The notes under the pieces were generated by a model that saw only the letters and a program-made list of their open reading frames with translations, was not told the DNA's origin and did not search any database. From Candidatus Fervidifonticultor sextus (GTDB lineage: Bacteria; Sysuimicrobiota; Sysuimicrobiia; Sysuimicrobiales; Humicultoraceae), in contig JAVKHQ010000012.1 in NCBI GenBank assembly GCA_031459875.1, positions 14,848-78,847 of the forward strand: a DNA stretch of 64,000 nucleotides, read 5' to 3'. This document shows, in pieces, positions 1-64,000 of this stretch. Position numbers and translations under genes: made by a program. Positions within the stretch are counted from its first letter, which is position 1, and every line of letters begins with the position of its first letter.

Positions 1-876
1 CGGCGCTACGCCTCGGAGATCAGCGTGCTGCTGGGGCCTTACGGCGACATCCCGGCTCCTGACGTCGGGACGAACGCCCAGGTCATGTCCTGGATCATGG
101 ACACCTTCAGCATGCACCGCGGGAAGGCGGTGGCTGCGGTCACCACCGGCAAGCCGGTGCCGATCGGGGGGTCGGTGGGCCGCCGGGAAGCCACCGGCCG
201 CGGGCTCATGTTCGCCGCTCGAGCCCTGGCGCGGCTGCTGGGGCTGCCGTGGCGGGGCGCCCGGGTGGCCGTCCAGGGGTTCGGGAACGTGGGATCGGTG
301 GCTGCCCGCCTGATGTGGGACGAAGGCTGCACGGTGGTGGCGGCCAGCGACGTCTACGGGGGGATCTACCATCCCGCCGGGCTGGACCTCCCGGCGCTGG
401 AGCGGCACGTGGCCGCCACCGGCTCGGTGGGGGGATTCCCGGGCGCGGAGCCGGTGGCCAACCGCGATCTGCTGGAACTGCCCTGCACCTACCTGGTCCC
501 GGCGGCCCTCGAGGGCCAGATCACGGCGGAGAACGCGTCCCGGATCCAGGCCCAAGCGATCATCGAGGGTGCCAACGGGCCCACGACGCCCGAGGCCGAC
601 GCGATCCTGGAGGCCCGCGGGGTGACAGTGCTGCCCGACATCCTGGCCAACAGCGGCGGCGTCGTCGTCTCGTACTTCGAGTGGGTCCAGGACCTCCAGA
701 TGGTCTTCTGGTCCGAGGAGGAGATCAACCGGCGCCTGGAGCGGATCATGGTGCGCACCGTGGACGAGGTCGTCGGGCTCGCGCGCGCGGAGGGCATCTC
801 GCTGCGGCTGGCCGCGCTGCAGCGGGCCGTCGGCCGCGTGGCCGGGGCCCTGAGGGTCCGGGGGCTCTATCCGTAG
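1..876 (+). CDS. gdhA: Glu/Leu/Phe/Val dehydrogenase (glutamate dehydrogenase), 5'-truncated by the window edge
   Basis: Frame open from base 1; DIPAPDVGT, TGKP..GGS.GR..ATGRG, QGFGNVG, EGANGP and PDILANSGGV.VSYFEWVQ motifs. Confidence 0.93.
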   Translation, partial: RRYASEISVLLGPYGDIPAPDVGTNAQVMSWIMDTFSMHRGKAVAAVTTGKPVPIGGSVGRREATGRGLMFAARALARLLGLPWRGARVAVQGFGNVGSVAARLMWDEGCTVVAASDVYGGIYHPAGLDLPALERHVAATGSVGGFPGAEPVANRDLLELPCTYLVPAALEGQITAENASRIQAQAIIEGANGPTTPEADAILEARGVTVLPDILANSGGVVVSYFEWVQDLQMVFWSEEEINRRLERIMVRTVDEVVGLARAEGISLRLAALQRAVGRVAGALRVRGLYP

Positions 877-890
877 CCGTCATCGCGCCC

Positions 891-2003
891 ATGCGCTTCG
901 AACTCCTCCACCAGGCCCCGCGCGGCCGCGCGCGCCTGGGCCGACTGCACACCGCCCGCGGGGTCGTGGACACTCCGGCCTTCATGCCGGTGGGGACCAA
1001 CGCCACGGTGAAGGCACTGCTCCCCGAAGAGGTGGCGGCCACCGGGGCCCGGATGATCCTAGCCAACGCCTTCCACCTGTACCTGCGACCGGGGGTCGAG
1101 GTCATCGCCGCGTCGGGGGGGTTGCACGCATTCATGGGCTGGTCCGGGCCGATCCTCACCGACAGCGGCGGCTACCAGGTCTTCAGCCTGGCGCCCATGC
1201 GGCAGATCGACGAGGACGGCGTCACGTTCCGCTCCCCCTTCGACGGGTCGGTCCACCGCTTTACTCCTGAGGGTATCATCGAGATCCAGCGCGACCTGGG
1301 CGCGGACATCGTGATGCCCCTGGACGTGTGCCTGGGCTACCCCCACGAGCCGGCGCAGGCCAGGGAGGCGCTCGACCGCACACTGGCCTGGGCCGAGCGC
1401 GCCCGTGCCCACCACGCGCGGGTGGGGGGCGGAACGCTCTTCGGGATCATTCAGGGAGGCGCGGAGGCGGCGCTGCGGGTGGCGGCGGCGAAGCGGATCG
1501 CCGCGCTGGGCTTCCCCGGGTTCGCGCTGGGGGGGCTCTCGGTCGGCGAGCCCCCGGAGGTGAGCCGTGCCCTCATCGAGGTGGTGGTGGACGAACTCCC
1601 CCCGGAACGGCCGCGCTATCTGATGGGGGTCGGCGCCCCGCCGGCCGTGCTGGAGGGCATCGCCCGCGGAATTGACCTCTTCGACTGCGCGCTCCCCACG
1701 CGGGTGGCGCGGACCGGGGTGCTCCTGACCCGGGCCGGCCGGCTGAACCTCCGCAACGCCCGCTACCGCGCCGACCGCTCGCCGCCCGATCCCGCCTGTG
1801 GCTGCCGGGTGTGCGCCACGACCACCCGGGCCTACCTGCGGCACCTGTTCCACGCCGACGAGATGCTGGGTCCGCGGCTGGCGACCTATCACAACCTCTG
1901 GTTCATGGGACGGTTGCTCGAGGAGGCCCGGGCGGCCATCGGCGACGACCGGTATGCGGCGTGGATGGCAGAGGTCCTGGGCGCCTATGCGACGCCGTGG
2001 TGA
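891..2003 (+). CDS. tgt: tRNA-guanine transglycosylase (queuine tRNA-ribosyltransferase)
   Basis: TPAFMPVGT, LTDSGGYQVFSL, PRYLMGVG, FDC..PTR and Zn-binding CGCRVC...H; start taken at ATG 891. Confidence 0.95.
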   Translation: MRFELLHQAPRGRARLGRLHTARGVVDTPAFMPVGTNATVKALLPEEVAATGARMILANAFHLYLRPGVEVIAASGGLHAFMGWSGPILTDSGGYQVFSLAPMRQIDEDGVTFRSPFDGSVHRFTPEGIIEIQRDLGADIVMPLDVCLGYPHEPAQAREALDRTLAWAERARAHHARVGGGTLFGIIQGGAEAALRVAAAKRIAALGFPGFALGGLSVGEPPEVSRALIEVVVDELPPERPRYLMGVGAPPAVLEGIARGIDLFDCALPTRVARTGVLLTRAGRLNLRNARYRADRSPPDPACGCRVCATTTRAYLRHLFHADEMLGPRLATYHNLWFMGRLLEEARAAIGDDRYAAWMAEVLGAYATPW

Positions 2004-2065
2004 GGAGGAGATGGCCAGCCGCGGTGGAACCTGTTGCGTGGTCGTGGTGAACAGGGGGACGGGCG

Positions 2066-2350
2066 ATGCCGGCTCAGCAGGCGCAGCAGTATTACGTGGT
2101 CTTCTTCTGGATCTTGATCTTCGCCGTCTTCTACTTCCTCATGATCAGGCCACAACGGATTCAGCAGCGCAAACGCCGCGAGATGCTGGAGGGTCTGCGG
2201 CGGGGGGACCGGGTGGTCACCATCGGCGGGCTGCACGCCACCATCGCCGATATCAAGGATGATATCCTGACCCTGGACCTGGCTCCCAACCTCCGCGTGA
2301 AGGCGGACCGGGGGGCCGTGAGCTACGTCCGCTCGAAGGGAGAGGAGTGA
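2066..2350 (+). CDS. yajC: Preprotein translocase subunit YajC
   Basis: N-terminal TM, FYFLMIRPQ, GDRVVTIGGLH; directly downstream of tgt. Confidence 0.93.
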   Translation: MPAQQAQQYYVVFFWILIFAVFYFLMIRPQRIQQRKRREMLEGLRRGDRVVTIGGLHATIADIKDDILTLDLAPNLRVKADRGAVSYVRSKGEE

Positions 2351-3033
2351 CCGTCAAGGAGGCCGCCGCGCCGATCCCAACCCTGGAGGACGTCAAGCGC
2401 GACCCCGAGGTCGAGGCATTCCTCAGCAAGGCCAACGAGTACACGGGCGTCATCGGCTACACCGAGCACGGCCACCGGCACGCCAACCTGTGCGCCAGCA
2501 TCGCCGCCAACGTGGCCCGGCGCCTGGGGTACGACGAGCGCACCGTCCAGCTCGCCGCCATCGCGGCCTACCTCCACGACATCGGCAACCTGGTCAGCCG
2601 CCTCAACCACGAGCACGTGGGCGCCCTGCTGGCGGACGGCATCCTGGCGCGGCTGGGCATGCCGCCCGATGAGCGCGCCATCGTCATGGGCGCCATTGGC
2701 AACCACGAGGAGAAGCACGGGGAGGCGGTTAGCGCCGTGGGCGCCGCGGTCATTCTGGCCGACAAGTCCGATGTCCACCGCACCCGCGTGCGCAACCCCG
2801 ACCGCGCCACCTTCGACATCCACGACCGGGTGAACTATGCGGTCGAGCACTCGTTCCTCCGCGTGGACGAAAAAAGCAAGACGGTTACCCTGGAGCTCAC
2901 CATCGACACGGCCATGTCCCAGGTCATGGAGTACTTCGAGATCTTCCTCGACCGCATGCTCATGTGCCGGCGCGCGGCGGAATTCCTGGGGTGCGGGTTC
3001 AAACTGCAGATCAACGGCGTGAAGTTGCTCTAG
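2347..3033 (+). CDS. HD-domain metal-dependent phosphohydrolase
   Basis: TEHGHRH, YLHDIGN, ILADKSD motifs; GTGA overlap with yajC. Confidence 0.85.
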   Translation: MTVKEAAAPIPTLEDVKRDPEVEAFLSKANEYTGVIGYTEHGHRHANLCASIAANVARRLGYDERTVQLAAIAAYLHDIGNLVSRLNHEHVGALLADGILARLGMPPDERAIVMGAIGNHEEKHGEAVSAVGAAVILADKSDVHRTRVRNPDRATFDIHDRVNYAVEHSFLRVDEKSKTVTLELTIDTAMSQVMEYFEIFLDRMLMCRRAAEFLGCGFKLQINGVKLL

Positions 3034-3042
3034 TCCTGCCTC

Positions 3043-3753
3043 GTGCGCTCGCTGGTCCTGCTCCCCCTCTACAACGAGGCGCCGACGGTCGGCCGGGTCC
3101 TCGACCAGGTGCGCCGGCATGCGCCCCACTGCGAGATCCTGGTGGTGGACGACGGCTCCACCGACGGCTCGCCCGAGGTCCTGCGGGCCTATCCTGAGAT
3201 CACCGTCGTGACCCATGCCCAGAACGAGGGGTACGGGCAGTCGCTCATCGACGGGTTCGCCTACGGCCTGGCCCACGGCTACGACGCCGTGGTCACGCTG
3301 GACTGTGACGAGCAGCACGAGCCGCGCCAGATCCCGCAGTTCTTGGCCGCGCTGGAGGGGGCCGACATCGTCTCGGGCAGCCGCTACCTGGACCCCGGCC
3401 TGGGGGGCGATCCGCCGCCGCCGGACCGCCGCCGGCTCAACGAGGAGATCACGGCCAGGCTGAGGGCGCTGGTCGGCTACCCCATCACCGACGCCTTCTG
3501 CGGGTTCAAGGCCTACCGCGCCGGCGCGCTGCGGCGGCTCCACCTGACCGAGCCATCCTACGGGCTGCCGCTCCAGGTCTGGGTGCAGGCCGCGGCGGCG
3601 GGGCTGCGGGTCGTCGAGGTGCCGACCCCCCGCATCTACAAGAACCCCCAGCGCCGCTTCTGGGGCGGGCTGGACGACGTGGAGGTCCGGCGGCGATACT
3701 ACGAAGAGGTGATGGAGCGAGAGGTGGCCCGGTGGCGTCCATCCTGGCGATAG
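3043..3753 (+). CDS. Glycosyltransferase family 2 (DPM1-like)
   Basis: LPLYNE, VVDDGSTD, TLDCDEQH, SGSRY, TDAFCGFKAY. Confidence 0.88.
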   Translation: MRSLVLLPLYNEAPTVGRVLDQVRRHAPHCEILVVDDGSTDGSPEVLRAYPEITVVTHAQNEGYGQSLIDGFAYGLAHGYDAVVTLDCDEQHEPRQIPQFLAALEGADIVSGSRYLDPGLGGDPPPPDRRRLNEEITARLRALVGYPITDAFCGFKAYRAGALRRLHLTEPSYGLPLQVWVQAAAAGLRVVEVPTPRIYKNPQRRFWGGLDDVEVRRRYYEEVMEREVARWRPSWR

Positions 3754-4415
3754 GCCCTCACCCCGACGACGTGGAGATCGCCATGGGGGGGACCGTCTGC
3801 CTGCTGCTGGCCCAGGGGCACCAGGTGACCGTCTGCGACCTGACCAACGGCGAGCCCACCCCGATGGGAACCCCGCAGCGCCGCGCGGCCGAGGCCGCGG
3901 CGGCCGCGCGGCTCTTGGGCATCTCCCGCCGCATCACCCTGGACCTGCCCAACCGCGCGCTGGAACACACCCTGGAAGCCCGGCGCCGGGTCGCCGAGGT
4001 GATCCGCGAGGTGCGGCCCGATGCGCTCTTCGTGCCCTACTGGGTGGACGCGCATCCCGACCACGTGGCGGCCTGCTCGATCGCCGAGGCCGCCCGGTTC
4101 TGGGCCAAGCTGACCAAGACCGACATGCGCGGCGAGCCGCACTACCCCCGGCGCGTCTACCACTTCTTCAGCACCCACTACGCTCTGCATGTCAGGCCGT
4201 CGTTCATCGTAGACATCTCCCCCTACATGGAGACGAAGATGGCGGCGGTGGCGGCGTACGCGTCTCAGTTCAGTGCCGCCCGGGGCACCGCGTGGATCCT
4301 GGACGAGATCCGGGATGTCGGCCGCTACTTCGGGCGGCTCATCGCGCGCGACTACGGCGAACCGTTCGTCTGCCGGGAGGAGATCGGCGTGGTGCGGTGG
4401 GACGGCCTGATCTGA
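3732..4415 (+). CDS. bshB1: PIG-L family deacetylase, bacillithiol BshB1-like
   Basis: GPHPDDVE, DLTNGE...GT, DAHPDH, AYASQF, YGEPF motifs. Confidence 0.75.
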   Translation: MASILAIGPHPDDVEIAMGGTVCLLLAQGHQVTVCDLTNGEPTPMGTPQRRAAEAAAAARLLGISRRITLDLPNRALEHTLEARRRVAEVIREVRPDALFVPYWVDAHPDHVAACSIAEAARFWAKLTKTDMRGEPHYPRRVYHFFSTHYALHVRPSFIVDISPYMETKMAAVAAYASQFSAARGTAWILDEIRDVGRYFGRLIARDYGEPFVCREEIGVVRWDGLI

Positions 4416-5980
4416 TGGACGAGGCCGCCCCCGGGCCGATCGCGTGGCCCGCGCTGGACGTGGAGATCCCCCCGACCTCGCCGGAGGCGGTGGCCGTGCC
4501 GCCCATGCCGCGGTGGCTGGATCTGGCCCAGAGCAACCGTGCGGGCCTGGACGCCGAGTCCGCCGACATCGCCGGGATGCCGCTCGCCGACCTGCGGCGT
4601 CAGGCCCGCGCCCAGGCCGCTGCCGCCGCGGCCGCCTACACCCGCGGTCTGGGCCTCGAGGTCGCCGGGGGGCGCCCCGATCTCCTGCTGTGCACCGGGC
4701 ACCAGCCGACGCTCGTCCATCCGGGCATCTGGATCAAGTACCTGGCCCTCTCCCGTCTGGTGCCCCCCGGCGGGATCGGCCTCAGTCTCATCGTGGACAG
4801 CGACGCCGCCGACGAGATCTCAGCCGAGGTCCCGCGGGCCGACGGGCGGCTGCGCCGCGAACGGGTCGTCCTGGCCAGGGGCGGGCCGGAGGTGCCTGCC
4901 GAGCTCATCCCCGCCCCGACCGATGGAGACTGGCGGGCGTTCGTAGCCGAGGTCGACGCCCACCTCCAGACGCTCCAGGAGCCTGAGGTGGTCGCGGCTT
5001 GGGCGCGGGTGCGGGCGCTGCCACCGCCGCCGCGCGGCGCCGGCCTCTCCGGCGCGGTCACCTGGCTGCGGCGTACGCTGGAAGGGCGGCGGCCCTACCT
5101 CGACCTGCCGGTGTCGCAGGTCGCCGGCCTGCCCGCCTTCAGGCGGTTCGCCCTGGCGATCCTCGGGGATGCCCGCCGCTTCGCGGACCTCCACAACGTC
5201 TGCCTGGCGTCGTACCGGGAGCACTATGGCATCCGCACCGGTGCGCAGCCATTTCCAGACCTGATCGCAGACGCCGCCCGCGTCGAGGTCCCGTTCTGGT
5301 ACTTCGCCGACGGCCGCCGGTGGCCGCTCTTCGCCGACGTCCAGCGCGGCCTGCTCGTCGTCGACGGCCGTCCCGTGGGTGCCCTGCCCGCCGCCGTCGA
5401 CGACCCGGCCTTCACCGCACTGCCCATCCGGCCGCGGGCGCTGGTGCTCACGGCGTTCGCCCGCCTTGTGCTGTCCGACCTGTTCATCCACGGCGTGGGC
5501 GGCGGCCGATACGACCGAGCGACCGACGCCATCATCCGCGCGTTCTTCGGCGTCAGGCCGCCGGCCTATGCGGTCGTGACGGCGACGCTGTGGCTGCCGT
5601 TCGCCTCCGGCGCGCCGTCTGTCGCGGAACGGGTCCGGCTGCAGCGGCTGCTGCTGGACCTGCAGCACAATCCCGATCGGTACCTGCCCCAGGATGCGGG
5701 GCCGCACCGGGCGCTCGTCGAGGAGAAGTGGGCGCTGATCCGCAAACTGGACCAGTCCGGCCTGACCCGGCGCGAGCGGCGAGCGGCGACACAGCGCATC
5801 CGCGAGATCAACCTGATCCTCCAGGTGGTGGTGGCCGATCAAGTCGCGGAGGTCCAGGAGGCCCTGCGCGCCCTGGACCGCCGCGATCAGGATGCCGAGG
5901 TCACCGGCTACCGCGGCTTTCCGTTCCTGCTCCATCCCGTCGAGTCGGTCGAGGCGCTGGTCGATGCCCTGGGCCGTTGA
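4415..5980 (+). CDS. Hypothetical protein, possibly a distant BshC (cysteine-adding enzyme)-like protein
   Basis: ATG overlaps bshB1 stop (TGATG); TGHQP..HPG.W.K, RPRAL, FIHGVGGGRYD motifs and a C-terminal coiled coil; the BshC link is inferred from architecture and context. Confidence 0.5.
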   Translation: MDEAAPGPIAWPALDVEIPPTSPEAVAVPPMPRWLDLAQSNRAGLDAESADIAGMPLADLRRQARAQAAAAAAAYTRGLGLEVAGGRPDLLLCTGHQPTLVHPGIWIKYLALSRLVPPGGIGLSLIVDSDAADEISAEVPRADGRLRRERVVLARGGPEVPAELIPAPTDGDWRAFVAEVDAHLQTLQEPEVVAAWARVRALPPPPRGAGLSGAVTWLRRTLEGRRPYLDLPVSQVAGLPAFRRFALAILGDARRFADLHNVCLASYREHYGIRTGAQPFPDLIADAARVEVPFWYFADGRRWPLFADVQRGLLVVDGRPVGALPAAVDDPAFTALPIRPRALVLTAFARLVLSDLFIHGVGGGRYDRATDAIIRAFFGVRPPAYAVVTATLWLPFASGAPSVAERVRLQRLLLDLQHNPDRYLPQDAGPHRALVEEKWALIRKLDQSGLTRRERRAATQRIREINLILQVVVADQVAEVQEALRALDRRDQDAEVTGYRGFPFLLHPVESVEALVDALGR

Positions 5981-6659
5981 GGTGGACGGGGTCGTCAAGG
6001 CCTACGACCACCGGCCGGTGCTCCGCGGGGCCAGTCTCCGCGTGCGGACCGGACAGACCGTGGCGGTGCTGGGCGCCAATGGATCCGGCAAGACCACGCT
6101 GCTGCGCCTGGTGGCCACGCTCTCTTCGCCGACCCGCGGCACGATCCGGCTCTTCGGCCGCCCGGCGGCGCCGCTGCCTGAGGTGCGGCGGCGGATCGGG
6201 CTGGTGCCGCACGAGTCGCTGCTCTACGACAGCCTGACCGTGGAGGAGAACCTGCGCTTCTTCGCAGGGCTGTACGGACTCCCCCGCCGACGGGTGGACG
6301 ACCTGCTGGACCGCACGGCCCTGCGGCCCCTGGCCGGCCGCCGGGCGCGCGTGCTCTCCCGTGGCCAGCGGCAGCAGGTCAACCTGGCCCGCGCGTTGCT
6401 GCACGACCCCGAGTTACTGATCCTCGACGAGCCGTACACCGGGCTGGATCTGGGGGCCGCCGACCGCCTGACCGCGATGCTGCGGGATGCGGTGGGGCTG
6501 GGGCGAACGGTGCTCCTCACGACGCACGACCTGGCCCAGGCGCAGGACCTGACAGCTGGCATCGCGGTGCTGCTCGACGGGCGCCTGACCGAGGTCATGC
6601 CCGCCGACAGCCTGGACGAGGGTCGCCTGGCGGCCTGGTTCCGCGAAGGCCGACGATGA
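5964..6659 (+). CDS. ccmA: Heme ABC exporter ATP-binding subunit CcmA
   Basis: Walker A GANGSGKTT, LSRGQ, LILDEPYTGLD; followed by ccmBC. Confidence 0.88.
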   Translation: MPWAVEVDGVVKAYDHRPVLRGASLRVRTGQTVAVLGANGSGKTTLLRLVATLSSPTRGTIRLFGRPAAPLPEVRRRIGLVPHESLLYDSLTVEENLRFFAGLYGLPRRRVDDLLDRTALRPLAGRRARVLSRGQRQQVNLARALLHDPELLILDEPYTGLDLGAADRLTAMLRDAVGLGRTVLLTTHDLAQAQDLTAGIAVLLDGRLTEVMPADSLDEGRLAAWFREGRR

Positions 6660-7303
6660 GGGCCATCTGGCTGCTGGTCAGCAAGGATCTGCGTCTGGAG
6701 TGGCGGACGCGCGAGATCGTGACCACGGTGGGCCTGCTGGCGCTGCTGCTGGTCATCGTGCTCGGGGCCGCCCGGCCCGACCCCGAAGGCGCGCCCGCCG
6801 CCATGTGGGTGACCTACGCGTTTGCGGCCACGCTAGGCTTCACGCGGACCTTCGCCCTGGAGCGCGACCACCTGACCGGGCTGCGGCTGGCGCCGATCGA
6901 TCGCGGCGCCATCTACGCCGCGAAGGCGCTGGCCAACTGGGTGATGCTCGCCGTCGTCCAGGCGGTCTCGCTCCCGGTCTTCGGCGCGCTCTTCACCGAG
7001 GCGATCTGGGCCCGCGTGCCTGCCCTCGCCCTGCCCATGGTCCTCGGGGGCGTCGGGCTGGCAGCCATCGGCACGCTCTTCGGCGGGCTGATCGTCCAGA
7101 CGCGGCTGCGCGAGGCGCTGCTGCCGATCCTGATGCTGCCGGTGGCGCTGCCGCTGCTCATCGCGGCCACGAGCGCCACGGCCGCGATTCTCGATGGGGA
7201 GGCCATCGCGGCCGTCGGCGCGCAATTGCAGTTGCTGGGGGCCTTTGATATAGTGTTTATCACCACCAGCGTGGTGCTTTTCGACGTGGTCCTGGAGGAG
7301 TGA
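6656..7303 (+). CDS. ccmB: Heme exporter permease CcmB
   Basis: KDLRLEWR, hydrophobic multi-TM, REALLPILMLP. Confidence 0.9.
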   Translation: MRAIWLLVSKDLRLEWRTREIVTTVGLLALLLVIVLGAARPDPEGAPAAMWVTYAFAATLGFTRTFALERDHLTGLRLAPIDRGAIYAAKALANWVMLAVVQAVSLPVFGALFTEAIWARVPALALPMVLGGVGLAAIGTLFGGLIVQTRLREALLPILMLPVALPLLIAATSATAAILDGEAIAAVGAQLQLLGAFDIVFITTSVVLFDVVLEE

Positions 7304-7315
7304 CGCCTGCCCGCC

Positions 7316-7975
7316 GTGATTCGTCCACTCCTGGTCGTCGCCACGGGCCTCATGCTGGTCGGCGCGGCGTGGGCGCTGCTGGTGGCACCCGAAGAGGCGT
7401 TTCAGGGAGTCCCCCAGCGGATCATGTACATCCATGTGCCCAGCGTCATCACCGCCTACGCAGCCCTCGCCGTGGTGTTCGTCGGCAGCGTGCTCTTCCT
7501 CTGGCGGCGCGATGCCCGCTGGGATCACCTCGCCCACGCCGCGGCCGAGCTGGCGGTGCTGTTCATCTCGATGACGTTGATCTCGGGTGCCATCTGGGGC
7601 AAGCCGGTGTGGGGCACCTGGTGGACCTGGGATGCCCGGCTGACGACCACGCTGATCCTGTGGTTCATCTACGTGGGCTACCTGATCGTGCGCGCGTGGG
7701 CCCCGGGCTCCCGCGGCGCGCGAACCGCGGCGGTCATCGGCATCGTGGGTGTGCTGGACGTCCCGCTCATCCACTGGTCCGCGATTCTGCTGCGCACCCT
7801 GCACCCGCAGCCCACCGTGTTGCGGCCTGAAGGGCCGGCGCTGCCCGCCAGCATGCTGGTCCCCCTGGTGGTGAACCTCGCTGCCTACCTCCTGATGTTT
7901 GTGGCGCTGCTTGCGATCCGGGTGCGTCAGGAGCGCACGCTGACCGCGCTCGTCGACGCCCTGGAGGGAGCCTAG
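7316..7975 (+). CDS. ccmC: Heme exporter CcmC
   Basis: RIMYIHVP, tryptophan-rich WGKPVWGTWWTWDARLT, TLHP. Confidence 0.93.
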   Translation: MIRPLLVVATGLMLVGAAWALLVAPEEAFQGVPQRIMYIHVPSVITAYAALAVVFVGSVLFLWRRDARWDHLAHAAAELAVLFISMTLISGAIWGKPVWGTWWTWDARLTTTLILWFIYVGYLIVRAWAPGSRGARTAAVIGIVGVLDVPLIHWSAILLRTLHPQPTVLRPEGPALPASMLVPLVVNLAAYLLMFVALLAIRVRQERTLTALVDALEGA

Positions 7976-7979
7976 CCCG

Positions 7980-8111
7980 GTGGGCTTCGTCGCTGCCGCC
8001 TATCTGATCGTCACCGCCCTCTTCGCGGGTTATGCCCTGACGCTGGCTGGCCGGCAGCGGCTCATCGCGGACCTGGCCGAGGCGGCCGGCCTGGAGGAGG
8101 CGCGGCGATGA
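7980..8111 (+). CDS. ccmD: Small membrane protein, CcmD-like (43 aa; not in ORF track)
   Basis: GTG 7980; MGFVAAAYLIVTALFAGYALTLAGRQRLIADLAEAAGLEEARR; lies between ccmC and ccmE, stop overlaps ccmE ATG. Confidence 0.75.
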   Translation: MGFVAAAYLIVTALFAGYALTLAGRQRLIADLAEAAGLEEARR

Positions 8112-8506
8112 GCGCCACGAAGCGCAAACTGCTGGTCGGCTCGCTGGTCATCGTCGCGGCACTGGGCTTCGTGGCCTATCAGGGCGTGCGTTCGTCGATG
8201 GTCTACTACCTGACCCCGACCGAGTTCAAGAACCGACCGGATCTTGCTCACCAGAAGGTCCGCATGGCCGGGGAAGTTGTCCCGGGATCGGTGCAGCGGT
8301 CGGGAGGGACGGTTCGTTTCACCATTACCGACGGCACCACGCTCTACGCCGTGTCCTACGGGGGGCCGCTTCCGGACCTCTTCGCCGAAGGCCGACAGGT
8401 GCTGGTCGAGGGGCGCCTGGACCGGCAGGGGATGCTGGTGGCCTCGCAGGTGATCTCGACGCACCCATCGGAATACCAGGAGAAGCACCCGGACCGGCAA
8501 CCGTGA
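8108..8506 (+). CDS. ccmE: Heme chaperone CcmE
   Basis: N-terminal TM, VYYLTP.E, G.LPDLF.EG..V.VEG, heme-binding HPSEY. Confidence 0.9.
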   Translation: MSATKRKLLVGSLVIVAALGFVAYQGVRSSMVYYLTPTEFKNRPDLAHQKVRMAGEVVPGSVQRSGGTVRFTITDGTTLYAVSYGGPLPDLFAEGRQVLVEGRLDRQGMLVASQVISTHPSEYQEKHPDRQP

Positions 8507-8670
8507 CGCCGGGCGTCCTGCTGATCATGGTCGCGATGGTCTGGGCGGTCGTGCTGGTCGGTCTGCTCAGGCTGCTGGCGGTGATGGAGCGCGTCGAGCG
8601 CCTGGCCCCCGACCAGGGGGGGAGGGTGCCCGCCCGCTCGCCGACCGTCGGGGGGATGCGCCGTGGGTGA
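8503..8670 (+). CDS. Small single-TM protein (55 aa; second CcmD-like peptide; not in ORF track)
   Basis: GTGA overlap with ccmE stop; MTPGVLLIMVAMVWAVVLVGLLRLLAVMERVERL...; stop overlaps ccmF start. Confidence 0.6.
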   Translation: MTPGVLLIMVAMVWAVVLVGLLRLLAVMERVERLAPDQGGRVPARSPTVGGMRRG

Positions 8671-10669
8671 GATCGGTCGCTTCGCCCTCCAGGCCGGGGT
8701 CGTCGTCGCCCTCTACGGCTTGGTCGTGACGGTGCTGGGCATCCGGTGGCATCACGGCGGGTTCCTGGAGGCGGGCCGGCGGGCTGCGGTCGTCTGGGCG
8801 CTGCTGATGGCGCTGGCCAGTGCCGCGCTGTTCGCCGCCTTCCTGTCCAGGGATTTCTCCGTGCGCTTCGTCGCTGCGGCCAGCGAGTCGACCCAGTCGC
8901 TGTTCTACACCGTGACGGCGTTCTGGGGCGGGCACGACGGGGCCCTGCTCCTGTGGGCGCTGATCCTGGCGGGGTACCTGGTGGCCGGGATCCGGAGCCT
9001 GCGGCACCATCCCGACTTCCAGGCGCCGGCAGCGGCGACGCTGTTGCTGATCGCGGCGTTCTTCTCGCTCCTGCTGGCTGCGGCCAGCAACCCCTTTGCG
9101 CCCATGATCCCGCCGCCGCCGGACGGACAGGGTCTCAACCCGCTGCTGCGCAACCCCTGGATGGCTGCCCACCCGCCGACGCTGTACCTGGGCTTTGTGG
9201 GGATGAGCATGCCGTTTGCGGTGGCGGTCGCCGCCCTGGTCACCGGTCGGCTCGACGACACCTGGATCGTACTGGCGCGACGGTGGGTCGTGGTCGCCTG
9301 GATGTTCCTCACGCTGGGCCTGCTCTTTGGGGCGAAGTGGTCGTACGTGGTGCTGGGGTGGGGAGGGTACTGGGCCTGGGACCCGGTGGAGAACGCGGCC
9401 TTCATGCCCTGGCTGACCGCCACGGCGTTCCTGCACTCGATCCAGATTCAGGAGCGCCGCGGCATGCTGGCCACCTGGAACGTGGCCCTGGTCCTGATCA
9501 CCTTCGGCCTGACGATCTTCGGGACGTTCCTGGTCCGCAGCGGGGTGCTGTCCTCGATCCACGCGTTCGCCCAGTCGCCGATCGGTTACCTTTTCCTGGG
9601 CTTCCTGGCGGTGCTGCTGGTGGGGTCCTTTGCGCTCCTGGCCTGGCGGTGGGACGCCCTCCACAGCCGCGGGACCGTGGAGTCCGTGGTCAGCCGGGAG
9701 ACCGCGTTCCTCGCCAACAACCTGCTGTTCGTCGTCGCCGCCGTGGTCGTGTTCCTCGGGACGATTTTCCCGGCCCTCACCGAGGCCTTCCGCGGGGTCA
9801 AGATCAACGTGGGGCCCACCTACTTCAATATGGTGATGATCCCCATCGCCGTGGGCATCCTGCTGCTCATGGGGGTGGGGCCGCTGCTGCCGTGGCGGCG
9901 GGCGACCCCCGAGCAGCTCTCCCGCAACTTCATGCTCCCCGGGGCTGGCGCCCTCCTGGTCGCCCTGGTGCTGGCACTGCTCGGCGTCCGCTCCAGCGGC
10001 GCGCTGCTGGTCTTCGCGCTGGCGGCCTTCGTTTTCGGCACCATCGTCCTGGAGGCGGCCAGGGGGACGGCGGTGCGGATGCGGCGGGGCGAGGGACCGG
10101 CTGTGGCCCTGGTCCGTCTGGTGGTCCGCAACCGCCGCCGGTACGGCGGCTACACGGTGCACCTCGGCATCCTGCTCATGCTGGTGGGGATTGCGGGCAG
10201 CAGCGCCTTTGCCACGCAGGGGCAGGCCATGGTGCGGCCCGGTGAGCGGTTTTCCGTGGCCGGCTATACCCTGGAGTACGGCGGCCTCAGCCACTTCGAG
10301 CAGCCGGGGATCGACATCACCGAGGCGTCGGTAAGGGTCTGGGCCGGATCGAAGCCGCTGGGGGTCCTGCGGCCGCAGCGGTTGTTCTACCGCACCGCCG
10401 AGCAGCCGATGCACCACGTGGCGATCCGCTCCTCGGTGCGCGAGGACCTTTACGTCATCCTCTCGGAGTGGACGCCGGACGGTCGGGCGCTGATCCGCGT
10501 GCTCGTCCACCCGCTGGTCTCCTGGTTGTGGGCCGGGGGCGCAGTCGTCGCCCTGGGCGTGATCCTGGCGGTCCTGCCCGAGACGTGGCGGCGCCTCCAC
10601 CCCGCCGCCGCCCCGGTGCGTCGGCGTCCGCTGCCGGTCCCCGTCGGCGACTCCCCCGGGGCGTCGTGA
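8663..10669 (+). CDS. ccmF: Cytochrome c heme lyase CcmF
   Basis: GLNPLL.NP.M..HPP.LY.G, WGGYWAWDPVENA, RSGVLSSIHAFA, GGYTVHLG. Confidence 0.96.
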   Translation: MGEIGRFALQAGVVVALYGLVVTVLGIRWHHGGFLEAGRRAAVVWALLMALASAALFAAFLSRDFSVRFVAAASESTQSLFYTVTAFWGGHDGALLLWALILAGYLVAGIRSLRHHPDFQAPAAATLLLIAAFFSLLLAAASNPFAPMIPPPPDGQGLNPLLRNPWMAAHPPTLYLGFVGMSMPFAVAVAALVTGRLDDTWIVLARRWVVVAWMFLTLGLLFGAKWSYVVLGWGGYWAWDPVENAAFMPWLTATAFLHSIQIQERRGMLATWNVALVLITFGLTIFGTFLVRSGVLSSIHAFAQSPIGYLFLGFLAVLLVGSFALLAWRWDALHSRGTVESVVSRETAFLANNLLFVVAAVVVFLGTIFPALTEAFRGVKINVGPTYFNMVMIPIAVGILLLMGVGPLLPWRRATPEQLSRNFMLPGAGALLVALVLALLGVRSSGALLVFALAAFVFGTIVLEAARGTAVRMRRGEGPAVALVRLVVRNRRRYGGYTVHLGILLMLVGIAGSSAFATQGQAMVRPGERFSVAGYTLEYGGLSHFEQPGIDITEASVRVWAGSKPLGVLRPQRLFYRTAEQPMHHVAIRSSVREDLYVILSEWTPDGRALIRVLVHPLVSWLWAGGAVVALGVILAVLPETWRRLHPAAAPVRRRPLPVPVGDSPGAS

Positions 10670-10950
10670 TCGAGGCCGCCTTCTTCGTCGTCGCGGTGCT
10701 GGCTGCCCTCTATCTGCTGGCGCCGGCCCTCCGTCCGGGCGAGGTGCCGGCGCCAGACCCCCGTGCAGCGCTGGAGGCCGCGCGCGACGCCGCGCTGCGT
10801 TCGCTCAAGGACCTCGACCTCGACTGGGCCACCGGCAAGCTCTCCGACGAGGACTACCGAACCCAGCGTGCGGCGCTGGAGGCCGAGACGGCGGCCATCG
10901 TGCGACAGCTGGCGGCGCTGGAGCCCCAGACGCCGGAGGCGGGCGAGTGA
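10666..10950 (+). CDS. Small membrane protein resembling the N-terminal part of CcmI/CycH
   Basis: GTGA overlap with ccmF; TM followed by LKDLDLDWATGKLSDEDY helix. Confidence 0.6.
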   Translation: MIEAAFFVVAVLAALYLLAPALRPGEVPAPDPRAALEAARDAALRSLKDLDLDWATGKLSDEDYRTQRAALEAETAAIVRQLAALEPQTPEAGE

Positions 10951-11924
10951 TCCCCCGCCGGGCACTGGCGCTGGCCGCCTTCCTCGGGGCGCTCCTGGCG
11001 GGGGAGATGGGTTCCGCAGACGGCGCCACCCCGGGGCTGCCCCTCGTATCCCCGGCGCCGGCCGGGCCTGCAGGCGGCGGCATCACCGGCCTGGTGCGCA
11101 ACGGGACCACCGGGCAGCCGACGCCGGGCGTCCTGATCCAGCTGGTGCTCATCGGTCCACAGGGGCCCCAGGTCGCCGCCGAGACCCGCAGCGATGCGCG
11201 GGGGCAGTTCGCCTTCCGCGGCCTGGTCGACGGCCGGTACCTGCTCCAGGCCCGCTATCAGGGCGTCTCGTATGCCACACACGCCGTGCTGAGCGGCGGT
11301 GCGGCCGCAGATGTCGTCGTGCAGGTCTTCGACGCGTCGCCGAGCGTGCCGTTGCGCCTCGGGCTGCTGGGCGTGGCCGTCGACGTGCGCGCAGGGTACG
11401 TGCGCGTCTCAGAGGTGGCGCACCTGCAGAATCCCACAACCCGGACGCTGCTCGGCGAGGTCGTCATCCCGCTCCCCCGCGGTGGCCGCTACGTCACCTT
11501 CCTGGAGGGGTTCCACCAGCCGCGGGCACGGGACGCGCAGATCGCCGACCGCCTGATCGTCCGGCCCGGCGGCCACCAGCTGGCCTACGCCTACAGCCTG
11601 CCCGGCAGCGGCGAGGTCTCCCTCGACCGCCGGCTGGTGTGGCCGACCGACCGCGTCGAAGTCTTCGTGACGGCGCCGGCCGAAGCGCGCTCGCCCCGGC
11701 TGCAGCCGATGCCGGCGGTGACCAACGAGGAAGGGCGGACCTTTACCCGCGCCTCCGGCCGCGCGGTGCCCCCGGGCGACCTCCCGATCTCCGTCATCGG
11801 TGTCCCGGACGCGCGGCTCTGGACGGCCCCGGCGGCCGCCGGGACGCTGGCGGTGGTGCTCACCGTGGGGTTGATGTGGGCCATCCGCAGGGCAGGAGTT
11901 GTCACCGGCGCGCAGAACCCGTAA
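10947..11924 (+). CDS. Exported, C-terminally membrane-anchored protein with carboxypeptidase-regulatory-like beta-sandwich domain
   Basis: Signal peptide, ITG.VRNGTT, TRSDARGQFAF..L..G.Y, C-terminal TM. Confidence 0.65.
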   Translation: MIPRRALALAAFLGALLAGEMGSADGATPGLPLVSPAPAGPAGGGITGLVRNGTTGQPTPGVLIQLVLIGPQGPQVAAETRSDARGQFAFRGLVDGRYLLQARYQGVSYATHAVLSGGAAADVVVQVFDASPSVPLRLGLLGVAVDVRAGYVRVSEVAHLQNPTTRTLLGEVVIPLPRGGRYVTFLEGFHQPRARDAQIADRLIVRPGGHQLAYAYSLPGSGEVSLDRRLVWPTDRVEVFVTAPAEARSPRLQPMPAVTNEEGRTFTRASGRAVPPGDLPISVIGVPDARLWTAPAAAGTLAVVLTVGLMWAIRRAGVVTGAQNP

Positions 11925-11931
11925 TCACGTC

Positions 11932-12837
11932 GTGAGGCTGTGCGGGCCGTCTGGCACTCTCCGGTCCTTCCTGGTGCTCGTGGCGTTCGCAATGGTGGCA
12001 GCCGGCTGTCAGCCGACCCTCAGGGTCCGGGGCCAGGCGGCGACCGTGGGCGCCGGGCTGCCTCAGGCGCCCGCCGCGAAGGCGCTGGCGCCGACCAACC
12101 CGCGGCCGTCGGCCGAGCGCGGACGGGCCGTCTACGAGCGGGCCTGCTGGCCCTGTCACGGCAACACCGGGTTGGGCGACGGGCCGGCGGCCGCCGGCCT
12201 GGTCGCCCCGCACAAGAACCCGATGACCGACTTCTTCGGCATGTTCGGCATCAAGATCAAGGGCGAAGACCTGCCGTCGCGGCCGGCCAACTTCCACAAT
12301 CAGGTGGCCATGCGGCTGAATGCGCCGTTCTCGCTGTTCGAGGTGATCAAGCTGGGGCGTCCCCACACCGCCATGCCGGCCTTCAGTCCCAAGGCGGCCT
12401 ACGGTGCCAACCGGGGGTTCCCGACGCTGACCGACGCGCAGATCTGGGACGTGCTCTTCTACGAGTGGACCTTCGCCACGGCCCCGGCCGCCGTGGAGCG
12501 GGGCCGGCGGATCGACCAGGAGCAGGCCATCGAGATCGGTGGGCAGTCGACGACGTGCGCGGCCTGCCACGGGCCCGCCGGCGACGGCCGGGGCGGCGCC
12601 CGCAGCGCCGAGATGGCGGCGCGGGTCTGGGGGTGGGACAAGGGCGTCGGTCCAGGCATCTTCACCGACGTCAACCGCATGCTGCAGCAAAAGCCCGCAG
12701 AACTCTTCCAGCGCATCATCCGCGGCCACGGGCTGATGCCCGCGTACCGCGATCTTTTGAGTGAAGACGACGTGTGGGCTCTGGTAGACTATCTGTGGAC
12801 GTTCGTCTACGACTACCGGCCGGCGCGGGGGCAGTAG
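11932..12837 (+). CDS. Diheme c-type cytochrome, probable lipoprotein; cytochrome c subunit of Rieske/cytb operon 1
   Basis: Lipobox-like VAAGC; CWPCH and CAACH each followed by an MPA distal Met; start uncertain (11899-11992). Confidence 0.85.
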   Translation: MRLCGPSGTLRSFLVLVAFAMVAAGCQPTLRVRGQAATVGAGLPQAPAAKALAPTNPRPSAERGRAVYERACWPCHGNTGLGDGPAAAGLVAPHKNPMTDFFGMFGIKIKGEDLPSRPANFHNQVAMRLNAPFSLFEVIKLGRPHTAMPAFSPKAAYGANRGFPTLTDAQIWDVLFYEWTFATAPAAVERGRRIDQEQAIEIGGQSTTCAACHGPAGDGRGGARSAEMAARVWGWDKGVGPGIFTDVNRMLQQKPAELFQRIIRGHGLMPAYRDLLSEDDVWALVDYLWTFVYDYRPARGQ

Positions 12838-12841
12838 GGAG

Positions 12842-13504
12842 ATGGCGCAGGACCCAGGGGTGGACCGCAGGCGGTTCTTGAAGATGGCCGCGAGCCTGCC
12901 CATCGCCGGAGGCCTGATCGCTTTTGCCTCGCCCCTGCTGCGCTTCCTCAAGCCCAACGTGGACCCCTTCGCCGTGCTCACCCCCACGGCCGAAGACGTC
13001 CCGACGGGGGAGCCGGTGGTGGCGGCCGCGCTGTCCGAGATCCCCAGGCCGTGGGACTTCAAGTACTTCGTCTTCACCCAGAAATACCCGCAGTACACGC
13101 CCGAGGGCTTCAAGACGCAAGCGGTGCCCGGCGTCGTCATCCGGCTGCCGCGGAAGATCCGCCTCCCGTGGGCGTGGGTGCGCCAGACGGGCGAGACCCC
13201 GCAGTTCGAGGAGAGCGAGATCATCGCGTTTTCGCGGATCTGCCCGCACCTCGGTTGCATCTACAACTACGTGCCGGAGTGGCGGGAAATCACCTCCGGG
13301 TACGGCGGCTACGTTCCCGAGCCGAGCCGCCGGCATGCCCTGATGGGCTGCCCGTGCCACCTGAGCATCTACGACCCGGCGGACCCGGAGCAGCCGGGCC
13401 GGGTGCTCTCGGGTCCGGCGCCGCGGCCGCCGCGCACGTTCTTCTACGAGATCCAGCAGGAGCGGATCCTGGTCAAGCGCGTGGAACCCGGCGGGATCGC
13501 CTGA
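12842..13504 (+). CDS. Rieske [2Fe-2S] protein with Tat-type anchor
   Basis: DRRRFLK; CPHLGC and CPCHLSIY boxes; GPAPRP. Confidence 0.92.
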   Translation: MAQDPGVDRRRFLKMAASLPIAGGLIAFASPLLRFLKPNVDPFAVLTPTAEDVPTGEPVVAAALSEIPRPWDFKYFVFTQKYPQYTPEGFKTQAVPGVVIRLPRKIRLPWAWVRQTGETPQFEESEIIAFSRICPHLGCIYNYVPEWREITSGYGGYVPEPSRRHALMGCPCHLSIYDPADPEQPGRVLSGPAPRPPRTFFYEIQQERILVKRVEPGGIA

Positions 13505-13531
13505 TGAGGGAGTGGTCGGTCCGGTGATGCG

Positions 13532-14686
13532 ATGACCGCGATGCTGGCCAATCTCCAGGAGTGGTACCGCGACCGGCGGGCGAAGCTCGACCTGTTCGAC
13601 GAGACCCTGGTCGCCCAGCAGGCGAATCCCCTCTACCTGCTGGGGCCGATGCTCTACTACTTCTGGATCGTCACCGTTGCCAGCGGCGTGATCCTCATGT
13701 TCTGGTACGAGCCGACGCCCACCGGCGCCTACAACTCGATCCTCCACATCCAGCACGAGGTGCCGCTGGGCTGGCTGTGGCGCGGGGTCCACAAGTACGC
13801 TGCCGACGGCGTGATCATCACCATCATCCTGCGGATCTACCGGATGTACTTCCTGGGCGAGTACAAGAAGCCCGGGGAACTTTCCTGGATCTGGGCGTTC
13901 GCCGGCCTGATCCTGGGCATGATCTCGGGCATTACCGGCTACCTCCTGATCTGGAACCAGCGGGCATTCTGGGCGGCGAAGACCGTGCTGACCGTCCCGG
14001 TCTACTTCGACGAGTTGACCGCGAAGATTCCGGTGATCGGCGAACGGTTCCAGCTGGGCTCCATGATCGCATACCTGTTCCTGGGCGGCCCGGCCGTCGG
14101 CGCGGCCACGTTGACCCGCTTCTACGCCCTGCACTTCGGCATCTCGCTGGTCCTGCTGATTGTGGCCGAGGTCTTCTACTACCGCACCCGCCGCCGGCGC
14201 CTCAACATGTCGCTGTTTCCCGTCCTGCTGTTCTCGGCGATGCTGGTTTTCATCAGCTGGGCGCTGCCGGCCGAACTGGGCCGGCGGGCTGACCCCAACC
14301 GGACCCCGCTGCCGATCCTCTCGGACTGGTACTTCCTGGCCCTCTACCAGTACGTGAAATACACGCCCCCGCTGTGGGCCGGGCTGGGCCCGGGCCTGTT
14401 GATCGGGTTCGGGATGCTGGTGCCCTTCCTGGATCGCAGCAAGGGTCGGCGGCCGCTGGAGCGCCCGTTCTTCTTCGTCGTCGGGCTGCTGGCGCTGGCG
14501 TACTTCCTGATCTTCACGACCCTCATCATGTTCAACATCGCGGTCATCGAGCGCGAGCCGCCCATCGTCCTGCTGGTCACCACGGTGGTCCTGCTGGCGG
14601 CGTTCATCTGGGAGGTGCGGTACCGCCGCCGTCAGGCTCAGGCAGCGGCGCCGCCGCCACATCCGGCGCGGGCCCCTGCCCACTGA
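13532..14686 (+). CDS. Cytochrome b (b + subunit IV fused), lacking heme bH histidines
   Basis: GWLWRGVH, YKKPGELSW, TGYLLIWNQ.AFWA, TLTRFYALH, ILSDWYF (PEWY equivalent). Confidence 0.9.
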   Translation: MTAMLANLQEWYRDRRAKLDLFDETLVAQQANPLYLLGPMLYYFWIVTVASGVILMFWYEPTPTGAYNSILHIQHEVPLGWLWRGVHKYAADGVIITIILRIYRMYFLGEYKKPGELSWIWAFAGLILGMISGITGYLLIWNQRAFWAAKTVLTVPVYFDELTAKIPVIGERFQLGSMIAYLFLGGPAVGAATLTRFYALHFGISLVLLIVAEVFYYRTRRRRLNMSLFPVLLFSAMLVFISWALPAELGRRADPNRTPLPILSDWYFLALYQYVKYTPPLWAGLGPGLLIGFGMLVPFLDRSKGRRPLERPFFFVVGLLALAYFLIFTTLIMFNIAVIEREPPIVLLVTTVVLLAAFIWEVRYRRRQAQAAAPPPHPARAPAH

Positions 14687-14692
14687 GGCGCC

Positions 14693-14971
14693 ATGCGGAC
14701 GCTGCGCTCCTGGGCGGTGTTTGTGGCGGCGGTCGTCTCGTTCTCGCGGCTGTGGCAGGGGGTCCGCGCGGCGCTGGAGGGCGGGCGCCTCTATGGCCCG
14801 CTCGAGGCCCTGTTCTGGATGGGCCTGTTCCTGGGGAGCATGGGGTACCTGGCCTTTCTGATCTACGCAGCGGACCGGGCCGCCGGCCGCACGCGCCGGC
14901 CGATGCCGCTGTTCGACCGCCTGCTGGACCGCCGCACGGGAACCGGTGAGGTGGGGGCCCGTGGGCGCTGA
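14693..14971 (+). CDS. Small two-TM membrane protein in Rieske/cytb operon 1
   Basis: GAGG RBS, two hydrophobic segments, tight operon packing. Confidence 0.65.
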   Translation: MRTLRSWAVFVAAVVSFSRLWQGVRAALEGGRLYGPLEALFWMGLFLGSMGYLAFLIYAADRAAGRTRRPMPLFDRLLDRRTGTGEVGARGR

Positions 14972-15188
14972 ACGGGCGCGCTATGCCGCCGCCGTCTTTG
15001 TCCTGGCGGGCATCGGGGCGGCCTGCGCGGTGGTCATCGTCCTCGGCGAGATCCTGGGGGGCCCGCAGCGGCCCTGGTTCTGGCAGGCCGGCGGCGCGGC
15101 GCTGGGCCTGATCTTCGTGGTCTACGGCCTGATCCTGCTGTTGCTGCGGAAGATGGGGCTGGTCGGCCCGCGGCGGGCCGAGCGCTAG
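14961..15188 (+). CDS. Small two-TM membrane protein in Rieske/cytb operon 1
   Basis: Two hydrophobic segments, overlaps upstream stop; start uncertain (14946/14961). Confidence 0.6.
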   Translation: MGAERARYAAAVFVLAGIGAACAVVIVLGEILGGPQRPWFWQAGGAALGLIFVVYGLILLLLRKMGLVGPRRAER

Positions 15189-15199
15189 GGGGGGGCGGC

Positions 15200-16357
15200 G
15201 TGTACCGGCGGACGCTTTCGGCCCTGCTGCGCTGGACCCTGCGGTTGGACGTGTTCGTCAACCGCGTCTGGCCGTCCGACCTGAACCCGCTGTACTACAC
15301 TGGCGGACTCGCCAACCTGTTCCTGTTCATCCTGGTGCTCTCAGGCCTCTTCATCTTCTTCTACTACGTGCCGAGCCTGGGAGGGGCGCACGCGTCGGTG
15401 GCCTACCTCACGGAGCAGGTGCCCTACGGCGGGTTGATCCGGGGTATCCACCGGTATGCGGCCGACGCGTTCATCGTGGCGGCGCTGCTGCACCTGTTCC
15501 GCAACTGGTTCACCGACCGCTACCTGTTCGCGCGGGACTCCCCGTGGATCTCCGGCATGTTCATGCTGCTGCTGGGCGGGTTCGTCGGCGCAACCGGCTA
15601 CATCCTGGTGTGGGACGAGCGGGGGCTGGTCGTCCTCTCGGTCTTCGTCGACATGCTGAAGTCCATCCCCGGTGCCGGCGACTTCCTGGCCGCCCTGCTG
15701 GTGGGCGGGTCGGGCCTCTCGGAGGGCACGTTGCCCCGCGTGCTGCTGCTGCACGTGGGGCCGGCCTCGGCACTCTACCTCCTCCTCTGGTGGCACTACG
15801 TGCGGCTGCGCCACCCCAAGGTCTGGCCGCCCGCCACCTGGGTGCTGATCTCGCTGGGGGTCGTCACGCTGCTGGCCGCGCTGGTGCCCGCTGTCAGCGG
15901 CACGCCCGCCGTCCCGGGCGCTGCGCCCCGCGCCATGGCCGTCGATGTCTTCTTCCTGCTGCCGTTCTGGCTGGCCGGCTACCTGCCGTCCATCGTGATC
16001 GTCGGGGCGGTCGCCCTGCTGTTCGCGGGCGGTTTCGTGATCCCCTACGTCAGCCGCGAGTCCCCCCGGCAGATGGGCGTGCGGCACGCCGGGGTGGCCC
16101 AGGTGATCGACGGGAACTGCACCGGGTGCGAACTGTGCTACTACGACTGCCCGTACAACGCCATTGTCATGGTGCCCTCGCCCTACCCTGGGCTGACGCG
16201 GGCCGCGGCGAACCGGAAGCTGCTGGCTGTCGTGGTCGACTCCCGGTGCGTGGAGTGCGGCATCTGCATCGGCGCCTGCCCCTTCGAGGCGCTGGAACTG
16301 CCGGGGTTGCTGGAGGCCGACGTGCGGCGGCGGATTGCCGAGGCGGTGCGCGCATGA
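15200..16357 (+). CDS. Cytochrome b fused to a C-terminal 2x[4Fe-4S] ferredoxin domain
   Basis: LNPLYYTG, RGIH-x13-H, H-x13-H in helix D; CTGCELCYYDCP and CVECGICIGACP. Confidence 0.88.
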   Translation: MYRRTLSALLRWTLRLDVFVNRVWPSDLNPLYYTGGLANLFLFILVLSGLFIFFYYVPSLGGAHASVAYLTEQVPYGGLIRGIHRYAADAFIVAALLHLFRNWFTDRYLFARDSPWISGMFMLLLGGFVGATGYILVWDERGLVVLSVFVDMLKSIPGAGDFLAALLVGGSGLSEGTLPRVLLLHVGPASALYLLLWWHYVRLRHPKVWPPATWVLISLGVVTLLAALVPAVSGTPAVPGAAPRAMAVDVFFLLPFWLAGYLPSIVIVGAVALLFAGGFVIPYVSRESPRQMGVRHAGVAQVIDGNCTGCELCYYDCPYNAIVMVPSPYPGLTRAAANRKLLAVVVDSRCVECGICIGACPFEALELPGLLEADVRRRIAEAVRA

Positions 16358-16836
16358 CGGACCCTGCCCCCCCACCCGGCGGGGGAGCGCCGCGCGTGGT
16401 GGGCTTCGTGTGCGACTGGGCGGTCTCCACGGCAGGCCTCACCGATGCCGCCGGCCGTCTGCTCGCCCATCCGTCGGTGGTGCTGATCCGCGTCCCCTGC
16501 TCGGGATTCATCCGGCCCTCGTGGCTGGAGGAGACGCTGCGGGATGGGGCGGATGGAGTCTTCGTCGTGGGGTGTCCGTACGGCGACTGCCTCAACCGCG
16601 AGGGAAACTACCTCATGCGGGAGCGCATCGAGCAACTGCAGCGGCGGCTGCAGCGCCGGAAGGTCGAGCCGGAACGGCTGTCCATGCTGGCCCACGGCCT
16701 CCACGACCGAGAGGCGTTCCTGGCCGACGTCGGGGCGCTGGTGGAGGCGCTGGAGCGGCTGGGGCCCGCGGCCAGGCCCGTCCCGCTGCGGGCCGCGGTC
16801 CCGGCAGCGGCCCCCGCTGAGGAGGGGAAACCGTGA
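16354..16836 (+). CDS. MvhD/FlpD-like [2Fe-2S] protein (hydrogenase delta-subunit family)
   Basis: VGFVCDW, IRVPCSG, GADGVFVVGCPYGDC...GN, EPERL; ATGA overlap. Confidence 0.85.
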   Translation: MTDPAPPPGGGAPRVVGFVCDWAVSTAGLTDAAGRLLAHPSVVLIRVPCSGFIRPSWLEETLRDGADGVFVVGCPYGDCLNREGNYLMRERIEQLQRRLQRRKVEPERLSMLAHGLHDREAFLADVGALVEALERLGPAARPVPLRAAVPAAAPAEEGKP

Positions 16837-16937
16837 AGCGCCCGCTGCGTGTATGGGTCTCCTACATCCTCTTCTACCTGTTCTTCTTCATCCTGCTGCT
16901 GTTCGTGGCATCGTTCGGGCTCATCGCCGAAGCCTGA
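16833..16937 (+). CDS. 34-aa single-TM peptide (not in ORF track)
   Basis: GAGGAGGGG RBS; GTGA overlap with mvhD-like stop; MKRPLRVWVSYILFYLFFFILLLFVASFGLIAEA. Confidence 0.65.
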   Translation: MKRPLRVWVSYILFYLFFFILLLFVASFGLIAEA

Positions 16938-16941
16938 CCCG

Positions 16942-17919
16942 GTGAGCACCGACCTCGACCGGATCTACGCGCCCATCGCCGAGGATCTGCGTGCCCTGGG
17001 CGAGTTGCTGCGCCGCGAACTCGCCACCGACGACCCCTTCATCGGCGAACTGATCGGTCACGTGCTGGGCAGCCGGGGCAAACTGGTCCGGCCGGCGCTG
17101 GCGCTGCTGTCGGCGGCGGCAGCCGGCGGTGCCGATGAACAGCGGCTGCACCTGGCCGGGACGGTCGAACTCATCCACATCGCGTCGCTCATCCACGACG
17201 ACATCATTGACGCCGCGGACCTGCGGCGCGGGATGTCCACGGTCAACATGCTCTGGGGCAATCAGGTGGCCGTGCTGCTGGGCGACTACCTGTTTGCCAC
17301 CGCCTTCGACCTGGTGAGCCGGATCCGTCATCCGGACGTGGCGCCGGCGATCGCCACGGCGGCGGTCGCCATGAGTCAGGCCGAGATCCAGGCCGTCCGC
17401 ATCGGGGGCGAGCCTTACGAGGACGAGGCCACCTACTACAGCATCATCGAGGGGAAGACCGCGCGGCTCTTCGCGGCGGCGTGCCGGGCGGGGGCGCTGA
17501 TCGCCGGCGCGCCGCCGGCGATCGCCGACGCCCTGGAGGCCTTCGGGCTGCAGTGGGGGATGTCGTTCCAGATCACCGACGACGCCCTGGACCTGACCGG
17601 CAACCGCCAGGAACTCGGCAAGCCCATCGGCAGCGACATCGACACCGGCCGGGTGACCCTGCCGGTCATCGTGGCCCTCCGTCAGGCCTCCGAGGCCGAC
17701 CGGCAGCGCCTGTCGGCCCTGGTCCGCCACCCCTCCGGCGATGGGGCCCAGGACGAACTGCGCGCGCTGGTGGACCGCTACGGCGGGCTCCGCGCGGCCC
17801 TGGAGTCGGCGCGCAGGTTCGCAGACCAAGCCCGCGTGGCGCTGACAGACCTGCCCCCGAGCCGGGCCAAGGACAGCCTCCAGGACCTGGCGGACTTCGT
17901 CCTGGTGCGGGCGCGTTAG
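16942..17919 (+). CDS. Polyprenyl diphosphate synthase (HepT/IspB-like)
   Basis: GKLVRP, LIHDDIID...RRG, GKTARLF, FQITDDALD, GKP.G.D...G..TLP; start at GTG 16942. Confidence 0.92.
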   Translation: MSTDLDRIYAPIAEDLRALGELLRRELATDDPFIGELIGHVLGSRGKLVRPALALLSAAAAGGADEQRLHLAGTVELIHIASLIHDDIIDAADLRRGMSTVNMLWGNQVAVLLGDYLFATAFDLVSRIRHPDVAPAIATAAVAMSQAEIQAVRIGGEPYEDEATYYSIIEGKTARLFAAACRAGALIAGAPPAIADALEAFGLQWGMSFQITDDALDLTGNRQELGKPIGSDIDTGRVTLPVIVALRQASEADRQRLSALVRHPSGDGAQDELRALVDRYGGLRAALESARRFADQARVALTDLPPSRAKDSLQDLADFVLVRAR

Positions 17920-17923
17920 GAGC

Positions 17924-19693
17924 GTGAGCCTCCTCTCAGAACGGACCTGGCTGCTCAACGTTGTCGCGCTGGGCGTCGGCGCGCACCTGGCGGTCACTCT
18001 TTTCCTCCTGCTGCGCTACCTGGACACCCGCGTGCCGATGGCGGCGTGGTGGGCTGCCGCCTACGGCCTGCTCACGGCCCACGAGGTGGTGGAGGTCGCC
18101 CTGGCGGGTCCGGCCACGCCAGGCTGGATGATCGCCCGCCACCTGTTGATCCTGGGGGCCGCGCTCCTGCTGTTTGGCGCCTTTCCCGACCACCGGCGAT
18201 GGCTCCCCGTCGCCGCGCTGGCCGCGGCGCTGGCCGCCGGATCGGCCTGGCCGCTGGTGACCGCTGGCCTGGCATGGCCGTGGGCGGCGCTTGGGGCCTC
18301 GGTGCTGACCGGCGCGTTGTTCCTGGCCGCGGCCCGAGCCTACCACCGGCAGGTCGCCGACCGCCTCGATCCGGCAACCTGGCTGGTGACCTCTGCCCTG
18401 GCACTGACCGGGCTGCTCGCCCTCGGGTACCCGTTCCTGCGCCCCCAGCAGTGGGGGAGCTTTATCGGCGCCCTGTTCTCGGGCGGGTTCACGCTGATGC
18501 TCGGCGTCGGCCTGATCCTCCGTACCTGGCATGACACCCGCGAGGCGGAACTGCTGAACGCCATCGCCGTCGTCCTGAACAAGACCATGAACGTGCGCGA
18601 TGCCCTGGGGGAGGCGCTGCGCCTGGTGGCCTCATTGCTGGGGATCGAGAGCGGATGGGTTTTCCTCCGCCGAGGCGGCCAATACGCGCTGGCGGCGTCC
18701 CACGGACTGCCGGTCCCGCTGGCCGCCGACGGCGGCGCCCGCATGGAGGGAGACTGCCGGTGCCTGCGATTGCTGGCCGGGGGCGAACTGCCCCTGGCCG
18801 TCAACATCCTGGATTGCCAGCGCATGGCCGACGCTGGCCTGCTGCACGCCCGTCACGCCAGCGTGCCGCTGCGGGCCAGCACCTCCACCGTCGGGCTGAT
18901 GAACCTGGTCCTGCCCGGGGGGCGGCCCGTGGAGGAGCGCCGGCTGCAGATGCTGTCCGCGGTGGGCCACCAGATCGGACTGGCGATCGAGCGCGGGCTG
19001 CTGTTCGAGGAGGTGGTGGCCAAGGAGCGGACGCGAGGCCAGCTCATCGAGAAACTCCTCACCGCCCACGAGGACGAACGGCGCCGCATCGCCCGCGAGC
19101 TCCACGACGAGGCCGGCCAGGCCCTGACCGCTCTGATCGTGAACCTGGAACTGGCCGCCCAGGAGACCGACCCGCACCGCCTCCGGGCGCAACTGGGGCA
19201 ACTGCGGGAACTGGCCGAACGGACCCTGGGCGAGATCCGGCGCCTCATCTATGACCTGCGCCCGTCCATCCTGGACGACCTGGGCCTGGTCGCCGCCCTG
19301 CGCTGGTACGCCAAGAACCTCCTCGATCCGCGGGGGATCGCCTGGTCTCTCTCGGTCAACGGAATGAGCGGCCGGCTGCCGGTGGGGCTGGAAACCGTGG
19401 TCTTCCGCGTGGTCCAGGAGGCGCTGACGAACGTGGTCCGGCACGCCGAGGCTTCCCAGGTCACGGTGGACCTGACGGTGGCCGGGAGGGAGCTGCGCGT
19501 CCGCATTGAAGACAACGGCCGGGGTTTCGATCCCGGCAGGCCCCGCCCGGCCGGCCGCGGCGGAGGGTACGGCCTGCTGGGGATGCAGGAACGGGTAGAA
19601 TTAGTAGGGGGCCGATGGGAGGTCCAGTCCACGCCCGGCGTCGGAACCGTCGTCGCCGCGACCCTGCCGATTCGCGACGAGGGGGCGGCATGA
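17924..19693 (+). CDS. Membrane sensor histidine kinase (multi-TM, Cys-rich GAF, HisKA_3, HATPase)
   Basis: ERRRIARELHDEAGQAL, QEALTNVVRHA, DNGRGFD, GLLGMQER; GAF with CRC...NILDC...HASVPL. Confidence 0.92.
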   Translation: MSLLSERTWLLNVVALGVGAHLAVTLFLLLRYLDTRVPMAAWWAAAYGLLTAHEVVEVALAGPATPGWMIARHLLILGAALLLFGAFPDHRRWLPVAALAAALAAGSAWPLVTAGLAWPWAALGASVLTGALFLAAARAYHRQVADRLDPATWLVTSALALTGLLALGYPFLRPQQWGSFIGALFSGGFTLMLGVGLILRTWHDTREAELLNAIAVVLNKTMNVRDALGEALRLVASLLGIESGWVFLRRGGQYALAASHGLPVPLAADGGARMEGDCRCLRLLAGGELPLAVNILDCQRMADAGLLHARHASVPLRASTSTVGLMNLVLPGGRPVEERRLQMLSAVGHQIGLAIERGLLFEEVVAKERTRGQLIEKLLTAHEDERRRIARELHDEAGQALTALIVNLELAAQETDPHRLRAQLGQLRELAERTLGEIRRLIYDLRPSILDDLGLVAALRWYAKNLLDPRGIAWSLSVNGMSGRLPVGLETVVFRVVQEALTNVVRHAEASQVTVDLTVAGRELRVRIEDNGRGFDPGRPRPAGRGGGYGLLGMQERVELVGGRWEVQSTPGVGTVVAATLPIRDEGAA

Positions 19694-20346
19694 AGAAGAT
19701 CCGCGTGCTCATCGTCGACGACCACGCCATCGTCCGCGAGGGCGTGCGCATGATCCTCTCCGCCCACCCGGAGATCCAGGTAGTCGGCGAGGCCGGGACC
19801 GGTGAGCAGGCCGTGGCGATGGCCCAGACGCTGCGCCCCGACGTGGTCATCATGGACATCAGCATGCCCGGGATGAACGGGATCGAGGCCACGCAGCAGA
19901 TCCGCGCCAGGGTCCCGGAGACCAGTGTGCTGGCGCTGACGATGCACGAGGATGACCACTATGTGTTCCAGCTGCTGCGGGCTGGCGCCTCGGGCTACGT
20001 GCTCAAGCGCGCGGCGGCCACCGATCTGGTCGACGCCGTGCGGGCGGCCAGCCGGGGCGAGGCGTTCCTCTACCCGTCGGTGGCCAAGAGCGTGGTCCAG
20101 GACTACCTCCGGCGGCTCGAGCGGGGCGAGGCCGAGCGCAAGCCCTACGACGGGCTCACCGAGCGGGAGCGGGAGGTCCTCACCCTCATCGCCGACGGGC
20201 ACACCAACCAGGAAATCGCCAACCGCCTCTTCATCAGCATCAAAACCGTCCAGACCCACCGGGCGCACATCTTCGAGAAACTCGGCCTGCACGACCGGAC
20301 CGAACTGGTGCGCTACGCCATCCGGGTGGGGTTGATCGAGCCGTAG
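19690..20346 (+). CDS. NarL/LuxR-family response regulator
   Basis: IVDDH, PDVVIMDISMP, LTEREREVL...HTH; ATGA overlap with kinase. Confidence 0.95.
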   Translation: MKKIRVLIVDDHAIVREGVRMILSAHPEIQVVGEAGTGEQAVAMAQTLRPDVVIMDISMPGMNGIEATQQIRARVPETSVLALTMHEDDHYVFQLLRAGASGYVLKRAAATDLVDAVRAASRGEAFLYPSVAKSVVQDYLRRLERGEAERKPYDGLTEREREVLTLIADGHTNQEIANRLFISIKTVQTHRAHIFEKLGLHDRTELVRYAIRVGLIEP

Positions 20347-20354
20347 GGGGGCGT

Positions 20355-21431
20355 ATGACCTTCGCCTGTTCCGGACATCCGCGCAGCGCCCGGCAGCGCT
20401 GGTTCATCGAGGGGCTCCGGCGGGTGTTGCGCGCCCACGATCTGGAAGAGACCGGTCCCGACCGCGCGCCCAGGATCGTCCTCCACCTGGCCGACCGCAT
20501 GGCGCCCCGGCCGTTCCGCCGCCGGGCGCAGGCGACCTTTGTCGTGGGCATCGTCGAGGGCCCGATCCCCGAGGGTCCCGTGCTCGCGGCCCTCTACCCG
20601 CTGCTGGTGCGCACCCTGGCCAACATGCTGCTCTACCTGACCGACGGCAGTGGGAGCCCGCTGGCCTACGTGGTGACCCTGGAGCAGGGCTACTTCACGA
20701 TTCAGGAGCGCGAGGACGGCGTCTTCTTCGAGCAGGTCTTCGAGCGGCTCTACCCGCTGGCCTCGGCGCAACTGGTCATCAACAATGAGTTCCACGCCGA
20801 CCTGGAACCCGAGCTGTGGGGAGGCGACCGCCTGACCGAGGCGCTGGCCGCCGCCGGCCGGCGGCTGGACGAGCTGCACCTGCTGCCGACCCCGTTTCCC
20901 ATCGAGGAGCTGTTGGGCCCGCGGGAACTGGCGCACGTGCGGCGCCTGTTCGGGATCGGGGGCCTGTCCTACGGGAACCTGAGCGTCCGCAAGGACCCCC
21001 GCCGGTTCTGGATGAGCGCCAGCGGGGTCAACAAGGGCGCCATGAAGACCGTAGGGCGGGACATCCTCATGGTGAAGGGCTACGACCCCGGCCGCAACGT
21101 CATCCTGCTGTCGGTCCCGCCGAACCTCGAGCCGCGCCGGGTGTCGGTGGACGCCATCGAGCACTGGATGATCTACACCGAGCACCCCGGGGTCGGCGCC
21201 ATCATCCACGTCCATGCGTGGATGGACGGTATTCCTTCGACCCAGATCCAGTACCCGTGCGGCACGCTGCAACTCGCGCAGGCCGTCGCCGATCTCGTGC
21301 GGGCGGCGCCGGATCCCACCCGGGCGGTCATCGGCCAGCGCAACCACGGGCTGACGATCACCGGCCCCACCCTCGAGGACATCCTGGAGCGGATCGACGG
21401 ACGGCTGCTGCCCCGCGTGCCGATGGTGTAG
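20355..21431 (+). CDS. Class II aldolase/adducin-family protein with an unrecognised N-terminal domain
   Basis: GNLSVR, MSASGV.K, SVDAIEH..IY, AIIHVH, NHG. Confidence 0.7.
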   Translation: MTFACSGHPRSARQRWFIEGLRRVLRAHDLEETGPDRAPRIVLHLADRMAPRPFRRRAQATFVVGIVEGPIPEGPVLAALYPLLVRTLANMLLYLTDGSGSPLAYVVTLEQGYFTIQEREDGVFFEQVFERLYPLASAQLVINNEFHADLEPELWGGDRLTEALAAAGRRLDELHLLPTPFPIEELLGPRELAHVRRLFGIGGLSYGNLSVRKDPRRFWMSASGVNKGAMKTVGRDILMVKGYDPGRNVILLSVPPNLEPRRVSVDAIEHWMIYTEHPGVGAIIHVHAWMDGIPSTQIQYPCGTLQLAQAVADLVRAAPDPTRAVIGQRNHGLTITGPTLEDILERIDGRLLPRVPMV

Positions 21432-21458
21432 GCCGATCGGCCAGGAGGCCCGAGAGGA

Positions 21459-22301
21459 CTACTGGCCCGCGCGCCAGCGGTGGGGGCGGTGGCAGACGGT
21501 GCACGGCGTGGTCTTCAGCACCTCCGCCGGGTGGATCTGCGGCTTCGGGCGCTCGTGGCACGTCGTGCACACCACGACGGGTCGGGCCTGTTCGTGCGGC
21601 CGGTGACACTGGCTGCAGGCGAACTGCATCGGGGCATCGGGAGGCCACGACCCGACCTCGCGCGGGATGAGCCGGTGACACTCGAGGCAGGTCTGTCGGC
21701 CCGGACGCAGCGGCGTCTCGGCCCGCAGGAACTCATGGCAGTCCACGCAGTGCTGGTCGGCCATGGCCCGAATCTTGATGGCCCGTTCACCGCGGGTCTG
21801 GGCCACGTGGCAGGTCCCGCAGATCTCGGTGGGCGGGGTGAAGCGGTGGATGCTGGGCGCATGGCAGACCACGCACTGGATCTGGCGCTGCTGCGCGTGG
21901 ATCCGGTGCCCGGCGGTGGCCGCCACCTGCCGCCACCGGGGATCGCCGCTCTCATGGCAGCGGGCGCAGACTTCCTTGGGGACCACGGCGTGCCGGCCGA
22001 CCCGCTGCGGCTGACGGACCACAAACGTGATGACCTGCCGGGCGCTCTCGACGATGCTCGCCTCGTGACAGGCGTGGCAGTCCACCGTCCGGTGCTCGCT
22101 GGTCCGCCAGCGGTCCCAGGCCGGTTCCATGATGTGGCAGGACCGACAGAAGGCGGGGTCGTTCATGGTGTAATCCACCCCGCGCGCGACCCCGTAGACG
22201 GCGGCCGCCAGCAGGCCCAGACCCAACACCACGGCTCCGGCGGCCACCGGGCGCGGCCAGGCCCGCATGCGCTGGGACAGCGCGCGCAGCCACGTGCGCA
22301 C
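21459..22301 (-). CDS. Membrane-anchored decaheme cytochrome c with NapC/NrfH-like N-terminus
   Basis: N-terminal TM, YT...FCRSCHIM (CxxCHxM), 10 CxxCH motifs; start uncertain. Confidence 0.88.
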   Translation of the reverse strand: MRTWLRALSQRMRAWPRPVAAGAVVLGLGLLAAAVYGVARGVDYTMNDPAFCRSCHIMEPAWDRWRTSEHRTVDCHACHEASIVESARQVITFVVRQPQRVGRHAVVPKEVCARCHESGDPRWRQVAATAGHRIHAQQRQIQCVVCHAPSIHRFTPPTEICGTCHVAQTRGERAIKIRAMADQHCVDCHEFLRAETPLRPGRQTCLECHRLIPREVGSWPPDAPMQFACSQCHRPHEQARPVVVCTTCHERPKPQIHPAEVLKTTPCTVCHRPHRWRAGQ

Positions 22302-22464
22302 CCGCCTCAGGGTTGCACCTCGGGAGCGATGGATCGGAGCATCAGGTCAACCGGACGCAGGATGCCGGATGGGGGATTTCCCTGCCTCCAGGCCAAACCC
22401 TGCCGGCCTGCCCGCACCCCGGGCGCCCGACGCTGCGCGGTGCCGCCTGGGATCGCCTAGGGTC

Positions 22465-25020
22465 ATGGAGCGCCTCGTCCCCGTCTTCTTTGTCTACGGG
22501 CTCGCCTTCTTCGCCATGGGGCTGGCCATCGCGCTGGAAGCCCGCCGCGCCAGCGCGTTGGTGCTCTCCCGCCCGCTCCGCTACCTGGCAGTGTTCGGCC
22601 TGCTGCACGCCGCGGTGGAGTGGATCGACATGTGGATGATCGGGCCGGCTGTCGGGGCCGCCTCGCCGGCGCTTCGCATCCTCCGCCTGGCCCTGTTTGC
22701 CGGCTCCACGGTGGCGCTGGCCCAGTTCGGGGCCGACGTGATCGCCTCGACCGGGCGCCATCTCGCGGCGATCCGCTGGCTGCCGCTGCTGCTGGCCGTG
22801 TTCTGGACGCTGAACTGGGCGGTGATCCCGCACCTGGCGCCGGTGCCGGCCGGGGAGGTCCCCCGGACTCCGTCCTGCCTGCAGTGCCACGCCGCCGCGC
22901 TGCCTCCCGGGTCGGGTGCCTCCACTGCCCCGCTGGCGCCGGCCACCGTGCTGGCGGACGTCTGGTTGCGCTACCTGATCTACCTGCCGGGCTCGCTGCT
23001 GGCGGCGGCTGCCTTCTGGATGGTGGGACGCCGCCTGGCCGGGGAGGACTACCCCCAGATCGCGCAGGACTGCCGGTGGACGGCGATGGCCTTTGCGGCC
23101 AACGCCATGATGGCCGGCCTCGTCGTGCCGCCCGCGGCCTTTTTCCCGGCCTCGGTGTTGAACTACGACCGGTTCTTCGCCGCAGTCGGCGTGCCGCCGC
23201 AACTCTTCCGCGCGGGCATTGCGGTGCTCATCGCCGCGCTGGTGTTGCGGGTCCTGCGGGTCTTCGAACAGGAGGCCTCCCGGCGCCTGGCCGCCGCCAC
23301 CGAGGCGAGGCTTGCCGCGCAGCAGCAGGCGCTGGAGGCGGTCGAGGCGGCGCGGGAGGCCGCAGAGCACTGGAACCGGACCCTGGAAGAGCGCGTGGCT
23401 GCCCGGACGCAGGAACTGGAGCGCCGCACGCGGGAGCTGGCCGCCCTCAACGCCATCGCGTCCACCGTGACGGGGTCGCTCGACCTGCAGGCCATCCTCG
23501 AAGCCACCGTGGACCGCCTGCTCGACCTCGTGGGCGCCGACGGAGGCGGGATCGTGCTCCGCCCGTCTTCGCCCGGCGGGCAGGCCTACCGGGTGTTCAG
23601 GGGGCCGGCCGCCGTCGAAGCCGAGCGCCTTGGCGGGTTCGAGCCCGGCGCCGTGGCCTCGGGCGTGATCGTCTTCCCGGAAGGGGGGGCGGGCCGGCCC
23701 TTCCTGCGGGTGCCGCTGCGCGCCAAGGACCGGCTGCTCGGCGAACTCGTGATCCTGGGACCGCCCGGCACCCAGTACGGCGATGGGGAGGTCGCCCTGC
23801 TGACCACGGTGGCCCAGCAGGTGGGTGTCGCGGTGGAGAACGCCCGGCTCTTCCACGAGACGGCGGCGCGCCGCCGCGAAGCCGAAACCCTCTACCGCCT
23901 GGGGGTTGAGATTACCGCGCTCTCGGACGTGAACCGCGTCCTGGACCTGGTGACCTCCAGCGCCCGCGACCTGCTGGCCGCAGACGTGGCCATGCTCAGC
24001 CTGGTGGATGCCGCCGGCCGGGTGGTGGTCCTCCGCGCGGCCAGCGGGCTGCGTGCCGACGCGCTCGCAGGCGTCGAACTGGCGCTCGGCCAGGGGCTGG
24101 CCGGTCAGGTCGTCCTCACCGGCCAGCCCCTTGTCGTGGCTGACTACCTGACCGAGGCCCGGATCTCCCGTGAGGACCCCATGGTGCGGCAGGAGGGCCT
24201 GCGGACCCACGTGGGCGTCCCGATCTCCGCCCGCGGGCGCGCGATCGGCTGCCTGGCGGTGGCGTACCGCCGCCGGCAGCCCGTGACCGACGACGACGTG
24301 CACCTGCTGAGCCGGATGGCCAATCAGGCGGCCATCGCCATCGAGAATGCCCGCCTCTATGAGCAGGTGCAGAGCCTCGCCATCCTGGAAGAGCGGGACC
24401 GCCTGGGCCGCGAAATGCACGACAGCCTCGGACAGAGCCTGGGGTTGTTGAACCTCAAGGTCAAGCTCGTCGAGGACCTGGTGAGCGCCGGTCGGACGCA
24501 CGAGGCCCAGGAGGAACTGGCCCAGATCCGTCAGACGATCCGCGAGGCCTATGACGAAGTCCGGCACGCCATCATGGGCCTGCGGACCTCCGGGGCCCGC
24601 GAGGACCTGGAAGTCGCCCTCCGCGTGCAGGTGGCGCGGTTCCGCGAGCAGGCCAGACTCCCCGTCGTCTACGAGGTGGCCGGTCCCATCCCCACGGTAC
24701 CAGCCCTGGCCGCGGTGCAGATCACGCGCATCGTGCAGGAGGCGCTGACCAACGTCCGGAAGCACGCAGAGGCGAAGGCCGTGCGGGTCACGCTGGGCGT
24801 GGAGGACAGCCGTCTGGCGGTGCGCATCGTCGACGACGGCCGCGGGTTCGACGTCGAGGCCACCCAGCAGGCCCCTGGCGCCCGGTTCGGCCTGGAGACC
24901 ATGCGGGAGCGCGCCGAGAGCATCGGGGGCACGCTGACCGTCACGTCCGCACCCGGGGCCGGGACGACGGTGGCGCTCTCGGTGCCGGTGCCGGAGCCGG
25001 CATCGCCCCCCCGCTCCTAG
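22465..25020 (+). CDS. Sensor histidine kinase (about 7 TM with a CxxCH loop, two GAF, HisKA_3, HATPase)
   Basis: ERDRLGREMHDSLGQ, QEALTNVRKHA, DDGRGFD, GLETMRER; CLQCH at 22876-22890; start at ATG 22465. Confidence 0.9.
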   Translation: MERLVPVFFVYGLAFFAMGLAIALEARRASALVLSRPLRYLAVFGLLHAAVEWIDMWMIGPAVGAASPALRILRLALFAGSTVALAQFGADVIASTGRHLAAIRWLPLLLAVFWTLNWAVIPHLAPVPAGEVPRTPSCLQCHAAALPPGSGASTAPLAPATVLADVWLRYLIYLPGSLLAAAAFWMVGRRLAGEDYPQIAQDCRWTAMAFAANAMMAGLVVPPAAFFPASVLNYDRFFAAVGVPPQLFRAGIAVLIAALVLRVLRVFEQEASRRLAAATEARLAAQQQALEAVEAAREAAEHWNRTLEERVAARTQELERRTRELAALNAIASTVTGSLDLQAILEATVDRLLDLVGADGGGIVLRPSSPGGQAYRVFRGPAAVEAERLGGFEPGAVASGVIVFPEGGAGRPFLRVPLRAKDRLLGELVILGPPGTQYGDGEVALLTTVAQQVGVAVENARLFHETAARRREAETLYRLGVEITALSDVNRVLDLVTSSARDLLAADVAMLSLVDAAGRVVVLRAASGLRADALAGVELALGQGLAGQVVLTGQPLVVADYLTEARISREDPMVRQEGLRTHVGVPISARGRAIGCLAVAYRRRQPVTDDDVHLLSRMANQAAIAIENARLYEQVQSLAILEERDRLGREMHDSLGQSLGLLNLKVKLVEDLVSAGRTHEAQEELAQIRQTIREAYDEVRHAIMGLRTSGAREDLEVALRVQVARFREQARLPVVYEVAGPIPTVPALAAVQITRIVQEALTNVRKHAEAKAVRVTLGVEDSRLAVRIVDDGRGFDVEATQQAPGARFGLETMRERAESIGGTLTVTSAPGAGTTVALSVPVPEPASPPRS

Positions 25021-25034
25021 CGGGAGTTCGGAAG

Positions 25035-25745
25035 ATGGAGAAGATCCGGGTCCTGCTCGCCGACGACCATGCGCTGTTCCGGCGCGGGCTGGCCAGCCTG
25101 CTGGCGAACCGCGACGACCTCGAGGTGGTGGGGGAGGCCTCAAGCGGTGAGGAAGCCATCGACCGTGCCCGGGAACTGATGCCCGACGTCATCCTGATGG
25201 ACGTCCGGATGCCGGGGGAGGGCGGCCTGGAGGCCACGCGCCGCATCAAGGAGGAGATGCCCTACGTCAGGATCGTCATCCTGACGGTCTCCGAGGATGA
25301 GGAAGACCTCTTCGCCGCCATCAAACACGGAGCGCAGGGCTACCTGCTCAAGAACATCGACCCCGACGACCTGATCGCCTGCATCCACCAGGTCCAGCGC
25401 GGGGAGGCGCCGCTGGCCCCGGCCATGGCGACCAAGATCCTCCGCGAGTTCAGCGCGGCCGCCCCCCGCCCCGGGCCGACCCTGACCCCCAGGGAGCGCC
25501 AGGTGCTCGAGCTCGTCGCCAGGGGCGATGCCAACAAGGAGATCGCCCGGGCCCTCCAGATCTCCGAGAACACGGTCAAGAACCACCTGCGCAACATCCT
25601 CGAGAAACTCCACCTCCAGAACCGGGTGCAGGCGGTCATGTACGCGCTGCGGGAAGGCCTGATCTCCCCGCCGGGCGGCGGCCGGCACGAGGGCCGCGAC
25701 CCCGAAGATCCCCCATCTAGTCAGGACGGACGAGGCAGGACCTAG
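25035..25745 (+). CDS. NarL/LuxR-family response regulator
   Basis: LADDH, PDVILMDVRMP, LTPRERQVL, TVKNHLRNILEKL. Confidence 0.95.
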   Translation: MEKIRVLLADDHALFRRGLASLLANRDDLEVVGEASSGEEAIDRARELMPDVILMDVRMPGEGGLEATRRIKEEMPYVRIVILTVSEDEEDLFAAIKHGAQGYLLKNIDPDDLIACIHQVQRGEAPLAPAMATKILREFSAAAPRPGPTLTPRERQVLELVARGDANKEIARALQISENTVKNHLRNILEKLHLQNRVQAVMYALREGLISPPGGGRHEGRDPEDPPSSQDGRGRT

Positions 25746-25787
25746 CCGCCCCGGACCACGGCGGCCGCTCCGGCACCACCCGGAGGG

Positions 25788-25803
25788 GGCATCCGGGGAT
25801 GCC
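25788..25803. promoter_or_regulatory. Candidate 7-2-7 operator GGCATCC-GG-GGATGCC
   Basis: Perfect 7-bp inverted arms in the intergenic region just after a NarL-type regulator; the same arms recur at 38379-38398. Confidence 0.4.
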
Positions 25804-25887
25804 TCGATGTTCCTCTGCCCGATCGCCCCAACCAGCGATTGGCCCGGCGCGGGCCCACCCCTACCCTGAAGTCAGGAGAGATCGGCG

Positions 25888-26238
25888 ATGCGCTGCCGGG
25901 TCCTGATCTGGTCTGCACGGTCCGTCTTCGTGAAGGCGATGCGCAGCCTGGCGGCCCGCGAAGGGCTGGAGGTCCTCGCCGTCGCCAGGACGCCCGAAGC
26001 GGCGCTGGCATGCGCGCGGATGCACCGGCCGGATGCGGTGCTGGTGGATCGGGAGACCGAGGAACGCCATCCGGACGGGGTGGTGCACCTGATGACCGAG
26101 GGCGCCCCGACCAAGGTCGTGGCGGTGGACCTGCTGGGCGAGTCGGCCATCGTGCTCGAGGGCCGGTGGGCTCCGGCGGTGACGGTTCGAGACCTGCTCC
26201 AGGTGATCGAGGGGGGCCTGGCATCCCAGGCCGCATGA
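25888..26238 (+). CDS. Hypothetical protein, degenerate stand-alone receiver-like domain
   Basis: AGGAG RBS; GLEVLAVA....AL......RPDAVLVD resembles receiver beta2-beta3. Confidence 0.55.
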   Translation: MRCRVLIWSARSVFVKAMRSLAAREGLEVLAVARTPEAALACARMHRPDAVLVDRETEERHPDGVVHLMTEGAPTKVVAVDLLGESAIVLEGRWAPAVTVRDLLQVIEGGLASQAA

Positions 26239-26252
26239 AGGGAGGGACCACC

Positions 26253-26459
26253 ATGCACCCGATCGGCATCGCGCTGGCGTTCCTGGTGTTCTGGTCGTTT
26301 GCGGCTGTCGGCGTGTTCCTGCTGGCATCCGGCGGCCGGCGACTCCGCCAGGCCCGCAACGCGTTCTGGGCGCTGGTCAGCGGCGCCGTCATGCTGCTGG
26401 GGGTGGCGCTCACGGGCGCGGGTGTCTACGCGACGTTTGTCGTCCTCTACGGTCGGTAG
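26253..26459 (+). CDS. Small two-TM membrane protein
   Basis: GGAGGG RBS, ATG 26253, two hydrophobic helices. Confidence 0.65.
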   Translation: MHPIGIALAFLVFWSFAAVGVFLLASGGRRLRQARNAFWALVSGAVMLLGVALTGAGVYATFVVLYGR

Positions 26460-26559
26460 CATCCCGGCGCGTCTGCGGCCGCAGCATCCGGCCTGCGCGT
26501 GACGGAGCCACGGGAGCACCGGACAGGCGTGCGCCTGCCGCCCCGTGGCTTTCGTGTTG

Positions 26560-26568
26560 TGCTATCCT
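26560..26568 (+). promoter_or_regulatory. Candidate extended -10 element (TG-C-TATCCT) upstream of the heptaheme cytochrome
   Basis: TGnTAnnnT pattern about 30 bp before the 26600 start. Confidence 0.35.
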
Positions 26569-26599
26569 AGGGGCAATGCCGGTCGTCGAGGGGGCCTGA

Positions 26600-27490
26600 G
26601 TGCACTGGCTCATCCTGATCGTTGCCGCGGCATGGCTCTTCGCATCACCGATACCCGCTCTGGCCCAGGACAACGCAGCCTGCCTTGCCTGCCATCAGGT
26701 TGAGGGGACGAAGGTCACGTTCCCCGGGGGCGGCGAACTCGACGTCACCATCAACCCCGACAAGTTCGCGGCATCGGTCCACGCCTCGTTCACCTGCACC
26801 ACCTGCCACACCCGGCACGCGGACTACCCCCATCCGCCCAGGACCGCCAACACCGCGCGGGCGTACCGCGTGACGGCCCAGGAGATCTGCGCGGGCTGTC
26901 ACGCCGATCAGCAGCGGGACTTCGACGGGGGCGTCCACGGCGGGGGCGTGCGGATGGGCCTGGGTGATGTCCCCCTGTGCACGACCTGCCACACCGCGCA
27001 TGCGGTGATCAAGCCCAAGAGCGCCGCCTTCCGCAACAGCATCCCCGAAGTGTGCGGCAACTGCCATGCCGACGAGGCCGTCATGCGGCGCTACGGGCTG
27101 CGCCCGGTCTACCAGGCGTACCTGGAGGAGTTCCACGGGGTCACGACCCGGCTCTACCGCATTGTGACCCCGCTGAGCCCGTCGCCGGCCGCAGTCTGTT
27201 ACGACTGTCACACGGCGCACCGCGTCCTGCGCGTGGCCAACCCCCTGTCCCCGGTGGCCCCGGGGAACCTCCTGGCCACCTGCCGCCAGTGCCATACCAC
27301 GGCCGGTCGCTTCTTCGCCACCGCCTGGACCGAGCATCGTGCGCCCAGCCTCCAGTATGCTCCGCTGGTCTACCTGGTGCAGGTCTTCTACCTGATCCTG
27401 ATCCCCGCCGTGGTGGGCGTGCTGGCGCTGCTGACGGTGCTGGACCTGTGGCACTGGGCCGTGACCAGGTGGGGAGGGGGCGGCGCGTGA
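26600..27490 (+). CDS. Heptaheme cytochrome c with C-terminal TM (resembles the c domain of CbcL-type proteins)
   Basis: Signal peptide ALA-Q, 7 CxxCH motifs, C-terminal TM. Confidence 0.88.
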   Translation: MHWLILIVAAAWLFASPIPALAQDNAACLACHQVEGTKVTFPGGGELDVTINPDKFAASVHASFTCTTCHTRHADYPHPPRTANTARAYRVTAQEICAGCHADQQRDFDGGVHGGGVRMGLGDVPLCTTCHTAHAVIKPKSAAFRNSIPEVCGNCHADEAVMRRYGLRPVYQAYLEEFHGVTTRLYRIVTPLSPSPAAVCYDCHTAHRVLRVANPLSPVAPGNLLATCRQCHTTAGRFFATAWTEHRAPSLQYAPLVYLVQVFYLILIPAVVGVLALLTVLDLWHWAVTRWGGGGA

Positions 27491-28236
27491 GGCGCTACCG
27501 CGGCCCCTACGTGGAGCGGTTCTCGCTGGCGCAGCGCATCGAGCACTTCGTCCTCCTGCTGACCTTCAACGTGCTGGCCCTCACCGGCCTGCCCCAAAAG
27601 TACGCCACCACAGGGTGGGGGGAGCGCCTGATCGCCGCCATGGGCGGCATCGACCAGACCCGGTTCATCCACCGGACCACTGCCGTCATCCTGATGGCCC
27701 TCGGAGTCTGGCACCTGGCCAGCGTCCTCGTGACCCGGAAGCGGCGCCTCCGCGCGCACGATATGAACCTGACCCTCAAGGACCTCCGGGACCTGCTGGC
27801 CGACATCCGGTACCTGGCCGGCCTCTCCCGCCAGCGCCCCGCCTTCGGTCGGTTCGACTACCGCCAGAAGTTCGAGTACTGGGCGGTCCTGTGGGGGACG
27901 ATCATCATGGCCGCCACCGGTCTGGTCATGTGGTTCCCGGCCCTGGTCTCGCGCTGGCTGCCCGGCGTGGTCATCCCGGCGTCCCGGGTCGCCCACGGCG
28001 GGGAGGCGCTGCTGGCGCTGTTTGCCGTGATCATCTGGCACTTCTACAACGCTCACTTCCGGCCGGACATCTTCCCCATGGACCCGGCGATGTTCACCGG
28101 GAAGATCCCGCTGGAGCGGGCCGAGCGCGAACACCCGCGGGAAGTGGAGGAACTGCGGCATCTGGGCGTCCTCCCGCCGGCGTCGGAGCCTGCGACGCCG
28201 TCTGGAGGCGATACCACGCCCTCCTCATCCAACTAG
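27487..28236 (+). CDS. Di-heme cytochrome b, FdnI/HydC family
   Basis: GTGA overlap; RFS..QRIEH, FIHR, GRFDYRQKFEYWAV.WG, AHG.EA.LA....WHFYN.H, EHP. Confidence 0.88.
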   Translation: MRRYRGPYVERFSLAQRIEHFVLLLTFNVLALTGLPQKYATTGWGERLIAAMGGIDQTRFIHRTTAVILMALGVWHLASVLVTRKRRLRAHDMNLTLKDLRDLLADIRYLAGLSRQRPAFGRFDYRQKFEYWAVLWGTIIMAATGLVMWFPALVSRWLPGVVIPASRVAHGGEALLALFAVIIWHFYNAHFRPDIFPMDPAMFTGKIPLERAEREHPREVEELRHLGVLPPASEPATPSGGDTTPSSSN

Positions 28237-28398
28237 CCTGCATCGCACCGCGGCCGGTCAGGTCTTCGCCCGATGCCTCCGCTGGGTAAATACCGCATCC
28301 GCCGTATGGTCGCAGACTGCGGCGCTCCCTAGGATGGTCCTGACTTTGGCATGTCGGGGATGTGCGCGGGCTTAAGCCAGCGCACCGGGAGGATGAGC

Positions 28399-29361
28399 AT
28401 GGGAAGCAGATCCGCACCGGGACTCCCGGCGAAGCCAGCGATACGGCGCCGGGAGCTGTTGCGGCGCGGGGCGGCGGTTGCGGCCGCGGTGGGCGGCGGC
28501 GGGGCCCTCGCGGAGGTCCTGACGCGGCGGCGCACCGAGGCCCACCCGGCGGTGCCGGCGGCGATCCGCGACCCCAGGCCCGGTGAGCACCCGCTCGTCC
28601 GCATGCAGCGGGAGCTGCACCGGGCTCTGGCCAAGCCGATTGAGCGGCGCCAGTGGGTGATGGTGGTCGACACCAGGCGCTGTATCGGCTGTGACGCCTG
28701 CACGGTGGCCTGTATCGCCGAACACGGACTGCCGCCGGGCGTCTCCTACCGGACGGTCGTGAAGGTGGAGGCCGGCGCGTTCCCCCACGTCGAGGCCTTC
28801 TTCAAACCGACCAACTGCATGCAGTGCGACAAGCCGCCCTGCCTGCCGGCGGCCAACGCCGTCAGCCCCGGTGCCATGGCCAAACGGCCGGACGGGATCG
28901 TCACGGTGGACTACGCGAAGTTCCACCGAAAGGCCTACGAGGCCGCCCGCAAGGCCTGCCCCTACAACGCGCTCTCCTTTGACGAGGGTCGCTACTGGAC
29001 CCAGGGCACCCCAGCGCTGCAGGCCTACGAGACGCGCCCGAAAGTCGAGTACGGAAGGGTCTGGACCCGCTTGAACGGTGCCTTGCCCATTGGCGCGGGC
29101 CGGAAGTGCCACTTCTGCCTGCAGCGGATCGAGGCCGGGTTGCTGCCGGCGTGTGTGGCGACGTGTATCGGCGGCGCCCTGTACTTCGGCGACGCCGGCG
29201 ACCCCGACAGCCTGGTCTCCGAACTGCGGCGCCAGGAGAAGGCCTGGCGCGTCAACGAGAGCCTGGGCACCGAGCCGCGCATGTACTACCTCGGCGCGGC
29301 CTCGCGCAAGACGATGCCGGCTACCACGCCCGAGTCGTGCCAGGCCTGTCACGGACGGTAG
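28399..29361 (+). CDS. TtrB/DmsB/NrfC-like Fe-S subunit with Tat-like leader and C-terminal CxxCH
   Basis: RRRELLRRG; CIGCDACTVAC, CMQCDKPPC, CHFC..RI..G..PACVATC, GTEPRMYY; ends CQACHGR. Confidence 0.85.
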   Translation: MGSRSAPGLPAKPAIRRRELLRRGAAVAAAVGGGGALAEVLTRRRTEAHPAVPAAIRDPRPGEHPLVRMQRELHRALAKPIERRQWVMVVDTRRCIGCDACTVACIAEHGLPPGVSYRTVVKVEAGAFPHVEAFFKPTNCMQCDKPPCLPAANAVSPGAMAKRPDGIVTVDYAKFHRKAYEAARKACPYNALSFDEGRYWTQGTPALQAYETRPKVEYGRVWTRLNGALPIGAGRKCHFCLQRIEAGLLPACVATCIGGALYFGDAGDPDSLVSELRRQEKAWRVNESLGTEPRMYYLGAASRKTMPATTPESCQACHGR

Positions 29362-29373
29362 AGGAGGAGCGCC

Positions 29374-32300
29374 ATGGCCAGGAAGATGCCCGCGCACACC
29401 ACCCGTCGCAGGCTGCTGGCCTCCGCCGCCCTCCTGGGCGGGGCGGCGGCCTACGGCCAGATCGCAAAGGTGCTGAGCACGCCGGCCCTGGCGGAAGCGG
29501 CCGAGGCCGGGGCGCCCTACCCGTATGGGAAGCCCGAGAACACACTCTACACGGTCTGCCTCCAGTGCAACACCGGCTGCGGCATCAAGGTGTACCTGGA
29601 GCGCGGCGTGGCCGTCAAGATCGAGGGCAACCCCCTCAGCCCCTGGACGATGGCCCCGCACCTGCCGTACCGGACGCCGGTCGCCGACCTCGCGGCGGTG
29701 AATGGCGCGATCTGTCCGAAAGGGCAGGCCGGCCTCCAGACCGTCTACGATCCCTACCGGATCCGCACGGTGCTCAAGCGGGCGGGTCCGCGTGGGTCGA
29801 ACAAGTGGAAGAGCATCCCGTTCGAGCAGGCCATCAGCGAGATCGTCAACGGCGGCCGGCTCTTCGCAGAGATCCCCGGCGAGGAGCACCGCGTCGTGGA
29901 AGGGTTCAAGGATGTCTACGCCCTGCGCGATCCCGCGCTAGCCCGCGCCATGGCCACCGACGTCGCCCTGGTGAAGAGCAAGCGGATGACGGTCGAGCAG
30001 TTCAAGGCGAAGTACCGGGCCCATCTGCACGTCCTCATCGACCCCGATCACCCCGACCTGGGTCCCAAGAACAACCAGTTCGTCTACTGGAAGGGCCGCG
30101 AGAAGGGCGGCCGGGGGGACTTCGTTACCCGCTTTGCCGGCGACGCCTTCGGCACCGTCAACCGCCACGGCCACACCACCGTCTGCCAGGGCTCCCTGTA
30201 CTTCACCGGCAAGGCCATGAGCGACCAGTACGTGGGCGGCACGTGGACCGGCGGCCGGAAGTTCTACTGGCAGGCGGATACCGAGCATGCCGAGTTCATC
30301 ATCTTCGTCGGCGCCAACCCCCTGGAAGCCAACTACGGGCCGCCGCTGCGCGCCGGGAAACTGACCGGGGGGATCGTCAGCGGGCGCCTCAAGATCGCGG
30401 TGGTGGATCCGCGATTCTCGCGGTCAGCCAGCAAGGCCTGGAAGTGGATCCCCAACAAGCCGGGGACCGAGGCCGCCGTCGCCATGGCCATGATCCGGTG
30501 GATCGTCGAGCACCAGCGGTTCGACGCCAGGTATCTGGCCAACGCCAACCGGGCTGCGGCGGCCGCCGACGGCGAGCCGACCTGGAGCAACGCCTCCTGG
30601 CTGGTGAAGATCGAAGACCACCAGCCCGGGAAGTTCCTGCGAGCGGCGGAGATCGGCCTCTCCGACCGCGACCTGTTCGTGGTCCTCAAGGACGGCACAC
30701 CCGTCGCCGTGGACCCCTACGATACCCGGACGCCGGTCGAGGGCGACCTCCTCGTGGACACCGTGGTGGGCGGGTTCCGGGTGAAGAGCGCGCTGCAGGT
30801 GCTCTACGACGAGGCGCGCAAGCGCTCCATCGCCGGGTGGGCGGCGCTGGCAGGGGTGTCGGCCGACGACCTAATTGAGGTGGCCAGGGAGTTCACCAGT
30901 CACGGCAAACGGGCCGCGGTGGACCTCCACCGGGGGTGCAGCCAGCACACGAACGGCTTCTACAACTGCTTCACCTGGTACGCCTTGAACACGCTGATCG
31001 GCAACTACGACTGGAAGGGCGGCTCGGCCTGGGCGAGCGCCTACGACCAGGCTGGCGGTCGGCCCGGCGCACCGTTCAACGTGCGGGCGATGCACCCCGG
31101 GCGCACGACCGCCTTTGGGACCCCCTTGATCCGCAACGAGGAGAAGTACGAGGACTCCACGCTGTTCTCGGGTTACCCGGCCCGGCGCCAGTGGTATCCC
31201 ATGGCCAGCGACATCTACCAGGAACTGCTGCCGTCGGCCGCCGAAGGGTACCCCTACCCGATCAAGATCCTGCTGCTCTACATGGGCTCCCCTGCCTACG
31301 CGCTCCCGGCCGGGCACACCAACATCGAGCTGCTGGCCGATCCCACCAAGATCCCCCTGGTGATCGCCTGCGACATCCTGATCGGCACCACCTCCATGTA
31401 CGCCGACTACATCTTCCCCGACCTCACCTACCTGGAGCGGTGGGAGTTCCACGGGACCCACCCCAGCGTGCTGCCCAAGGTCCAGCCAATCTACAGCCCG
31501 GTGATCGCGCCGCTGACCACGTCGGTGCGGGTGTACGGGGAGGAGGTGCCCGCTTCGTTCGAGGCCCTGATGCTGGCCATCGCCGAGAGACTGGGACTGC
31601 CGGGGTTTGGGCCCGACGGGTTCGGCCCGGGGCAGCCATTGACCCGTCCCGACGACTTCTACATCCGCCTGGTCGCCAACGTGGCGTTTGGCGACCGCGC
31701 CGGCGACGAGGTCCCCGACGCCTCCCCCGAGGAGGAACGCCTGTTCCTGGCCGCCCGGGCCCATCTGCCCAAGTCGGTCTTCGACCCCGAGCGGTGGCGG
31801 GCAATCCTGGGCGAGCGGTGGTGGAAGAAGCTCGTCTTCGTGCTCAACCGCGGAGGACGGTTCGCGGACTACGACTCGGCCTTCGACGGCGAGAGGCTCC
31901 GCGGACACTACGGGAACCTGGTGAACCTCTACCTGGAGAAACTGGCGACCACGAAGCACGCGCTGACCGGTCGATCCTTCTCGGGCGCTCCGGGCTACCA
32001 CCCGGTCGCGGACAGCCTGGGCCGGCCGATTCGGGACGAGGCCGCGGGCTACGACCTGCACCTCATCACCAACCGGATCATCCTCCACACCAAGAGCCGG
32101 ACGATCACGAACTACTGGCTCACCGGCATCCTGCCGGAGAACGACATCGTGATGCACCCGAGGGACGCCCGGGCCCGCAACCTGAAGGACGGGGATCGGG
32201 TGCGCATCGTTTCGGCGACCAACCCCCGAGGCGAGTGGGACCTGAAGAACGGCCAGCGCATTCCCATGGTCGGCCGTCTGAAGGTCTCAGAGGGCATCAG

Positions 32301-32526
32301 GCCGGGCGTCATCGCCTTCCCCCTGGGATACGGGCACTGGGCCACGGGCGCCGTCGATGTCATGGTCGACGGCCGCCGCATCCGGGGCGATCCGCGGCGC
32401 CGAACCGGCATCCACGCCAACGCGGCCTTCCGGACCGACCCCCAGTTCCCCAACACCTGTCTGACCGACATGGTCGGCGCGAGCGCCGTCTTCTACGACA
32501 CGAAGGTCAAGGTGGTCCCGGCATGA
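29374..32526 (+). CDS. Tat-exported molybdopterin oxidoreductase catalytic subunit (TtrA/SrdA-like)
   Basis: TRRRLL; CLQCNTGC...CPKG; YDPYRI...LKR.GPRG; HTTVC; YADYIFPD.TYLE.W; GYGHW; substrate not determinable. Confidence 0.85.
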   Translation: MARKMPAHTTRRRLLASAALLGGAAAYGQIAKVLSTPALAEAAEAGAPYPYGKPENTLYTVCLQCNTGCGIKVYLERGVAVKIEGNPLSPWTMAPHLPYRTPVADLAAVNGAICPKGQAGLQTVYDPYRIRTVLKRAGPRGSNKWKSIPFEQAISEIVNGGRLFAEIPGEEHRVVEGFKDVYALRDPALARAMATDVALVKSKRMTVEQFKAKYRAHLHVLIDPDHPDLGPKNNQFVYWKGREKGGRGDFVTRFAGDAFGTVNRHGHTTVCQGSLYFTGKAMSDQYVGGTWTGGRKFYWQADTEHAEFIIFVGANPLEANYGPPLRAGKLTGGIVSGRLKIAVVDPRFSRSASKAWKWIPNKPGTEAAVAMAMIRWIVEHQRFDARYLANANRAAAAADGEPTWSNASWLVKIEDHQPGKFLRAAEIGLSDRDLFVVLKDGTPVAVDPYDTRTPVEGDLLVDTVVGGFRVKSALQVLYDEARKRSIAGWAALAGVSADDLIEVAREFTSHGKRAAVDLHRGCSQHTNGFYNCFTWYALNTLIGNYDWKGGSAWASAYDQAGGRPGAPFNVRAMHPGRTTAFGTPLIRNEEKYEDSTLFSGYPARRQWYPMASDIYQELLPSAAEGYPYPIKILLLYMGSPAYALPAGHTNIELLADPTKIPLVIACDILIGTTSMYADYIFPDLTYLERWEFHGTHPSVLPKVQPIYSPVIAPLTTSVRVYGEEVPASFEALMLAIAERLGLPGFGPDGFGPGQPLTRPDDFYIRLVANVAFGDRAGDEVPDASPEEERLFLAARAHLPKSVFDPERWRAILGERWWKKLVFVLNRGGRFADYDSAFDGERLRGHYGNLVNLYLEKLATTKHALTGRSFSGAPGYHPVADSLGRPIRDEAAGYDLHLITNRIILHTKSRTITNYWLTGILPENDIVMHPRDARARNLKDGDRVRIVSATNPRGEWDLKNGQRIPMVGRLKVSEGIRPGVIAFPLGYGHWATGAVDVMVDGRRIRGDPRRRTGIHANAAFRTDPQFPNTCLTDMVGASAVFYDTKVKVVPA

Positions 32527-32554
32527 CAGGCAGGTAACCCGGGGGTCGGTGCGG

Positions 32555-32573
32555 TAGACATTACACATATTAA
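32555..32573 (+). promoter_or_regulatory. AT-rich patch (TAGACATTACACATATTAA), probable promoter of Rieske/cytb operon 2
   Basis: Conspicuously AT-rich in a GC-rich background, about 30 bp before the Rieske start. Confidence 0.3.
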
Positions 32574-32603
32574 GGACCAGTTCGCACCTCCCAGGACAGC
32601 AGC

Positions 32604-33050
32604 GTGGCGAGACCGCCCCTGCGGGTCACCCGACGATCACTGGCCGACTACCTAATTGGCACCGGCCTGGCGGGCCTGGCCGGAACGATCCTCTACCCGC
32701 TCGTCCGCTACCTGATCCCGCCCAAGGTCAGGGAGGTCTCGGCAGGTAGCATCGTGGCCGCCAAGGTCGCCGAGGTCGCGCCCAATTCCGGCAAGGTGTT
32801 CCTGTTCGGGGGCAAGCCCGCCATCCTGGTGCGGACGCCGGAGGGGACCTTCAAGGCCTTCAGCGCCGTCTGCACGCACCTGGCCTGCACGGTCCAGTAC
32901 CGGCCGGAGATCGGGCACATCTGGTGCGCCTGCCACGACGGCCACTACGACCTCAACGGGCAGGTGCTGGCCGGACCGCCGCCGCGTCCGCTGCCCGAGT
33001 TCAGCGTGACGGTCAGGGGGGATGACGTGATCGTGACCCGGCCGGCGTGA
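32604..33050 (+). CDS. Rieske [2Fe-2S] protein
   Basis: TRR Tat-like anchor; CTHLAC, CACHDGHY, GPPPRPL. Confidence 0.93.
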   Translation: MARPPLRVTRRSLADYLIGTGLAGLAGTILYPLVRYLIPPKVREVSAGSIVAAKVAEVAPNSGKVFLFGGKPAILVRTPEGTFKAFSAVCTHLACTVQYRPEIGHIWCACHDGHYDLNGQVLAGPPPRPLPEFSVTVRGDDVIVTRPA

Positions 33051-34108
33051 GGCCCATGGGATTGGGCGCCTGGCTCGAAGACCGCCTCCGCTGGCGCGCC
33101 GCCGACCAGTTCCTCCGCCACAAGCGCGTGCCCCTGGTCCGGCACGGATACGTCTACTACTTCGGCGGGATTACCCTCTTCCTGTTCCTCATCCAGGTCG
33201 TCACCGGCCTCCTGCTGTTGATGTACTACCGGCCCACGGCAGACGCCGCCTACGAGAGCGTCCGCTTCATCATGGCCAGGGTCCAGTTCGGGTGGCTGGT
33301 GCGCTCGGTCCATTCCTGGGCGGCCAACCTCATGGTGTTCTGGGTCTTCGCCCACCTGTTCGGAGCCTTTTTCCTGCGGGCGTATCGCCGTCCCCGGGAA
33401 CTCACCTGGATCTCGGGCGGCCTGTTGCTGTTCGTCACGCTGGCCTTCGGGTTCACCGGCTACCTGCTGCCCTGGAACATGCTGGCCTACTTCGCCACCA
33501 AGGTCGGGACCGAGATCGTCGGGGCCGTGCCCCTGGTCGGCGGCCCGCTGCTGGTGCTGCTGCGCGGCGGCGAGGACGTTACCGAGGCGACGCTCAGCCG
33601 CTTCTTCGGCATCCACGTGGCCATCCTGCCGGCGCTGACCACGCTGCTGCTCGGCCTCCACCTGTTCCTGGTGCAGTTGCACGGGATGAGCCACCCCGGG
33701 GCCCGGCCGCCGGGCCGCGCGCTGCCGTTCATCCCGCACGTCGTCCTGCGGGAGGCAATGATCTGGCTGGGGATGACGGCCCTCCTGGCCGTGCTGGCGG
33801 TGCTGCTCCCCTGGCCGGCGGGCGAGAAGGCCGATCCGCTGGCGCCGGCGCCCGCCGGCATCAAGCCCGAGTGGTACTTCGTGTTCATGTTCCAGACGCT
33901 CAAGCTGATCCCGTCCCACGTGCTGGGGCTGGAAGGTGAGCAGGCGGGCATCGTGGCCTTCGTGCTGGGCGCGGCGGTGCTGCTGGCCGTGCCGTTCCTC
34001 GATCGCGGAGAGGAGCCCACCCGGGCGACGCGGATCGTGCGGGCGGCGGGCGTGGCGGCCGTGCTCTACATCGTCGGGATGACCGCATACGGCTACCTGG
34101 CACCGTAG
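33047..34108 (+). CDS. Cytochrome b (b + subunit IV fused), canonical
   Basis: YYFGG, RSVH-x13-H, H-x14-H, IKPEWYF. Confidence 0.93.
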   Translation: MRPMGLGAWLEDRLRWRAADQFLRHKRVPLVRHGYVYYFGGITLFLFLIQVVTGLLLLMYYRPTADAAYESVRFIMARVQFGWLVRSVHSWAANLMVFWVFAHLFGAFFLRAYRRPRELTWISGGLLLFVTLAFGFTGYLLPWNMLAYFATKVGTEIVGAVPLVGGPLLVLLRGGEDVTEATLSRFFGIHVAILPALTTLLLGLHLFLVQLHGMSHPGARPPGRALPFIPHVVLREAMIWLGMTALLAVLAVLLPWPAGEKADPLAPAPAGIKPEWYFVFMFQTLKLIPSHVLGLEGEQAGIVAFVLGAAVLLAVPFLDRGEEPTRATRIVRAAGVAAVLYIVGMTAYGYLAP

Positions 34109-34115
34109 GTGACCG

Positions 34116-35405
34116 ATGGTCGGTCGGGTGCGGTGGGCAGTCCTGATCGGCGCGGCGGCGTGGCTGTGGCTGGCACCGCCCGGGCGCACCGCCGCGGCAC
34201 CGGCTCCCCCGCCGCCGCCAGCCGCCCCTGCCGACAGTTGCACCGGCTGCCACCGCACCCTCGGAGGCCGCCTGGCTGCCCCGACGCAGGCCATCGCCGA
34301 TGACATCCACGTGCGGCGGGGCTTCTCGTGTGCCGCCTGCCACGGAGGCGATCCGCAGGCGCCGGGCATGGAGGCCATGGATCCCAGGAAGGGCTTCGTG
34401 GGCAAGCCCGGGCGCCAGCGGCTCCCGGCGCTGTGCGGGCGCTGCCATGCCGATCCGGCCTTCATGCGCCGGTACAATCCCGCCACCCCCACCGACGAGG
34501 TCGCCCGCTTCCTCACCAGCGTCCACGGCCAGAGGCTGGTGAAGGGCGACGTGAAGGTCGCCACCTGTACGAGCTGTCACGGCGTGCATCCCATCCTGGC
34601 CGTCGCCGACAGCCGATCCCCGGTCTTCCCGTCCAATGTGCCCGGCACGTGCGCGCGCTGCCACGCCGACGCGCGGTACATGCAGCCCTACGGGATTCCC
34701 ATCACGCAGTATGCGGAGTATCAGGCCAGCGTGCACGGCGAGGCGCTGCTGCAGCGCGGGAGCAAACAGGCGCCGGCCTGCAACGACTGCCACGGCAATC
34801 ACGGCGCGGTGCCACCCGGGGTCGAGTCGGTGGCCAACGTGTGCGCCCAGTGCCACGCCTCCCAGCGCGACCTGTTCGTCCGCAGCCCGCACCGGGTGCC
34901 CTTCGAGGGTATGGGACTGGCTCAGTGCACGGCCTGCCACGGTACCCACAAGATCCTCCGGCCCACCGACGAGATGGTCGGGGCCGCCCCTCCGGCAGTG
35001 TGCGCCCAGTGTCACGCCCCCGGCAGCAAGGGCGCCGCCGCCGCCACCGCCATCCGGTCGGCGCTGGAGGACCTGAAGCAGGCCCTGCAGGCCGCCACCC
35101 AGGTGGTGGCCCTCGCCGAGCACGCGGGCATGGACATGACCGACGCCAAACTCCCGCTCAATGACGCCCAGACGCAGCTCATCCTGGCGCGCAACCTGGT
35201 GCACAGCCTCTCCCTGCGCGAGGTGCAGTCGGCCGCCACCGAGGGCGTGGGGCTCGCGCGCCGCGCTGCCGACCTGGGCCTGGCCGCCCTGGATGAGATC
35301 GCGTTCCGGCGGCGGGGCCTCGTGGTGGCGCTCGTGGTGATCGCGGTGCTCGTGCTGGGGCTCTACCTCAAGAGCAGGACGCTGGGAGTCCCGGGCAATT
35401 CGTAG
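34116..35405 (+). CDS. Nonaheme cytochrome c with C-terminal TM anchor
   Basis: Signal peptide, 9 CxxCH motifs, helical stalk and C-terminal TM. Confidence 0.9.
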   Translation: MVGRVRWAVLIGAAAWLWLAPPGRTAAAPAPPPPPAAPADSCTGCHRTLGGRLAAPTQAIADDIHVRRGFSCAACHGGDPQAPGMEAMDPRKGFVGKPGRQRLPALCGRCHADPAFMRRYNPATPTDEVARFLTSVHGQRLVKGDVKVATCTSCHGVHPILAVADSRSPVFPSNVPGTCARCHADARYMQPYGIPITQYAEYQASVHGEALLQRGSKQAPACNDCHGNHGAVPPGVESVANVCAQCHASQRDLFVRSPHRVPFEGMGLAQCTACHGTHKILRPTDEMVGAAPPAVCAQCHAPGSKGAAAATAIRSALEDLKQALQAATQVVALAEHAGMDMTDAKLPLNDAQTQLILARNLVHSLSLREVQSAATEGVGLARRAADLGLAALDEIAFRRRGLVVALVVIAVLVLGLYLKSRTLGVPGNS

Positions 35406-35425
35406 CGCGGCCCCCGCTGACAGCG

Positions 35426-35455
35426 TTCGGGCGCCTACCGCGGAGGCGGCCCGAA
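35426..35455. terminator. GC-rich hairpin between convergent genes
   Basis: TTCGGGCGCCT-loop-AGGCGGCCCGAA (one bulge); no U-tract. Confidence 0.35.
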
Positions 35456-35476
35456 GACCGCCCGACCGCGCACCGT

Positions 35477-36616
35477 CTACTTCAGCGCGTCCAGCGTCGT
35501 GAGGATCACCTGGCGGACGAACCGGGGGTTGTGGACCCCGAAACTGCCGTCGCCCTCCACCAGCCAGTAGTTCCACCCCGCGCGCACGATCGGATCGCTG
35601 GTGGCAAACGTTGGCCGACCGGCGGCGTCCCGGAGTTCCCCGAGCTGGGTTGTGATCCTCCGCCCGGTGGACAGATGCAACACCACGCCCTGTTGGCCGG
35701 CGACCTCGGTCAACTCGATCCGGGCGATGGTGACCGGGTCAATCGTCACAGTTTCGGTAAACGCGTACACCTTGGCATCCCACGCCCGCGCCGCCCGGAT
35801 CCGGTCCCGGCTGGCGAGAATCTTGCCCGTGATGACCTCCTCCAATTCATGGATCAGCGTCTTGGTCGGGCCCTGGACGCGGGCCGTCGTCATCTCACGG
35901 CCGTGGCAGCGGCTGCAGACCATCGGGTCCGCCTTGAAGGTGTGGGGCTCCTTGCTCATGCGCACGTGGCACGTCACGCAGGAATCCCCGATGAACGACG
36001 CATGGGGCGAGATGAAGTTGTTGCCGTAGTCGAGGAAGTAGACGTTCTTGCCCATGATGACGTCGCCCTGGGAGGATGTGTGGGGGGCGGTGTACCGGCG
36101 TGGATCCTCCTGGTTCCAGACGATGGCGCCGTTGCGCGAGTTGTGGCAGAGCATGCACTGAGCGCCCAGGCCCACCCCGATGGCGCGGAAGCCGGCCGGG
36201 AGCAGCGGGGTGCTGCCCGCCTGACGGAGGGTGAAGTCGGCCTGGTGGCAGGTCGTGCAGGTGATGGGCCGCACGCTGAACCGGCTCAGCCCGATCCCGA
36301 CCAGATAGGGCACGTCGGCGGCGGACCCATCGGGTTTGGCGATCAGGCCGGGGTTCCCCCGCTGCATCTGCGGCAGCCAGGCCAGGAAGCCCTGCTCGGC
36401 ATGGCACCGGCCGCAGTGGGCGGCGACCGGCCCGCGGCGGCCGTCGGCCGTCGCTTCCAGGGTGGGGCGGAGGCGGTTCGCGTGCTTTGACTTCGCCCAC
36501 TGGGCGCGCTGGTCGGCCTGGGCCCGGACCGCCGCCACGCCCACGCCGAAGAGGACAACAGCGGCAAGTGCGACCACCCAGAAGGAGGTAAGTGCACGGC
36601 CCCAGCGCACGAGCAT
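35477..36616 (-). CDS. Exported pentaheme cytochrome c with NrfA/OcwA-like C-terminal GxHNP motif
   Basis: Signal peptide, 5 CxxCH motifs, PHxxxQGD, EGDGSFGVHNP; GAGGG RBS before ATG 36616. Confidence 0.82.
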   Translation of the reverse strand: MLVRWGRALTSFWVVALAAVVLFGVGVAAVRAQADQRAQWAKSKHANRLRPTLEATADGRRGPVAAHCGRCHAEQGFLAWLPQMQRGNPGLIAKPDGSAADVPYLVGIGLSRFSVRPITCTTCHQADFTLRQAGSTPLLPAGFRAIGVGLGAQCMLCHNSRNGAIVWNQEDPRRYTAPHTSSQGDVIMGKNVYFLDYGNNFISPHASFIGDSCVTCHVRMSKEPHTFKADPMVCSRCHGREMTTARVQGPTKTLIHELEEVITGKILASRDRIRAARAWDAKVYAFTETVTIDPVTIARIELTEVAGQQGVVLHLSTGRRITTQLGELRDAAGRPTFATSDPIVRAGWNYWLVEGDGSFGVHNPRFVRQVILTTLDALK

Positions 36617-36794
36617 CACCCTCGGGTCCCGTCGCTCCCCTGTCGGCGGGCGATTTTTGATGAGTATGTTTCGTGGAACCAGGGGCACTTCCTGCTGGCG
36701 CGCTCCCTGGTTACGCGTCGGCTCACGAGCACGTCGGCGGCCGACGGGCCAAGCGCCCGCGGCCGCCGTGGGGCGCGCCGTGCTGTGCGGCCCC

Positions 36795-37913
36795 CTACTT
36801 GCCCAGACTGTGGATCCCTCTGACGTTGGCCGCCGCCCAGGCCTTGGTCCGATCTGAGTGACAGCGCAGGCAGACGAACTCCAGCGTGTTCGCGGGGCTG
36901 CCCACCGCGCGCCCGTCGGGCGTGAACAGGCTGGCGTCGGGGTCAGTGTTGATCTTGAACAGGTGGCTGGGGTCGTCGGCCTCCCACCGGCTCCTCGCCA
37001 CCGCGTTGGGCCCCGTGTTCGGCATGTGGCAGCTCGTGCACGCTAGGCGTGCGAGTTGATGCTTGCTGCCCCGGAAGGCCGCCGCGTTGCCGGTGTGGCA
37101 GTTCTCGCACGTGCCGGTGGCCTTGACCTGGCGGGCGCGTCGGTGCGGGTCGTGGCAGGTCACGCAGGAGAGCCCCGCCCGGTTGTGCGGGCTGGCGAGG
37201 AATTCCTGATACTGCTCCCGGTGTTGGACCCAACCGCCGGCTGCGGGGATCACGCTCATGTCGGTGCCGCGCCGGTGGCACTGGCCGCACAGCGACGCGC
37301 TGCGCTCGAGGCGGATGTTGGCCTTCGACGGATTCGACGCGTGCACCTGACCCCGCCCGTGACACGCCTCGCACTGGACGCCGTTGAGCGCCCAGGTGCC
37401 GATCAGCCCTGGCCTGCGGAGCTGGTTGCCGATGGGCACATACCCGGTGGTGTGGCATTCCCCGCAGTCGTAGGGCAGCCTGCGGCCGGGTTCATAGTTG
37501 ACCCACTGGGCGGTCTCGAGGTTGAACTGGTTGCGACCCGAAATCTTCCCGTCCGGACTGCCGGTCAGGATGAAGCCGTCCTGCCCCACGTAGCGGGCCT
37601 TCCAGCGGAAGCCGCCGATCACGAAGAGGACGTCGTCCCAGGAGACGTAGTCGGGCTTGGGTAATCCGGCCGCCCGTGCCTCGGCAGCGGTCCGCAGCTT
37701 GGCCGGGTGGCCCGTGGTGCGGAAGGTGTCGTAGATCGGCCGGTGGCAGGTGGCGCAGGTTTCGGAGCCCACGTACCCGGCCCCGAAGAATCCGGTCGGG
37801 CGGGGCGCCGCAGACGGCCCCCGCGGGCCTGCCACGAGCAGCACCCCGAAGGCGAGGGTGCCGAACACGAGGGCGGTCAGGATGCAGACCACGCATGAAC
37901 CGACCCTCCCCAT
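36795..37913 (-). CDS. Octaheme cytochrome c
   Basis: N-terminal TM/signal, YVGSETCATCH, GVQCEACHG.G..H, 8 CxxCH motifs. Confidence 0.88.
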   Translation of the reverse strand: MGRVGSCVVCILTALVFGTLAFGVLLVAGPRGPSAAPRPTGFFGAGYVGSETCATCHRPIYDTFRTTGHPAKLRTAAEARAAGLPKPDYVSWDDVLFVIGGFRWKARYVGQDGFILTGSPDGKISGRNQFNLETAQWVNYEPGRRLPYDCGECHTTGYVPIGNQLRRPGLIGTWALNGVQCEACHGRGQVHASNPSKANIRLERSASLCGQCHRRGTDMSVIPAAGGWVQHREQYQEFLASPHNRAGLSCVTCHDPHRRARQVKATGTCENCHTGNAAAFRGSKHQLARLACTSCHMPNTGPNAVARSRWEADDPSHLFKINTDPDASLFTPDGRAVGSPANTLEFVCLRCHSDRTKAWAAANVRGIHSLGK

Positions 37914-37959
37914 CGAGTGGGTCTGGCCCCCTCACCCCCGGAGGCCGTGCGTCCGGCTT

Positions 37960-38331
37960 CTACTTCCTGGGCTTCGAGGCCGGATTGCCAGGGTGCGTTC
38001 CGGCTTTGATTTCGTCCAGGTTGCTGAACCCGTCCTTGTCGGAGTCGAGCTTCTCGATAGACTGCAGGATCTTGGCGTCCACGGCCTTGCCCGCCGCAGC
38101 CTTGCCCACGTCCGCCCCGTAGGGGTTGAGGTTCGTTTTCGCCGGCGGCATGGCCGTGTGGCACACGGTACACGGCATCGCCTTGGCCAGGTCGGTCCCG
38201 TCCTTGATGTAGGCCCCGTAGGTCTGCCTGAAGACCGCGGCGTCGGGCGCCTTGGCGGCAGCCCAGGTCACCGCGGCGACCACCGTGAGGGCGGCCAACC
38301 CCACCCAGACGGACCTGCGCAACTTCGGCAC
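37960..38331 (-). CDS. Small monoheme cytochrome c with C-terminal DxDxDG Ca-binding-like motif
   Basis: GGGAGGG RBS, signal peptide, CTVCH, LNPYG.D, DSDKDGFSNLDEIKAGTHPG. Confidence 0.82.
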   Translation of the reverse strand: MPKLRRSVWVGLAALTVVAAVTWAAAKAPDAAVFRQTYGAYIKDGTDLAKAMPCTVCHTAMPPAKTNLNPYGADVGKAAAGKAVDAKILQSIEKLDSDKDGFSNLDEIKAGTHPGNPASKPRK

Positions 38332-38648
38332 GGAGATCCCTCCCTGCGTGTTCACCGGTCGGCCTCGGGCGGCCACCAGGCATCCTCAACAGGATGCCCC
38401 AAGCATCCATGCTACCCGGCCTGGCGCGCTCTTGCGACACAGTCTAGCCCCAGTCGTCCTCCGGTGACAATACGGTCTGCCCCCGATGCAGCCCGCCCGG
38501 CTGAGAGCCGAGGGATCTGCCATCGCATGACGGCCGCCCGCCAGCGGCCGACCGCGTCAGGTGTCCGGCGGAAGCGCAGGAATCGAGCGGTCACCTGATA
38601 TTCCCGCATCGAGGCAACCCGGATAATGCAGGCAGGAAGCGCCGTGCC

Positions 38649-39419
38649 ATGAAGGTGGCGATTTCCGGGAAGGGCGGCGTGGGCAAGACCACGGTCGCGG
38701 CCCTGCTGGCTGCCGAGCTGGTCCGCCGGGGGTACCGCGTCACCGCCGTCGACGCCGATCCGAACCCTACCCTGGCGGCCGCCCTCGGCTTTCCGCCCGT
38801 GCCCGTGATTCCCCTGCTCGAGATGAAAGACGAGATCGAGCAGCGCGTCGGCGGTGCCGACGGCTTCATCCGGCTCAACCCCCAGGTGGACGACCTGGTC
38901 ACCCGCGCGGCGGTGACCCACGGCGGGATCCAGCTGATCGTCGCCGGCGCCATCACCCGCGGCGGCGGGGGGTGCGCGTGTCCCCAGAGCGTGCTGCTGC
39001 GCCGGCTCCTGGAGCACCTCGTGCTGGAGCGCGACGAGGCGGTGGTGATCGACCTGGAGGCGGGCCTGGAGCACCTCGGCCGGCGCAGCGCACAGGCTTC
39101 CGATGCGCTCCTGGTCGTGGTGGATCCCAGCCGCGCGAGCCTGGAGACCGCCGGGCGCATCCGCCGCCTGGCGTCGGAGATCGGCATCACGCAGGTGCTG
39201 GCGGTCGCCAACCGGGTCAGGGGAGCCGGCGATGCGCTGTACGTCGCCGCCCACCTCGACGGCCTCGACCTGATCGCCTCGATTCCCTACAGCGAAGGCC
39301 TCGCGGACGCCGAGCGGCAGGGCGGGGAGGCTGCCGGCGTCGATCCGGCGGTGGCGGAGGCGGTCAGGCGGCTGGCCGATGCACTGACAACGCGGACGAG
39401 AGGGAGGGTCAGGCCATGA
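38649..39419 (+). CDS. cooC: CO dehydrogenase nickel-insertion ATPase CooC
   Basis: SGKGGVGKTT, DADP, GGGCACP, DLEAGLEHLGR. Confidence 0.92.
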   Translation: MKVAISGKGGVGKTTVAALLAAELVRRGYRVTAVDADPNPTLAAALGFPPVPVIPLLEMKDEIEQRVGGADGFIRLNPQVDDLVTRAAVTHGGIQLIVAGAITRGGGGCACPQSVLLRRLLEHLVLERDEAVVIDLEAGLEHLGRRSAQASDALLVVVDPSRASLETAGRIRRLASEIGITQVLAVANRVRGAGDALYVAAHLDGLDLIASIPYSEGLADAERQGGEAAGVDPAVAEAVRRLADALTTRTRGRVRP

Positions 39420-41386
39420 GCGAGTCGGTGCCGGCCCAGGTTCGGACCGATCCCGCCAGCCTGCAGATGCGGGAGCGGGCGAAGGCCCAGGGCATCGGGA
39501 CCATCTGGGACCGCTACAGCGCCCTGGGCTCCCAATGCCGCGTGGGGGAACTGGGGATCTGCTGCACGATCTGCCATCTGGGGCCGTGTAATCTGGGCCT
39601 GCCAGGGAGCCGGCGGCCGCAGGTGGGGGTGTGCGGGGCCACCCTCGATACCGTGGCGGCCCGCCGCCTGGCCCGCGACATGGCCGCCGGGTCAGCCGCC
39701 CACTCCGACCACGGCCGGTCGGTGGCGCACCTCCTCCTGATGGCGGCCCGGGGCCAGGCCCCGGGGTATGGCATCAAGGATGAGCGCAAGCTGCGGACGC
39801 TGGCGGCCGAACTGGGCGTGGCCGCCGACGGCCGCACGGCGGCCGAGGTCGCCGAGGGCGTCGCGCAAGCCTGCCTTGAGCAGTTCGGCCAGCAGGACGG
39901 CGAGTTGCCCTTCACCCGCCGCGCCCCCGCCAGGCAGCAGGAGACCTGGCGCCGACTCGGGATCGCCCCGCGCGGCATCGACCGCGAGATCGTGGACGTG
40001 ATGCACCGCACCAACATGGGCGTGGACAACGACTACCGGAGCATCATCCTGGCCGGTATCCGCAGCGCGCTGGCCGACGGGTGGGGCGGTTCGATGATCG
40101 CCACCGACCTGCAAGACGTTCTCTTCGGGACGCCCCGGCCGATCCGGGCGCGGATGAACCTGGGCGTGCTGGCCGCCGACCAGGTGAACATTCTGGTGCA
40201 CGGGCACGAGCCGATGCTGGCCGAGGCCATCGTGGACGCGGCGGCCGATCCCGCGCTGCTGGCCCAGGCGAAGGCAGTGGGCGCCTCCGGCATCAACGTC
40301 GCCGGCATCTGCTGCACCGCCAACGAGGTGCTGATGCGCCGCGGCATCCCCATCGCCGGCAACTTCCTCCAGCAGGAACTGGCGATGATCACCGGGGCCG
40401 TGGACGCGTTCCTGGTGGACGTCCAGTGCATCATGCCGGGGCTGGTGGAGGTCGCCTCCTGCTTCCACACCGAGATCATCGCCACGTCCGCCAAGGCGCG
40501 GATCCCCGGCACCGTCCAGATCGAATTCTCCGAGGACCGCGCACCGGAGGCCGCCCGCGAGATCGTGGCCCGGGCGGTGGCCAATTTCACGCGGCGGGAC
40601 CCCACCCGCGTGGTCATCCCCGACCACCGGATGGATGTGGTGGCCGGGTTCTCCACCGAATCGATCGCTCCGATCCTGGGCGGCACCTTCCGCGGCGGCT
40701 GGCGGCCGCTCAACGACGGCATCATGGCCGGCCGCATCCGGGGCGTGGTCGGCGTGGTCGGGTGTGATTCTCCCAAGCAGGTCCAGGATCAGGGCCATCT
40801 GGACCTGGTCTACGAGTTGCTGCGCCACGACGTCCTGGTGGTGCAGACCGGCTGCTCGGCCATCGCCTGCGGCAAGGCCGGATTGCTGCAGCCGGAGGCC
40901 GCCTTCCGGCACGCGGGGCGGGGCCTGCAGGAGATCTGCGAGGCGGTCGGCATCCCGCCGGTGCTGCACACGGGCTCGTGCGTGGACAACAGCCGGATCC
41001 TGACCGCCTGCATCGAGATGGTGAAGGAAGGCGGGGTGGGCCGCTCCTTCGACGAACTGCCGGTGGCGGCCGCGGCGCCCGGGTGGTGGTCGGAGAAGGC
41101 CATCGCCATCGGCTTCTACGCCGTGGCCTCGGGGATCCTGACGGTACTGGGGTCGCCGCTCAACATCCTGGGCAGCGAGGCCGTCACCCGCTACGTCACC
41201 GAGGAACTGGAGGGCGCGACCGGCGGCCGGTTCGCCTTCGAGTCCGATCCCGTCAAGGCAGCGGCGCTCATCGTCGCGCACCTGGACCGCAAGCGCGAGG
41301 CCCTCAAGCTGCGCCCGATGCTGTACGCGGTCATGCCGGCCCGCGAGCCCGTGGGGGTCGGTCCCGCAGGCGCGCGGGCGCCGTAA
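39416..41386 (+). CDS. cooS: Anaerobic Ni-CO dehydrogenase catalytic subunit (AcsA/CooS)
   Basis: C..G..GICCTICHLGPC, VCGA, AAHSDH, HGHEP, GICCTANE, DVQCI, GC, TGC, GSCVDNSR, SEKA; start at ATG 39416. Confidence 0.96.
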   Translation: MSESVPAQVRTDPASLQMRERAKAQGIGTIWDRYSALGSQCRVGELGICCTICHLGPCNLGLPGSRRPQVGVCGATLDTVAARRLARDMAAGSAAHSDHGRSVAHLLLMAARGQAPGYGIKDERKLRTLAAELGVAADGRTAAEVAEGVAQACLEQFGQQDGELPFTRRAPARQQETWRRLGIAPRGIDREIVDVMHRTNMGVDNDYRSIILAGIRSALADGWGGSMIATDLQDVLFGTPRPIRARMNLGVLAADQVNILVHGHEPMLAEAIVDAAADPALLAQAKAVGASGINVAGICCTANEVLMRRGIPIAGNFLQQELAMITGAVDAFLVDVQCIMPGLVEVASCFHTEIIATSAKARIPGTVQIEFSEDRAPEAAREIVARAVANFTRRDPTRVVIPDHRMDVVAGFSTESIAPILGGTFRGGWRPLNDGIMAGRIRGVVGVVGCDSPKQVQDQGHLDLVYELLRHDVLVVQTGCSAIACGKAGLLQPEAAFRHAGRGLQEICEAVGIPPVLHTGSCVDNSRILTACIEMVKEGGVGRSFDELPVAAAAPGWWSEKAIAIGFYAVASGILTVLGSPLNILGSEAVTRYVTEELEGATGGRFAFESDPVKAAALIVAHLDRKREALKLRPMLYAVMPAREPVGVGPAGARAP

Positions 41387-41407
41387 GGACGGCAGGAGGT
41401 ATCGGCC

Positions 41408-43594
41408 ATGTCGCGCATCATCGCCACCGCCGCGATCCGAGGGGCGCACAAGTACGTGGCGGAGGCGGAGGCCGCGCTTGCCCGGGCCATAGACGCCAGA
41501 GGCGGGGCGGCGAAGCTGGAATTCCCCAACACCGCCTTCTACCTGCCGCTGATCTACGCGCTCACCGGCGTCAAGGTGAAGACGCTGCAGGACGCCTGGG
41601 AGCCGCTGCGGATCGCGCGCAACCTGCTGCCGCCGGTGCCTACCGACCGGTTGTGGCTGCCCTACCTGGGCGACGCGCTGGACGCGGGGGTCGCGACCCT
41701 GATCGCCGAGGAGATCATCGAGGCCATCAGGTACGCCACCGACGGGCCGCCCGGCGGCATCTGGCTGGGGTTCACCGACGACGCCATCCTCCGCACCCAG
41801 GGGATCAAGCTGGTGGACGGCCGGATGCCGGGGTTCGCCGCGTGCGTGGGCGCCATGCCCACGGTGGACGCCGCCGTGCGCCTGGCGCGGGAACTGCAGG
41901 AGCGGAACGTCCTGGTGTTCCTGTCCAGCCACACCAACGGCACCAGCATGGCCGAGCAACTGGCCGACGCCGGGGTCGAGATGAGCTGGGACACCTACCT
42001 GGTCCCCTACGGCAAGGACACCAGCGCGACCGTGCACGCCCTCAACTTCGCGGCCCGCGCCGCCATGACGTTCGGCGGGCTCGTCCCGGGGGATCTGGCC
42101 CGGGCGCGGGAGATCCTGCTGTACAACAAGGCCCGGGTCCATGCCTTCGTCCTGGCCCTGGGGGAGGTGGACGACGAGAAGTACGCCACGGCCGCCGGCG
42201 CCATTAACTTCGGCTTCCCGGTCATCGCCGACACCGACATCCCGCAGATCCTGCCCACCGGGATCTGCACCTACGAGCACGTGGTCAGCCGGGTGCCCCA
42301 CGACCAACTGGTCGCCAAGGCCATCGAGGTCCGGGGCCTGCGGCTTAGGATCACCAAGATCCCCATCCCGGTCTCCTACAGCGCCGCCTTCGAGGGCGAG
42401 CGCGTCCGCAAGGAGCAGCTCCACGTCGAGTTCGGCCGGCAACTGGCGCCGGCCTTTGAGTACCTGCGCGGCCGGGACATGCACGAGGTCGAGGACGGCA
42501 AGATCGAGGTCATCGGGCCCGACCTCGACACCGCCGAGGTCGGGGGGCACATGCCGCTGGGCATCCTCGTCGAGGTGGCCGGCCGAAAGCTCCAGAAGGA
42601 CTTCGAGCCCATCCTGGAGCGCCAGGTCCACCGCTTCCTCAACGGGGCCATGGGGGTCATGCACATCGGCCAGCGCGACATCCCCTGGATCCGGATCAGC
42701 CGGGAGGCCGTGGCTGCCGGATTCCGGTTGCGGCACTTCGGGGATATCCTCCACGCCAAGTACCACGAGGAGTACCCGGCGCTGGTGGACAAGGTGCAGG
42801 TCACGATCTACACCGAGGCCGAGAGGATCCTGGAGATCCTGGAGGAGGCCCGCAAGGTCTGGGACGAGCGCGACGCGCGGGTCGCCGGGATGACCGACGA
42901 GACGGTGGATGTCTACTACTCGTGCACGCTGTGCCAGTCCTACGCGCCCAACCACGTCTGCATCATCACCCCCGAGCGGCTCGGCCTCTGCGGCGCCTAC
43001 AACTGGCTGGACGGCAAGGCCTCCTACGAGATCAATCCGGCCGGCCCCAACCAGCCGGTGGAGAAGGGCGCCTGCCTGGACGCCACCCTGGGGATGTACG
43101 AGGGGATCAACAGGTTCGTCTACGCCAAGTCCAACAAGACGGTGGAGCAGGTCAGCCTCTACTCCATGATCCAGCACCCGATGACCTCGTGCGGGTGCTT
43201 CGAGTGCATCATGGCCCTGGTCCCTGAGGCCAACGGCGTCATGGTGGTCAACCGCGAGTACACCGGGATGACCCCGGTGGGCATGACCTTCAGCACCCTG
43301 GCCGGGATGGTCGGCGGGGGGATCCAGACGCCGGGCTTCCTGGGCGTGGGACGCCTCTACCTGACGAGCCGGAAGTTCATCCCGGCCGAAGGCGGCCTGC
43401 CCCGGCTGGTGTGGATGCCCAGGGAATTGAAAGAGGCCCTGGCCGATCGCCTGCGCGCCCGCGCCAGAGAACTGGGGGACGAGACGCTGGTGGACAAGAT
43501 CGCCGACGAGACGGTGGCGACCACCGCCGAGGAGCTCGTGGCCTTCCTGGAGCGCGTGGGGCACCCGGCGCTGCGGATGCCGGCCCTCATCTGA
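41408..43594 (+). CDS. acsB: Acetyl-CoA synthase (bacterial AcsB)
   Basis: FPNTAFYLP, YSCTLCQSYAPNHVC, LCGAYNW, PMTSCGCFE, RLVWMP. Confidence 0.97.
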   Translation: MSRIIATAAIRGAHKYVAEAEAALARAIDARGGAAKLEFPNTAFYLPLIYALTGVKVKTLQDAWEPLRIARNLLPPVPTDRLWLPYLGDALDAGVATLIAEEIIEAIRYATDGPPGGIWLGFTDDAILRTQGIKLVDGRMPGFAACVGAMPTVDAAVRLARELQERNVLVFLSSHTNGTSMAEQLADAGVEMSWDTYLVPYGKDTSATVHALNFAARAAMTFGGLVPGDLARAREILLYNKARVHAFVLALGEVDDEKYATAAGAINFGFPVIADTDIPQILPTGICTYEHVVSRVPHDQLVAKAIEVRGLRLRITKIPIPVSYSAAFEGERVRKEQLHVEFGRQLAPAFEYLRGRDMHEVEDGKIEVIGPDLDTAEVGGHMPLGILVEVAGRKLQKDFEPILERQVHRFLNGAMGVMHIGQRDIPWIRISREAVAAGFRLRHFGDILHAKYHEEYPALVDKVQVTIYTEAERILEILEEARKVWDERDARVAGMTDETVDVYYSCTLCQSYAPNHVCIITPERLGLCGAYNWLDGKASYEINPAGPNQPVEKGACLDATLGMYEGINRFVYAKSNKTVEQVSLYSMIQHPMTSCGCFECIMALVPEANGVMVVNREYTGMTPVGMTFSTLAGMVGGGIQTPGFLGVGRLYLTSRKFIPAEGGLPRLVWMPRELKEALADRLRARARELGDETLVDKIADETVATTAEELVAFLERVGHPALRMPALI

Positions 43595-43610
43595 AGACGG
43601 GAGGCGCCCG

Positions 43611-44966
43611 ATGCCGCTGACCGCCCTGGACATCTACAAGCTCCTGCCTAAGACCAACTGCGGGGAGTGTGGTTTCCCCACCTGCCTGGCCTTTGCCATG
43701 CAGCTCGCCACTAAGAAGGCCAGCCTGGAGGCCTGCCCGTATGCCAGCGACGACGCCAAGGCGACGCTGGCCGGGGCCGCCATGCCGCCCATCCGCTTGG
43801 TCACCATCGGCCCTGAGGAGCAGTGCATCGTGATGGGCAAGGAGACCGTGCTCTTCCGCCACGAGGAGACCTTCTACCATCCAACCCCGATCGCGGTGCG
43901 CGTCCCCTCCGATCGCTCCCGGGAAGACCTGCGGGGCGCCTTCGAGCGGATTCGCGCCCTGCAGTTCGAGCGCGTGGGTCAGATGCTGCGGGTGGAGCTG
44001 GTGGCCCTCCACGACCGGACCCGGGACGTCGGGCATTTTGTCGCCGCCGCACGCGAGGCGGACGAGATGGGGCTGGCTCTGGTGCTGATGAGCGAGGACC
44101 CCTCTGTGCTGCAGACCGCCGCGGAGGCGCTGGGTGGGCGCCGCCCCCTGCTCTACGCGGCCACCGCCGACACCTGGGAGGCCATGGCGCAGGTGGCCAG
44201 GGCCCACCGGTGCCCGCTGGCGGTTAGGGGCCACAACCTGGACGAGCTGGCGGATCTTGCGGCCCGCATTGCCGCCTTGGGGGTGACCGATCTGGTGATC
44301 GACAGCGGCGCGCGCAGCCACGCCCGGGCGCTCCAGGACCTGACCCAGATCCGCCGGCTGGCGCTGCGCAAGACCTTCCGGCCGCTGGGCTACCCGGCGA
44401 TGGCCTTCGTGACCGCGTCCGACCCCCTGGACGTGGTCATGGAGGGGACGGCGTACATCGCCAAGTACGCGGCGCTGCTGGTGACGGACGAGCTGGAACC
44501 CTGGCAGGCGCTGGCGCTGCTCACCGCGCGCCAGAACATCTACACCGATCCGCAGAAGCCGATCCAGGTCGAGCCCGGCATTCACACGGTGGGTGCGCCC
44601 GACGAGACCTCCCCGGTCCTGGTGACCACCAACTTCTCGCTGACCTACTTCACGGTGGAGGCCGACACGGAGGCCAGCCGGACCCCGGCCTGGATCGTCG
44701 TGGTGAATACGGAAGGTCAGTCGGTCATGACCGCGTGGGCCGCCGACAAGTTCAACGCCGAGACGATCGCCAGGGCGATCGCCGAGTCCGGGATCGCCGA
44801 GCGGGTCAGACACCGCTGTGCGGTCATCCCGGGCGGCGTGGCCGCCATCAGCGGCAAACTCGAAGAACTCAGCGGCTGGCAGATCATGGTGGGCCCGCGG
44901 GAGTCGGCGGGCATTCCCGCCTTCATGCGGACCCGGTGGAAACAGGTCGCCTCGGCGACCGTCTGA
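43611..44966 (+). CDS. acsC: Corrinoid Fe-S protein large subunit
   Basis: LPKTNCGECGFPTCLAFA, ETVLFRHE, RQNIYTDPQKP, TTNFSLTY, GPRES. Confidence 0.96.
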   Translation: MPLTALDIYKLLPKTNCGECGFPTCLAFAMQLATKKASLEACPYASDDAKATLAGAAMPPIRLVTIGPEEQCIVMGKETVLFRHEETFYHPTPIAVRVPSDRSREDLRGAFERIRALQFERVGQMLRVELVALHDRTRDVGHFVAAAREADEMGLALVLMSEDPSVLQTAAEALGGRRPLLYAATADTWEAMAQVARAHRCPLAVRGHNLDELADLAARIAALGVTDLVIDSGARSHARALQDLTQIRRLALRKTFRPLGYPAMAFVTASDPLDVVMEGTAYIAKYAALLVTDELEPWQALALLTARQNIYTDPQKPIQVEPGIHTVGAPDETSPVLVTTNFSLTYFTVEADTEASRTPAWIVVVNTEGQSVMTAWAADKFNAETIARAIAESGIAERVRHRCAVIPGGVAAISGKLEELSGWQIMVGPRESAGIPAFMRTRWKQVASATV

Positions 44967-44979
44967 GGGGGGAGGGGTG

Positions 44980-46899
44980 GTGACCGCCAGGGTCACGTTC
45001 CAGCCGGACGGCCGCACGGTCGCCGTGGAGGTCGGCCAGACGCTGCTGGATGCGGCGCTGGCTGCCGGCGTGCCCCTCAACAGCGTCTGCGGGGGCCGCG
45101 GCATCTGCCAGCGGTGCCGGGTCGTGGTGCGCGACGACGGCGTGGAGGTCGACGAGTCGGGGCGGCTGCCGGGCGGGGAGGAGGTCCTGGCGTGCCTGAG
45201 CCGCGTCGTGGGGGATCTGGCCGTGGAGGTTCCGGTCACCTCCCGCGTCGAGGGGGACCAGATCCTGCTGGGCACCGAACGGTGGGCCGGCCCGTTCCTG
45301 CCGATGCCGGAAGAGGCCGTCGCCACGCTGCCGCGTGCGGCGGGCCTGTTCGTCCCCAGCCCGCTGGCGTTTGCCCTCCCTCTGGAACTCCCGCCCCCGA
45401 CCCTCCACGACTGCGCCAGCGACCTGCAGCGCCTGCTGCGGGAACTCCGCCGGCAGCGCAACATCCAGGAGGTTCGCATCCCCCAGGAGGTCCTGCGGCG
45501 TCTTCCCAGGATCCTGCGGGAGGCCGGGTGGGCGGTGACCGCGATCCTGACCCGGGTGAACATGGGGTACGAACTGGCCGACCTCCTGCCCGGGGCGCGC
45601 GGCGCCCGGGCCTTCGGGGTGGCCGTGGATGTCGGCACCACCACCGTCGTCGTGCACCTGGTGGACCTCGAGCGCGGAGCCACCCTCGGTGCGGCGGCCG
45701 CCCTCAACCGACAGATCGCGTGGGGGGACGATGTCATCTCCCGCATCATCCACGCCGGCGAACCCGGGGGGCTGGAGCGGCTGCACACCGCGGCGCTGGA
45801 GACGGTCAACCTCCTGATCGGCGGGCTGGCGCGCACCCACCGGGTGGCCCGCGACGAGATCATCGGCGCGGTCTGTGCCGGCAACACCACGATGCTCCAC
45901 CTGTTCCTGGGACTGCCGCCCGACGAGATCCGCCGGGAGCCCTACATCCCGGTGGCGACGGCCCCTCCCAGCGCCCACGCGGGCGAGGTGGGCCTGCGCA
46001 TCCACCCACGGGCCCTGGTGGCTGTCATGCCGGGCGTCAGCAGTTACGTGGGCGGCGACATCACCGCCGATGTGCTGGCCGCCGGCATGGACCGCACCGA
46101 CGAACTGTCCATGCTCATCGACGTCGGGACCAACGGCGAGACCGTCATCGGCAACCGGGAGTTCCTGGTCTGCTGCGCCTGCTCGGCCGGGCCGGCGTTC
46201 GAAGGGGGCGGCATCACCTGGGGGATGCGTGCGGCCAAAGGCGCCATCCAGCGGGTCGAGGTCACGCCGGAGGGGACCTTCAGGTGGACGACCATCGGCG
46301 GGACCAGGCCCCGGGGGATCTGCGGATCGGGCCTGGTGGACCTGCTGGCCGAGTTGCTGCGGGCGGGCTTCATGGATCGGGCGGGGCGGCTGCGGCCGGA
46401 CGCGCCGGCAGTCCGCCAGGGGCCCGACGGGTTGGAGGTTGTCGTCGTGCCTGCGTCTGAGTCGGGCGCCGCGCGGGACATCGTGCTGACCGCCGCCGAC
46501 ATCGAGAACCTGCTCCGTGCCAAAGCGGCCGTCTACGCCGGGGCCTCGGTGCTGGCCAGACGCCTGGGGATCGAGATCCAACAGATCCAGCGCATCTACG
46601 TGGCGGGCGGCTTCGGGACCTTCCTGGACATCCGCAAGGCCATCCTGATCGGCCTGCTGCCCGATGTCCCGCCCGAGCGGGTGATCTTCATCGGCAACGG
46701 TTCCGTGGTCGGCGCCAAGATGGCGCTGCTCTCCTACGAGGTCTGGCGCCGGGCGGCCGAGGTGGCCCAGACGATGACCTACCGCGAGCTCAGCACGGAT
46801 GCCGCCTTCATGGAGGAGTACGTGTCGGCCACGTTTCTGCCACACACGGACTGTGCCCGGTTCCCGCGGGTCTGCGCGGAACTGGGGATGCAGGCCTGA
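44980..46899 (+). CDS. acsV: Corrinoid reductive activator (RACo/AcsV; [2Fe-2S] + ASKHA ATPase)
   Basis: CGGRGICQRC...LAC, DVGTTT, GDDVISRI, AGNTTM, DVGTNGE, SAGPAFEG, GICGSG. Confidence 0.92.
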   Translation: MTARVTFQPDGRTVAVEVGQTLLDAALAAGVPLNSVCGGRGICQRCRVVVRDDGVEVDESGRLPGGEEVLACLSRVVGDLAVEVPVTSRVEGDQILLGTERWAGPFLPMPEEAVATLPRAAGLFVPSPLAFALPLELPPPTLHDCASDLQRLLRELRRQRNIQEVRIPQEVLRRLPRILREAGWAVTAILTRVNMGYELADLLPGARGARAFGVAVDVGTTTVVVHLVDLERGATLGAAAALNRQIAWGDDVISRIIHAGEPGGLERLHTAALETVNLLIGGLARTHRVARDEIIGAVCAGNTTMLHLFLGLPPDEIRREPYIPVATAPPSAHAGEVGLRIHPRALVAVMPGVSSYVGGDITADVLAAGMDRTDELSMLIDVGTNGETVIGNREFLVCCACSAGPAFEGGGITWGMRAAKGAIQRVEVTPEGTFRWTTIGGTRPRGICGSGLVDLLAELLRAGFMDRAGRLRPDAPAVRQGPDGLEVVVVPASESGAARDIVLTAADIENLLRAKAAVYAGASVLARRLGIEIQQIQRIYVAGGFGTFLDIRKAILIGLLPDVPPERVIFIGNGSVVGAKMALLSYEVWRRAAEVAQTMTYRELSTDAAFMEEYVSATFLPHTDCARFPRVCAELGMQA

Positions 46900-46914
46900 G
46901 GGGGACCGATCGGC

Positions 46915-47679
46915 ATGCCATACGTGCTGGCGGTGGCCGGCAAGGGCGGGACGGGGAAGACGACCCTGGCGGGCCTGATCGTGCGATCGTGGCTGCGGAC
47001 CGGCCGCACTCCCGTCCTGGCCGTGGACGCGGACCCCAACACCAACCTCGATGTCGTCCTGGGCCTGCATCCCTCCAGGACGATCTCGGACGTCCTCGAC
47101 GCCACCAAGGGGATGCGGGATGTGCCGTCCGCCATGCCCCGGACGACCTACCTCCAGTACCATCTCGAGGAGTGTCTGTGTGAAGGGCGCGGTGTGGACC
47201 TGATCGTCATGGGCCGGCCCGAGGGCCCCGGGTGCTACTGTGCGGCCAACCACCTGCTCCGCGGGCACCTCGACCGGCTGATGGGCAGCTACCCCTACGT
47301 GGTGATGGACAACGAGGCCGGGATGGAGCACCTCTCCCGCCGGACCACCCGGGACGTGGACCTGCTGCTCATCGTCAGCGACCCCACCCTGGCCGGACTG
47401 AAGGCGGCCAGGCGGATCCAGGGGCTGGTGGGCGAGCTCAAGCTGGCGGTCCGGGAGATCGGTCTGGTCATCAACCGGGCCGACGGGCTGCCACCCGCCG
47501 TGGAGCACAGCCTCGGGGAGGACGGCCTCCGCGTGGTGGGGACCGTGCCCGAAGACCCTCTGGTGGTGGCCTACGAACTGGAAGGCCGGCCACTGCTCGA
47601 CCTTCCCGACGAGGCGCCATCCGCCCGCGCGGTCAGCGCGATCCTCTCCTCGACACAGCCGGCGGCGGTGGGTCCATGA
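46915..47679 (+). CDS. acsF: CooC2/AcsF nickel-insertion ATPase
   Basis: AGKGGTGKTT, MGRPEGPGCYC, DNEAGMEHLSR. Confidence 0.9.
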   Translation: MPYVLAVAGKGGTGKTTLAGLIVRSWLRTGRTPVLAVDADPNTNLDVVLGLHPSRTISDVLDATKGMRDVPSAMPRTTYLQYHLEECLCEGRGVDLIVMGRPEGPGCYCAANHLLRGHLDRLMGSYPYVVMDNEAGMEHLSRRTTRDVDLLLIVSDPTLAGLKAARRIQGLVGELKLAVREIGLVINRADGLPPAVEHSLGEDGLRVVGTVPEDPLVVAYELEGRPLLDLPDEAPSARAVSAILSSTQPAAVGP

Positions 47680-48281
47680 GCGTCTACCTGAGCACCTACG
47701 ACGGCCTGCGCGCGCGGCTCGGCTCGCAGGACCTGGACCGCCTGGCGGCGCGCAGCGGCGCCAGGCGGCTGAGCGAGGACCGGCTCGGGCTTCGGTGTGC
47801 CGGACGCGAGTACGTCGTCCATCTCCCCGACGGCACGGTGCTCCAGGCCGACGGTGGCGCGGCCGAGGTGGAGGTGGCCATCCTCCTGCTCCTGTATCTG
47901 CTGGAGGCGACCGGCCGGGCCCTGGAGGGTCGGTGGATCTCGTTCGAGCAGCTCCCCGGGGGCCCGGGCTACCTGGCGTCGTTCCGCGGCCGGGTCGTGG
48001 CCCCCATTCTGCAGGCGTTCGGGCAGCATCCCGAGCGGCTGCTGGAAGCGGCCCGGAGCCTGGACGGCGAGCCGATGTCGCTGGGAGACGTGGCGGTGCG
48101 CATCCCCGCGCTGCCCTGCGTCCCCATCGTCTATGTGCTCTGGCGGGGCGACGAGGAGTTTCCGCCCGGCGTCTCGGTCGTCTTCGACGCCTCGGTGGAA
48201 GGCTACCTGGACGCCGAGGTCCTGACCGCGCTGGCCGAACTGGTGACCAGGCGGCTGGTCGCCGCCACCAAGGAGGTGTAG
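47676..48281 (+). CDS. DUF3786-like protein
   Basis: ILLLLYL, WISF..LPGG, LWRGDEEFP...VFD; ATGA overlap; typical acs-cluster passenger. Confidence 0.75.
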   Translation: MSVYLSTYDGLRARLGSQDLDRLAARSGARRLSEDRLGLRCAGREYVVHLPDGTVLQADGGAAEVEVAILLLLYLLEATGRALEGRWISFEQLPGGPGYLASFRGRVVAPILQAFGQHPERLLEAARSLDGEPMSLGDVAVRIPALPCVPIVYVLWRGDEEFPPGVSVVFDASVEGYLDAEVLTALAELVTRRLVAATKEV

Positions 48282-48285
48282 GGGC

Positions 48286-49263
48286 GTGCCCGTGGAGTTG
48301 GTTCGCGAGACCTGGCCCGGCAGGATCTTCACCGTCACCATCGGGGCCACCGCCGCCGAGGGCGGCACGCGAGCCAGCACGGTCACCATCGGCGGCCATG
48401 CCGCCCTCCCGTTCCTCCCGGGGGATGCTCCTAGTCCCCACCCACCGGTGGTCGCCATGGAGGTCATGGACGCGGTGCCCCCGGACTGGCCGGAGACCCT
48501 GCGCCGGCCGCTGGCGGATGTCCTGGACTCACCGGCCGACTGGGCCCGCAAGTGCGTCGAGGAGTACGGCGCCGAGCTCATCACCCTGCGCCTGTGGAGC
48601 CCGCACCCCGACTGGAAGGACGCCTCACCGGATGCCGCAGCGGCCACGGTCCGGGCGGTCCTGGACGCCGTGTCCGTGCCGCTAGTCATCCTGGGCTGCG
48701 ACCATGCCGACAAGGACAACGAGGTCTGGCCGCGCGTCACCGAGGTGGCCAGGGGCGAGCGGTGCCTGGTGGGTGTGGCGGTCCCCGAGAACTACAAGAC
48801 GCTCGTCGTCGCCGCTCTGGCCGACGGGCACGCCGTCCTGGCCCAGGCGCCCATCGACATCAACATCCAGAAGCAGCTCACCATCCTCATCACCGAGATG
48901 GGGCTCCCCCCGGATCGCATCGTCCTGCACCCCGGGACCGCGTCGCTGGGCTACGGGCTGGAGTACGAGTACTCGATCATGGAGCGCATTCGCCTGGCCG
49001 GCCTGCAGGGCGACAGGATGCTGGCGCAGCCCATGGCGGCCATCATCGGCGAGGAGGCGTGGAAGGCCAAGGAAGCGCGGCTGACCGAGGCCGAGATGCC
49101 CGCGTGGGGGTCAGCCGAGCGCCGCGGCCCGGCGTGGGAAGCCGCGACCGCGGCGGCGTTCCTCCATGCGGGCGCCGACCTGGTGGTGTTGCTGCATCCC
49201 GAGGCGGTGGCGGCCACCAGGCGGACGATCGCCGCCCTGACGGCAGTGCCGGCACCGGCGTAG
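48286..49263 (+). CDS. acsD: Corrinoid Fe-S protein small subunit
   Basis: PADWARKCV..YGAE, PIDINIQKQL, LGYGLEY.YS.MERIRLA.L.GD.ML. Confidence 0.95.
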   Translation: MPVELVRETWPGRIFTVTIGATAAEGGTRASTVTIGGHAALPFLPGDAPSPHPPVVAMEVMDAVPPDWPETLRRPLADVLDSPADWARKCVEEYGAELITLRLWSPHPDWKDASPDAAAATVRAVLDAVSVPLVILGCDHADKDNEVWPRVTEVARGERCLVGVAVPENYKTLVVAALADGHAVLAQAPIDINIQKQLTILITEMGLPPDRIVLHPGTASLGYGLEYEYSIMERIRLAGLQGDRMLAQPMAAIIGEEAWKAKEARLTEAEMPAWGSAERRGPAWEAATAAAFLHAGADLVVLLHPEAVAATRRTIAALTAVPAPA

Positions 49264-49273
49264 GAGGAGGGCC

Positions 49274-50059
49274 ATGTTCATCATCGGTGAGCGGATCAAC
49301 GGCATGTTCCGGTCCGTGGCCCGGGCGATCCGGGACCGCGACGCCAATGCCATCGCCGACCTGGCACGCCGCCAGGTGGCCACCGGCGCCCATGCCCTGG
49401 ACATCAACACGGGGCCCACCGCCGACGACCCGGCCGAGGTGATGATCTGGCTGGTGCAGACGGTGCAGGAGGCGACCGACGTGCCGCTGTCCATCGACAG
49501 CGCCAGGCCGCCGGTCATCGCTGCGGGACTGCGCGCCTGTCGGCGGCCGGCGATCATCAACTCGACGACCGGCGCCAAAGCCAAGCTGGACGCCCTGCTC
49601 CCGCTGGCCAAGGAGTACGGAGCCGGCCTCATTGCGCTGACCAACGACGAGCGCGGCATCCCCCGCAATGCAGCGGCCAGAGCCGAGATCGCCCTCACCA
49701 TCGTGGCGCGGGCGATGGAAGCCGGCATCCCCACCGATCGCCTCTACCTGGACCCGATTGTGCTCCCCGTCAACGCCGCCCAGGACCAGTGCAAGGAGGC
49801 GCTGGAGGCCGTGGCGATGTTCAGGACGCTGTGTGAGCCGGCTCCGCACATCCTCCTGGGGCTGAGCAACGTCTCCCAGGGCACGACCAACCGGAGCCTG
49901 ATCAACCGCACCTACCTGGTCATGGCCATGGCCCTGGGATGCGACGCGGCGATTCTGGACCCGATGGACCGCGACCTGATGGATGCGATCCGCACCGCCC
50001 GCATCCTGCTCAACCGGGAGATCTATGCCGAGAGTTACCTCCAGTCGCAGCCGGCGTAG
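49274..50059 (+). CDS. acsE: Methyltetrahydrofolate:corrinoid methyltransferase
   Basis: IIGERING, LSIDS, IINST, LGLSNVSQG, LINRTYL. Confidence 0.95.
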   Translation: MFIIGERINGMFRSVARAIRDRDANAIADLARRQVATGAHALDINTGPTADDPAEVMIWLVQTVQEATDVPLSIDSARPPVIAAGLRACRRPAIINSTTGAKAKLDALLPLAKEYGAGLIALTNDERGIPRNAAARAEIALTIVARAMEAGIPTDRLYLDPIVLPVNAAQDQCKEALEAVAMFRTLCEPAPHILLGLSNVSQGTTNRSLINRTYLVMAMALGCDAAILDPMDRDLMDAIRTARILLNREIYAESYLQSQPA

Positions 50060-50074
50060 GAGGAGGGGAGGAAC

Positions 50075-50542
50075 GTGGCCGGGTGGGCGCTGGGCAAGAC
50101 CGTAGACGAACTCGCGGTGGGCGAGAGGGCATCCATCACCAAGATCGTCACCGAGACGGACATCCACCTCTACGTCGGCATGACCGGAGACCTCAACCCG
50201 CTCTACGTGGACGAGGCGTACGCGGCGCAGACGCGGTACCGTGGCCGGATCGCGCCCGGCATCCTGACCGCCGGTCAGGTCATTGCGGTCATCAGCACCA
50301 AGCTGCCGGGCCCGGGCACGATCCTGGAACAGCAGGAGTTCCGGTTTACGGCGCCGGTGCGGCCCGGCGATGCGCTCACCGCCTTCGTCGAGGTGGTGGA
50401 GGTCCTGCCGTCGCGCGGCCGCGCGCGGCTGCGCACGGTCTGCAAGAACCAGGACGGCGTCGTCGTCCTCGACGGCGAGGTCGTCGTCCTGCCGCCCCCG
50501 CGCGTGCATGCCGGCGCGGGCGGCGTGGGGGAGCGCCGGTGA
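50075..50542 (+). CDS. MaoC-family hot-dog-fold protein (catalytic His replaced)
   Basis: TGDLNPLYVD..YA, GRIAPG, LPGPG, F.APV..GD. Confidence 0.85.
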   Translation: MAGWALGKTVDELAVGERASITKIVTETDIHLYVGMTGDLNPLYVDEAYAAQTRYRGRIAPGILTAGQVIAVISTKLPGPGTILEQQEFRFTAPVRPGDALTAFVEVVEVLPSRGRARLRTVCKNQDGVVVLDGEVVVLPPPRVHAGAGGVGERR

Positions 50543-51873
50543 CCTACCAGGAGACGCTGGCCTACCTCGAGGGACTGCTGGCCAGGCGCCCCGCGGCACC
50601 GTCCTACACGCCCGTGAAGCTGGAGCGGATGCGGAGCCTGTGCGCGCTACTCGGCCATCCCGAGCGGACGTTTCCGGCGGTGCTGGTGGCGGGGACCAAG
50701 GGGAAAGGGTCCACCGCGGCCATGGTCGCCGCCATGGCCCACGCCGCCGGCTGGCGCGTGGGCCTCTACACCAAGCCCCACCTGGCCGACTTCCGCGAGC
50801 GGATCCGCATCGACGGGGAGATGATCCCCCCAGGCGAGGTCGCCGGTCTGATGGAGCATCTGCGGGGTGCCATCGCCGCCGGGGACGGCGGACCGGGCTG
50901 GCCGCCCACGTACTTCGAGGTCGCGGCGGCGCTGGCGTTCCTGCACTTCGCCCGGCAGCGGGTCGATCTGGCCGTCGTCGAGGTCGGGATCGGCGGCCGG
51001 CTCGACGCAGCCAACGTCGTCGAACCGCGCGTCTCCGTCATCACGACCGTGGACTACGACCACACCGATCTGTTCGGACACAACCTGCGCCGGATCGCCG
51101 CCGAGGACGCCGGGATCATCCGTCCGGGCGGCGTCGTGGTGACGGCCCCGCAACCCGCCCCCGCCCGGCACGTCATCGAGGCGGCCGCGCAGGGCCAGGG
51201 CGCCACGCTGATCCGCGTCGGCCAGGAGGTTCGGTACCGGACGCTGCGGGCGACGCCGGGGGGCGTGCACCTGACGATCTGGGGGCAGGCCCGGCGCTAC
51301 CGCGACCTGACCGTGCCGCTAGTGGGCCGCCACCAGGCGATCAACGCGGCGGTCGCTGTCGGCGTGGTGGAAGCGCTGGGCGCCGCGGGGCTCCCGATCA
51401 GCGAGGCCGCCGTCCGATCGGGGCTGACGGGTCTGCGGTGGCCGGCCCGGGTCGAGATCGTCCGGCACGCTCCGACCGTCATCGTGGACGTGGCCCACAA
51501 CGCGGTCTCGTTCCGGGCGCTGCGGGCCGTGCTGGACGAGATGTTCCCCAGCCGCCGGGTCGTGCTGGTCATCGGGTTGCTGGGCAACAAGGACATCTCC
51601 CGCATCGCGCGGATCATTGGCCCCCGCGCGGCTGCAGTGGTGGCGACCAGGGCCCACGACCGGCGGGCGCTGCCCGCCGCCGAGGTGGCCGCGGCGTTCC
51701 GGCCCCTGGTGCCCGAGGTCAGCATGGTGGACGACCCGGTGGAGGCTGCAGACGCCGCCCTCTCTGGGGGCGGCTGTGAGGACCTGATCTGCGTCACCGG
51801 ATCGTTTCACGTGGCCGGGCCCGTGCGCACCCACCTGGTCGGGGAGGCGGCGGTGCCCGTCGCGGCGCTGTGA
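50539..51873 (+). CDS. folC: Folylpolyglutamate synthase/dihydrofolate synthase
   Basis: AGTKGKGST, PHL...ERI, TYFE, EVGIGGRLDA.N, WPAR.E, DVAHN, VTGSF. Confidence 0.93.
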   Translation: MTYQETLAYLEGLLARRPAAPSYTPVKLERMRSLCALLGHPERTFPAVLVAGTKGKGSTAAMVAAMAHAAGWRVGLYTKPHLADFRERIRIDGEMIPPGEVAGLMEHLRGAIAAGDGGPGWPPTYFEVAAALAFLHFARQRVDLAVVEVGIGGRLDAANVVEPRVSVITTVDYDHTDLFGHNLRRIAAEDAGIIRPGGVVVTAPQPAPARHVIEAAAQGQGATLIRVGQEVRYRTLRATPGGVHLTIWGQARRYRDLTVPLVGRHQAINAAVAVGVVEALGAAGLPISEAAVRSGLTGLRWPARVEIVRHAPTVIVDVAHNAVSFRALRAVLDEMFPSRRVVLVIGLLGNKDISRIARIIGPRAAAVVATRAHDRRALPAAEVAAAFRPLVPEVSMVDDPVEAADAALSGGGCEDLICVTGSFHVAGPVRTHLVGEAAVPVAAL

Positions 51874-51883
51874 GGAGGGCCTC

Positions 51884-52576
51884 ATGATCATCGCCGAGCG
51901 CAAGCCCCTGGACGCCATCCTGAGCATGATCGCCCCCTACCGCAAGGTCCTGCTGGTCGGCTGCGGGACCTGCGCGTCGGTCTGCCTGGCGGGCGGGGCG
52001 CGTGAGGTCGCGGAAACGGCCTCGCTGCTGAGGATGGCACGGCAGAGTCGGGGGGAGCCCCCGCTGGCAGTCCTGGAGGCTACCCAGCACCGCCAGTGCG
52101 ACAGGGAGTTCCTCCTGCCGCTGGCCGCCCAGGTGGAGGAGGCTGAGGCCGTGGTCTCGATGGCCTGCGGCGCGGGGGTGCAGCTATTGGCCGAGACCTT
52201 TCCCGGCCGCCGCGTGCTCCCGGCGCTCGACACCAGGTTCATCGGGGTCGCGGTCGAGCCGGGGTGGTGGGCCGAGCGGTGCCGCGGGTGCGGCGAGTGC
52301 ATCCTGGACCGTACCGGGGGGATCTGTCCGTTCGCGCGGTGTTCGAAGGGGCTCCTCAACGGCCCCTGCGGGGGCTACCGCCACGGAAAGTGCGAGGTCG
52401 ACCCCGCCGTAGACTGCGGATGGCTGCTGATCTTTGAGCGCCTGAAGGCGCTGGGAGAACTGGAGCGGCTTCGTGACATCTGGGGGCCCAAGGACTGGTC
52501 GGTGGCCGCGGTCGGCCGGATGCGGCAGCTGGTCCGGGACGATGTGAGAACGGCACGCGAGGAGGAACCCGTATGA
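51884..52576 (+). CDS. metV: Methylene-THF reductase small Fe-S/Zn subunit MetV
   Basis: GCGTC...C..GG, RQCD, ACGAGVQ, CRGCGEC, GICP..RCSKGLLNGPCGG, C.W. Confidence 0.92.
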   Translation: MIIAERKPLDAILSMIAPYRKVLLVGCGTCASVCLAGGAREVAETASLLRMARQSRGEPPLAVLEATQHRQCDREFLLPLAAQVEEAEAVVSMACGAGVQLLAETFPGRRVLPALDTRFIGVAVEPGWWAERCRGCGECILDRTGGICPFARCSKGLLNGPCGGYRHGKCEVDPAVDCGWLLIFERLKALGELERLRDIWGPKDWSVAAVGRMRQLVRDDVRTAREEEPV

Positions 52577-54303
52577 GTGCAGTGGCGCCTCTTCCTACCA
52601 CGCCCGCGAAGAGCGACTTAGAGATCGCCCAGGAAGCCACCCTGCTCCCCATCGTGGAGGTCGCCAGGCGGCTGGGGCTGTCCGAGGACGACCTCGACCT
52701 CTACGGCAAGTACAAGGCGAAGATCCACCTGGACGTCATGGACCGTCTGGCGTCTTGTCCCGACGGCAAGTACGTCATGGTGACGGCGATCACGCCGACG
52801 CCGCTGGGCGAGGGCAAGACCACCACGGCCATCGGACTGGGCATGGCGCTCAACCGGCTGGGCCACAGGACGATCAACACGCTGCGCCAGCCGTCGATGG
52901 GTCCGACGTTCGGCATCAAGGGCGGCGCGGCCGGCGGCGGCTACGCCCAGGCCGTGCCCATGGAGGACTTCAACCTCCACTTCACCGGCGACATCCACGC
53001 CGTCAGCGCGGCCCACAACCTGCTGGCGGCGATGCTGGATGCCCACATCATGCATGGCAATGAACTGGGCATCGACCCGTACTCCATCACCTGGCCGCGG
53101 GTGGTGGACATCAGCGATCGGGCGCTGCGGAACATCATCATCGGGCTGGGGACCAAGGAGGACGGCCGGCCGCGGCAGACCGGGTTCGACATCAGCGTGG
53201 CCAGCGAGGTCATGGCGATCCTGGCCCTGGCCTCCGACCTGGCCGACCTGCGTCGGCGCCTGGGCCGGATCGTCGTGGGCACCACCGAGGCCGGCCGGCC
53301 GGTCACCGCCGAGGACCTCAAGGCCGCCGGCGCCATGGCGGTCCTGCTCAAGGACGCGCTGATGCCCAACCTGATCCAGACCCTGGAGAACACCCCGGTC
53401 ATCGTGCACGCCGGACCGTTCGCCAACATCGCCCACGGCAACAACTCCATCGTGGCCGACAAGATCGCCCTCAAACTGGCCGACTACGTGATCACCGAGA
53501 GCGGCTTTGGGGCCGACTGCGGCGCCGAGAAGATGATCAACATCAAGTGCCGCTACTCCGGTCTGAAACTCAACGCCGCCGTGATCGTCGCCACGATCCG
53601 GGCCCTCAAGATGCACGGAGGGGTGGGCCGCGTGGTCCCGGGCCGGCCGCTGCCCCCTGAACTGGTGGCCGAGAACGTCGAGGCCGTGTCCCGCGGCTGC
53701 GAGAACCTCCAGAAGCACATCGAGAACATGCGGCTCCACGGCCTGCCGGTCGTCGTGGCGATCAACCTGTTCCCCACCGACACCGAGCGGGAGGTCGAGG
53801 CGGTGCGCAAGGCGTCGCTGGCCGCCGGCGCCCTCGATGCGGTCACCAGCGACCACCACGCGAAAGGCGGCGCGGGTGCCATCGAGCTGGCCAGGGCCGT
53901 CATCGAGGCGGCCGCGCAGCCCAGCCAGATGACCTTTCTTTACCCGCTGGAGGCCTCCATCAAGGAGAAGATCGAGGCGATCGCCACCAAGATCTACGGG
54001 GCCGACGGGGTGGACTACGAACCCCTGGCCGAACAGAAGATCCGGCTCTACACCATGCTGGGGTACGACCGGCTGCCCATCAACATGGCCAAGACGCACC
54101 TGTCGCTGTCACACGACCCCAATCGCAAGGGTCGGCCGCGGAACTTCCGCCTGCCCATCCGCGACGTGCGCGCCTCGGTGGGCGCCGGGTTCCTCTACCC
54201 GCTGTGCGGGGAGATGCGCACCATGCCCGGGCTGCCCAAGACGCCGGCGGCCACGAAGGTCGACCTCGACCTGACGACTGGAAAGGTGGTGGGCCTCTTC
54301 TAG
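52573..54303 (+). CDS. fhs: Formate--tetrahydrofolate ligase
   Basis: TAITPTPLGEGKTT, KGGAAGGGY, NLHFTGD, HAGPFANIAHG, TESGFGAD.GAEK, MPGLP. Confidence 0.97.
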   Translation: MSAVAPLPTTPAKSDLEIAQEATLLPIVEVARRLGLSEDDLDLYGKYKAKIHLDVMDRLASCPDGKYVMVTAITPTPLGEGKTTTAIGLGMALNRLGHRTINTLRQPSMGPTFGIKGGAAGGGYAQAVPMEDFNLHFTGDIHAVSAAHNLLAAMLDAHIMHGNELGIDPYSITWPRVVDISDRALRNIIIGLGTKEDGRPRQTGFDISVASEVMAILALASDLADLRRRLGRIVVGTTEAGRPVTAEDLKAAGAMAVLLKDALMPNLIQTLENTPVIVHAGPFANIAHGNNSIVADKIALKLADYVITESGFGADCGAEKMINIKCRYSGLKLNAAVIVATIRALKMHGGVGRVVPGRPLPPELVAENVEAVSRGCENLQKHIENMRLHGLPVVVAINLFPTDTEREVEAVRKASLAAGALDAVTSDHHAKGGAGAIELARAVIEAAAQPSQMTFLYPLEASIKEKIEAIATKIYGADGVDYEPLAEQKIRLYTMLGYDRLPINMAKTHLSLSHDPNRKGRPRNFRLPIRDVRASVGAGFLYPLCGEMRTMPGLPKTPAATKVDLDLTTGKVVGLF

Positions 54304-54322
54304 GCGCACCGGGAGAGCGGCC

Positions 54323-55222
54323 ATGACACTGCGCGAGGCGCTGGCTGGCGGGACCTTCGTCGTCACCGTGGAGGCGGCGCCGCCCAAGGGGATCGCGGTG
54401 GAGGCGGCGCTGGCGGAGGCGGAAGCCCTGCGGGGGCGTGTGCAGGCCTTCAACGTGACCGACCAGCAGTCGTCCGTGATGCGCCTGGGTTCGCTGGCGC
54501 TGTGCCACCTGCTGGCCGAGCGCGGGCTGGAACCCGTCTACCAGGTCACCTGCCGCGACCGCAACCGGATCGCGCTCCAGTCCGACCTGCTGTCCGCCGC
54601 GGCGCTGGGGATCGAGAACGTGCTCTGCCTGACCGGCGACCACGTGAGCCTCGGCGACCACCCTCAGGCCAAGCCCGTGTTCGACCTGGACGCCGTGACG
54701 TTGCTGGCGGCCGCGCGGGAACTTGCGCGCGGCCGCGACCTGGCCGGGAAAGCGTTGACAGGCATCCCCCGCTTCTTCCTGGGAGCCGTGGTGAGCCCGT
54801 GCGCCGATCCGGTGGAACCCCAGATCCTCAAGATGGAGAAGAAGGTCCGCGCGGGCGCCGAGTTCTTCCAGACCCAGGCGGTTTTCGATCTGGACCGCTT
54901 CGCCGCGTTTCAGGAGGCTACCCGCGGCCTGGGGGTGCCGGTGATCGCGGGCATCGTCCTGCTCAAGTCCGCCAAGATGGCCCGCTTCATGAACCAGAAC
55001 ATCCCGGGCATCGTGGTGCCCGAGCCGCTCATCGCCGAGATGGAGTCCGCCGGGGACGCCCGGAGCCGCGAGCAGGCCAGCCTCGGGATCGCTGCCCGCC
55101 TGATCCGCGGCCTGCGGCCGCTGGCGGCCGGCGTCCACATCATGGCCATGGGATGGGAGCACCTGATCCCGCGCCTGCTGGAGGCGGCCGACCTGTCGGC
55201 GCAGACGGTGGAGGCGGCGTGA
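54323..55222 (+). CDS. metF: Methylene-THF reductase catalytic subunit MetF
   Basis: PPKG, NVTD, TCRDRNRIALQSDL, LTGDH...GDHP, KK..AGA.F.QTQ. Confidence 0.94.
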   Translation: MTLREALAGGTFVVTVEAAPPKGIAVEAALAEAEALRGRVQAFNVTDQQSSVMRLGSLALCHLLAERGLEPVYQVTCRDRNRIALQSDLLSAAALGIENVLCLTGDHVSLGDHPQAKPVFDLDAVTLLAAARELARGRDLAGKALTGIPRFFLGAVVSPCADPVEPQILKMEKKVRAGAEFFQTQAVFDLDRFAAFQEATRGLGVPVIAGIVLLKSAKMARFMNQNIPGIVVPEPLIAEMESAGDARSREQASLGIAARLIRGLRPLAAGVHIMAMGWEHLIPRLLEAADLSAQTVEAA

Positions 55223-55223
55223 C

Positions 55224-58200
55224 GTGATTGAGCGCGACGCCCTCGACCGCTGCAGTCTGTTCGCCGGGCTGTCGTCCTCGGCGCGCGACCTGGTGGCGTC
55301 TTTGGGGCGCGTGGCCACATTCCAGGTTGGCCAGCGCGTCTTCAACGCGGGCGAGGAGGCCCGGCACCTCTACATCGTCCACGAAGGCCGTGTGGCCCTT
55401 GAGATGCTTCCGCCCCGGGAGGACGGCGAGCCCCCGCGTCCGGTGGTCGTCACCGTCCTGGGCCCCGGAGACGCCCTGGGGTGGTCGGCTGTGGTCCCGC
55501 CCTACGTGTTCACCGTGTCAGCCGTCTGCGTGGATCCCACGGTGCTGGTGGCCATCGAGGGGAAAGTATTGCGCCGGCTCATGTCGCTGGACTGGGAGGT
55601 CGGCTACCACATCATGGCGGGGCTGGTGGACCTCATCGAGTCACGGATGGCCCACCTCCGCGCGCGCATGGTCCAGATGCACGCCTCCGCAGCCTCCCAT
55701 GTGCGCGCGCCGGCCTTGCGGGTCGCCACGTACCTGGAATCGGTCCTGGCCGGCCATGCCGGCGACCTGACCGAGGACCAGCGCCACATCCTGGAGCGGT
55801 GCCGTGAGCGGCTCCAGGCGCAGATCGACCATCTGGACCGCCTGCTGCGCGTGCCGGGGCCCGATGTGCCATCGGAGCCCGAGGTCCCGCCCGCGCGGGC
55901 CTCGCCTCCTGCGGCAGAGCCAGCCGACGACAGCCGGCCGGAGTCCGCCGGCGAAGGGCAGGCGGCGCCCGGCGGACCGGTCGGCGCTGCCCTCGTCGTC
56001 GGCGGCGGGATCGCCGGGATCCAGGCGGCGCTGGACCTGGCGGATGCCGGCATCAAGGTCTACCTGGTGGAACGGGGTCCGGCGATCGGCGGCCGGATGG
56101 CGGCGCTGGACAAGACCTTCCCCACCAACGACTGCGCCATGTGCATCCTCTCGCCCAAACTGTCCGGCGTGGGGCGGCATCCCAACATCGAGATCCTGAC
56201 GCTGGCCGACCTGGAGCGCCTGGAGGGGTCTGCGGGCGACTTCCTCGCCACAGTGCGCCGGCGGCCGCGCTTCATCGACCCGCGGCTGTGCACGGCCTGC
56301 GGTGAGTGCGCCGCGGTCTGTCCGGTGCGCGTGCCCAGCGAGTTCGACGCGGGGCTTTCCCTGCGCCCGGCCGTCTTCCGGCCCTACGCCCAGGCGGTCC
56401 CCGCCGCCTACGCCATCGACAAACGCGGACGTTCGCCCTGCCGCGACGCCTGCCCCATCCACCAGCGCGCCCAGGGTTACATCGCGCTGATTGCGCAGGG
56501 CCGCTATGAAGAAGCCTTCGAGGTCATCCGCCGCGAGAACCCGTTCCCGGGCATCTGCGGCCGCGTCTGCAATCACCGGTGCGAAGACGCCTGCTCGCGG
56601 GCGCAGCTGGACGGCGCGGTCTCCATCGCCGGCCTCAAACGGTTCGTCGCCGACTGGATGTACGCACGGCCGAGGCAGCCGGGCACACCGGTGGCGCCGG
56701 TGCATCCCGAACGGGTCGCCGTCGTCGGCTCCGGGCCCGCCGGACTCACCGCCGCCCGCGACCTGGCCCAGCGGGGCTACCGGGTGACGGTGTTCGAGGC
56801 CCTGCCGGTCCCGGGCGGCATGATGCGGGTCGGCATCCCCGAGCACCGCCTCCCCACCTGGATCGTCGAACGTGAAATCGCCGACATCGCCGACCTGGGG
56901 GTCGAGATTCGCTGCAACAGCAGTGTGGCCCACGTGCGCGACCTGTTCGAGCAGGGCTATCAGGCGGTGTTCCTGGCCTCGGGCGCGCACCGGGCCCGGA
57001 AGATCCCGATCCCCGGCGCGGACCTCCCGGGTGTTCTCGTCAGCACCGACGTGCTGCAGAACGCCCGACTGGGCCACCCCGTGCCCCTGGGCCGGCGCGT
57101 GCTGGTGCTGGGAGGCGGCAACGTCGGGTTCGATGTGGCGCGCACCTGCCTGCGGCTGGGCGCCCAGGACGTGCGCGTGCTCTGCCCGGAGACCCGCGAG
57201 ATGATGCCCGCGCACCCGTGGGAGATCGCCGCCGCCGAAGAAGAAGGCGTGCGGGTCCATCCTGCCACGGGGTTCGTGCGCGTCGTGGAGCGGGACGGCC
57301 GGGCCGCCGGCCTGGAGTGCAAGACGGTGCGCAAGATGGCCTTCGACGAGGCCCGTCGGCCCCACCTGGACCTGGTCGAGGGCAGCGAGCATGTCTTCGA
57401 GGCGGAGACGATCGTCTTTGCCATCGGCCTGGCGCCGCAGCTCGACCTGGTCGCCGGCCTGCCCGGCATCGAGACGACGCCGTGGGGTTCGTTGAAGGTG
57501 GACCCGGTCTCCCAGGCCACCGGATACCCCGGACTCTTTGCCGGCGGCGACGTGGCCACCGGGACCGCCTTCGTGGTGGACGCCATCGCGGCCGGCGCCC
57601 GGGCGGCGGCGGCCATCCATGCCCACCTGCGTGGGGAAGCCCTGTCGGTCGAGACGCCGGTGCCCGTGGCGAGACTCGCGCGGGACGAGATCCACGCCCG
57701 CCTGGCCCGCGGCCAGATCCGCCTCCAGCCCCGCGCCACCGCCCACGCCCTGCCCCCCGAGGTCCGGCGCGCCTCGTTCGTTGAGGTGGACGAGGGCTTC
57801 ACCGAGGACGAGGCGAGGCGTGAGGCGAGCCGGTGTCTCGCTTGTGGGGTCTGCGCCGAGTGCTTCGCCTGCGTCCTGGCCTGCAAGCGGGGCGCTATCA
57901 ACCACCTGGAGGCCGAGCGGGTCGAGACCCTGCGGGTCGGCGCCGTCATTCTGGCCCCGGGGATCGAGCCGTTCGACGCGACCCTGGCCGAGGCCTACGG
58001 GGTCGGGCGGTTCCCCAACGTGCTGGTCGGACCGCAGTTCGAGCGCCTGCTCTCCGCCTCGGGCCCCACGCAGGGCCACATCCGGCGGCCCTCGGACGGC
58101 GGCGAGCCCCGCCGCATCGCCTTCCTGCAGTGCGTGGGCTCCCGCGACCAGCGCACCCGGTACTGCTCGTCGGTCTGCTGCATGTACGCCACCAAGCAGG

Positions 58201-60440
58201 CCATGCTGGCGCGCGAGCACCTGCCGGGAGCCGAGTGCACGATCTACTACGCCGACCTGCGCGCCTTCGGCAAGGGGTTCGACGCCTACATCGAGCGCGC
58301 CAAGCGCACCGGCGTCCGCTACGTGCGCACGCGGGTCGCGGCGCTGCGCGAGGATCCGAAGACCAGGGCGCTGCGCTTCCGCGTCGAGGAGAACGGGGAG
58401 GTGCGCGAGGAGGAAGCCGACCTCGTCGTGCTGTCCGTGGGCCTGACCCCGCCCAGGGATGCCGCACGCCTGGCCGAGGCCGCCGGGATCAGCCTGGACG
58501 GGTGCGGGTTCGCGGCCACCGCCCCCTTCGCCCCGCTCCAGACGACCCGTCCGGGGGTTTTCGCCGCCGGCGGGTTCCGGGGGCCCAAGGACATCCCGGA
58601 CTCCGTGATCGACGGCAGCGGGGCGGCGGCGGCGGCCCTGGCGGTGATCGGCGCCGCGCGCGGGACCCAGATCGTCCCCAAGGTCTATCCGCCGGAGATG
58701 GCGCTGGACCCCACGCCGCGCATCGGCGTCTTCATCTGCCACTGCGGCTCCAACATCGCCGGGGTGGTGGACGTCCGGGGCCTGGCCGCGCACACGCGCA
58801 GCCTGCCGGGCGTCGTGGTGGCGGAGACGTCGCTGTACACGTGCTCCGCCGATGCCCTGGCGCGGATCCGGCAGGCCATCGCCGAATCACATCTCAACCG
58901 CGTCGTCGTGGCCAGCTGCACGCCGCGCACCCACGAGCCCATCTTCCGCGAAGCGCTGCGCGAGGCCGGCCTGAATCCCTACCTCTTCGAGATGGCCAAC
59001 ATCCGCGACCAGTGCTCGTGGGTGCACGCCGGCGATCCCGCGGCCGCGACGGAGAAAGCGCGGTCACTCATCGCTGCGGCGGTGGCCCGCGCGGCTCGAT
59101 TGACCCCGCTGCACACGGTGCCGGTGCCGGTGCGGCACGAGGCGCTGGTCGTCGGCGGCGGCATCGCCGGGCTGTCCGCCGCGCTGAACCTGGCCGATCA
59201 GGGCTTCCCTGTGGTGCTGGTGGAGCGCGCCTCGGCGCTGGGCGGCCGGCTCCGCTCCCCGCTGCTGTCGTGGGACGGGGGCGGCTCGCCGGCCGACGCG
59301 CTGGCCGGCCTGGTCGCCCGGGCCCGGCGCCATCCGCGCCTCACGGTGCTGACCGGCCACCGCGTCCTGGCCTCCCGCGGCACGGTGGGGAACTTCGAGA
59401 CCACCCTGGCCGGGCCCGACGGCGAGCGCGTCGTCCGGCACGGCGTGACCATTCTGGCCACAGGGCTGCGGGAGTGGCATCCGGCGCCCTACGGGGTGGA
59501 CGAGGACCCGCGCGTGATCACCCTGGCGGCCTTCGAGGCGCGCCTGGCCGGGTCGGCGCGTGGGGGGTCGGCCGGCCCCACTGCCAGGACGACCGAGGCC
59601 TCCGGGGTGCCCGGGTCCGTCGTGATGCTGCTGTGCGCCGGGCCGTGGGACCGGGTCCCGTTCTACTGCAGCCGCACCTGCTGCGCCCAGTCGCTGGCCG
59701 CGGCCCTGGCGTTCAAGCGCGCGCATCCGGGGTCGTCCGTGGCGGTCCTGGTGCGCGACGTCCGCACCTACGGCTTCGCCGAGGAGGTCTACACCCAGGC
59801 GCGTCAGGCCGGTGTGCTGGTCTTCCGGTACCCGCCGGAGGCACCGCCGGAAGTCTGGCGGACCCCGGAGGCCATCACGGTCAGGGTGCGGGACGCCACC
59901 CTGGGCGAAGACCTGACGCTGGCGGCCGACCTGCTGGTCGTCTCGCCGGCCCAGGTGCCCGCCGACGGTGCCGGCGACCTCTCGACGATCTTCAAGGTCC
60001 CGGCATCCCAGGAGGGGTTCTTCCTGGAGGCCCACCTGAAGCTGCGGCCGGCCGACTTCGCCAGCGAGGGGCTGTTCCTCTGCGGCGGCGCGCACTATCC
60101 CAAGCCGGTGGGCGAGGCGATGGCCCAGGCCCTGGCCGCCGCCGCCCGCGCGGGGACCCTGCTGTGGCGCGACCGCCTGGAGGTCGGCGGGGTCGTGGCA
60201 ACGGTGGACCGCGACCGCTGCACGACGTGCCTGACCTGCCTGCGGCTGTGCGCGTACGACGCCATCGCCTTCGACGCCGATGGGATCGCCGTGGTCGATC
60301 CCGCCCGGTGCCAGGGCTGCGGCCTGTGCGTGGCGGCCTGCCCCGGGGCCGCCCTGACGCTGACACACTACACGCGCGACCAGATGCTGGCCAAGATCGA
60401 GGCGCTACTGGGCCAGGCGGAGCCCGTCCATGTCGGCTGA
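55224..60440 (+). CDS. Large HdrA/HdrL-type flavo-Fe-S protein with N-terminal cNMP-binding and DHp-like domains and an inserted GltD-like NAD(P)H module
   Basis: VVGGGIAG, LDKTFPTNDC..C, PCRDACP, CGRVC...CE..C, GSGPAG, CVGSRD...YCSSVCC, GVFICHCG, SCTPRTHE, ANIRDQCSWVH, FLEAHLKLRP, C-terminal 2x[4Fe-4S]. Confidence 0.9.
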   Translation: MIERDALDRCSLFAGLSSSARDLVASLGRVATFQVGQRVFNAGEEARHLYIVHEGRVALEMLPPREDGEPPRPVVVTVLGPGDALGWSAVVPPYVFTVSAVCVDPTVLVAIEGKVLRRLMSLDWEVGYHIMAGLVDLIESRMAHLRARMVQMHASAASHVRAPALRVATYLESVLAGHAGDLTEDQRHILERCRERLQAQIDHLDRLLRVPGPDVPSEPEVPPARASPPAAEPADDSRPESAGEGQAAPGGPVGAALVVGGGIAGIQAALDLADAGIKVYLVERGPAIGGRMAALDKTFPTNDCAMCILSPKLSGVGRHPNIEILTLADLERLEGSAGDFLATVRRRPRFIDPRLCTACGECAAVCPVRVPSEFDAGLSLRPAVFRPYAQAVPAAYAIDKRGRSPCRDACPIHQRAQGYIALIAQGRYEEAFEVIRRENPFPGICGRVCNHRCEDACSRAQLDGAVSIAGLKRFVADWMYARPRQPGTPVAPVHPERVAVVGSGPAGLTAARDLAQRGYRVTVFEALPVPGGMMRVGIPEHRLPTWIVEREIADIADLGVEIRCNSSVAHVRDLFEQGYQAVFLASGAHRARKIPIPGADLPGVLVSTDVLQNARLGHPVPLGRRVLVLGGGNVGFDVARTCLRLGAQDVRVLCPETREMMPAHPWEIAAAEEEGVRVHPATGFVRVVERDGRAAGLECKTVRKMAFDEARRPHLDLVEGSEHVFEAETIVFAIGLAPQLDLVAGLPGIETTPWGSLKVDPVSQATGYPGLFAGGDVATGTAFVVDAIAAGARAAAAIHAHLRGEALSVETPVPVARLARDEIHARLARGQIRLQPRATAHALPPEVRRASFVEVDEGFTEDEARREASRCLACGVCAECFACVLACKRGAINHLEAERVETLRVGAVILAPGIEPFDATLAEAYGVGRFPNVLVGPQFERLLSASGPTQGHIRRPSDGGEPRRIAFLQCVGSRDQRTRYCSSVCCMYATKQAMLAREHLPGAECTIYYADLRAFGKGFDAYIERAKRTGVRYVRTRVAALREDPKTRALRFRVEENGEVREEEADLVVLSVGLTPPRDAARLAEAAGISLDGCGFAATAPFAPLQTTRPGVFAAGGFRGPKDIPDSVIDGSGAAAAALAVIGAARGTQIVPKVYPPEMALDPTPRIGVFICHCGSNIAGVVDVRGLAAHTRSLPGVVVAETSLYTCSADALARIRQAIAESHLNRVVVASCTPRTHEPIFREALREAGLNPYLFEMANIRDQCSWVHAGDPAAATEKARSLIAAAVARAARLTPLHTVPVPVRHEALVVGGGIAGLSAALNLADQGFPVVLVERASALGGRLRSPLLSWDGGGSPADALAGLVARARRHPRLTVLTGHRVLASRGTVGNFETTLAGPDGERVVRHGVTILATGLREWHPAPYGVDEDPRVITLAAFEARLAGSARGGSAGPTARTTEASGVPGSVVMLLCAGPWDRVPFYCSRTCCAQSLAAALAFKRAHPGSSVAVLVRDVRTYGFAEEVYTQARQAGVLVFRYPPEAPPEVWRTPEAITVRVRDATLGEDLTLAADLLVVSPAQVPADGAGDLSTIFKVPASQEGFFLEAHLKLRPADFASEGLFLCGGAHYPKPVGEAMAQALAAAARAGTLLWRDRLEVGGVVATVDRDRCTTCLTCLRLCAYDAIAFDADGIAVVDPARCQGCGLCVAACPGAALTLTHYTRDQMLAKIEALLGQAEPVHVG

Positions 60441-60858
60441 GATCGTCGCCTTCTGCTGCTTCTACTGCGCGTATGCGGCGGCCGATCTGGCGGGGGTGAT
60501 GCGGCTGTCGTATCCCCCCAATGTGAAGGTGGTGCTCCTCCCCTGCTCCGGGGGCGTGGACCCGCTCTACATCCTGCGCGCCTTCGAGGCCGGGACCGAC
60601 GGCGTGCTCGTGGCCGGGTGTCTGGAGGGGCAGTGCCACTACCAGGTGGGCAACCTGCACGCGAAGCGCCGGGTGCGCGCCCTCAAGCGGATGCTGGACG
60701 AGGCCGGCATCGGCGGTGAACGCCTCGAGATGGTCAACCTCTCCTCGGCGCAGGGGCCGCGGTTCGCCGAGGTCGCGCGCGAGATGACCGAGCGCATCGT
60801 GGCGCTGGGGCCCTCGCCCCTCAGGCGGGCCCGAAGGGAGCAGGTCCATGCCGGATAG
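60430..60858 (+). CDS. mvhD: MvhD [2Fe-2S] subunit
   Basis: FCCFYCAYAAADLAG, PCSG, GV.V.GC..G.CHY..GN, ERL. Confidence 0.93.
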   Translation: MSAEIVAFCCFYCAYAAADLAGVMRLSYPPNVKVVLLPCSGGVDPLYILRAFEAGTDGVLVAGCLEGQCHYQVGNLHAKRRVRALKRMLDEAGIGGERLEMVNLSSAQGPRFAEVAREMTERIVALGPSPLRRARREQVHAG

Positions 60859-62251
60859 CGCCCCTCTGGCGTCCCGCGCCGCCCTGCCTCCTCTGGCCGA
60901 GGAGGTCCGCCGGGAGAGCGGGCAGGACCTGGCGCTGTGCTTCCAGTGCAAGGTCTGCACCAGCGGGTGCCCCCTGGCCGAGGCGATGGATCTCGTCCCC
61001 CATGCCCTCGTGCGGGCCCTGCAGGTGGGACGCGAGGAGCGCGCCCTCCAGGCCAATACCTACTGGCTGTGTGCGTCCTGTATGGCCTGCACCGCCCGCT
61101 GCCCCCAGGGCATCGATGTCGCCCGCGTCATGGACGCGCTGCGGATCGTCGCGTCGCGGCGGCGGATTCCCCCGCGGGTGCCCGAGGCGCTGGTGTTCAC
61201 CGAGGCGGCGGTCCGCAGCATTCGGATCTTCGGCCGGCTCTACGAAGCGGGCGTCGGTGCCGAGATGAACCTGCGCCTGCGCCAGCCGCTGCGCGAGGGC
61301 GCGCACGCGTGGCGCCTGCTGCGGGCCGGCAAGCTCCGGGTTCTCCCGGACCTGCCCGGCCGTCCCTCGGGTCAGCCGGCCCGCGACGGCGAGGTCGCCT
61401 ACTATCCCGGGTGCGCCCTCCATGCCGGCGCCCGCGAGTACGACGTCTCGGCACGCGCGGTGGCCGCCGCCCTGGGCATCCGGCTTCGGGAACTCGACGG
61501 GTGGCGGTGCTGCGGCGCCACGGCCGCCCACCAGTCGTCGGCGGACCTGGCCACCGTCCTGCCCCTGGGCAACCTGACCCTGGTCGCCCGCGGCGGCTAC
61601 AGGACCGTCACGGCCCCCTGCGCGGCCTGCTTCTCGCGGCTGCGCGTGGCCCAGGTGGAGGCGGCCGACCGGGCGCCTGCGGGGGTGCGCGTGCAGCACC
61701 TGCTGCACACGCTGATCGAAGGCGGCTTCGAGGGCATCCGTGCCCGGGTAGTCCGGCCGCTGCGCGGGCTGCGGGTGGCCTGCTACTACGGCTGTCTGCT
61801 CGTACGGCCTCCCGGGGTGACCGGCGCGGCCAGCGCGGAAGATCCCACGGAGATGGACCGCCTCGTCGACGCGCTGGGCGGCACGCCGGTGGCCTGGTCC
61901 TTCAAGACCGAGTGCTGCGGGGCCAGCCACGCCATCGTGCGTCCGGAACTCGCCGCCGCTCTGGCCGGCCGGATCCTCCGGAACGCGCAGGACGCCGGTG
62001 CCGAGGTGCTGGCCGTGGCCTGCCCGCTGTGCCACCACAACCTGGACGCGCGCCAGGAGGCGGCCGCCCGCGCCGCCGGGACCTCGCCGGTGCCGGTCTT
62101 CTTCTTCACGCAGTTGATGGCCCTGGCCTTCGGCCTGGAGCAGGCGGCCGGCCTGGACCGGCTGCTCGTCGACCCGCGGCCGTTGCTGCGGATGCGGGGG
62201 CTCGCGGGTGCGTCCCGGGAGTCCGGCGGGATCAGGGGTGGCGCCCGTTGA
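60848..62251 (+). CDS. Heterodisulfide reductase HdrC-HdrB fusion
   Basis: CFQCKVCTSGCP, CASCMACTARCP, then YYPGC, two CCG motifs, YYGC, ACPLC..NLD. Confidence 0.9.
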   Translation: MPDSAPLASRAALPPLAEEVRRESGQDLALCFQCKVCTSGCPLAEAMDLVPHALVRALQVGREERALQANTYWLCASCMACTARCPQGIDVARVMDALRIVASRRRIPPRVPEALVFTEAAVRSIRIFGRLYEAGVGAEMNLRLRQPLREGAHAWRLLRAGKLRVLPDLPGRPSGQPARDGEVAYYPGCALHAGAREYDVSARAVAAALGIRLRELDGWRCCGATAAHQSSADLATVLPLGNLTLVARGGYRTVTAPCAACFSRLRVAQVEAADRAPAGVRVQHLLHTLIEGGFEGIRARVVRPLRGLRVACYYGCLLVRPPGVTGAASAEDPTEMDRLVDALGGTPVAWSFKTECCGASHAIVRPELAAALAGRILRNAQDAGAEVLAVACPLCHHNLDARQEAAARAAGTSPVPVFFFTQLMALAFGLEQAAGLDRLLVDPRPLLRMRGLAGASRESGGIRGGAR

Positions 62252-62288
62252 AGGCCATCCGGCAGGCCGGTGGGCCCAGGAGGGACCG

Positions 62289-62915
62289 ATGTACCCGGAG
62301 ATGTCGATCTCGGCATTCCTCGCCAGGCTGGCGTCGTCCGACCCAGAGCCCGGCGGCGGGGCGGCGGCCGCGCTGGTGGCGGCGGCCGGCGCCGCGCTGG
62401 TGAGCATGGTGGCCAGCCTCACCCTCGGCAAGGAGAAGTATGCGGCGGTCCAGGCCGAGATGGAGCAGGTGCAGCGGCGGTCGCAGGCCCTGGTCGCCGA
62501 CCTGGCCGCGTCCATCGACCGCGACGCCGCGTCCTTCCGGAAGGTCATGGATGCCTACCGCCTGCCGCGTGGAACCGAGGAGGAGAAGGCCGGTCGCAGG
62601 CAAGCCATCGCCCGGGCGCTGCGCGAGGCCACGGTTGAGCCGGCCCGGGTCGTGCGCCTCTGCGACGAGATCGCGACCTTGAGCCGGGTGGTCATGGAGA
62701 AGGGCACCGTCCAGGCCGTCACCGACGCGGCCATCGCCGCGGTCCTGGCCGACGCGGCCGCCCAGAGCGCCGCGCTCAACGTGAAGATCAACCTGGGGCC
62801 GATCGGCGACCCTGCCTTCACCGACCCGCTGTGGGTCGACCTGCAGGGCACCATGGACCGGATCCGCGCCGTGCGCGACGAGGTGCTGGCCAAGACCTAC
62901 GAGAAGCTCGGATGA
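62289..62915 (+). CDS. fchA: Methenyl-THF cyclohydrolase FchA (cyclodeaminase/cyclohydrolase family)
   Basis: FL..LAS..P.PGGG.AAA, LVSMVA.LT.GK, LNVKINL; AGGAGG RBS before ATG 62289. Confidence 0.88.
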   Translation: MYPEMSISAFLARLASSDPEPGGGAAAALVAAAGAALVSMVASLTLGKEKYAAVQAEMEQVQRRSQALVADLAASIDRDAASFRKVMDAYRLPRGTEEEKAGRRQAIARALREATVEPARVVRLCDEIATLSRVVMEKGTVQAVTDAAIAAVLADAAAQSAALNVKINLGPIGDPAFTDPLWVDLQGTMDRIRAVRDEVLAKTYEKLG

Positions 62916-62918
62916 CCG

Positions 62919-63875
62919 ATGGCCGACATTATTGACGGCAATGTGATCGCCGAGGACCTGAAGCGGGAACTGACTGAAGAGGTGCGCGCCCTTGGAGCAC
63001 AGGGCATCGTGCCCGGGGTGGCCACGCTGCTGGTGGGCGAGGACTACGGGGCCCAAATGTACCGGCGCCAGGTCGAGCGGACCGCCGCAGAGGTCGGCGT
63101 GGCCTATCGCGACGTCGCCCTGCCGCCGGAGGCCACGCTGACGGCGGTGCTGGAGGCCGTGGCCGCCCTCAACCGCGATCCGACCGTCCACGGCATCCTG
63201 CCGCTGCGCCCCCTGCCGAAAGCCCTGCCGGAGGGGCCGGTGCTGGAGGCCATCGAGCCCGCCAAAGACATCGACTGCCTCCACCCCATCAACGCCGGGC
63301 GCCTGGCGCTGGGGCAGCCCGCGGTCTATCCCGCGACCCCCTGGGCCTGCTATGTGCTCGTGGAGCGCTACTTCGCCAGCCGCGGCCTGGATCCCAGGGC
63401 CGCCTTCGAGGGCAAAGACGTGGTCATCGTCGGGCGCAGCAACATCGTGGGCAAGCCGGCCTACTTCCTGGCCCTCGAACGCAACGCCACCGCCACCACG
63501 GTCCACTCGTACACCTGGCGGGCCGGCACCCTTGCTGCCCACACCCGCCGCGCCGACATCCTGATCGTGGCGATGGGGAAGGCGGCGTTCATCACGGCCG
63601 AGATGGTCAAACCTGGCGCCGTCGTGGTGGACGTCGGCATCAACGTGCTGCCCGTGCTCGATGCCGCCGGCAACCCCGTGACCGACGAGCGCGGCCGGCC
63701 GAAACGGAAGACAGTGGGCGATGTGGCCTTCGACCAGGTGAAGGAGGTCGCCGGCGCGATCACGCCCGTGCCCGGCGGGGTCGGCGCGGTGACGAACATC
63801 CTCTTGATGAAGAACGTTGTGCGGGCGGCGCAGGCGGTTGCAGCCTGGGGTACGGCGGAGGGGAAGGGGCCTTGA
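62919..63875 (+). CDS. folD: Methylene-THF dehydrogenase FolD (probably monofunctional)
   Basis: IIDG, KDIDC.HP.N.G, GRSNIVGKP, DVGIN, TPVPGGVG. Confidence 0.93.
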   Translation: MADIIDGNVIAEDLKRELTEEVRALGAQGIVPGVATLLVGEDYGAQMYRRQVERTAAEVGVAYRDVALPPEATLTAVLEAVAALNRDPTVHGILPLRPLPKALPEGPVLEAIEPAKDIDCLHPINAGRLALGQPAVYPATPWACYVLVERYFASRGLDPRAAFEGKDVVIVGRSNIVGKPAYFLALERNATATTVHSYTWRAGTLAAHTRRADILIVAMGKAAFITAEMVKPGAVVVDVGINVLPVLDAAGNPVTDERGRPKRKTVGDVAFDQVKEVAGAITPVPGGVGAVTNILLMKNVVRAAQAVAAWGTAEGKGP

Positions 63876-64000
63876 CGGCGCGCGCTGCGGTCGCATCCAC
63901 CCTCAGCGAGGCGGCGCGGGCGGAGATCCGCCGGCTGGCGGGGCGCTACGAGCACCGGCAGTCGGCGCTGCTGCCGGCGCTGTTTGTCGCGCAGGAGGAG
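63872..64000 (+). CDS. NuoE/HydC-like subunit, N-terminal fragment truncated by the window edge
   Basis: TTGA overlap with folD stop; LSEAARAEIRRLAGRYEHRQSALLPALFVAQEE matches the NuoE N-terminal pattern. Confidence 0.7.
   Translation, partial: MTARAAVASTLSEAARAEIRRLAGRYEHRQSALLPALFVAQEE

Follow-up and report, generated by a model that had tools for sequence, protein, structure and literature searches.

Two unlike cytochromes b with complementary losses are encoded by a single set of seven genes (positions 11899 to 16836) of Candidatus Fervidifonticultor sextus. The losses affect n-side/bH residues in the first protein (b1) and Qo residues in the second (b2). We consider it somewhat probable that the set specifies one Rieske/cytochrome b complex built on a b1:b2 heterodimeric core, with a low-potential chain that would run from haem bL of b1 to haems bL and bH of b2, and from there to iron-sulfur clusters and an MvhD-like subunit; we infer both the pairing and the path. 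All coordinates are positions in the window, that is, the whole 64,000-nt stretch that was analysed (GCA_031459875.1, contig JAVKHQ010000012.1, forward-strand positions 14,848-78,847), of which position 1 is the first letter.

The seven genes lie on the + strand and are separated, in order, by 4, 27, 6, -26, 11 and -4 nt. The first (11899..12837) encodes a dihaem c-type cytochrome with matches to Pfam Cytochrome_CBB3 and Cytochrom_C in two stretches. Both of its CxxCH motifs and Cys37 were conserved in 60/60 aligned relatives; it contains the motif AAGC, which may be a lipobox, and is probably a lipoprotein. A c-type cytochrome subunit is a feature of Rieske/cytochrome b complexes, and this gene ends 4 nt upstream of the Rieske gene (12842..13504), whose product is the likely electron donor to the dihaem cytochrome as its high-potential acceptor. 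The [2Fe-2S] Rieske protein begins with a twin-arginine-like signal/anchor (RRRFLK) and scored 19.7 bits against Pfam Rieske, just below the cut-off of 20.3. It carries the cluster ligands CxH...CxxH and the two disulfide Cys, and C134, H136, C139, C170, C172 and H173 were conserved in 75/75 relatives. The gene for b1 (13532..14686) encodes 384 aa with about eight transmembrane helices and matches to Pfam Cytochrome_B and Cytochrom_B_C. It is followed by genes for two small membrane proteins, one of 92 aa with a single hydrophobic segment and no Pfam family (14693..14971), the other of 80 aa with two hydrophobic segments and only a sub-threshold match to DUF3995 (14946..15188), the segments being read from hydropathy. 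Relatives of both, found by BLASTP for the 92-aa protein, occupy the equivalent position in many related loci (no tally was kept), and the two are possible small subunits.

Next come b2 (15200..16357; 385 aa; Pfam Cytochrome_B and Fer4 families) and an MvhD/FlpD-like protein (16354..16836), the start of whose gene overlaps the end of the b2 gene by 4 nt. The latter matches Pfam FlpD/MvhD at 101 bits against a cut-off of 22.3 and its FlpD domain contains the four Cys that should bind a [2Fe-2S] cluster (C20, C74 and C79 conserved in 61/61 relatives, C49 in 60/61). MvhD/FlpD proteins are also characterised by a partner, an HdrA-type flavoprotein or a hydrogenase, whose gene accompanies theirs and to which they dock. 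This feature is absent here: no HdrA or hydrogenase gene was found in the operon, nor after MvhD in five distant loci. Nor do these five loci (L073, L080, L082, L084 and L085) have a conserved acceptor gene downstream of MvhD. Other MvhD copies exist in the same genome, one of which adjoins a 1738-aa HdrA-like protein (55224-60858). The gene after the set encodes a polyprenyl diphosphate synthase (16849..17919, + strand; Pfam polyprenyl_synt, 214 bits). It follows MvhD in many Sysuimicrobiota-type loci, again without a tally, and is absent from the scanned distant loci; it may serve quinone side-chain synthesis and is probably not a subunit of the complex. The same genome also has an ordinary Rieske/cytochrome b set with four His and PEWY (32604-34108), and folate/Wood-Ljungdahl-type genes are present in the window.

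An earlier sequence-only reading of this DNA had described b1 and b2 and their haem-ligand positions, and it was confirmed at each codon that it gave. In b1, both bL ligands are present (H87, CAC 13790; H201, CAC 14132), and the bH positions are occupied by R101 (CGG 13832) and F215/Y216 (TTC and TAC). Alignment with phmmer to the b6 chains of solved structures bore out this reading: H87 and H201 align to the first and second bp ligands of cytochrome b6, R101 aligns to the bn ligand His ('ilriyrmy' vs 'ilhvfrvy'), and Y216 to the second bn ligand. Pfam Cytochrome_B matched b1 at 109.5 bits and b2 at 98.2 bits, and Cytochrom_B_C was found in b1 only. The Qo motif of b1 is SDWY (residues 264-267), in which the Pro of PEWY/PDWY is replaced by Ser, and Q143 and W147, at the W-x-Q...W signature of helix cd1, are conserved in all 32 family rows. 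The four-His signature of cytochrome b is thus absent from b1 and present in b2, and the complex as a whole has it only through both proteins together.

The bH-less state of b1 is a stable property of its family. The sequence-only reading had reasoned that b1 would be a decayed or erroneous copy if its homologues usually retained the His, and the opposite was found. R101, H87, H201, E213 and S-D-W were each conserved in 120/120 sequences at 72-100% identity, and none of these 120 close homologues had His at position 101. In a survey of the best 80 of 335 related genome stretches, together with the query, this position was Arg in 76 rows, Lys in 3 and cut off in 2, so that His occurred in none of the 79 rows covering it. 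Family representatives at 39-51% identity had Arg throughout, with one Lys, and those outside the b1 family that covered the position read His-His, except for two (P0369 and P0370). The second helix-D position is still His in 6/81 rows and in some distant representatives. Since the ligand pattern of b1 and b2 is invariant in relatives, it is not the product of chance or sequencing error; decay of b1 was ruled out on the same grounds.

The b2 protein consists of a b6-like four-helix haem domain, two further helices bearing VDVF (residues 248-251) and a C-terminal 2x[4Fe-4S] ferredoxin domain (Fer4 matches at residues ~297-377). Its His at 84, 98, 185 and 199 form H-x13-H twice and align by phmmer to the four b6 ligands, and its eight Cys lie in two CxxCxxCxxxC motifs (307-317 and 350-360). 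These four His and eight Cys were conserved in 121/121 close sequences and in each of the 71 rows of the locus survey that covered them. The four His, VDVF and the ferredoxin tail stand as first described. At the Qo motif, Asp249 is invariant in close relatives (121/121) and many relatives in the survey read DW[FL][FY]. Judged from these alignments, the 'PEWY' position is degenerate rather than erased and resembles the 'PDWF' motif of the cytochrome b-FeS clade. Given the invariant Asp and the frequent Trp, b2 may own a quinol site. The N-terminus of cytochrome b is on the n-side; with six helices, the ferredoxin domain of b2 should be cytoplasmic.

The two proteins were compared at the columns in which 43 ordinary cytochromes b show at least 80% conservation. 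Here b1 departs at both bH His, at the helix-C Gly, replaced by Ala, and at a loop Arg, replaced by Gly, and it retains Q143, W147, W266 and Y267. At the same columns b2 retains the His, Gly119 and Arg112, and has Glu for Q, Leu/Val for W and Phe for Y. When b1 and b2 are aligned with each other, they are 30% identical over 290 residues, and SDWY falls opposite VDVF. In a tree, b1 formed one clade (SH-aLRT 98) and b2 another (SH-aLRT 100), both apart from ordinary cytochromes b. Therefore, b1 and b2 are old partners and not the outcome of a recent duplication in decay; a recent tandem duplication was ruled out by these separate old clades and the low identity. No fused b1-b2 protein was seen among nine long or odd representatives, which had cytochrome b domains only.

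We observed that b1 and b2 strictly co-occur and are strictly co-lost. The expectation of the sequence-only reading that loss of the bH His goes along with the cytochrome b-ferredoxin gene was borne out, as both b2 and MvhD were present in 59/59 loci whose sequence continues for 2600 nt or more beyond b1. A Rieske gene lay upstream of b1 in 72/73 loci with at least 900 nt upstream. Across 94 genomes of the phylum, 79 had both b1 and b2, 11 had neither (including 8/8 of one genus), 2 had b1 only and 2 had b2 only, and each of the four discordant genes is no more than about 800 nt away from the end of its contig. Loci of this type come from Sysuimicrobiota, Symbiobacterium, Fimbriimonadaceae, Anaerolineae and Melainabacteria, and in distant relatives the module lies directly behind cbb3-type oxidase genes. 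One b1 paralogue, in locus L017, adjoins chromate-transport genes and has no Rieske gene upstream. One carrier of the module is a metagenome-assembled genome named Symbiobacterium thermophilum (L073), so experiments on it may become feasible in a relative that can be cultured. In the available text of PMC6349859, the genes of the module in Melainabacteria are taken for ordinary 'b6f' or 'complex III/IV', which has consequences for the debate on how b6f arose.

The heterodimer itself had been proposed from the ligand patterns, and the complementary losses, the co-occurrence and an experimental precedent argue for it, with a two-chain model passing its controls weakly. This model, of b1 and b2 with three haems, scored 0.47 against 0.00 for the best of 3 controls. 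The mark was reached by 116/157 solved complexes and 2/215 mismatched pairs, and scores of 0.60 or less came from only 18 of the 157 solved complexes and from both mismatches that passed. The runs agreed in at least 78% of contacts, with partner pLDDT of at least 76 and no interface given. The model lends weak support to b1:b2 binding, and its pass may reflect memory, as solved cytochrome b dimers exist. The precedent comes from Rhodobacter bc1, in which a half carrying H212N (bH knock-out) combined with a half carrying G158W (Qo knock-out) is described as supporting growth via the bL-bL bridge, while symmetric H212N bc1 does not (available text of PMC4152375). By the same logic, a dimer of b1 only would have no outlet for bL.

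In the arrangement that we favour, the seven gene products would form one membrane Rieske/cytochrome b complex, in which a heterodimer of anciently diverged cytochromes b would replace the usual homodimer. Quinol would be oxidised at the Qo site of b1, with the first electron passing to the Rieske cluster and then to the dihaem cytochrome c. The second would enter haem bL of b1, which has no bH beneath it, and so would have to cross the dimer interface to bL of b2. From there it would move down to bH of b2 and meet, on the cytoplasmic face, the ferredoxin domain of b2 with its 2x[4Fe-4S] and the [2Fe-2S] protein MvhD. By this route the quinone pool and the high-potential chain would be linked to cytoplasmic iron-sulfur carriers, and this outlet would replace, or add to, quinone reduction at a Qi site. 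A stronger version, to which we give only tentative and rather doubtful standing, is a natural, obligately asymmetric complex III in which b1 would hold the only Qo site. Quinol bifurcated there would push its low-potential electron over the bL-bL bridge into b2 and out, through the ferredoxin domain and MvhD, to carriers in the cytoplasm. If such asymmetric outflow takes place, respiration with a high-potential acceptor would directly yield a low-potential reductant (ferredoxin-level or Hdr-linked), which could feed the folate/Wood-Ljungdahl-type genes of the window.

A b1:b2 core could also have retained a Q cycle, which we consider unlikely. Electrons from the Qo site of b1 would cross to b2 and reduce quinone at its Qi site, while the ferredoxin domain and MvhD would be a side entrance by which low-potential donors of the cytoplasm supply the second electron at Qi. 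Working as a carrier:cytochrome c oxidoreductase, the complex would then translocate protons by a Q cycle; this resembles the ferredoxin input at haem cn that has long been proposed for b6f. This would agree with the retention in b2 of bH and of the conserved n-side residues Gly119, Arg112, Pro206 and Pro210, with the place of the module behind oxidase genes in distant relatives, which fits a plain respiratory complex III, with the lack of a conserved acceptor gene after MvhD in the five distant loci scanned, and with the proposal in the available text of PMC5600118 that ferredoxin feeds haem cn. However, b2 lacks the haem ci-binding Cys (YYTGG vs FYC-GG in b6 sequences), and its His205, near the Qi-ligand position, is invariant among close relatives only, being missing from the invariant or near-invariant (at least 90%) columns of the wide b2 alignment.

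Another arrangement, to our minds also improbable, is that one operon encodes two separate modules. A Rieske/b1 homodimer would oxidise quinol without a Q cycle, its bL being a dead end or safety store, and a homodimer of b2, including its ferredoxin domain, and MvhD would on its own connect the quinone pool with iron-sulfur carriers of the cytoplasm, which is presumably what Rieske-less cytochrome b-FeS proteins do. Rieske-less fusions of cytochrome b, 4Fe-4S domain and MvhD are indeed described in the available text of PMC4122944, so a b2-type unit can work without b1; the Asp and frequent Trp in the Qo motif of the b2 family, the stand-alone b1 paralogue of L017 and the weakness of the complex model also fit. 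Conversely, symmetric bH loss abolishes bc1 function in vivo (PMC4152375, available text), b1 was always found with b2 where the DNA allowed the comparison, with genomes discordant only at contig ends, and the losses are complementary rather than random. It is very improbable that b1 is decaying, mis-sequenced or binding two haems through unusual ligands: the helix-D His noted above suggests that a remnant of the site survives in some family members, but Arg101 and Glu213 are invariant (120/120), the gene is intact in 81/94 genomes of the phylum at E < 1e-70, and the helix-C Gly of ordinary cytochromes b has been replaced as well. Arg is not known to serve as a haem axial ligand.

Whether bL-bL electron transfer in complex III has any physiological role is treated as an open issue in the available text of PMC4152375, and such transfer has so far been tested only in engineered asymmetric enzymes. 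With b1 and b2, the cross-inactivated design appears to have become established in nature, where a bH-less half that has a Qo site is paired with a Qo-degenerate half that has bH, and this design has long been maintained in at least five bacterial lineages. If b1 and b2 do form a heterodimer, they would offer a ready-made system for studies of inter-monomer transfer and an example of a homodimeric enzyme replaced by two specialised subunits. They would also be a second case, with the anammox complexes, in which a Rieske/cytochrome b complex may pass a low-potential electron to the cytoplasm.

A full-text literature search returned no description of a natural two-cytochrome-b Rieske complex or of a bH-less cytochrome b paired with a cytochrome b-FeS protein. 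The studies of Dibrova et al. (2013) and ten Brink et al. (2013) may be relevant to the novelty of the pair. The Sysuimicrobiota paper PMC11604079 contained no occurrence of cytochrome b, Rieske, complex III, bc1 or MvhD, and PMC5600118 none of Melainabacteria, Symbiobacterium, paralog or heme ligands.

Like canonical bc1, b6f and the Firmicute-type menaquinol:cytochrome c reductase, the set described here has a Rieske protein with full cluster ligands and a c-type cytochrome; b1 and b2 have cytochrome b folds that can be aligned with chains of b6 and bc1 (E 1e-33 and 4e-29), and b1 keeps a Qo-type D-W-Y. Unlike these complexes, it has two unlike cytochromes b instead of one, with both bH ligands absent from b1. 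Its b2, with no more than six helices, is degenerate at the Qo motif and carries a fused 2x[4Fe-4S] domain, and MvhD is an additional subunit. The 'PDWF-FeS clade', as described in the available text of Kao & Hunte 2014 (PMC4122944), resembles b2 in its combination of cytochrome b, 4Fe-4S domain and MvhD unit, and the x-D-W-F/L-F/Y frequent in the b2 family recalls its PDWF. In that clade no Rieske gene is reported in the gene cluster, whereas b2 is always paired with Rieske and b1, and its MvhD unit contrasts with the separate overlapping gene found here. Compared by description, b2 shares the Fe-S fusion of the clade and departs from its full set of features by the separate MvhD, VDVF and the presence of Rieske. 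According to the same text, cytochromes b missing any of the four His were excluded before analysis, so b1-type proteins could not appear there. It does describe a Pyrobaculum cytochrome b in which the second bH His is systematically missing, which its authors read as haem loss; compared with b1, only one ligand is lost, in a single archaeal genus, and the available text mentions no partner cytochrome b.

The anammox complexes R/b-2 and R/b-3 of Kuenenia (PMC12954380, available text) are likewise Rieske/cytochrome b complexes with an extra cytoplasmic redox subunit, and the low-potential Qo electron is proposed, as here, to reach a cytoplasmic acceptor and not Qi. There the cytoplasmic module is an NAD(P) oxidoreductase, and that text describes no second, bH-less cytochrome b. 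A parallel in the pattern of losses is the engineered cross-inactivated Rhodobacter bc1 (Ekiert et al. 2014, PMC4152375), whose available text, which also cites two-plasmid heterodimers of bc1, describes the same distribution of lost sites as in b1 and b2, with Qo-bL-bL-bH as the sole route. Those enzymes are laboratory constructs of one protein in which the electron ends at Qi, whereas b1 and b2 are natural, old and found in several phyla, and their proposed end point is at iron-sulfur clusters.

The seven genes between 11899 and 16836, all on the + strand, form an operon in which stop and start codons overlap. It encodes a dihaem cytochrome c (11899-12837), a Rieske protein (12842-13504), cytochrome b #1 (b1, 13532-14686), two small membrane proteins (14693-14971 and 14946-15188), a second cytochrome b fused to a ferredoxin domain (b2, 15200-16357) and an MvhD/FlpD-like protein (16354-16836). 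From the cytochrome c to MvhD, the intergenic gaps are 4, 27, 6, -26, 11 and -4 nt, and cytochrome c maturation genes (ccmABC, CcmE and CcmF) lie upstream. The window is a high-GC part (about 0.70) of contig C4, in an assembly of 3.05 Mb and 96% completeness. Candidatus Fervidifonticultor is an uncultured hot-spring lineage of the phylum Sysuimicrobiota, earlier CSP1-3 and often labelled Armatimonadota.

All codons from which the sequence-only reading had derived the loss of both inner-haem ligands in b1 and their retention in b2 were present on re-reading the sequence, and alignment to solved cytochrome b6 chains bore out the assignment. H87 and H201 of b1 align with the two outer-haem (bL/bp) ligands, R101 and Y216 occupy the two inner-haem (bH/bn) ligand positions, and each of the four His of b2 aligned to one of the four cytochrome b6 haem ligands. 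Over 290 residues the two proteins are 30% identical, and SDWY of b1 lies opposite VDVF of b2; hydropathy and homology indicate about eight hydrophobic helices in b1 and about six in b2. At its C-terminus, b2 has two CxxCxxCxxxC motifs, both complete, in a domain that Pfam assigns to Fer4 families. This domain should be cytoplasmic because the cytochrome b begins on the n side, and would be so in any case since it has no export signal.

To describe the changes beyond the ligands, the columns with 80% or more conservation across 43 ordinary cytochromes b were compared with 32 rows of the b1 family and 21 of the b2 family; P0274, a long-branch row, was excluded, and P0307, P0326 and P0374 were assigned to b2 because of their position in the tree. 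As judged from this alignment, the losses in b1 and b2 are complementary at conserved columns. The two bH His are changed in b1 and kept in b2, as are two residues that we take to belong to the bH side, the Gly of helix C (Ala122 in b1, Gly119 in b2) and the Arg of the loop that follows helix B (Gly115 in b1, Arg112 in b2). Conversely, at helix cd1 and PEWY, presumably parts of the quinol-oxidation (Qo) site, b1 keeps the Gln (Q143) and Trp (W147) of cd1 and the Trp (W266) and Tyr (Y267) of PEWY, where b2 has Glu, Leu/Val, Trp in most of the family (Val in the window) and Phe, respectively.

In a quick IQ-TREE analysis of the four-helix domain (97 rows, unrooted), the b1 rows formed one clade (33 rows, SH-aLRT 98), the b2 rows another (21 rows, SH-aLRT 100), and the third cytochrome b of the window grouped among ordinary cytochromes b. 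A recent duplication as origin of the pair is ruled out by these separate clades; since the tree is unrooted, it gives no order of events.

We observed that H87, R101, H201, E213 and the S-D-W of b1 were each conserved in all of the best 120 of 809 matches (72-100% identity, the window's own protein counted), and none of these had a His at position 215 or 216. A search of all 50%-identity cluster representatives extended the b1 family to some twenty clusters, with 39-51% identity and 240-380 bits, separated by a gap from ordinary cytochromes b, which scored 145 bits and less. In these distant representatives, position 101 is Arg, once Lys, and position 213 is Glu throughout; the second helix-D position is still His in some. 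Decay of b1 is ruled out by the invariance of R101 and E213 among close relatives and by the Arg or Lys of distant ones, and this pattern of conservation marks the bH loss as a conserved design. Ordinary cytochromes b covering the region of position 101 have His-His, except P0369 and P0370, which belong to a cytochrome b lineage outside the b1 family; there, the bH position of helix B is Arg, helix D has both its His, and the motif RPPWYLL is present.

The partner subunits are likewise conserved. The four His, eight Cys and Asp249 of b2 are invariant in 121 sequences (the window and 120 of 251 matches, 65-95% identity), the Rieske cluster ligands are kept in 75/75 relatives, the four Cys of MvhD in 60-61 of 61, and the two CxxCH motifs of the dihaem cytochrome c in 60/60. 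Some distant b1 proteins (P0243, P0248 and P0254; loci L077-L087) are 465-623 aa long with hydrophobic C-terminal extensions without a Pfam family, which may stand in for the window's two small membrane proteins.

The sequence-only reading had asked whether loss of the bH His co-occurs with the cytochrome b-ferredoxin gene, and in the loci and genomes covered here it does. One genome per species was scanned with the b1 alignment as query, and the best 80 of 335 related stretches were kept; as these were picked by b1-specific peptide patterns, they count what accompanies b1, not the reverse. Among them, b2 and MvhD genes were both found in all 59 loci where 2600 nt or more follow b1, and a Rieske gene in 72 of the 73 where 900 nt or more precede it. 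In the remaining 21 loci a contig end leaves less DNA downstream of b1; the start of b2 is still visible in 11 of them. The one locus of the 73 without an upstream Rieske gene (L017:5963-9224) carries a stand-alone b1 paralogue, 82% identical, adjoining ChrB, a chromate transporter and a DUF1080-like protein; in the same MAG, a different contig carries the full operon (L072). Beyond the phylum, the module occurs in a MAG named Symbiobacterium thermophilum, Anaerolineae, Fimbriimonadaceae and Vampirovibrionales/Melainabacteria. Furthermore, b1 and b2 were each found in 81 of the 94 genomes of the phylum (window's included): 79 have both, 11 neither (including all 8 of one genus), 2 only b1 and 2 only b2, counts to which we attach no statistic because relatedness makes the genomes non-independent. 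The four discordant genomes each have the gene at most about 800 nt from the end of a contig, on the side expected for its partner. Without two unpublished genomes, which have both genes (G016 and G024), the count is 77/92.

In five distant loci (L073, L080, L082, L084 and L085; about 3000-7300 in each), from Symbiobacterium, Fimbriimonadaceae, Vampirovibrionaceae and two further MAGs, genes of a cbb3-type oxidase (COX1/CcoN-like, a FixO-cytochrome c fusion and a further cytochrome c, in this order) directly precede the module, which points to a respiratory high-potential end. No cytoplasmic acceptor follows MvhD in these five loci, where unrelated genes stand instead. In the window's genome, the one good haem-copper oxidase match lies elsewhere (contig C23). 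The window also contains an ordinary Rieske/cytochrome b set (32604-34108), composed of a Rieske protein (32604-33050, +) and a cytochrome b with four His and PEWY in the form KPEWYF (33047-34108, +), with a 1050-aa molybdopterin oxidoreductase upstream (29374-32526, +) and a multihaem cytochrome c downstream (34116-35405, +). Therefore, b1 and b2 are not the genome's only complex III. Another ORF of 280 aa (21459-22301, -) has about ten CxxCH motifs of a membrane-anchored multihaem cytochrome c and is flanked by a LuxR-type response regulator and a 917-aa GAF histidine kinase. A folate/Wood-Ljungdahl methyl-branch cluster (51884-63875, +) encodes a MetV-like protein, formate-THF ligase, MetF, an HdrBC-like CCG protein, FTCD_C, FolD, a separate MvhD (60430-60858, +) and a 1738-aa HdrA-like fusion with a cNMP-binding domain, three pyridine-nucleotide-disulfide reductase stretches and Fer4. 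The MetFV-HdrABC-MvhD arrangement of Moorella is similar.

In a cytochrome b with bL only, the second quinol electron has nowhere to go except back or across the dimer. According to the published account of engineered Rhodobacter bc1 (PMC4152375), growth is not sustained when both halves of the enzyme are without bH, and it is sustained, via the bL-bL bridge, by a dimer with one half without bH and the other without Qo; the b1/b2 pair has exactly this pattern, here a natural one. Because of this match, and because b2 is the only haem protein of the operon able to take an electron from bL of b1, we somewhat favor a b1:b2 heterodimer whose electron path would be Qo(b1) - bL - bL - bH(b2) - 2x[4Fe-4S] - [2Fe-2S] of MvhD. 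Quinol would be oxidised at Qo of b1, its second electron passing onto bL of b1, across the dimer to bL and bH of b2, and then through the two [4Fe-4S] clusters to MvhD. This pairing was also that of the sequence-only reading, and the complementary losses, the co-occurrence, the engineered precedent and a weak model pass speak for it; the direction of flow and an exit without a Qi site are tentative. Quinone reduction by b2 at a remaining Qi site, the Fe-S arm serving as input, seems rather improbable. We give a similarly low chance to b1 and b2 forming separate homodimeric modules. In favor of this are the b1 that stands alone in L017, Asp249, which is invariant in b2, and the published 'PDWF-FeS clade', cytochromes b with a 4Fe-4S domain and MvhD that are described without Rieske (Kao & Hunte 2014, PMC4122944).

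The heterodimer drew weak support from a complex prediction of b1, b2 and three haems with custom alignments, which scored 0.47 against 0.00 for the best of 3 controls. The pass mark is reached by 116/157 solved complexes and 2/215 mismatched pairs, and a pass with a score of 0.60 or under was seen in only 18/157 solved complexes and in both mismatches that passed. The runs share at least 78% of contacts, with a partner pLDDT of at least 76. Since cytochrome b dimers have been solved, the pass may reflect likeness only.

Kao & Hunte (2014, PMC4122944) also report Pyrobaculum cytochromes b without one bH ligand and state that sequences lacking any one of the four His were dropped, so that b1-type proteins would have been invisible to their analysis. 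In the passage on Melainabacteria of Matheus Carnevali et al. (2019, PMC6349859), petB/petC beside oxidases are annotated as a complex III/IV combination, and the two cytochromes b pass without comment. Our full-text literature search found no published description of a natural two-cytochrome-b complex. The earlier reading is partly supported, and the enzyme appears as a variant within Rieske/cytochrome b complexes, undescribed in the literature found. The nearest functional idea is that proposed for anammox R/b-2 and R/b-3 (PMC12954380), namely a cytoplasmic reductase on a Rieske/cytochrome b complex.
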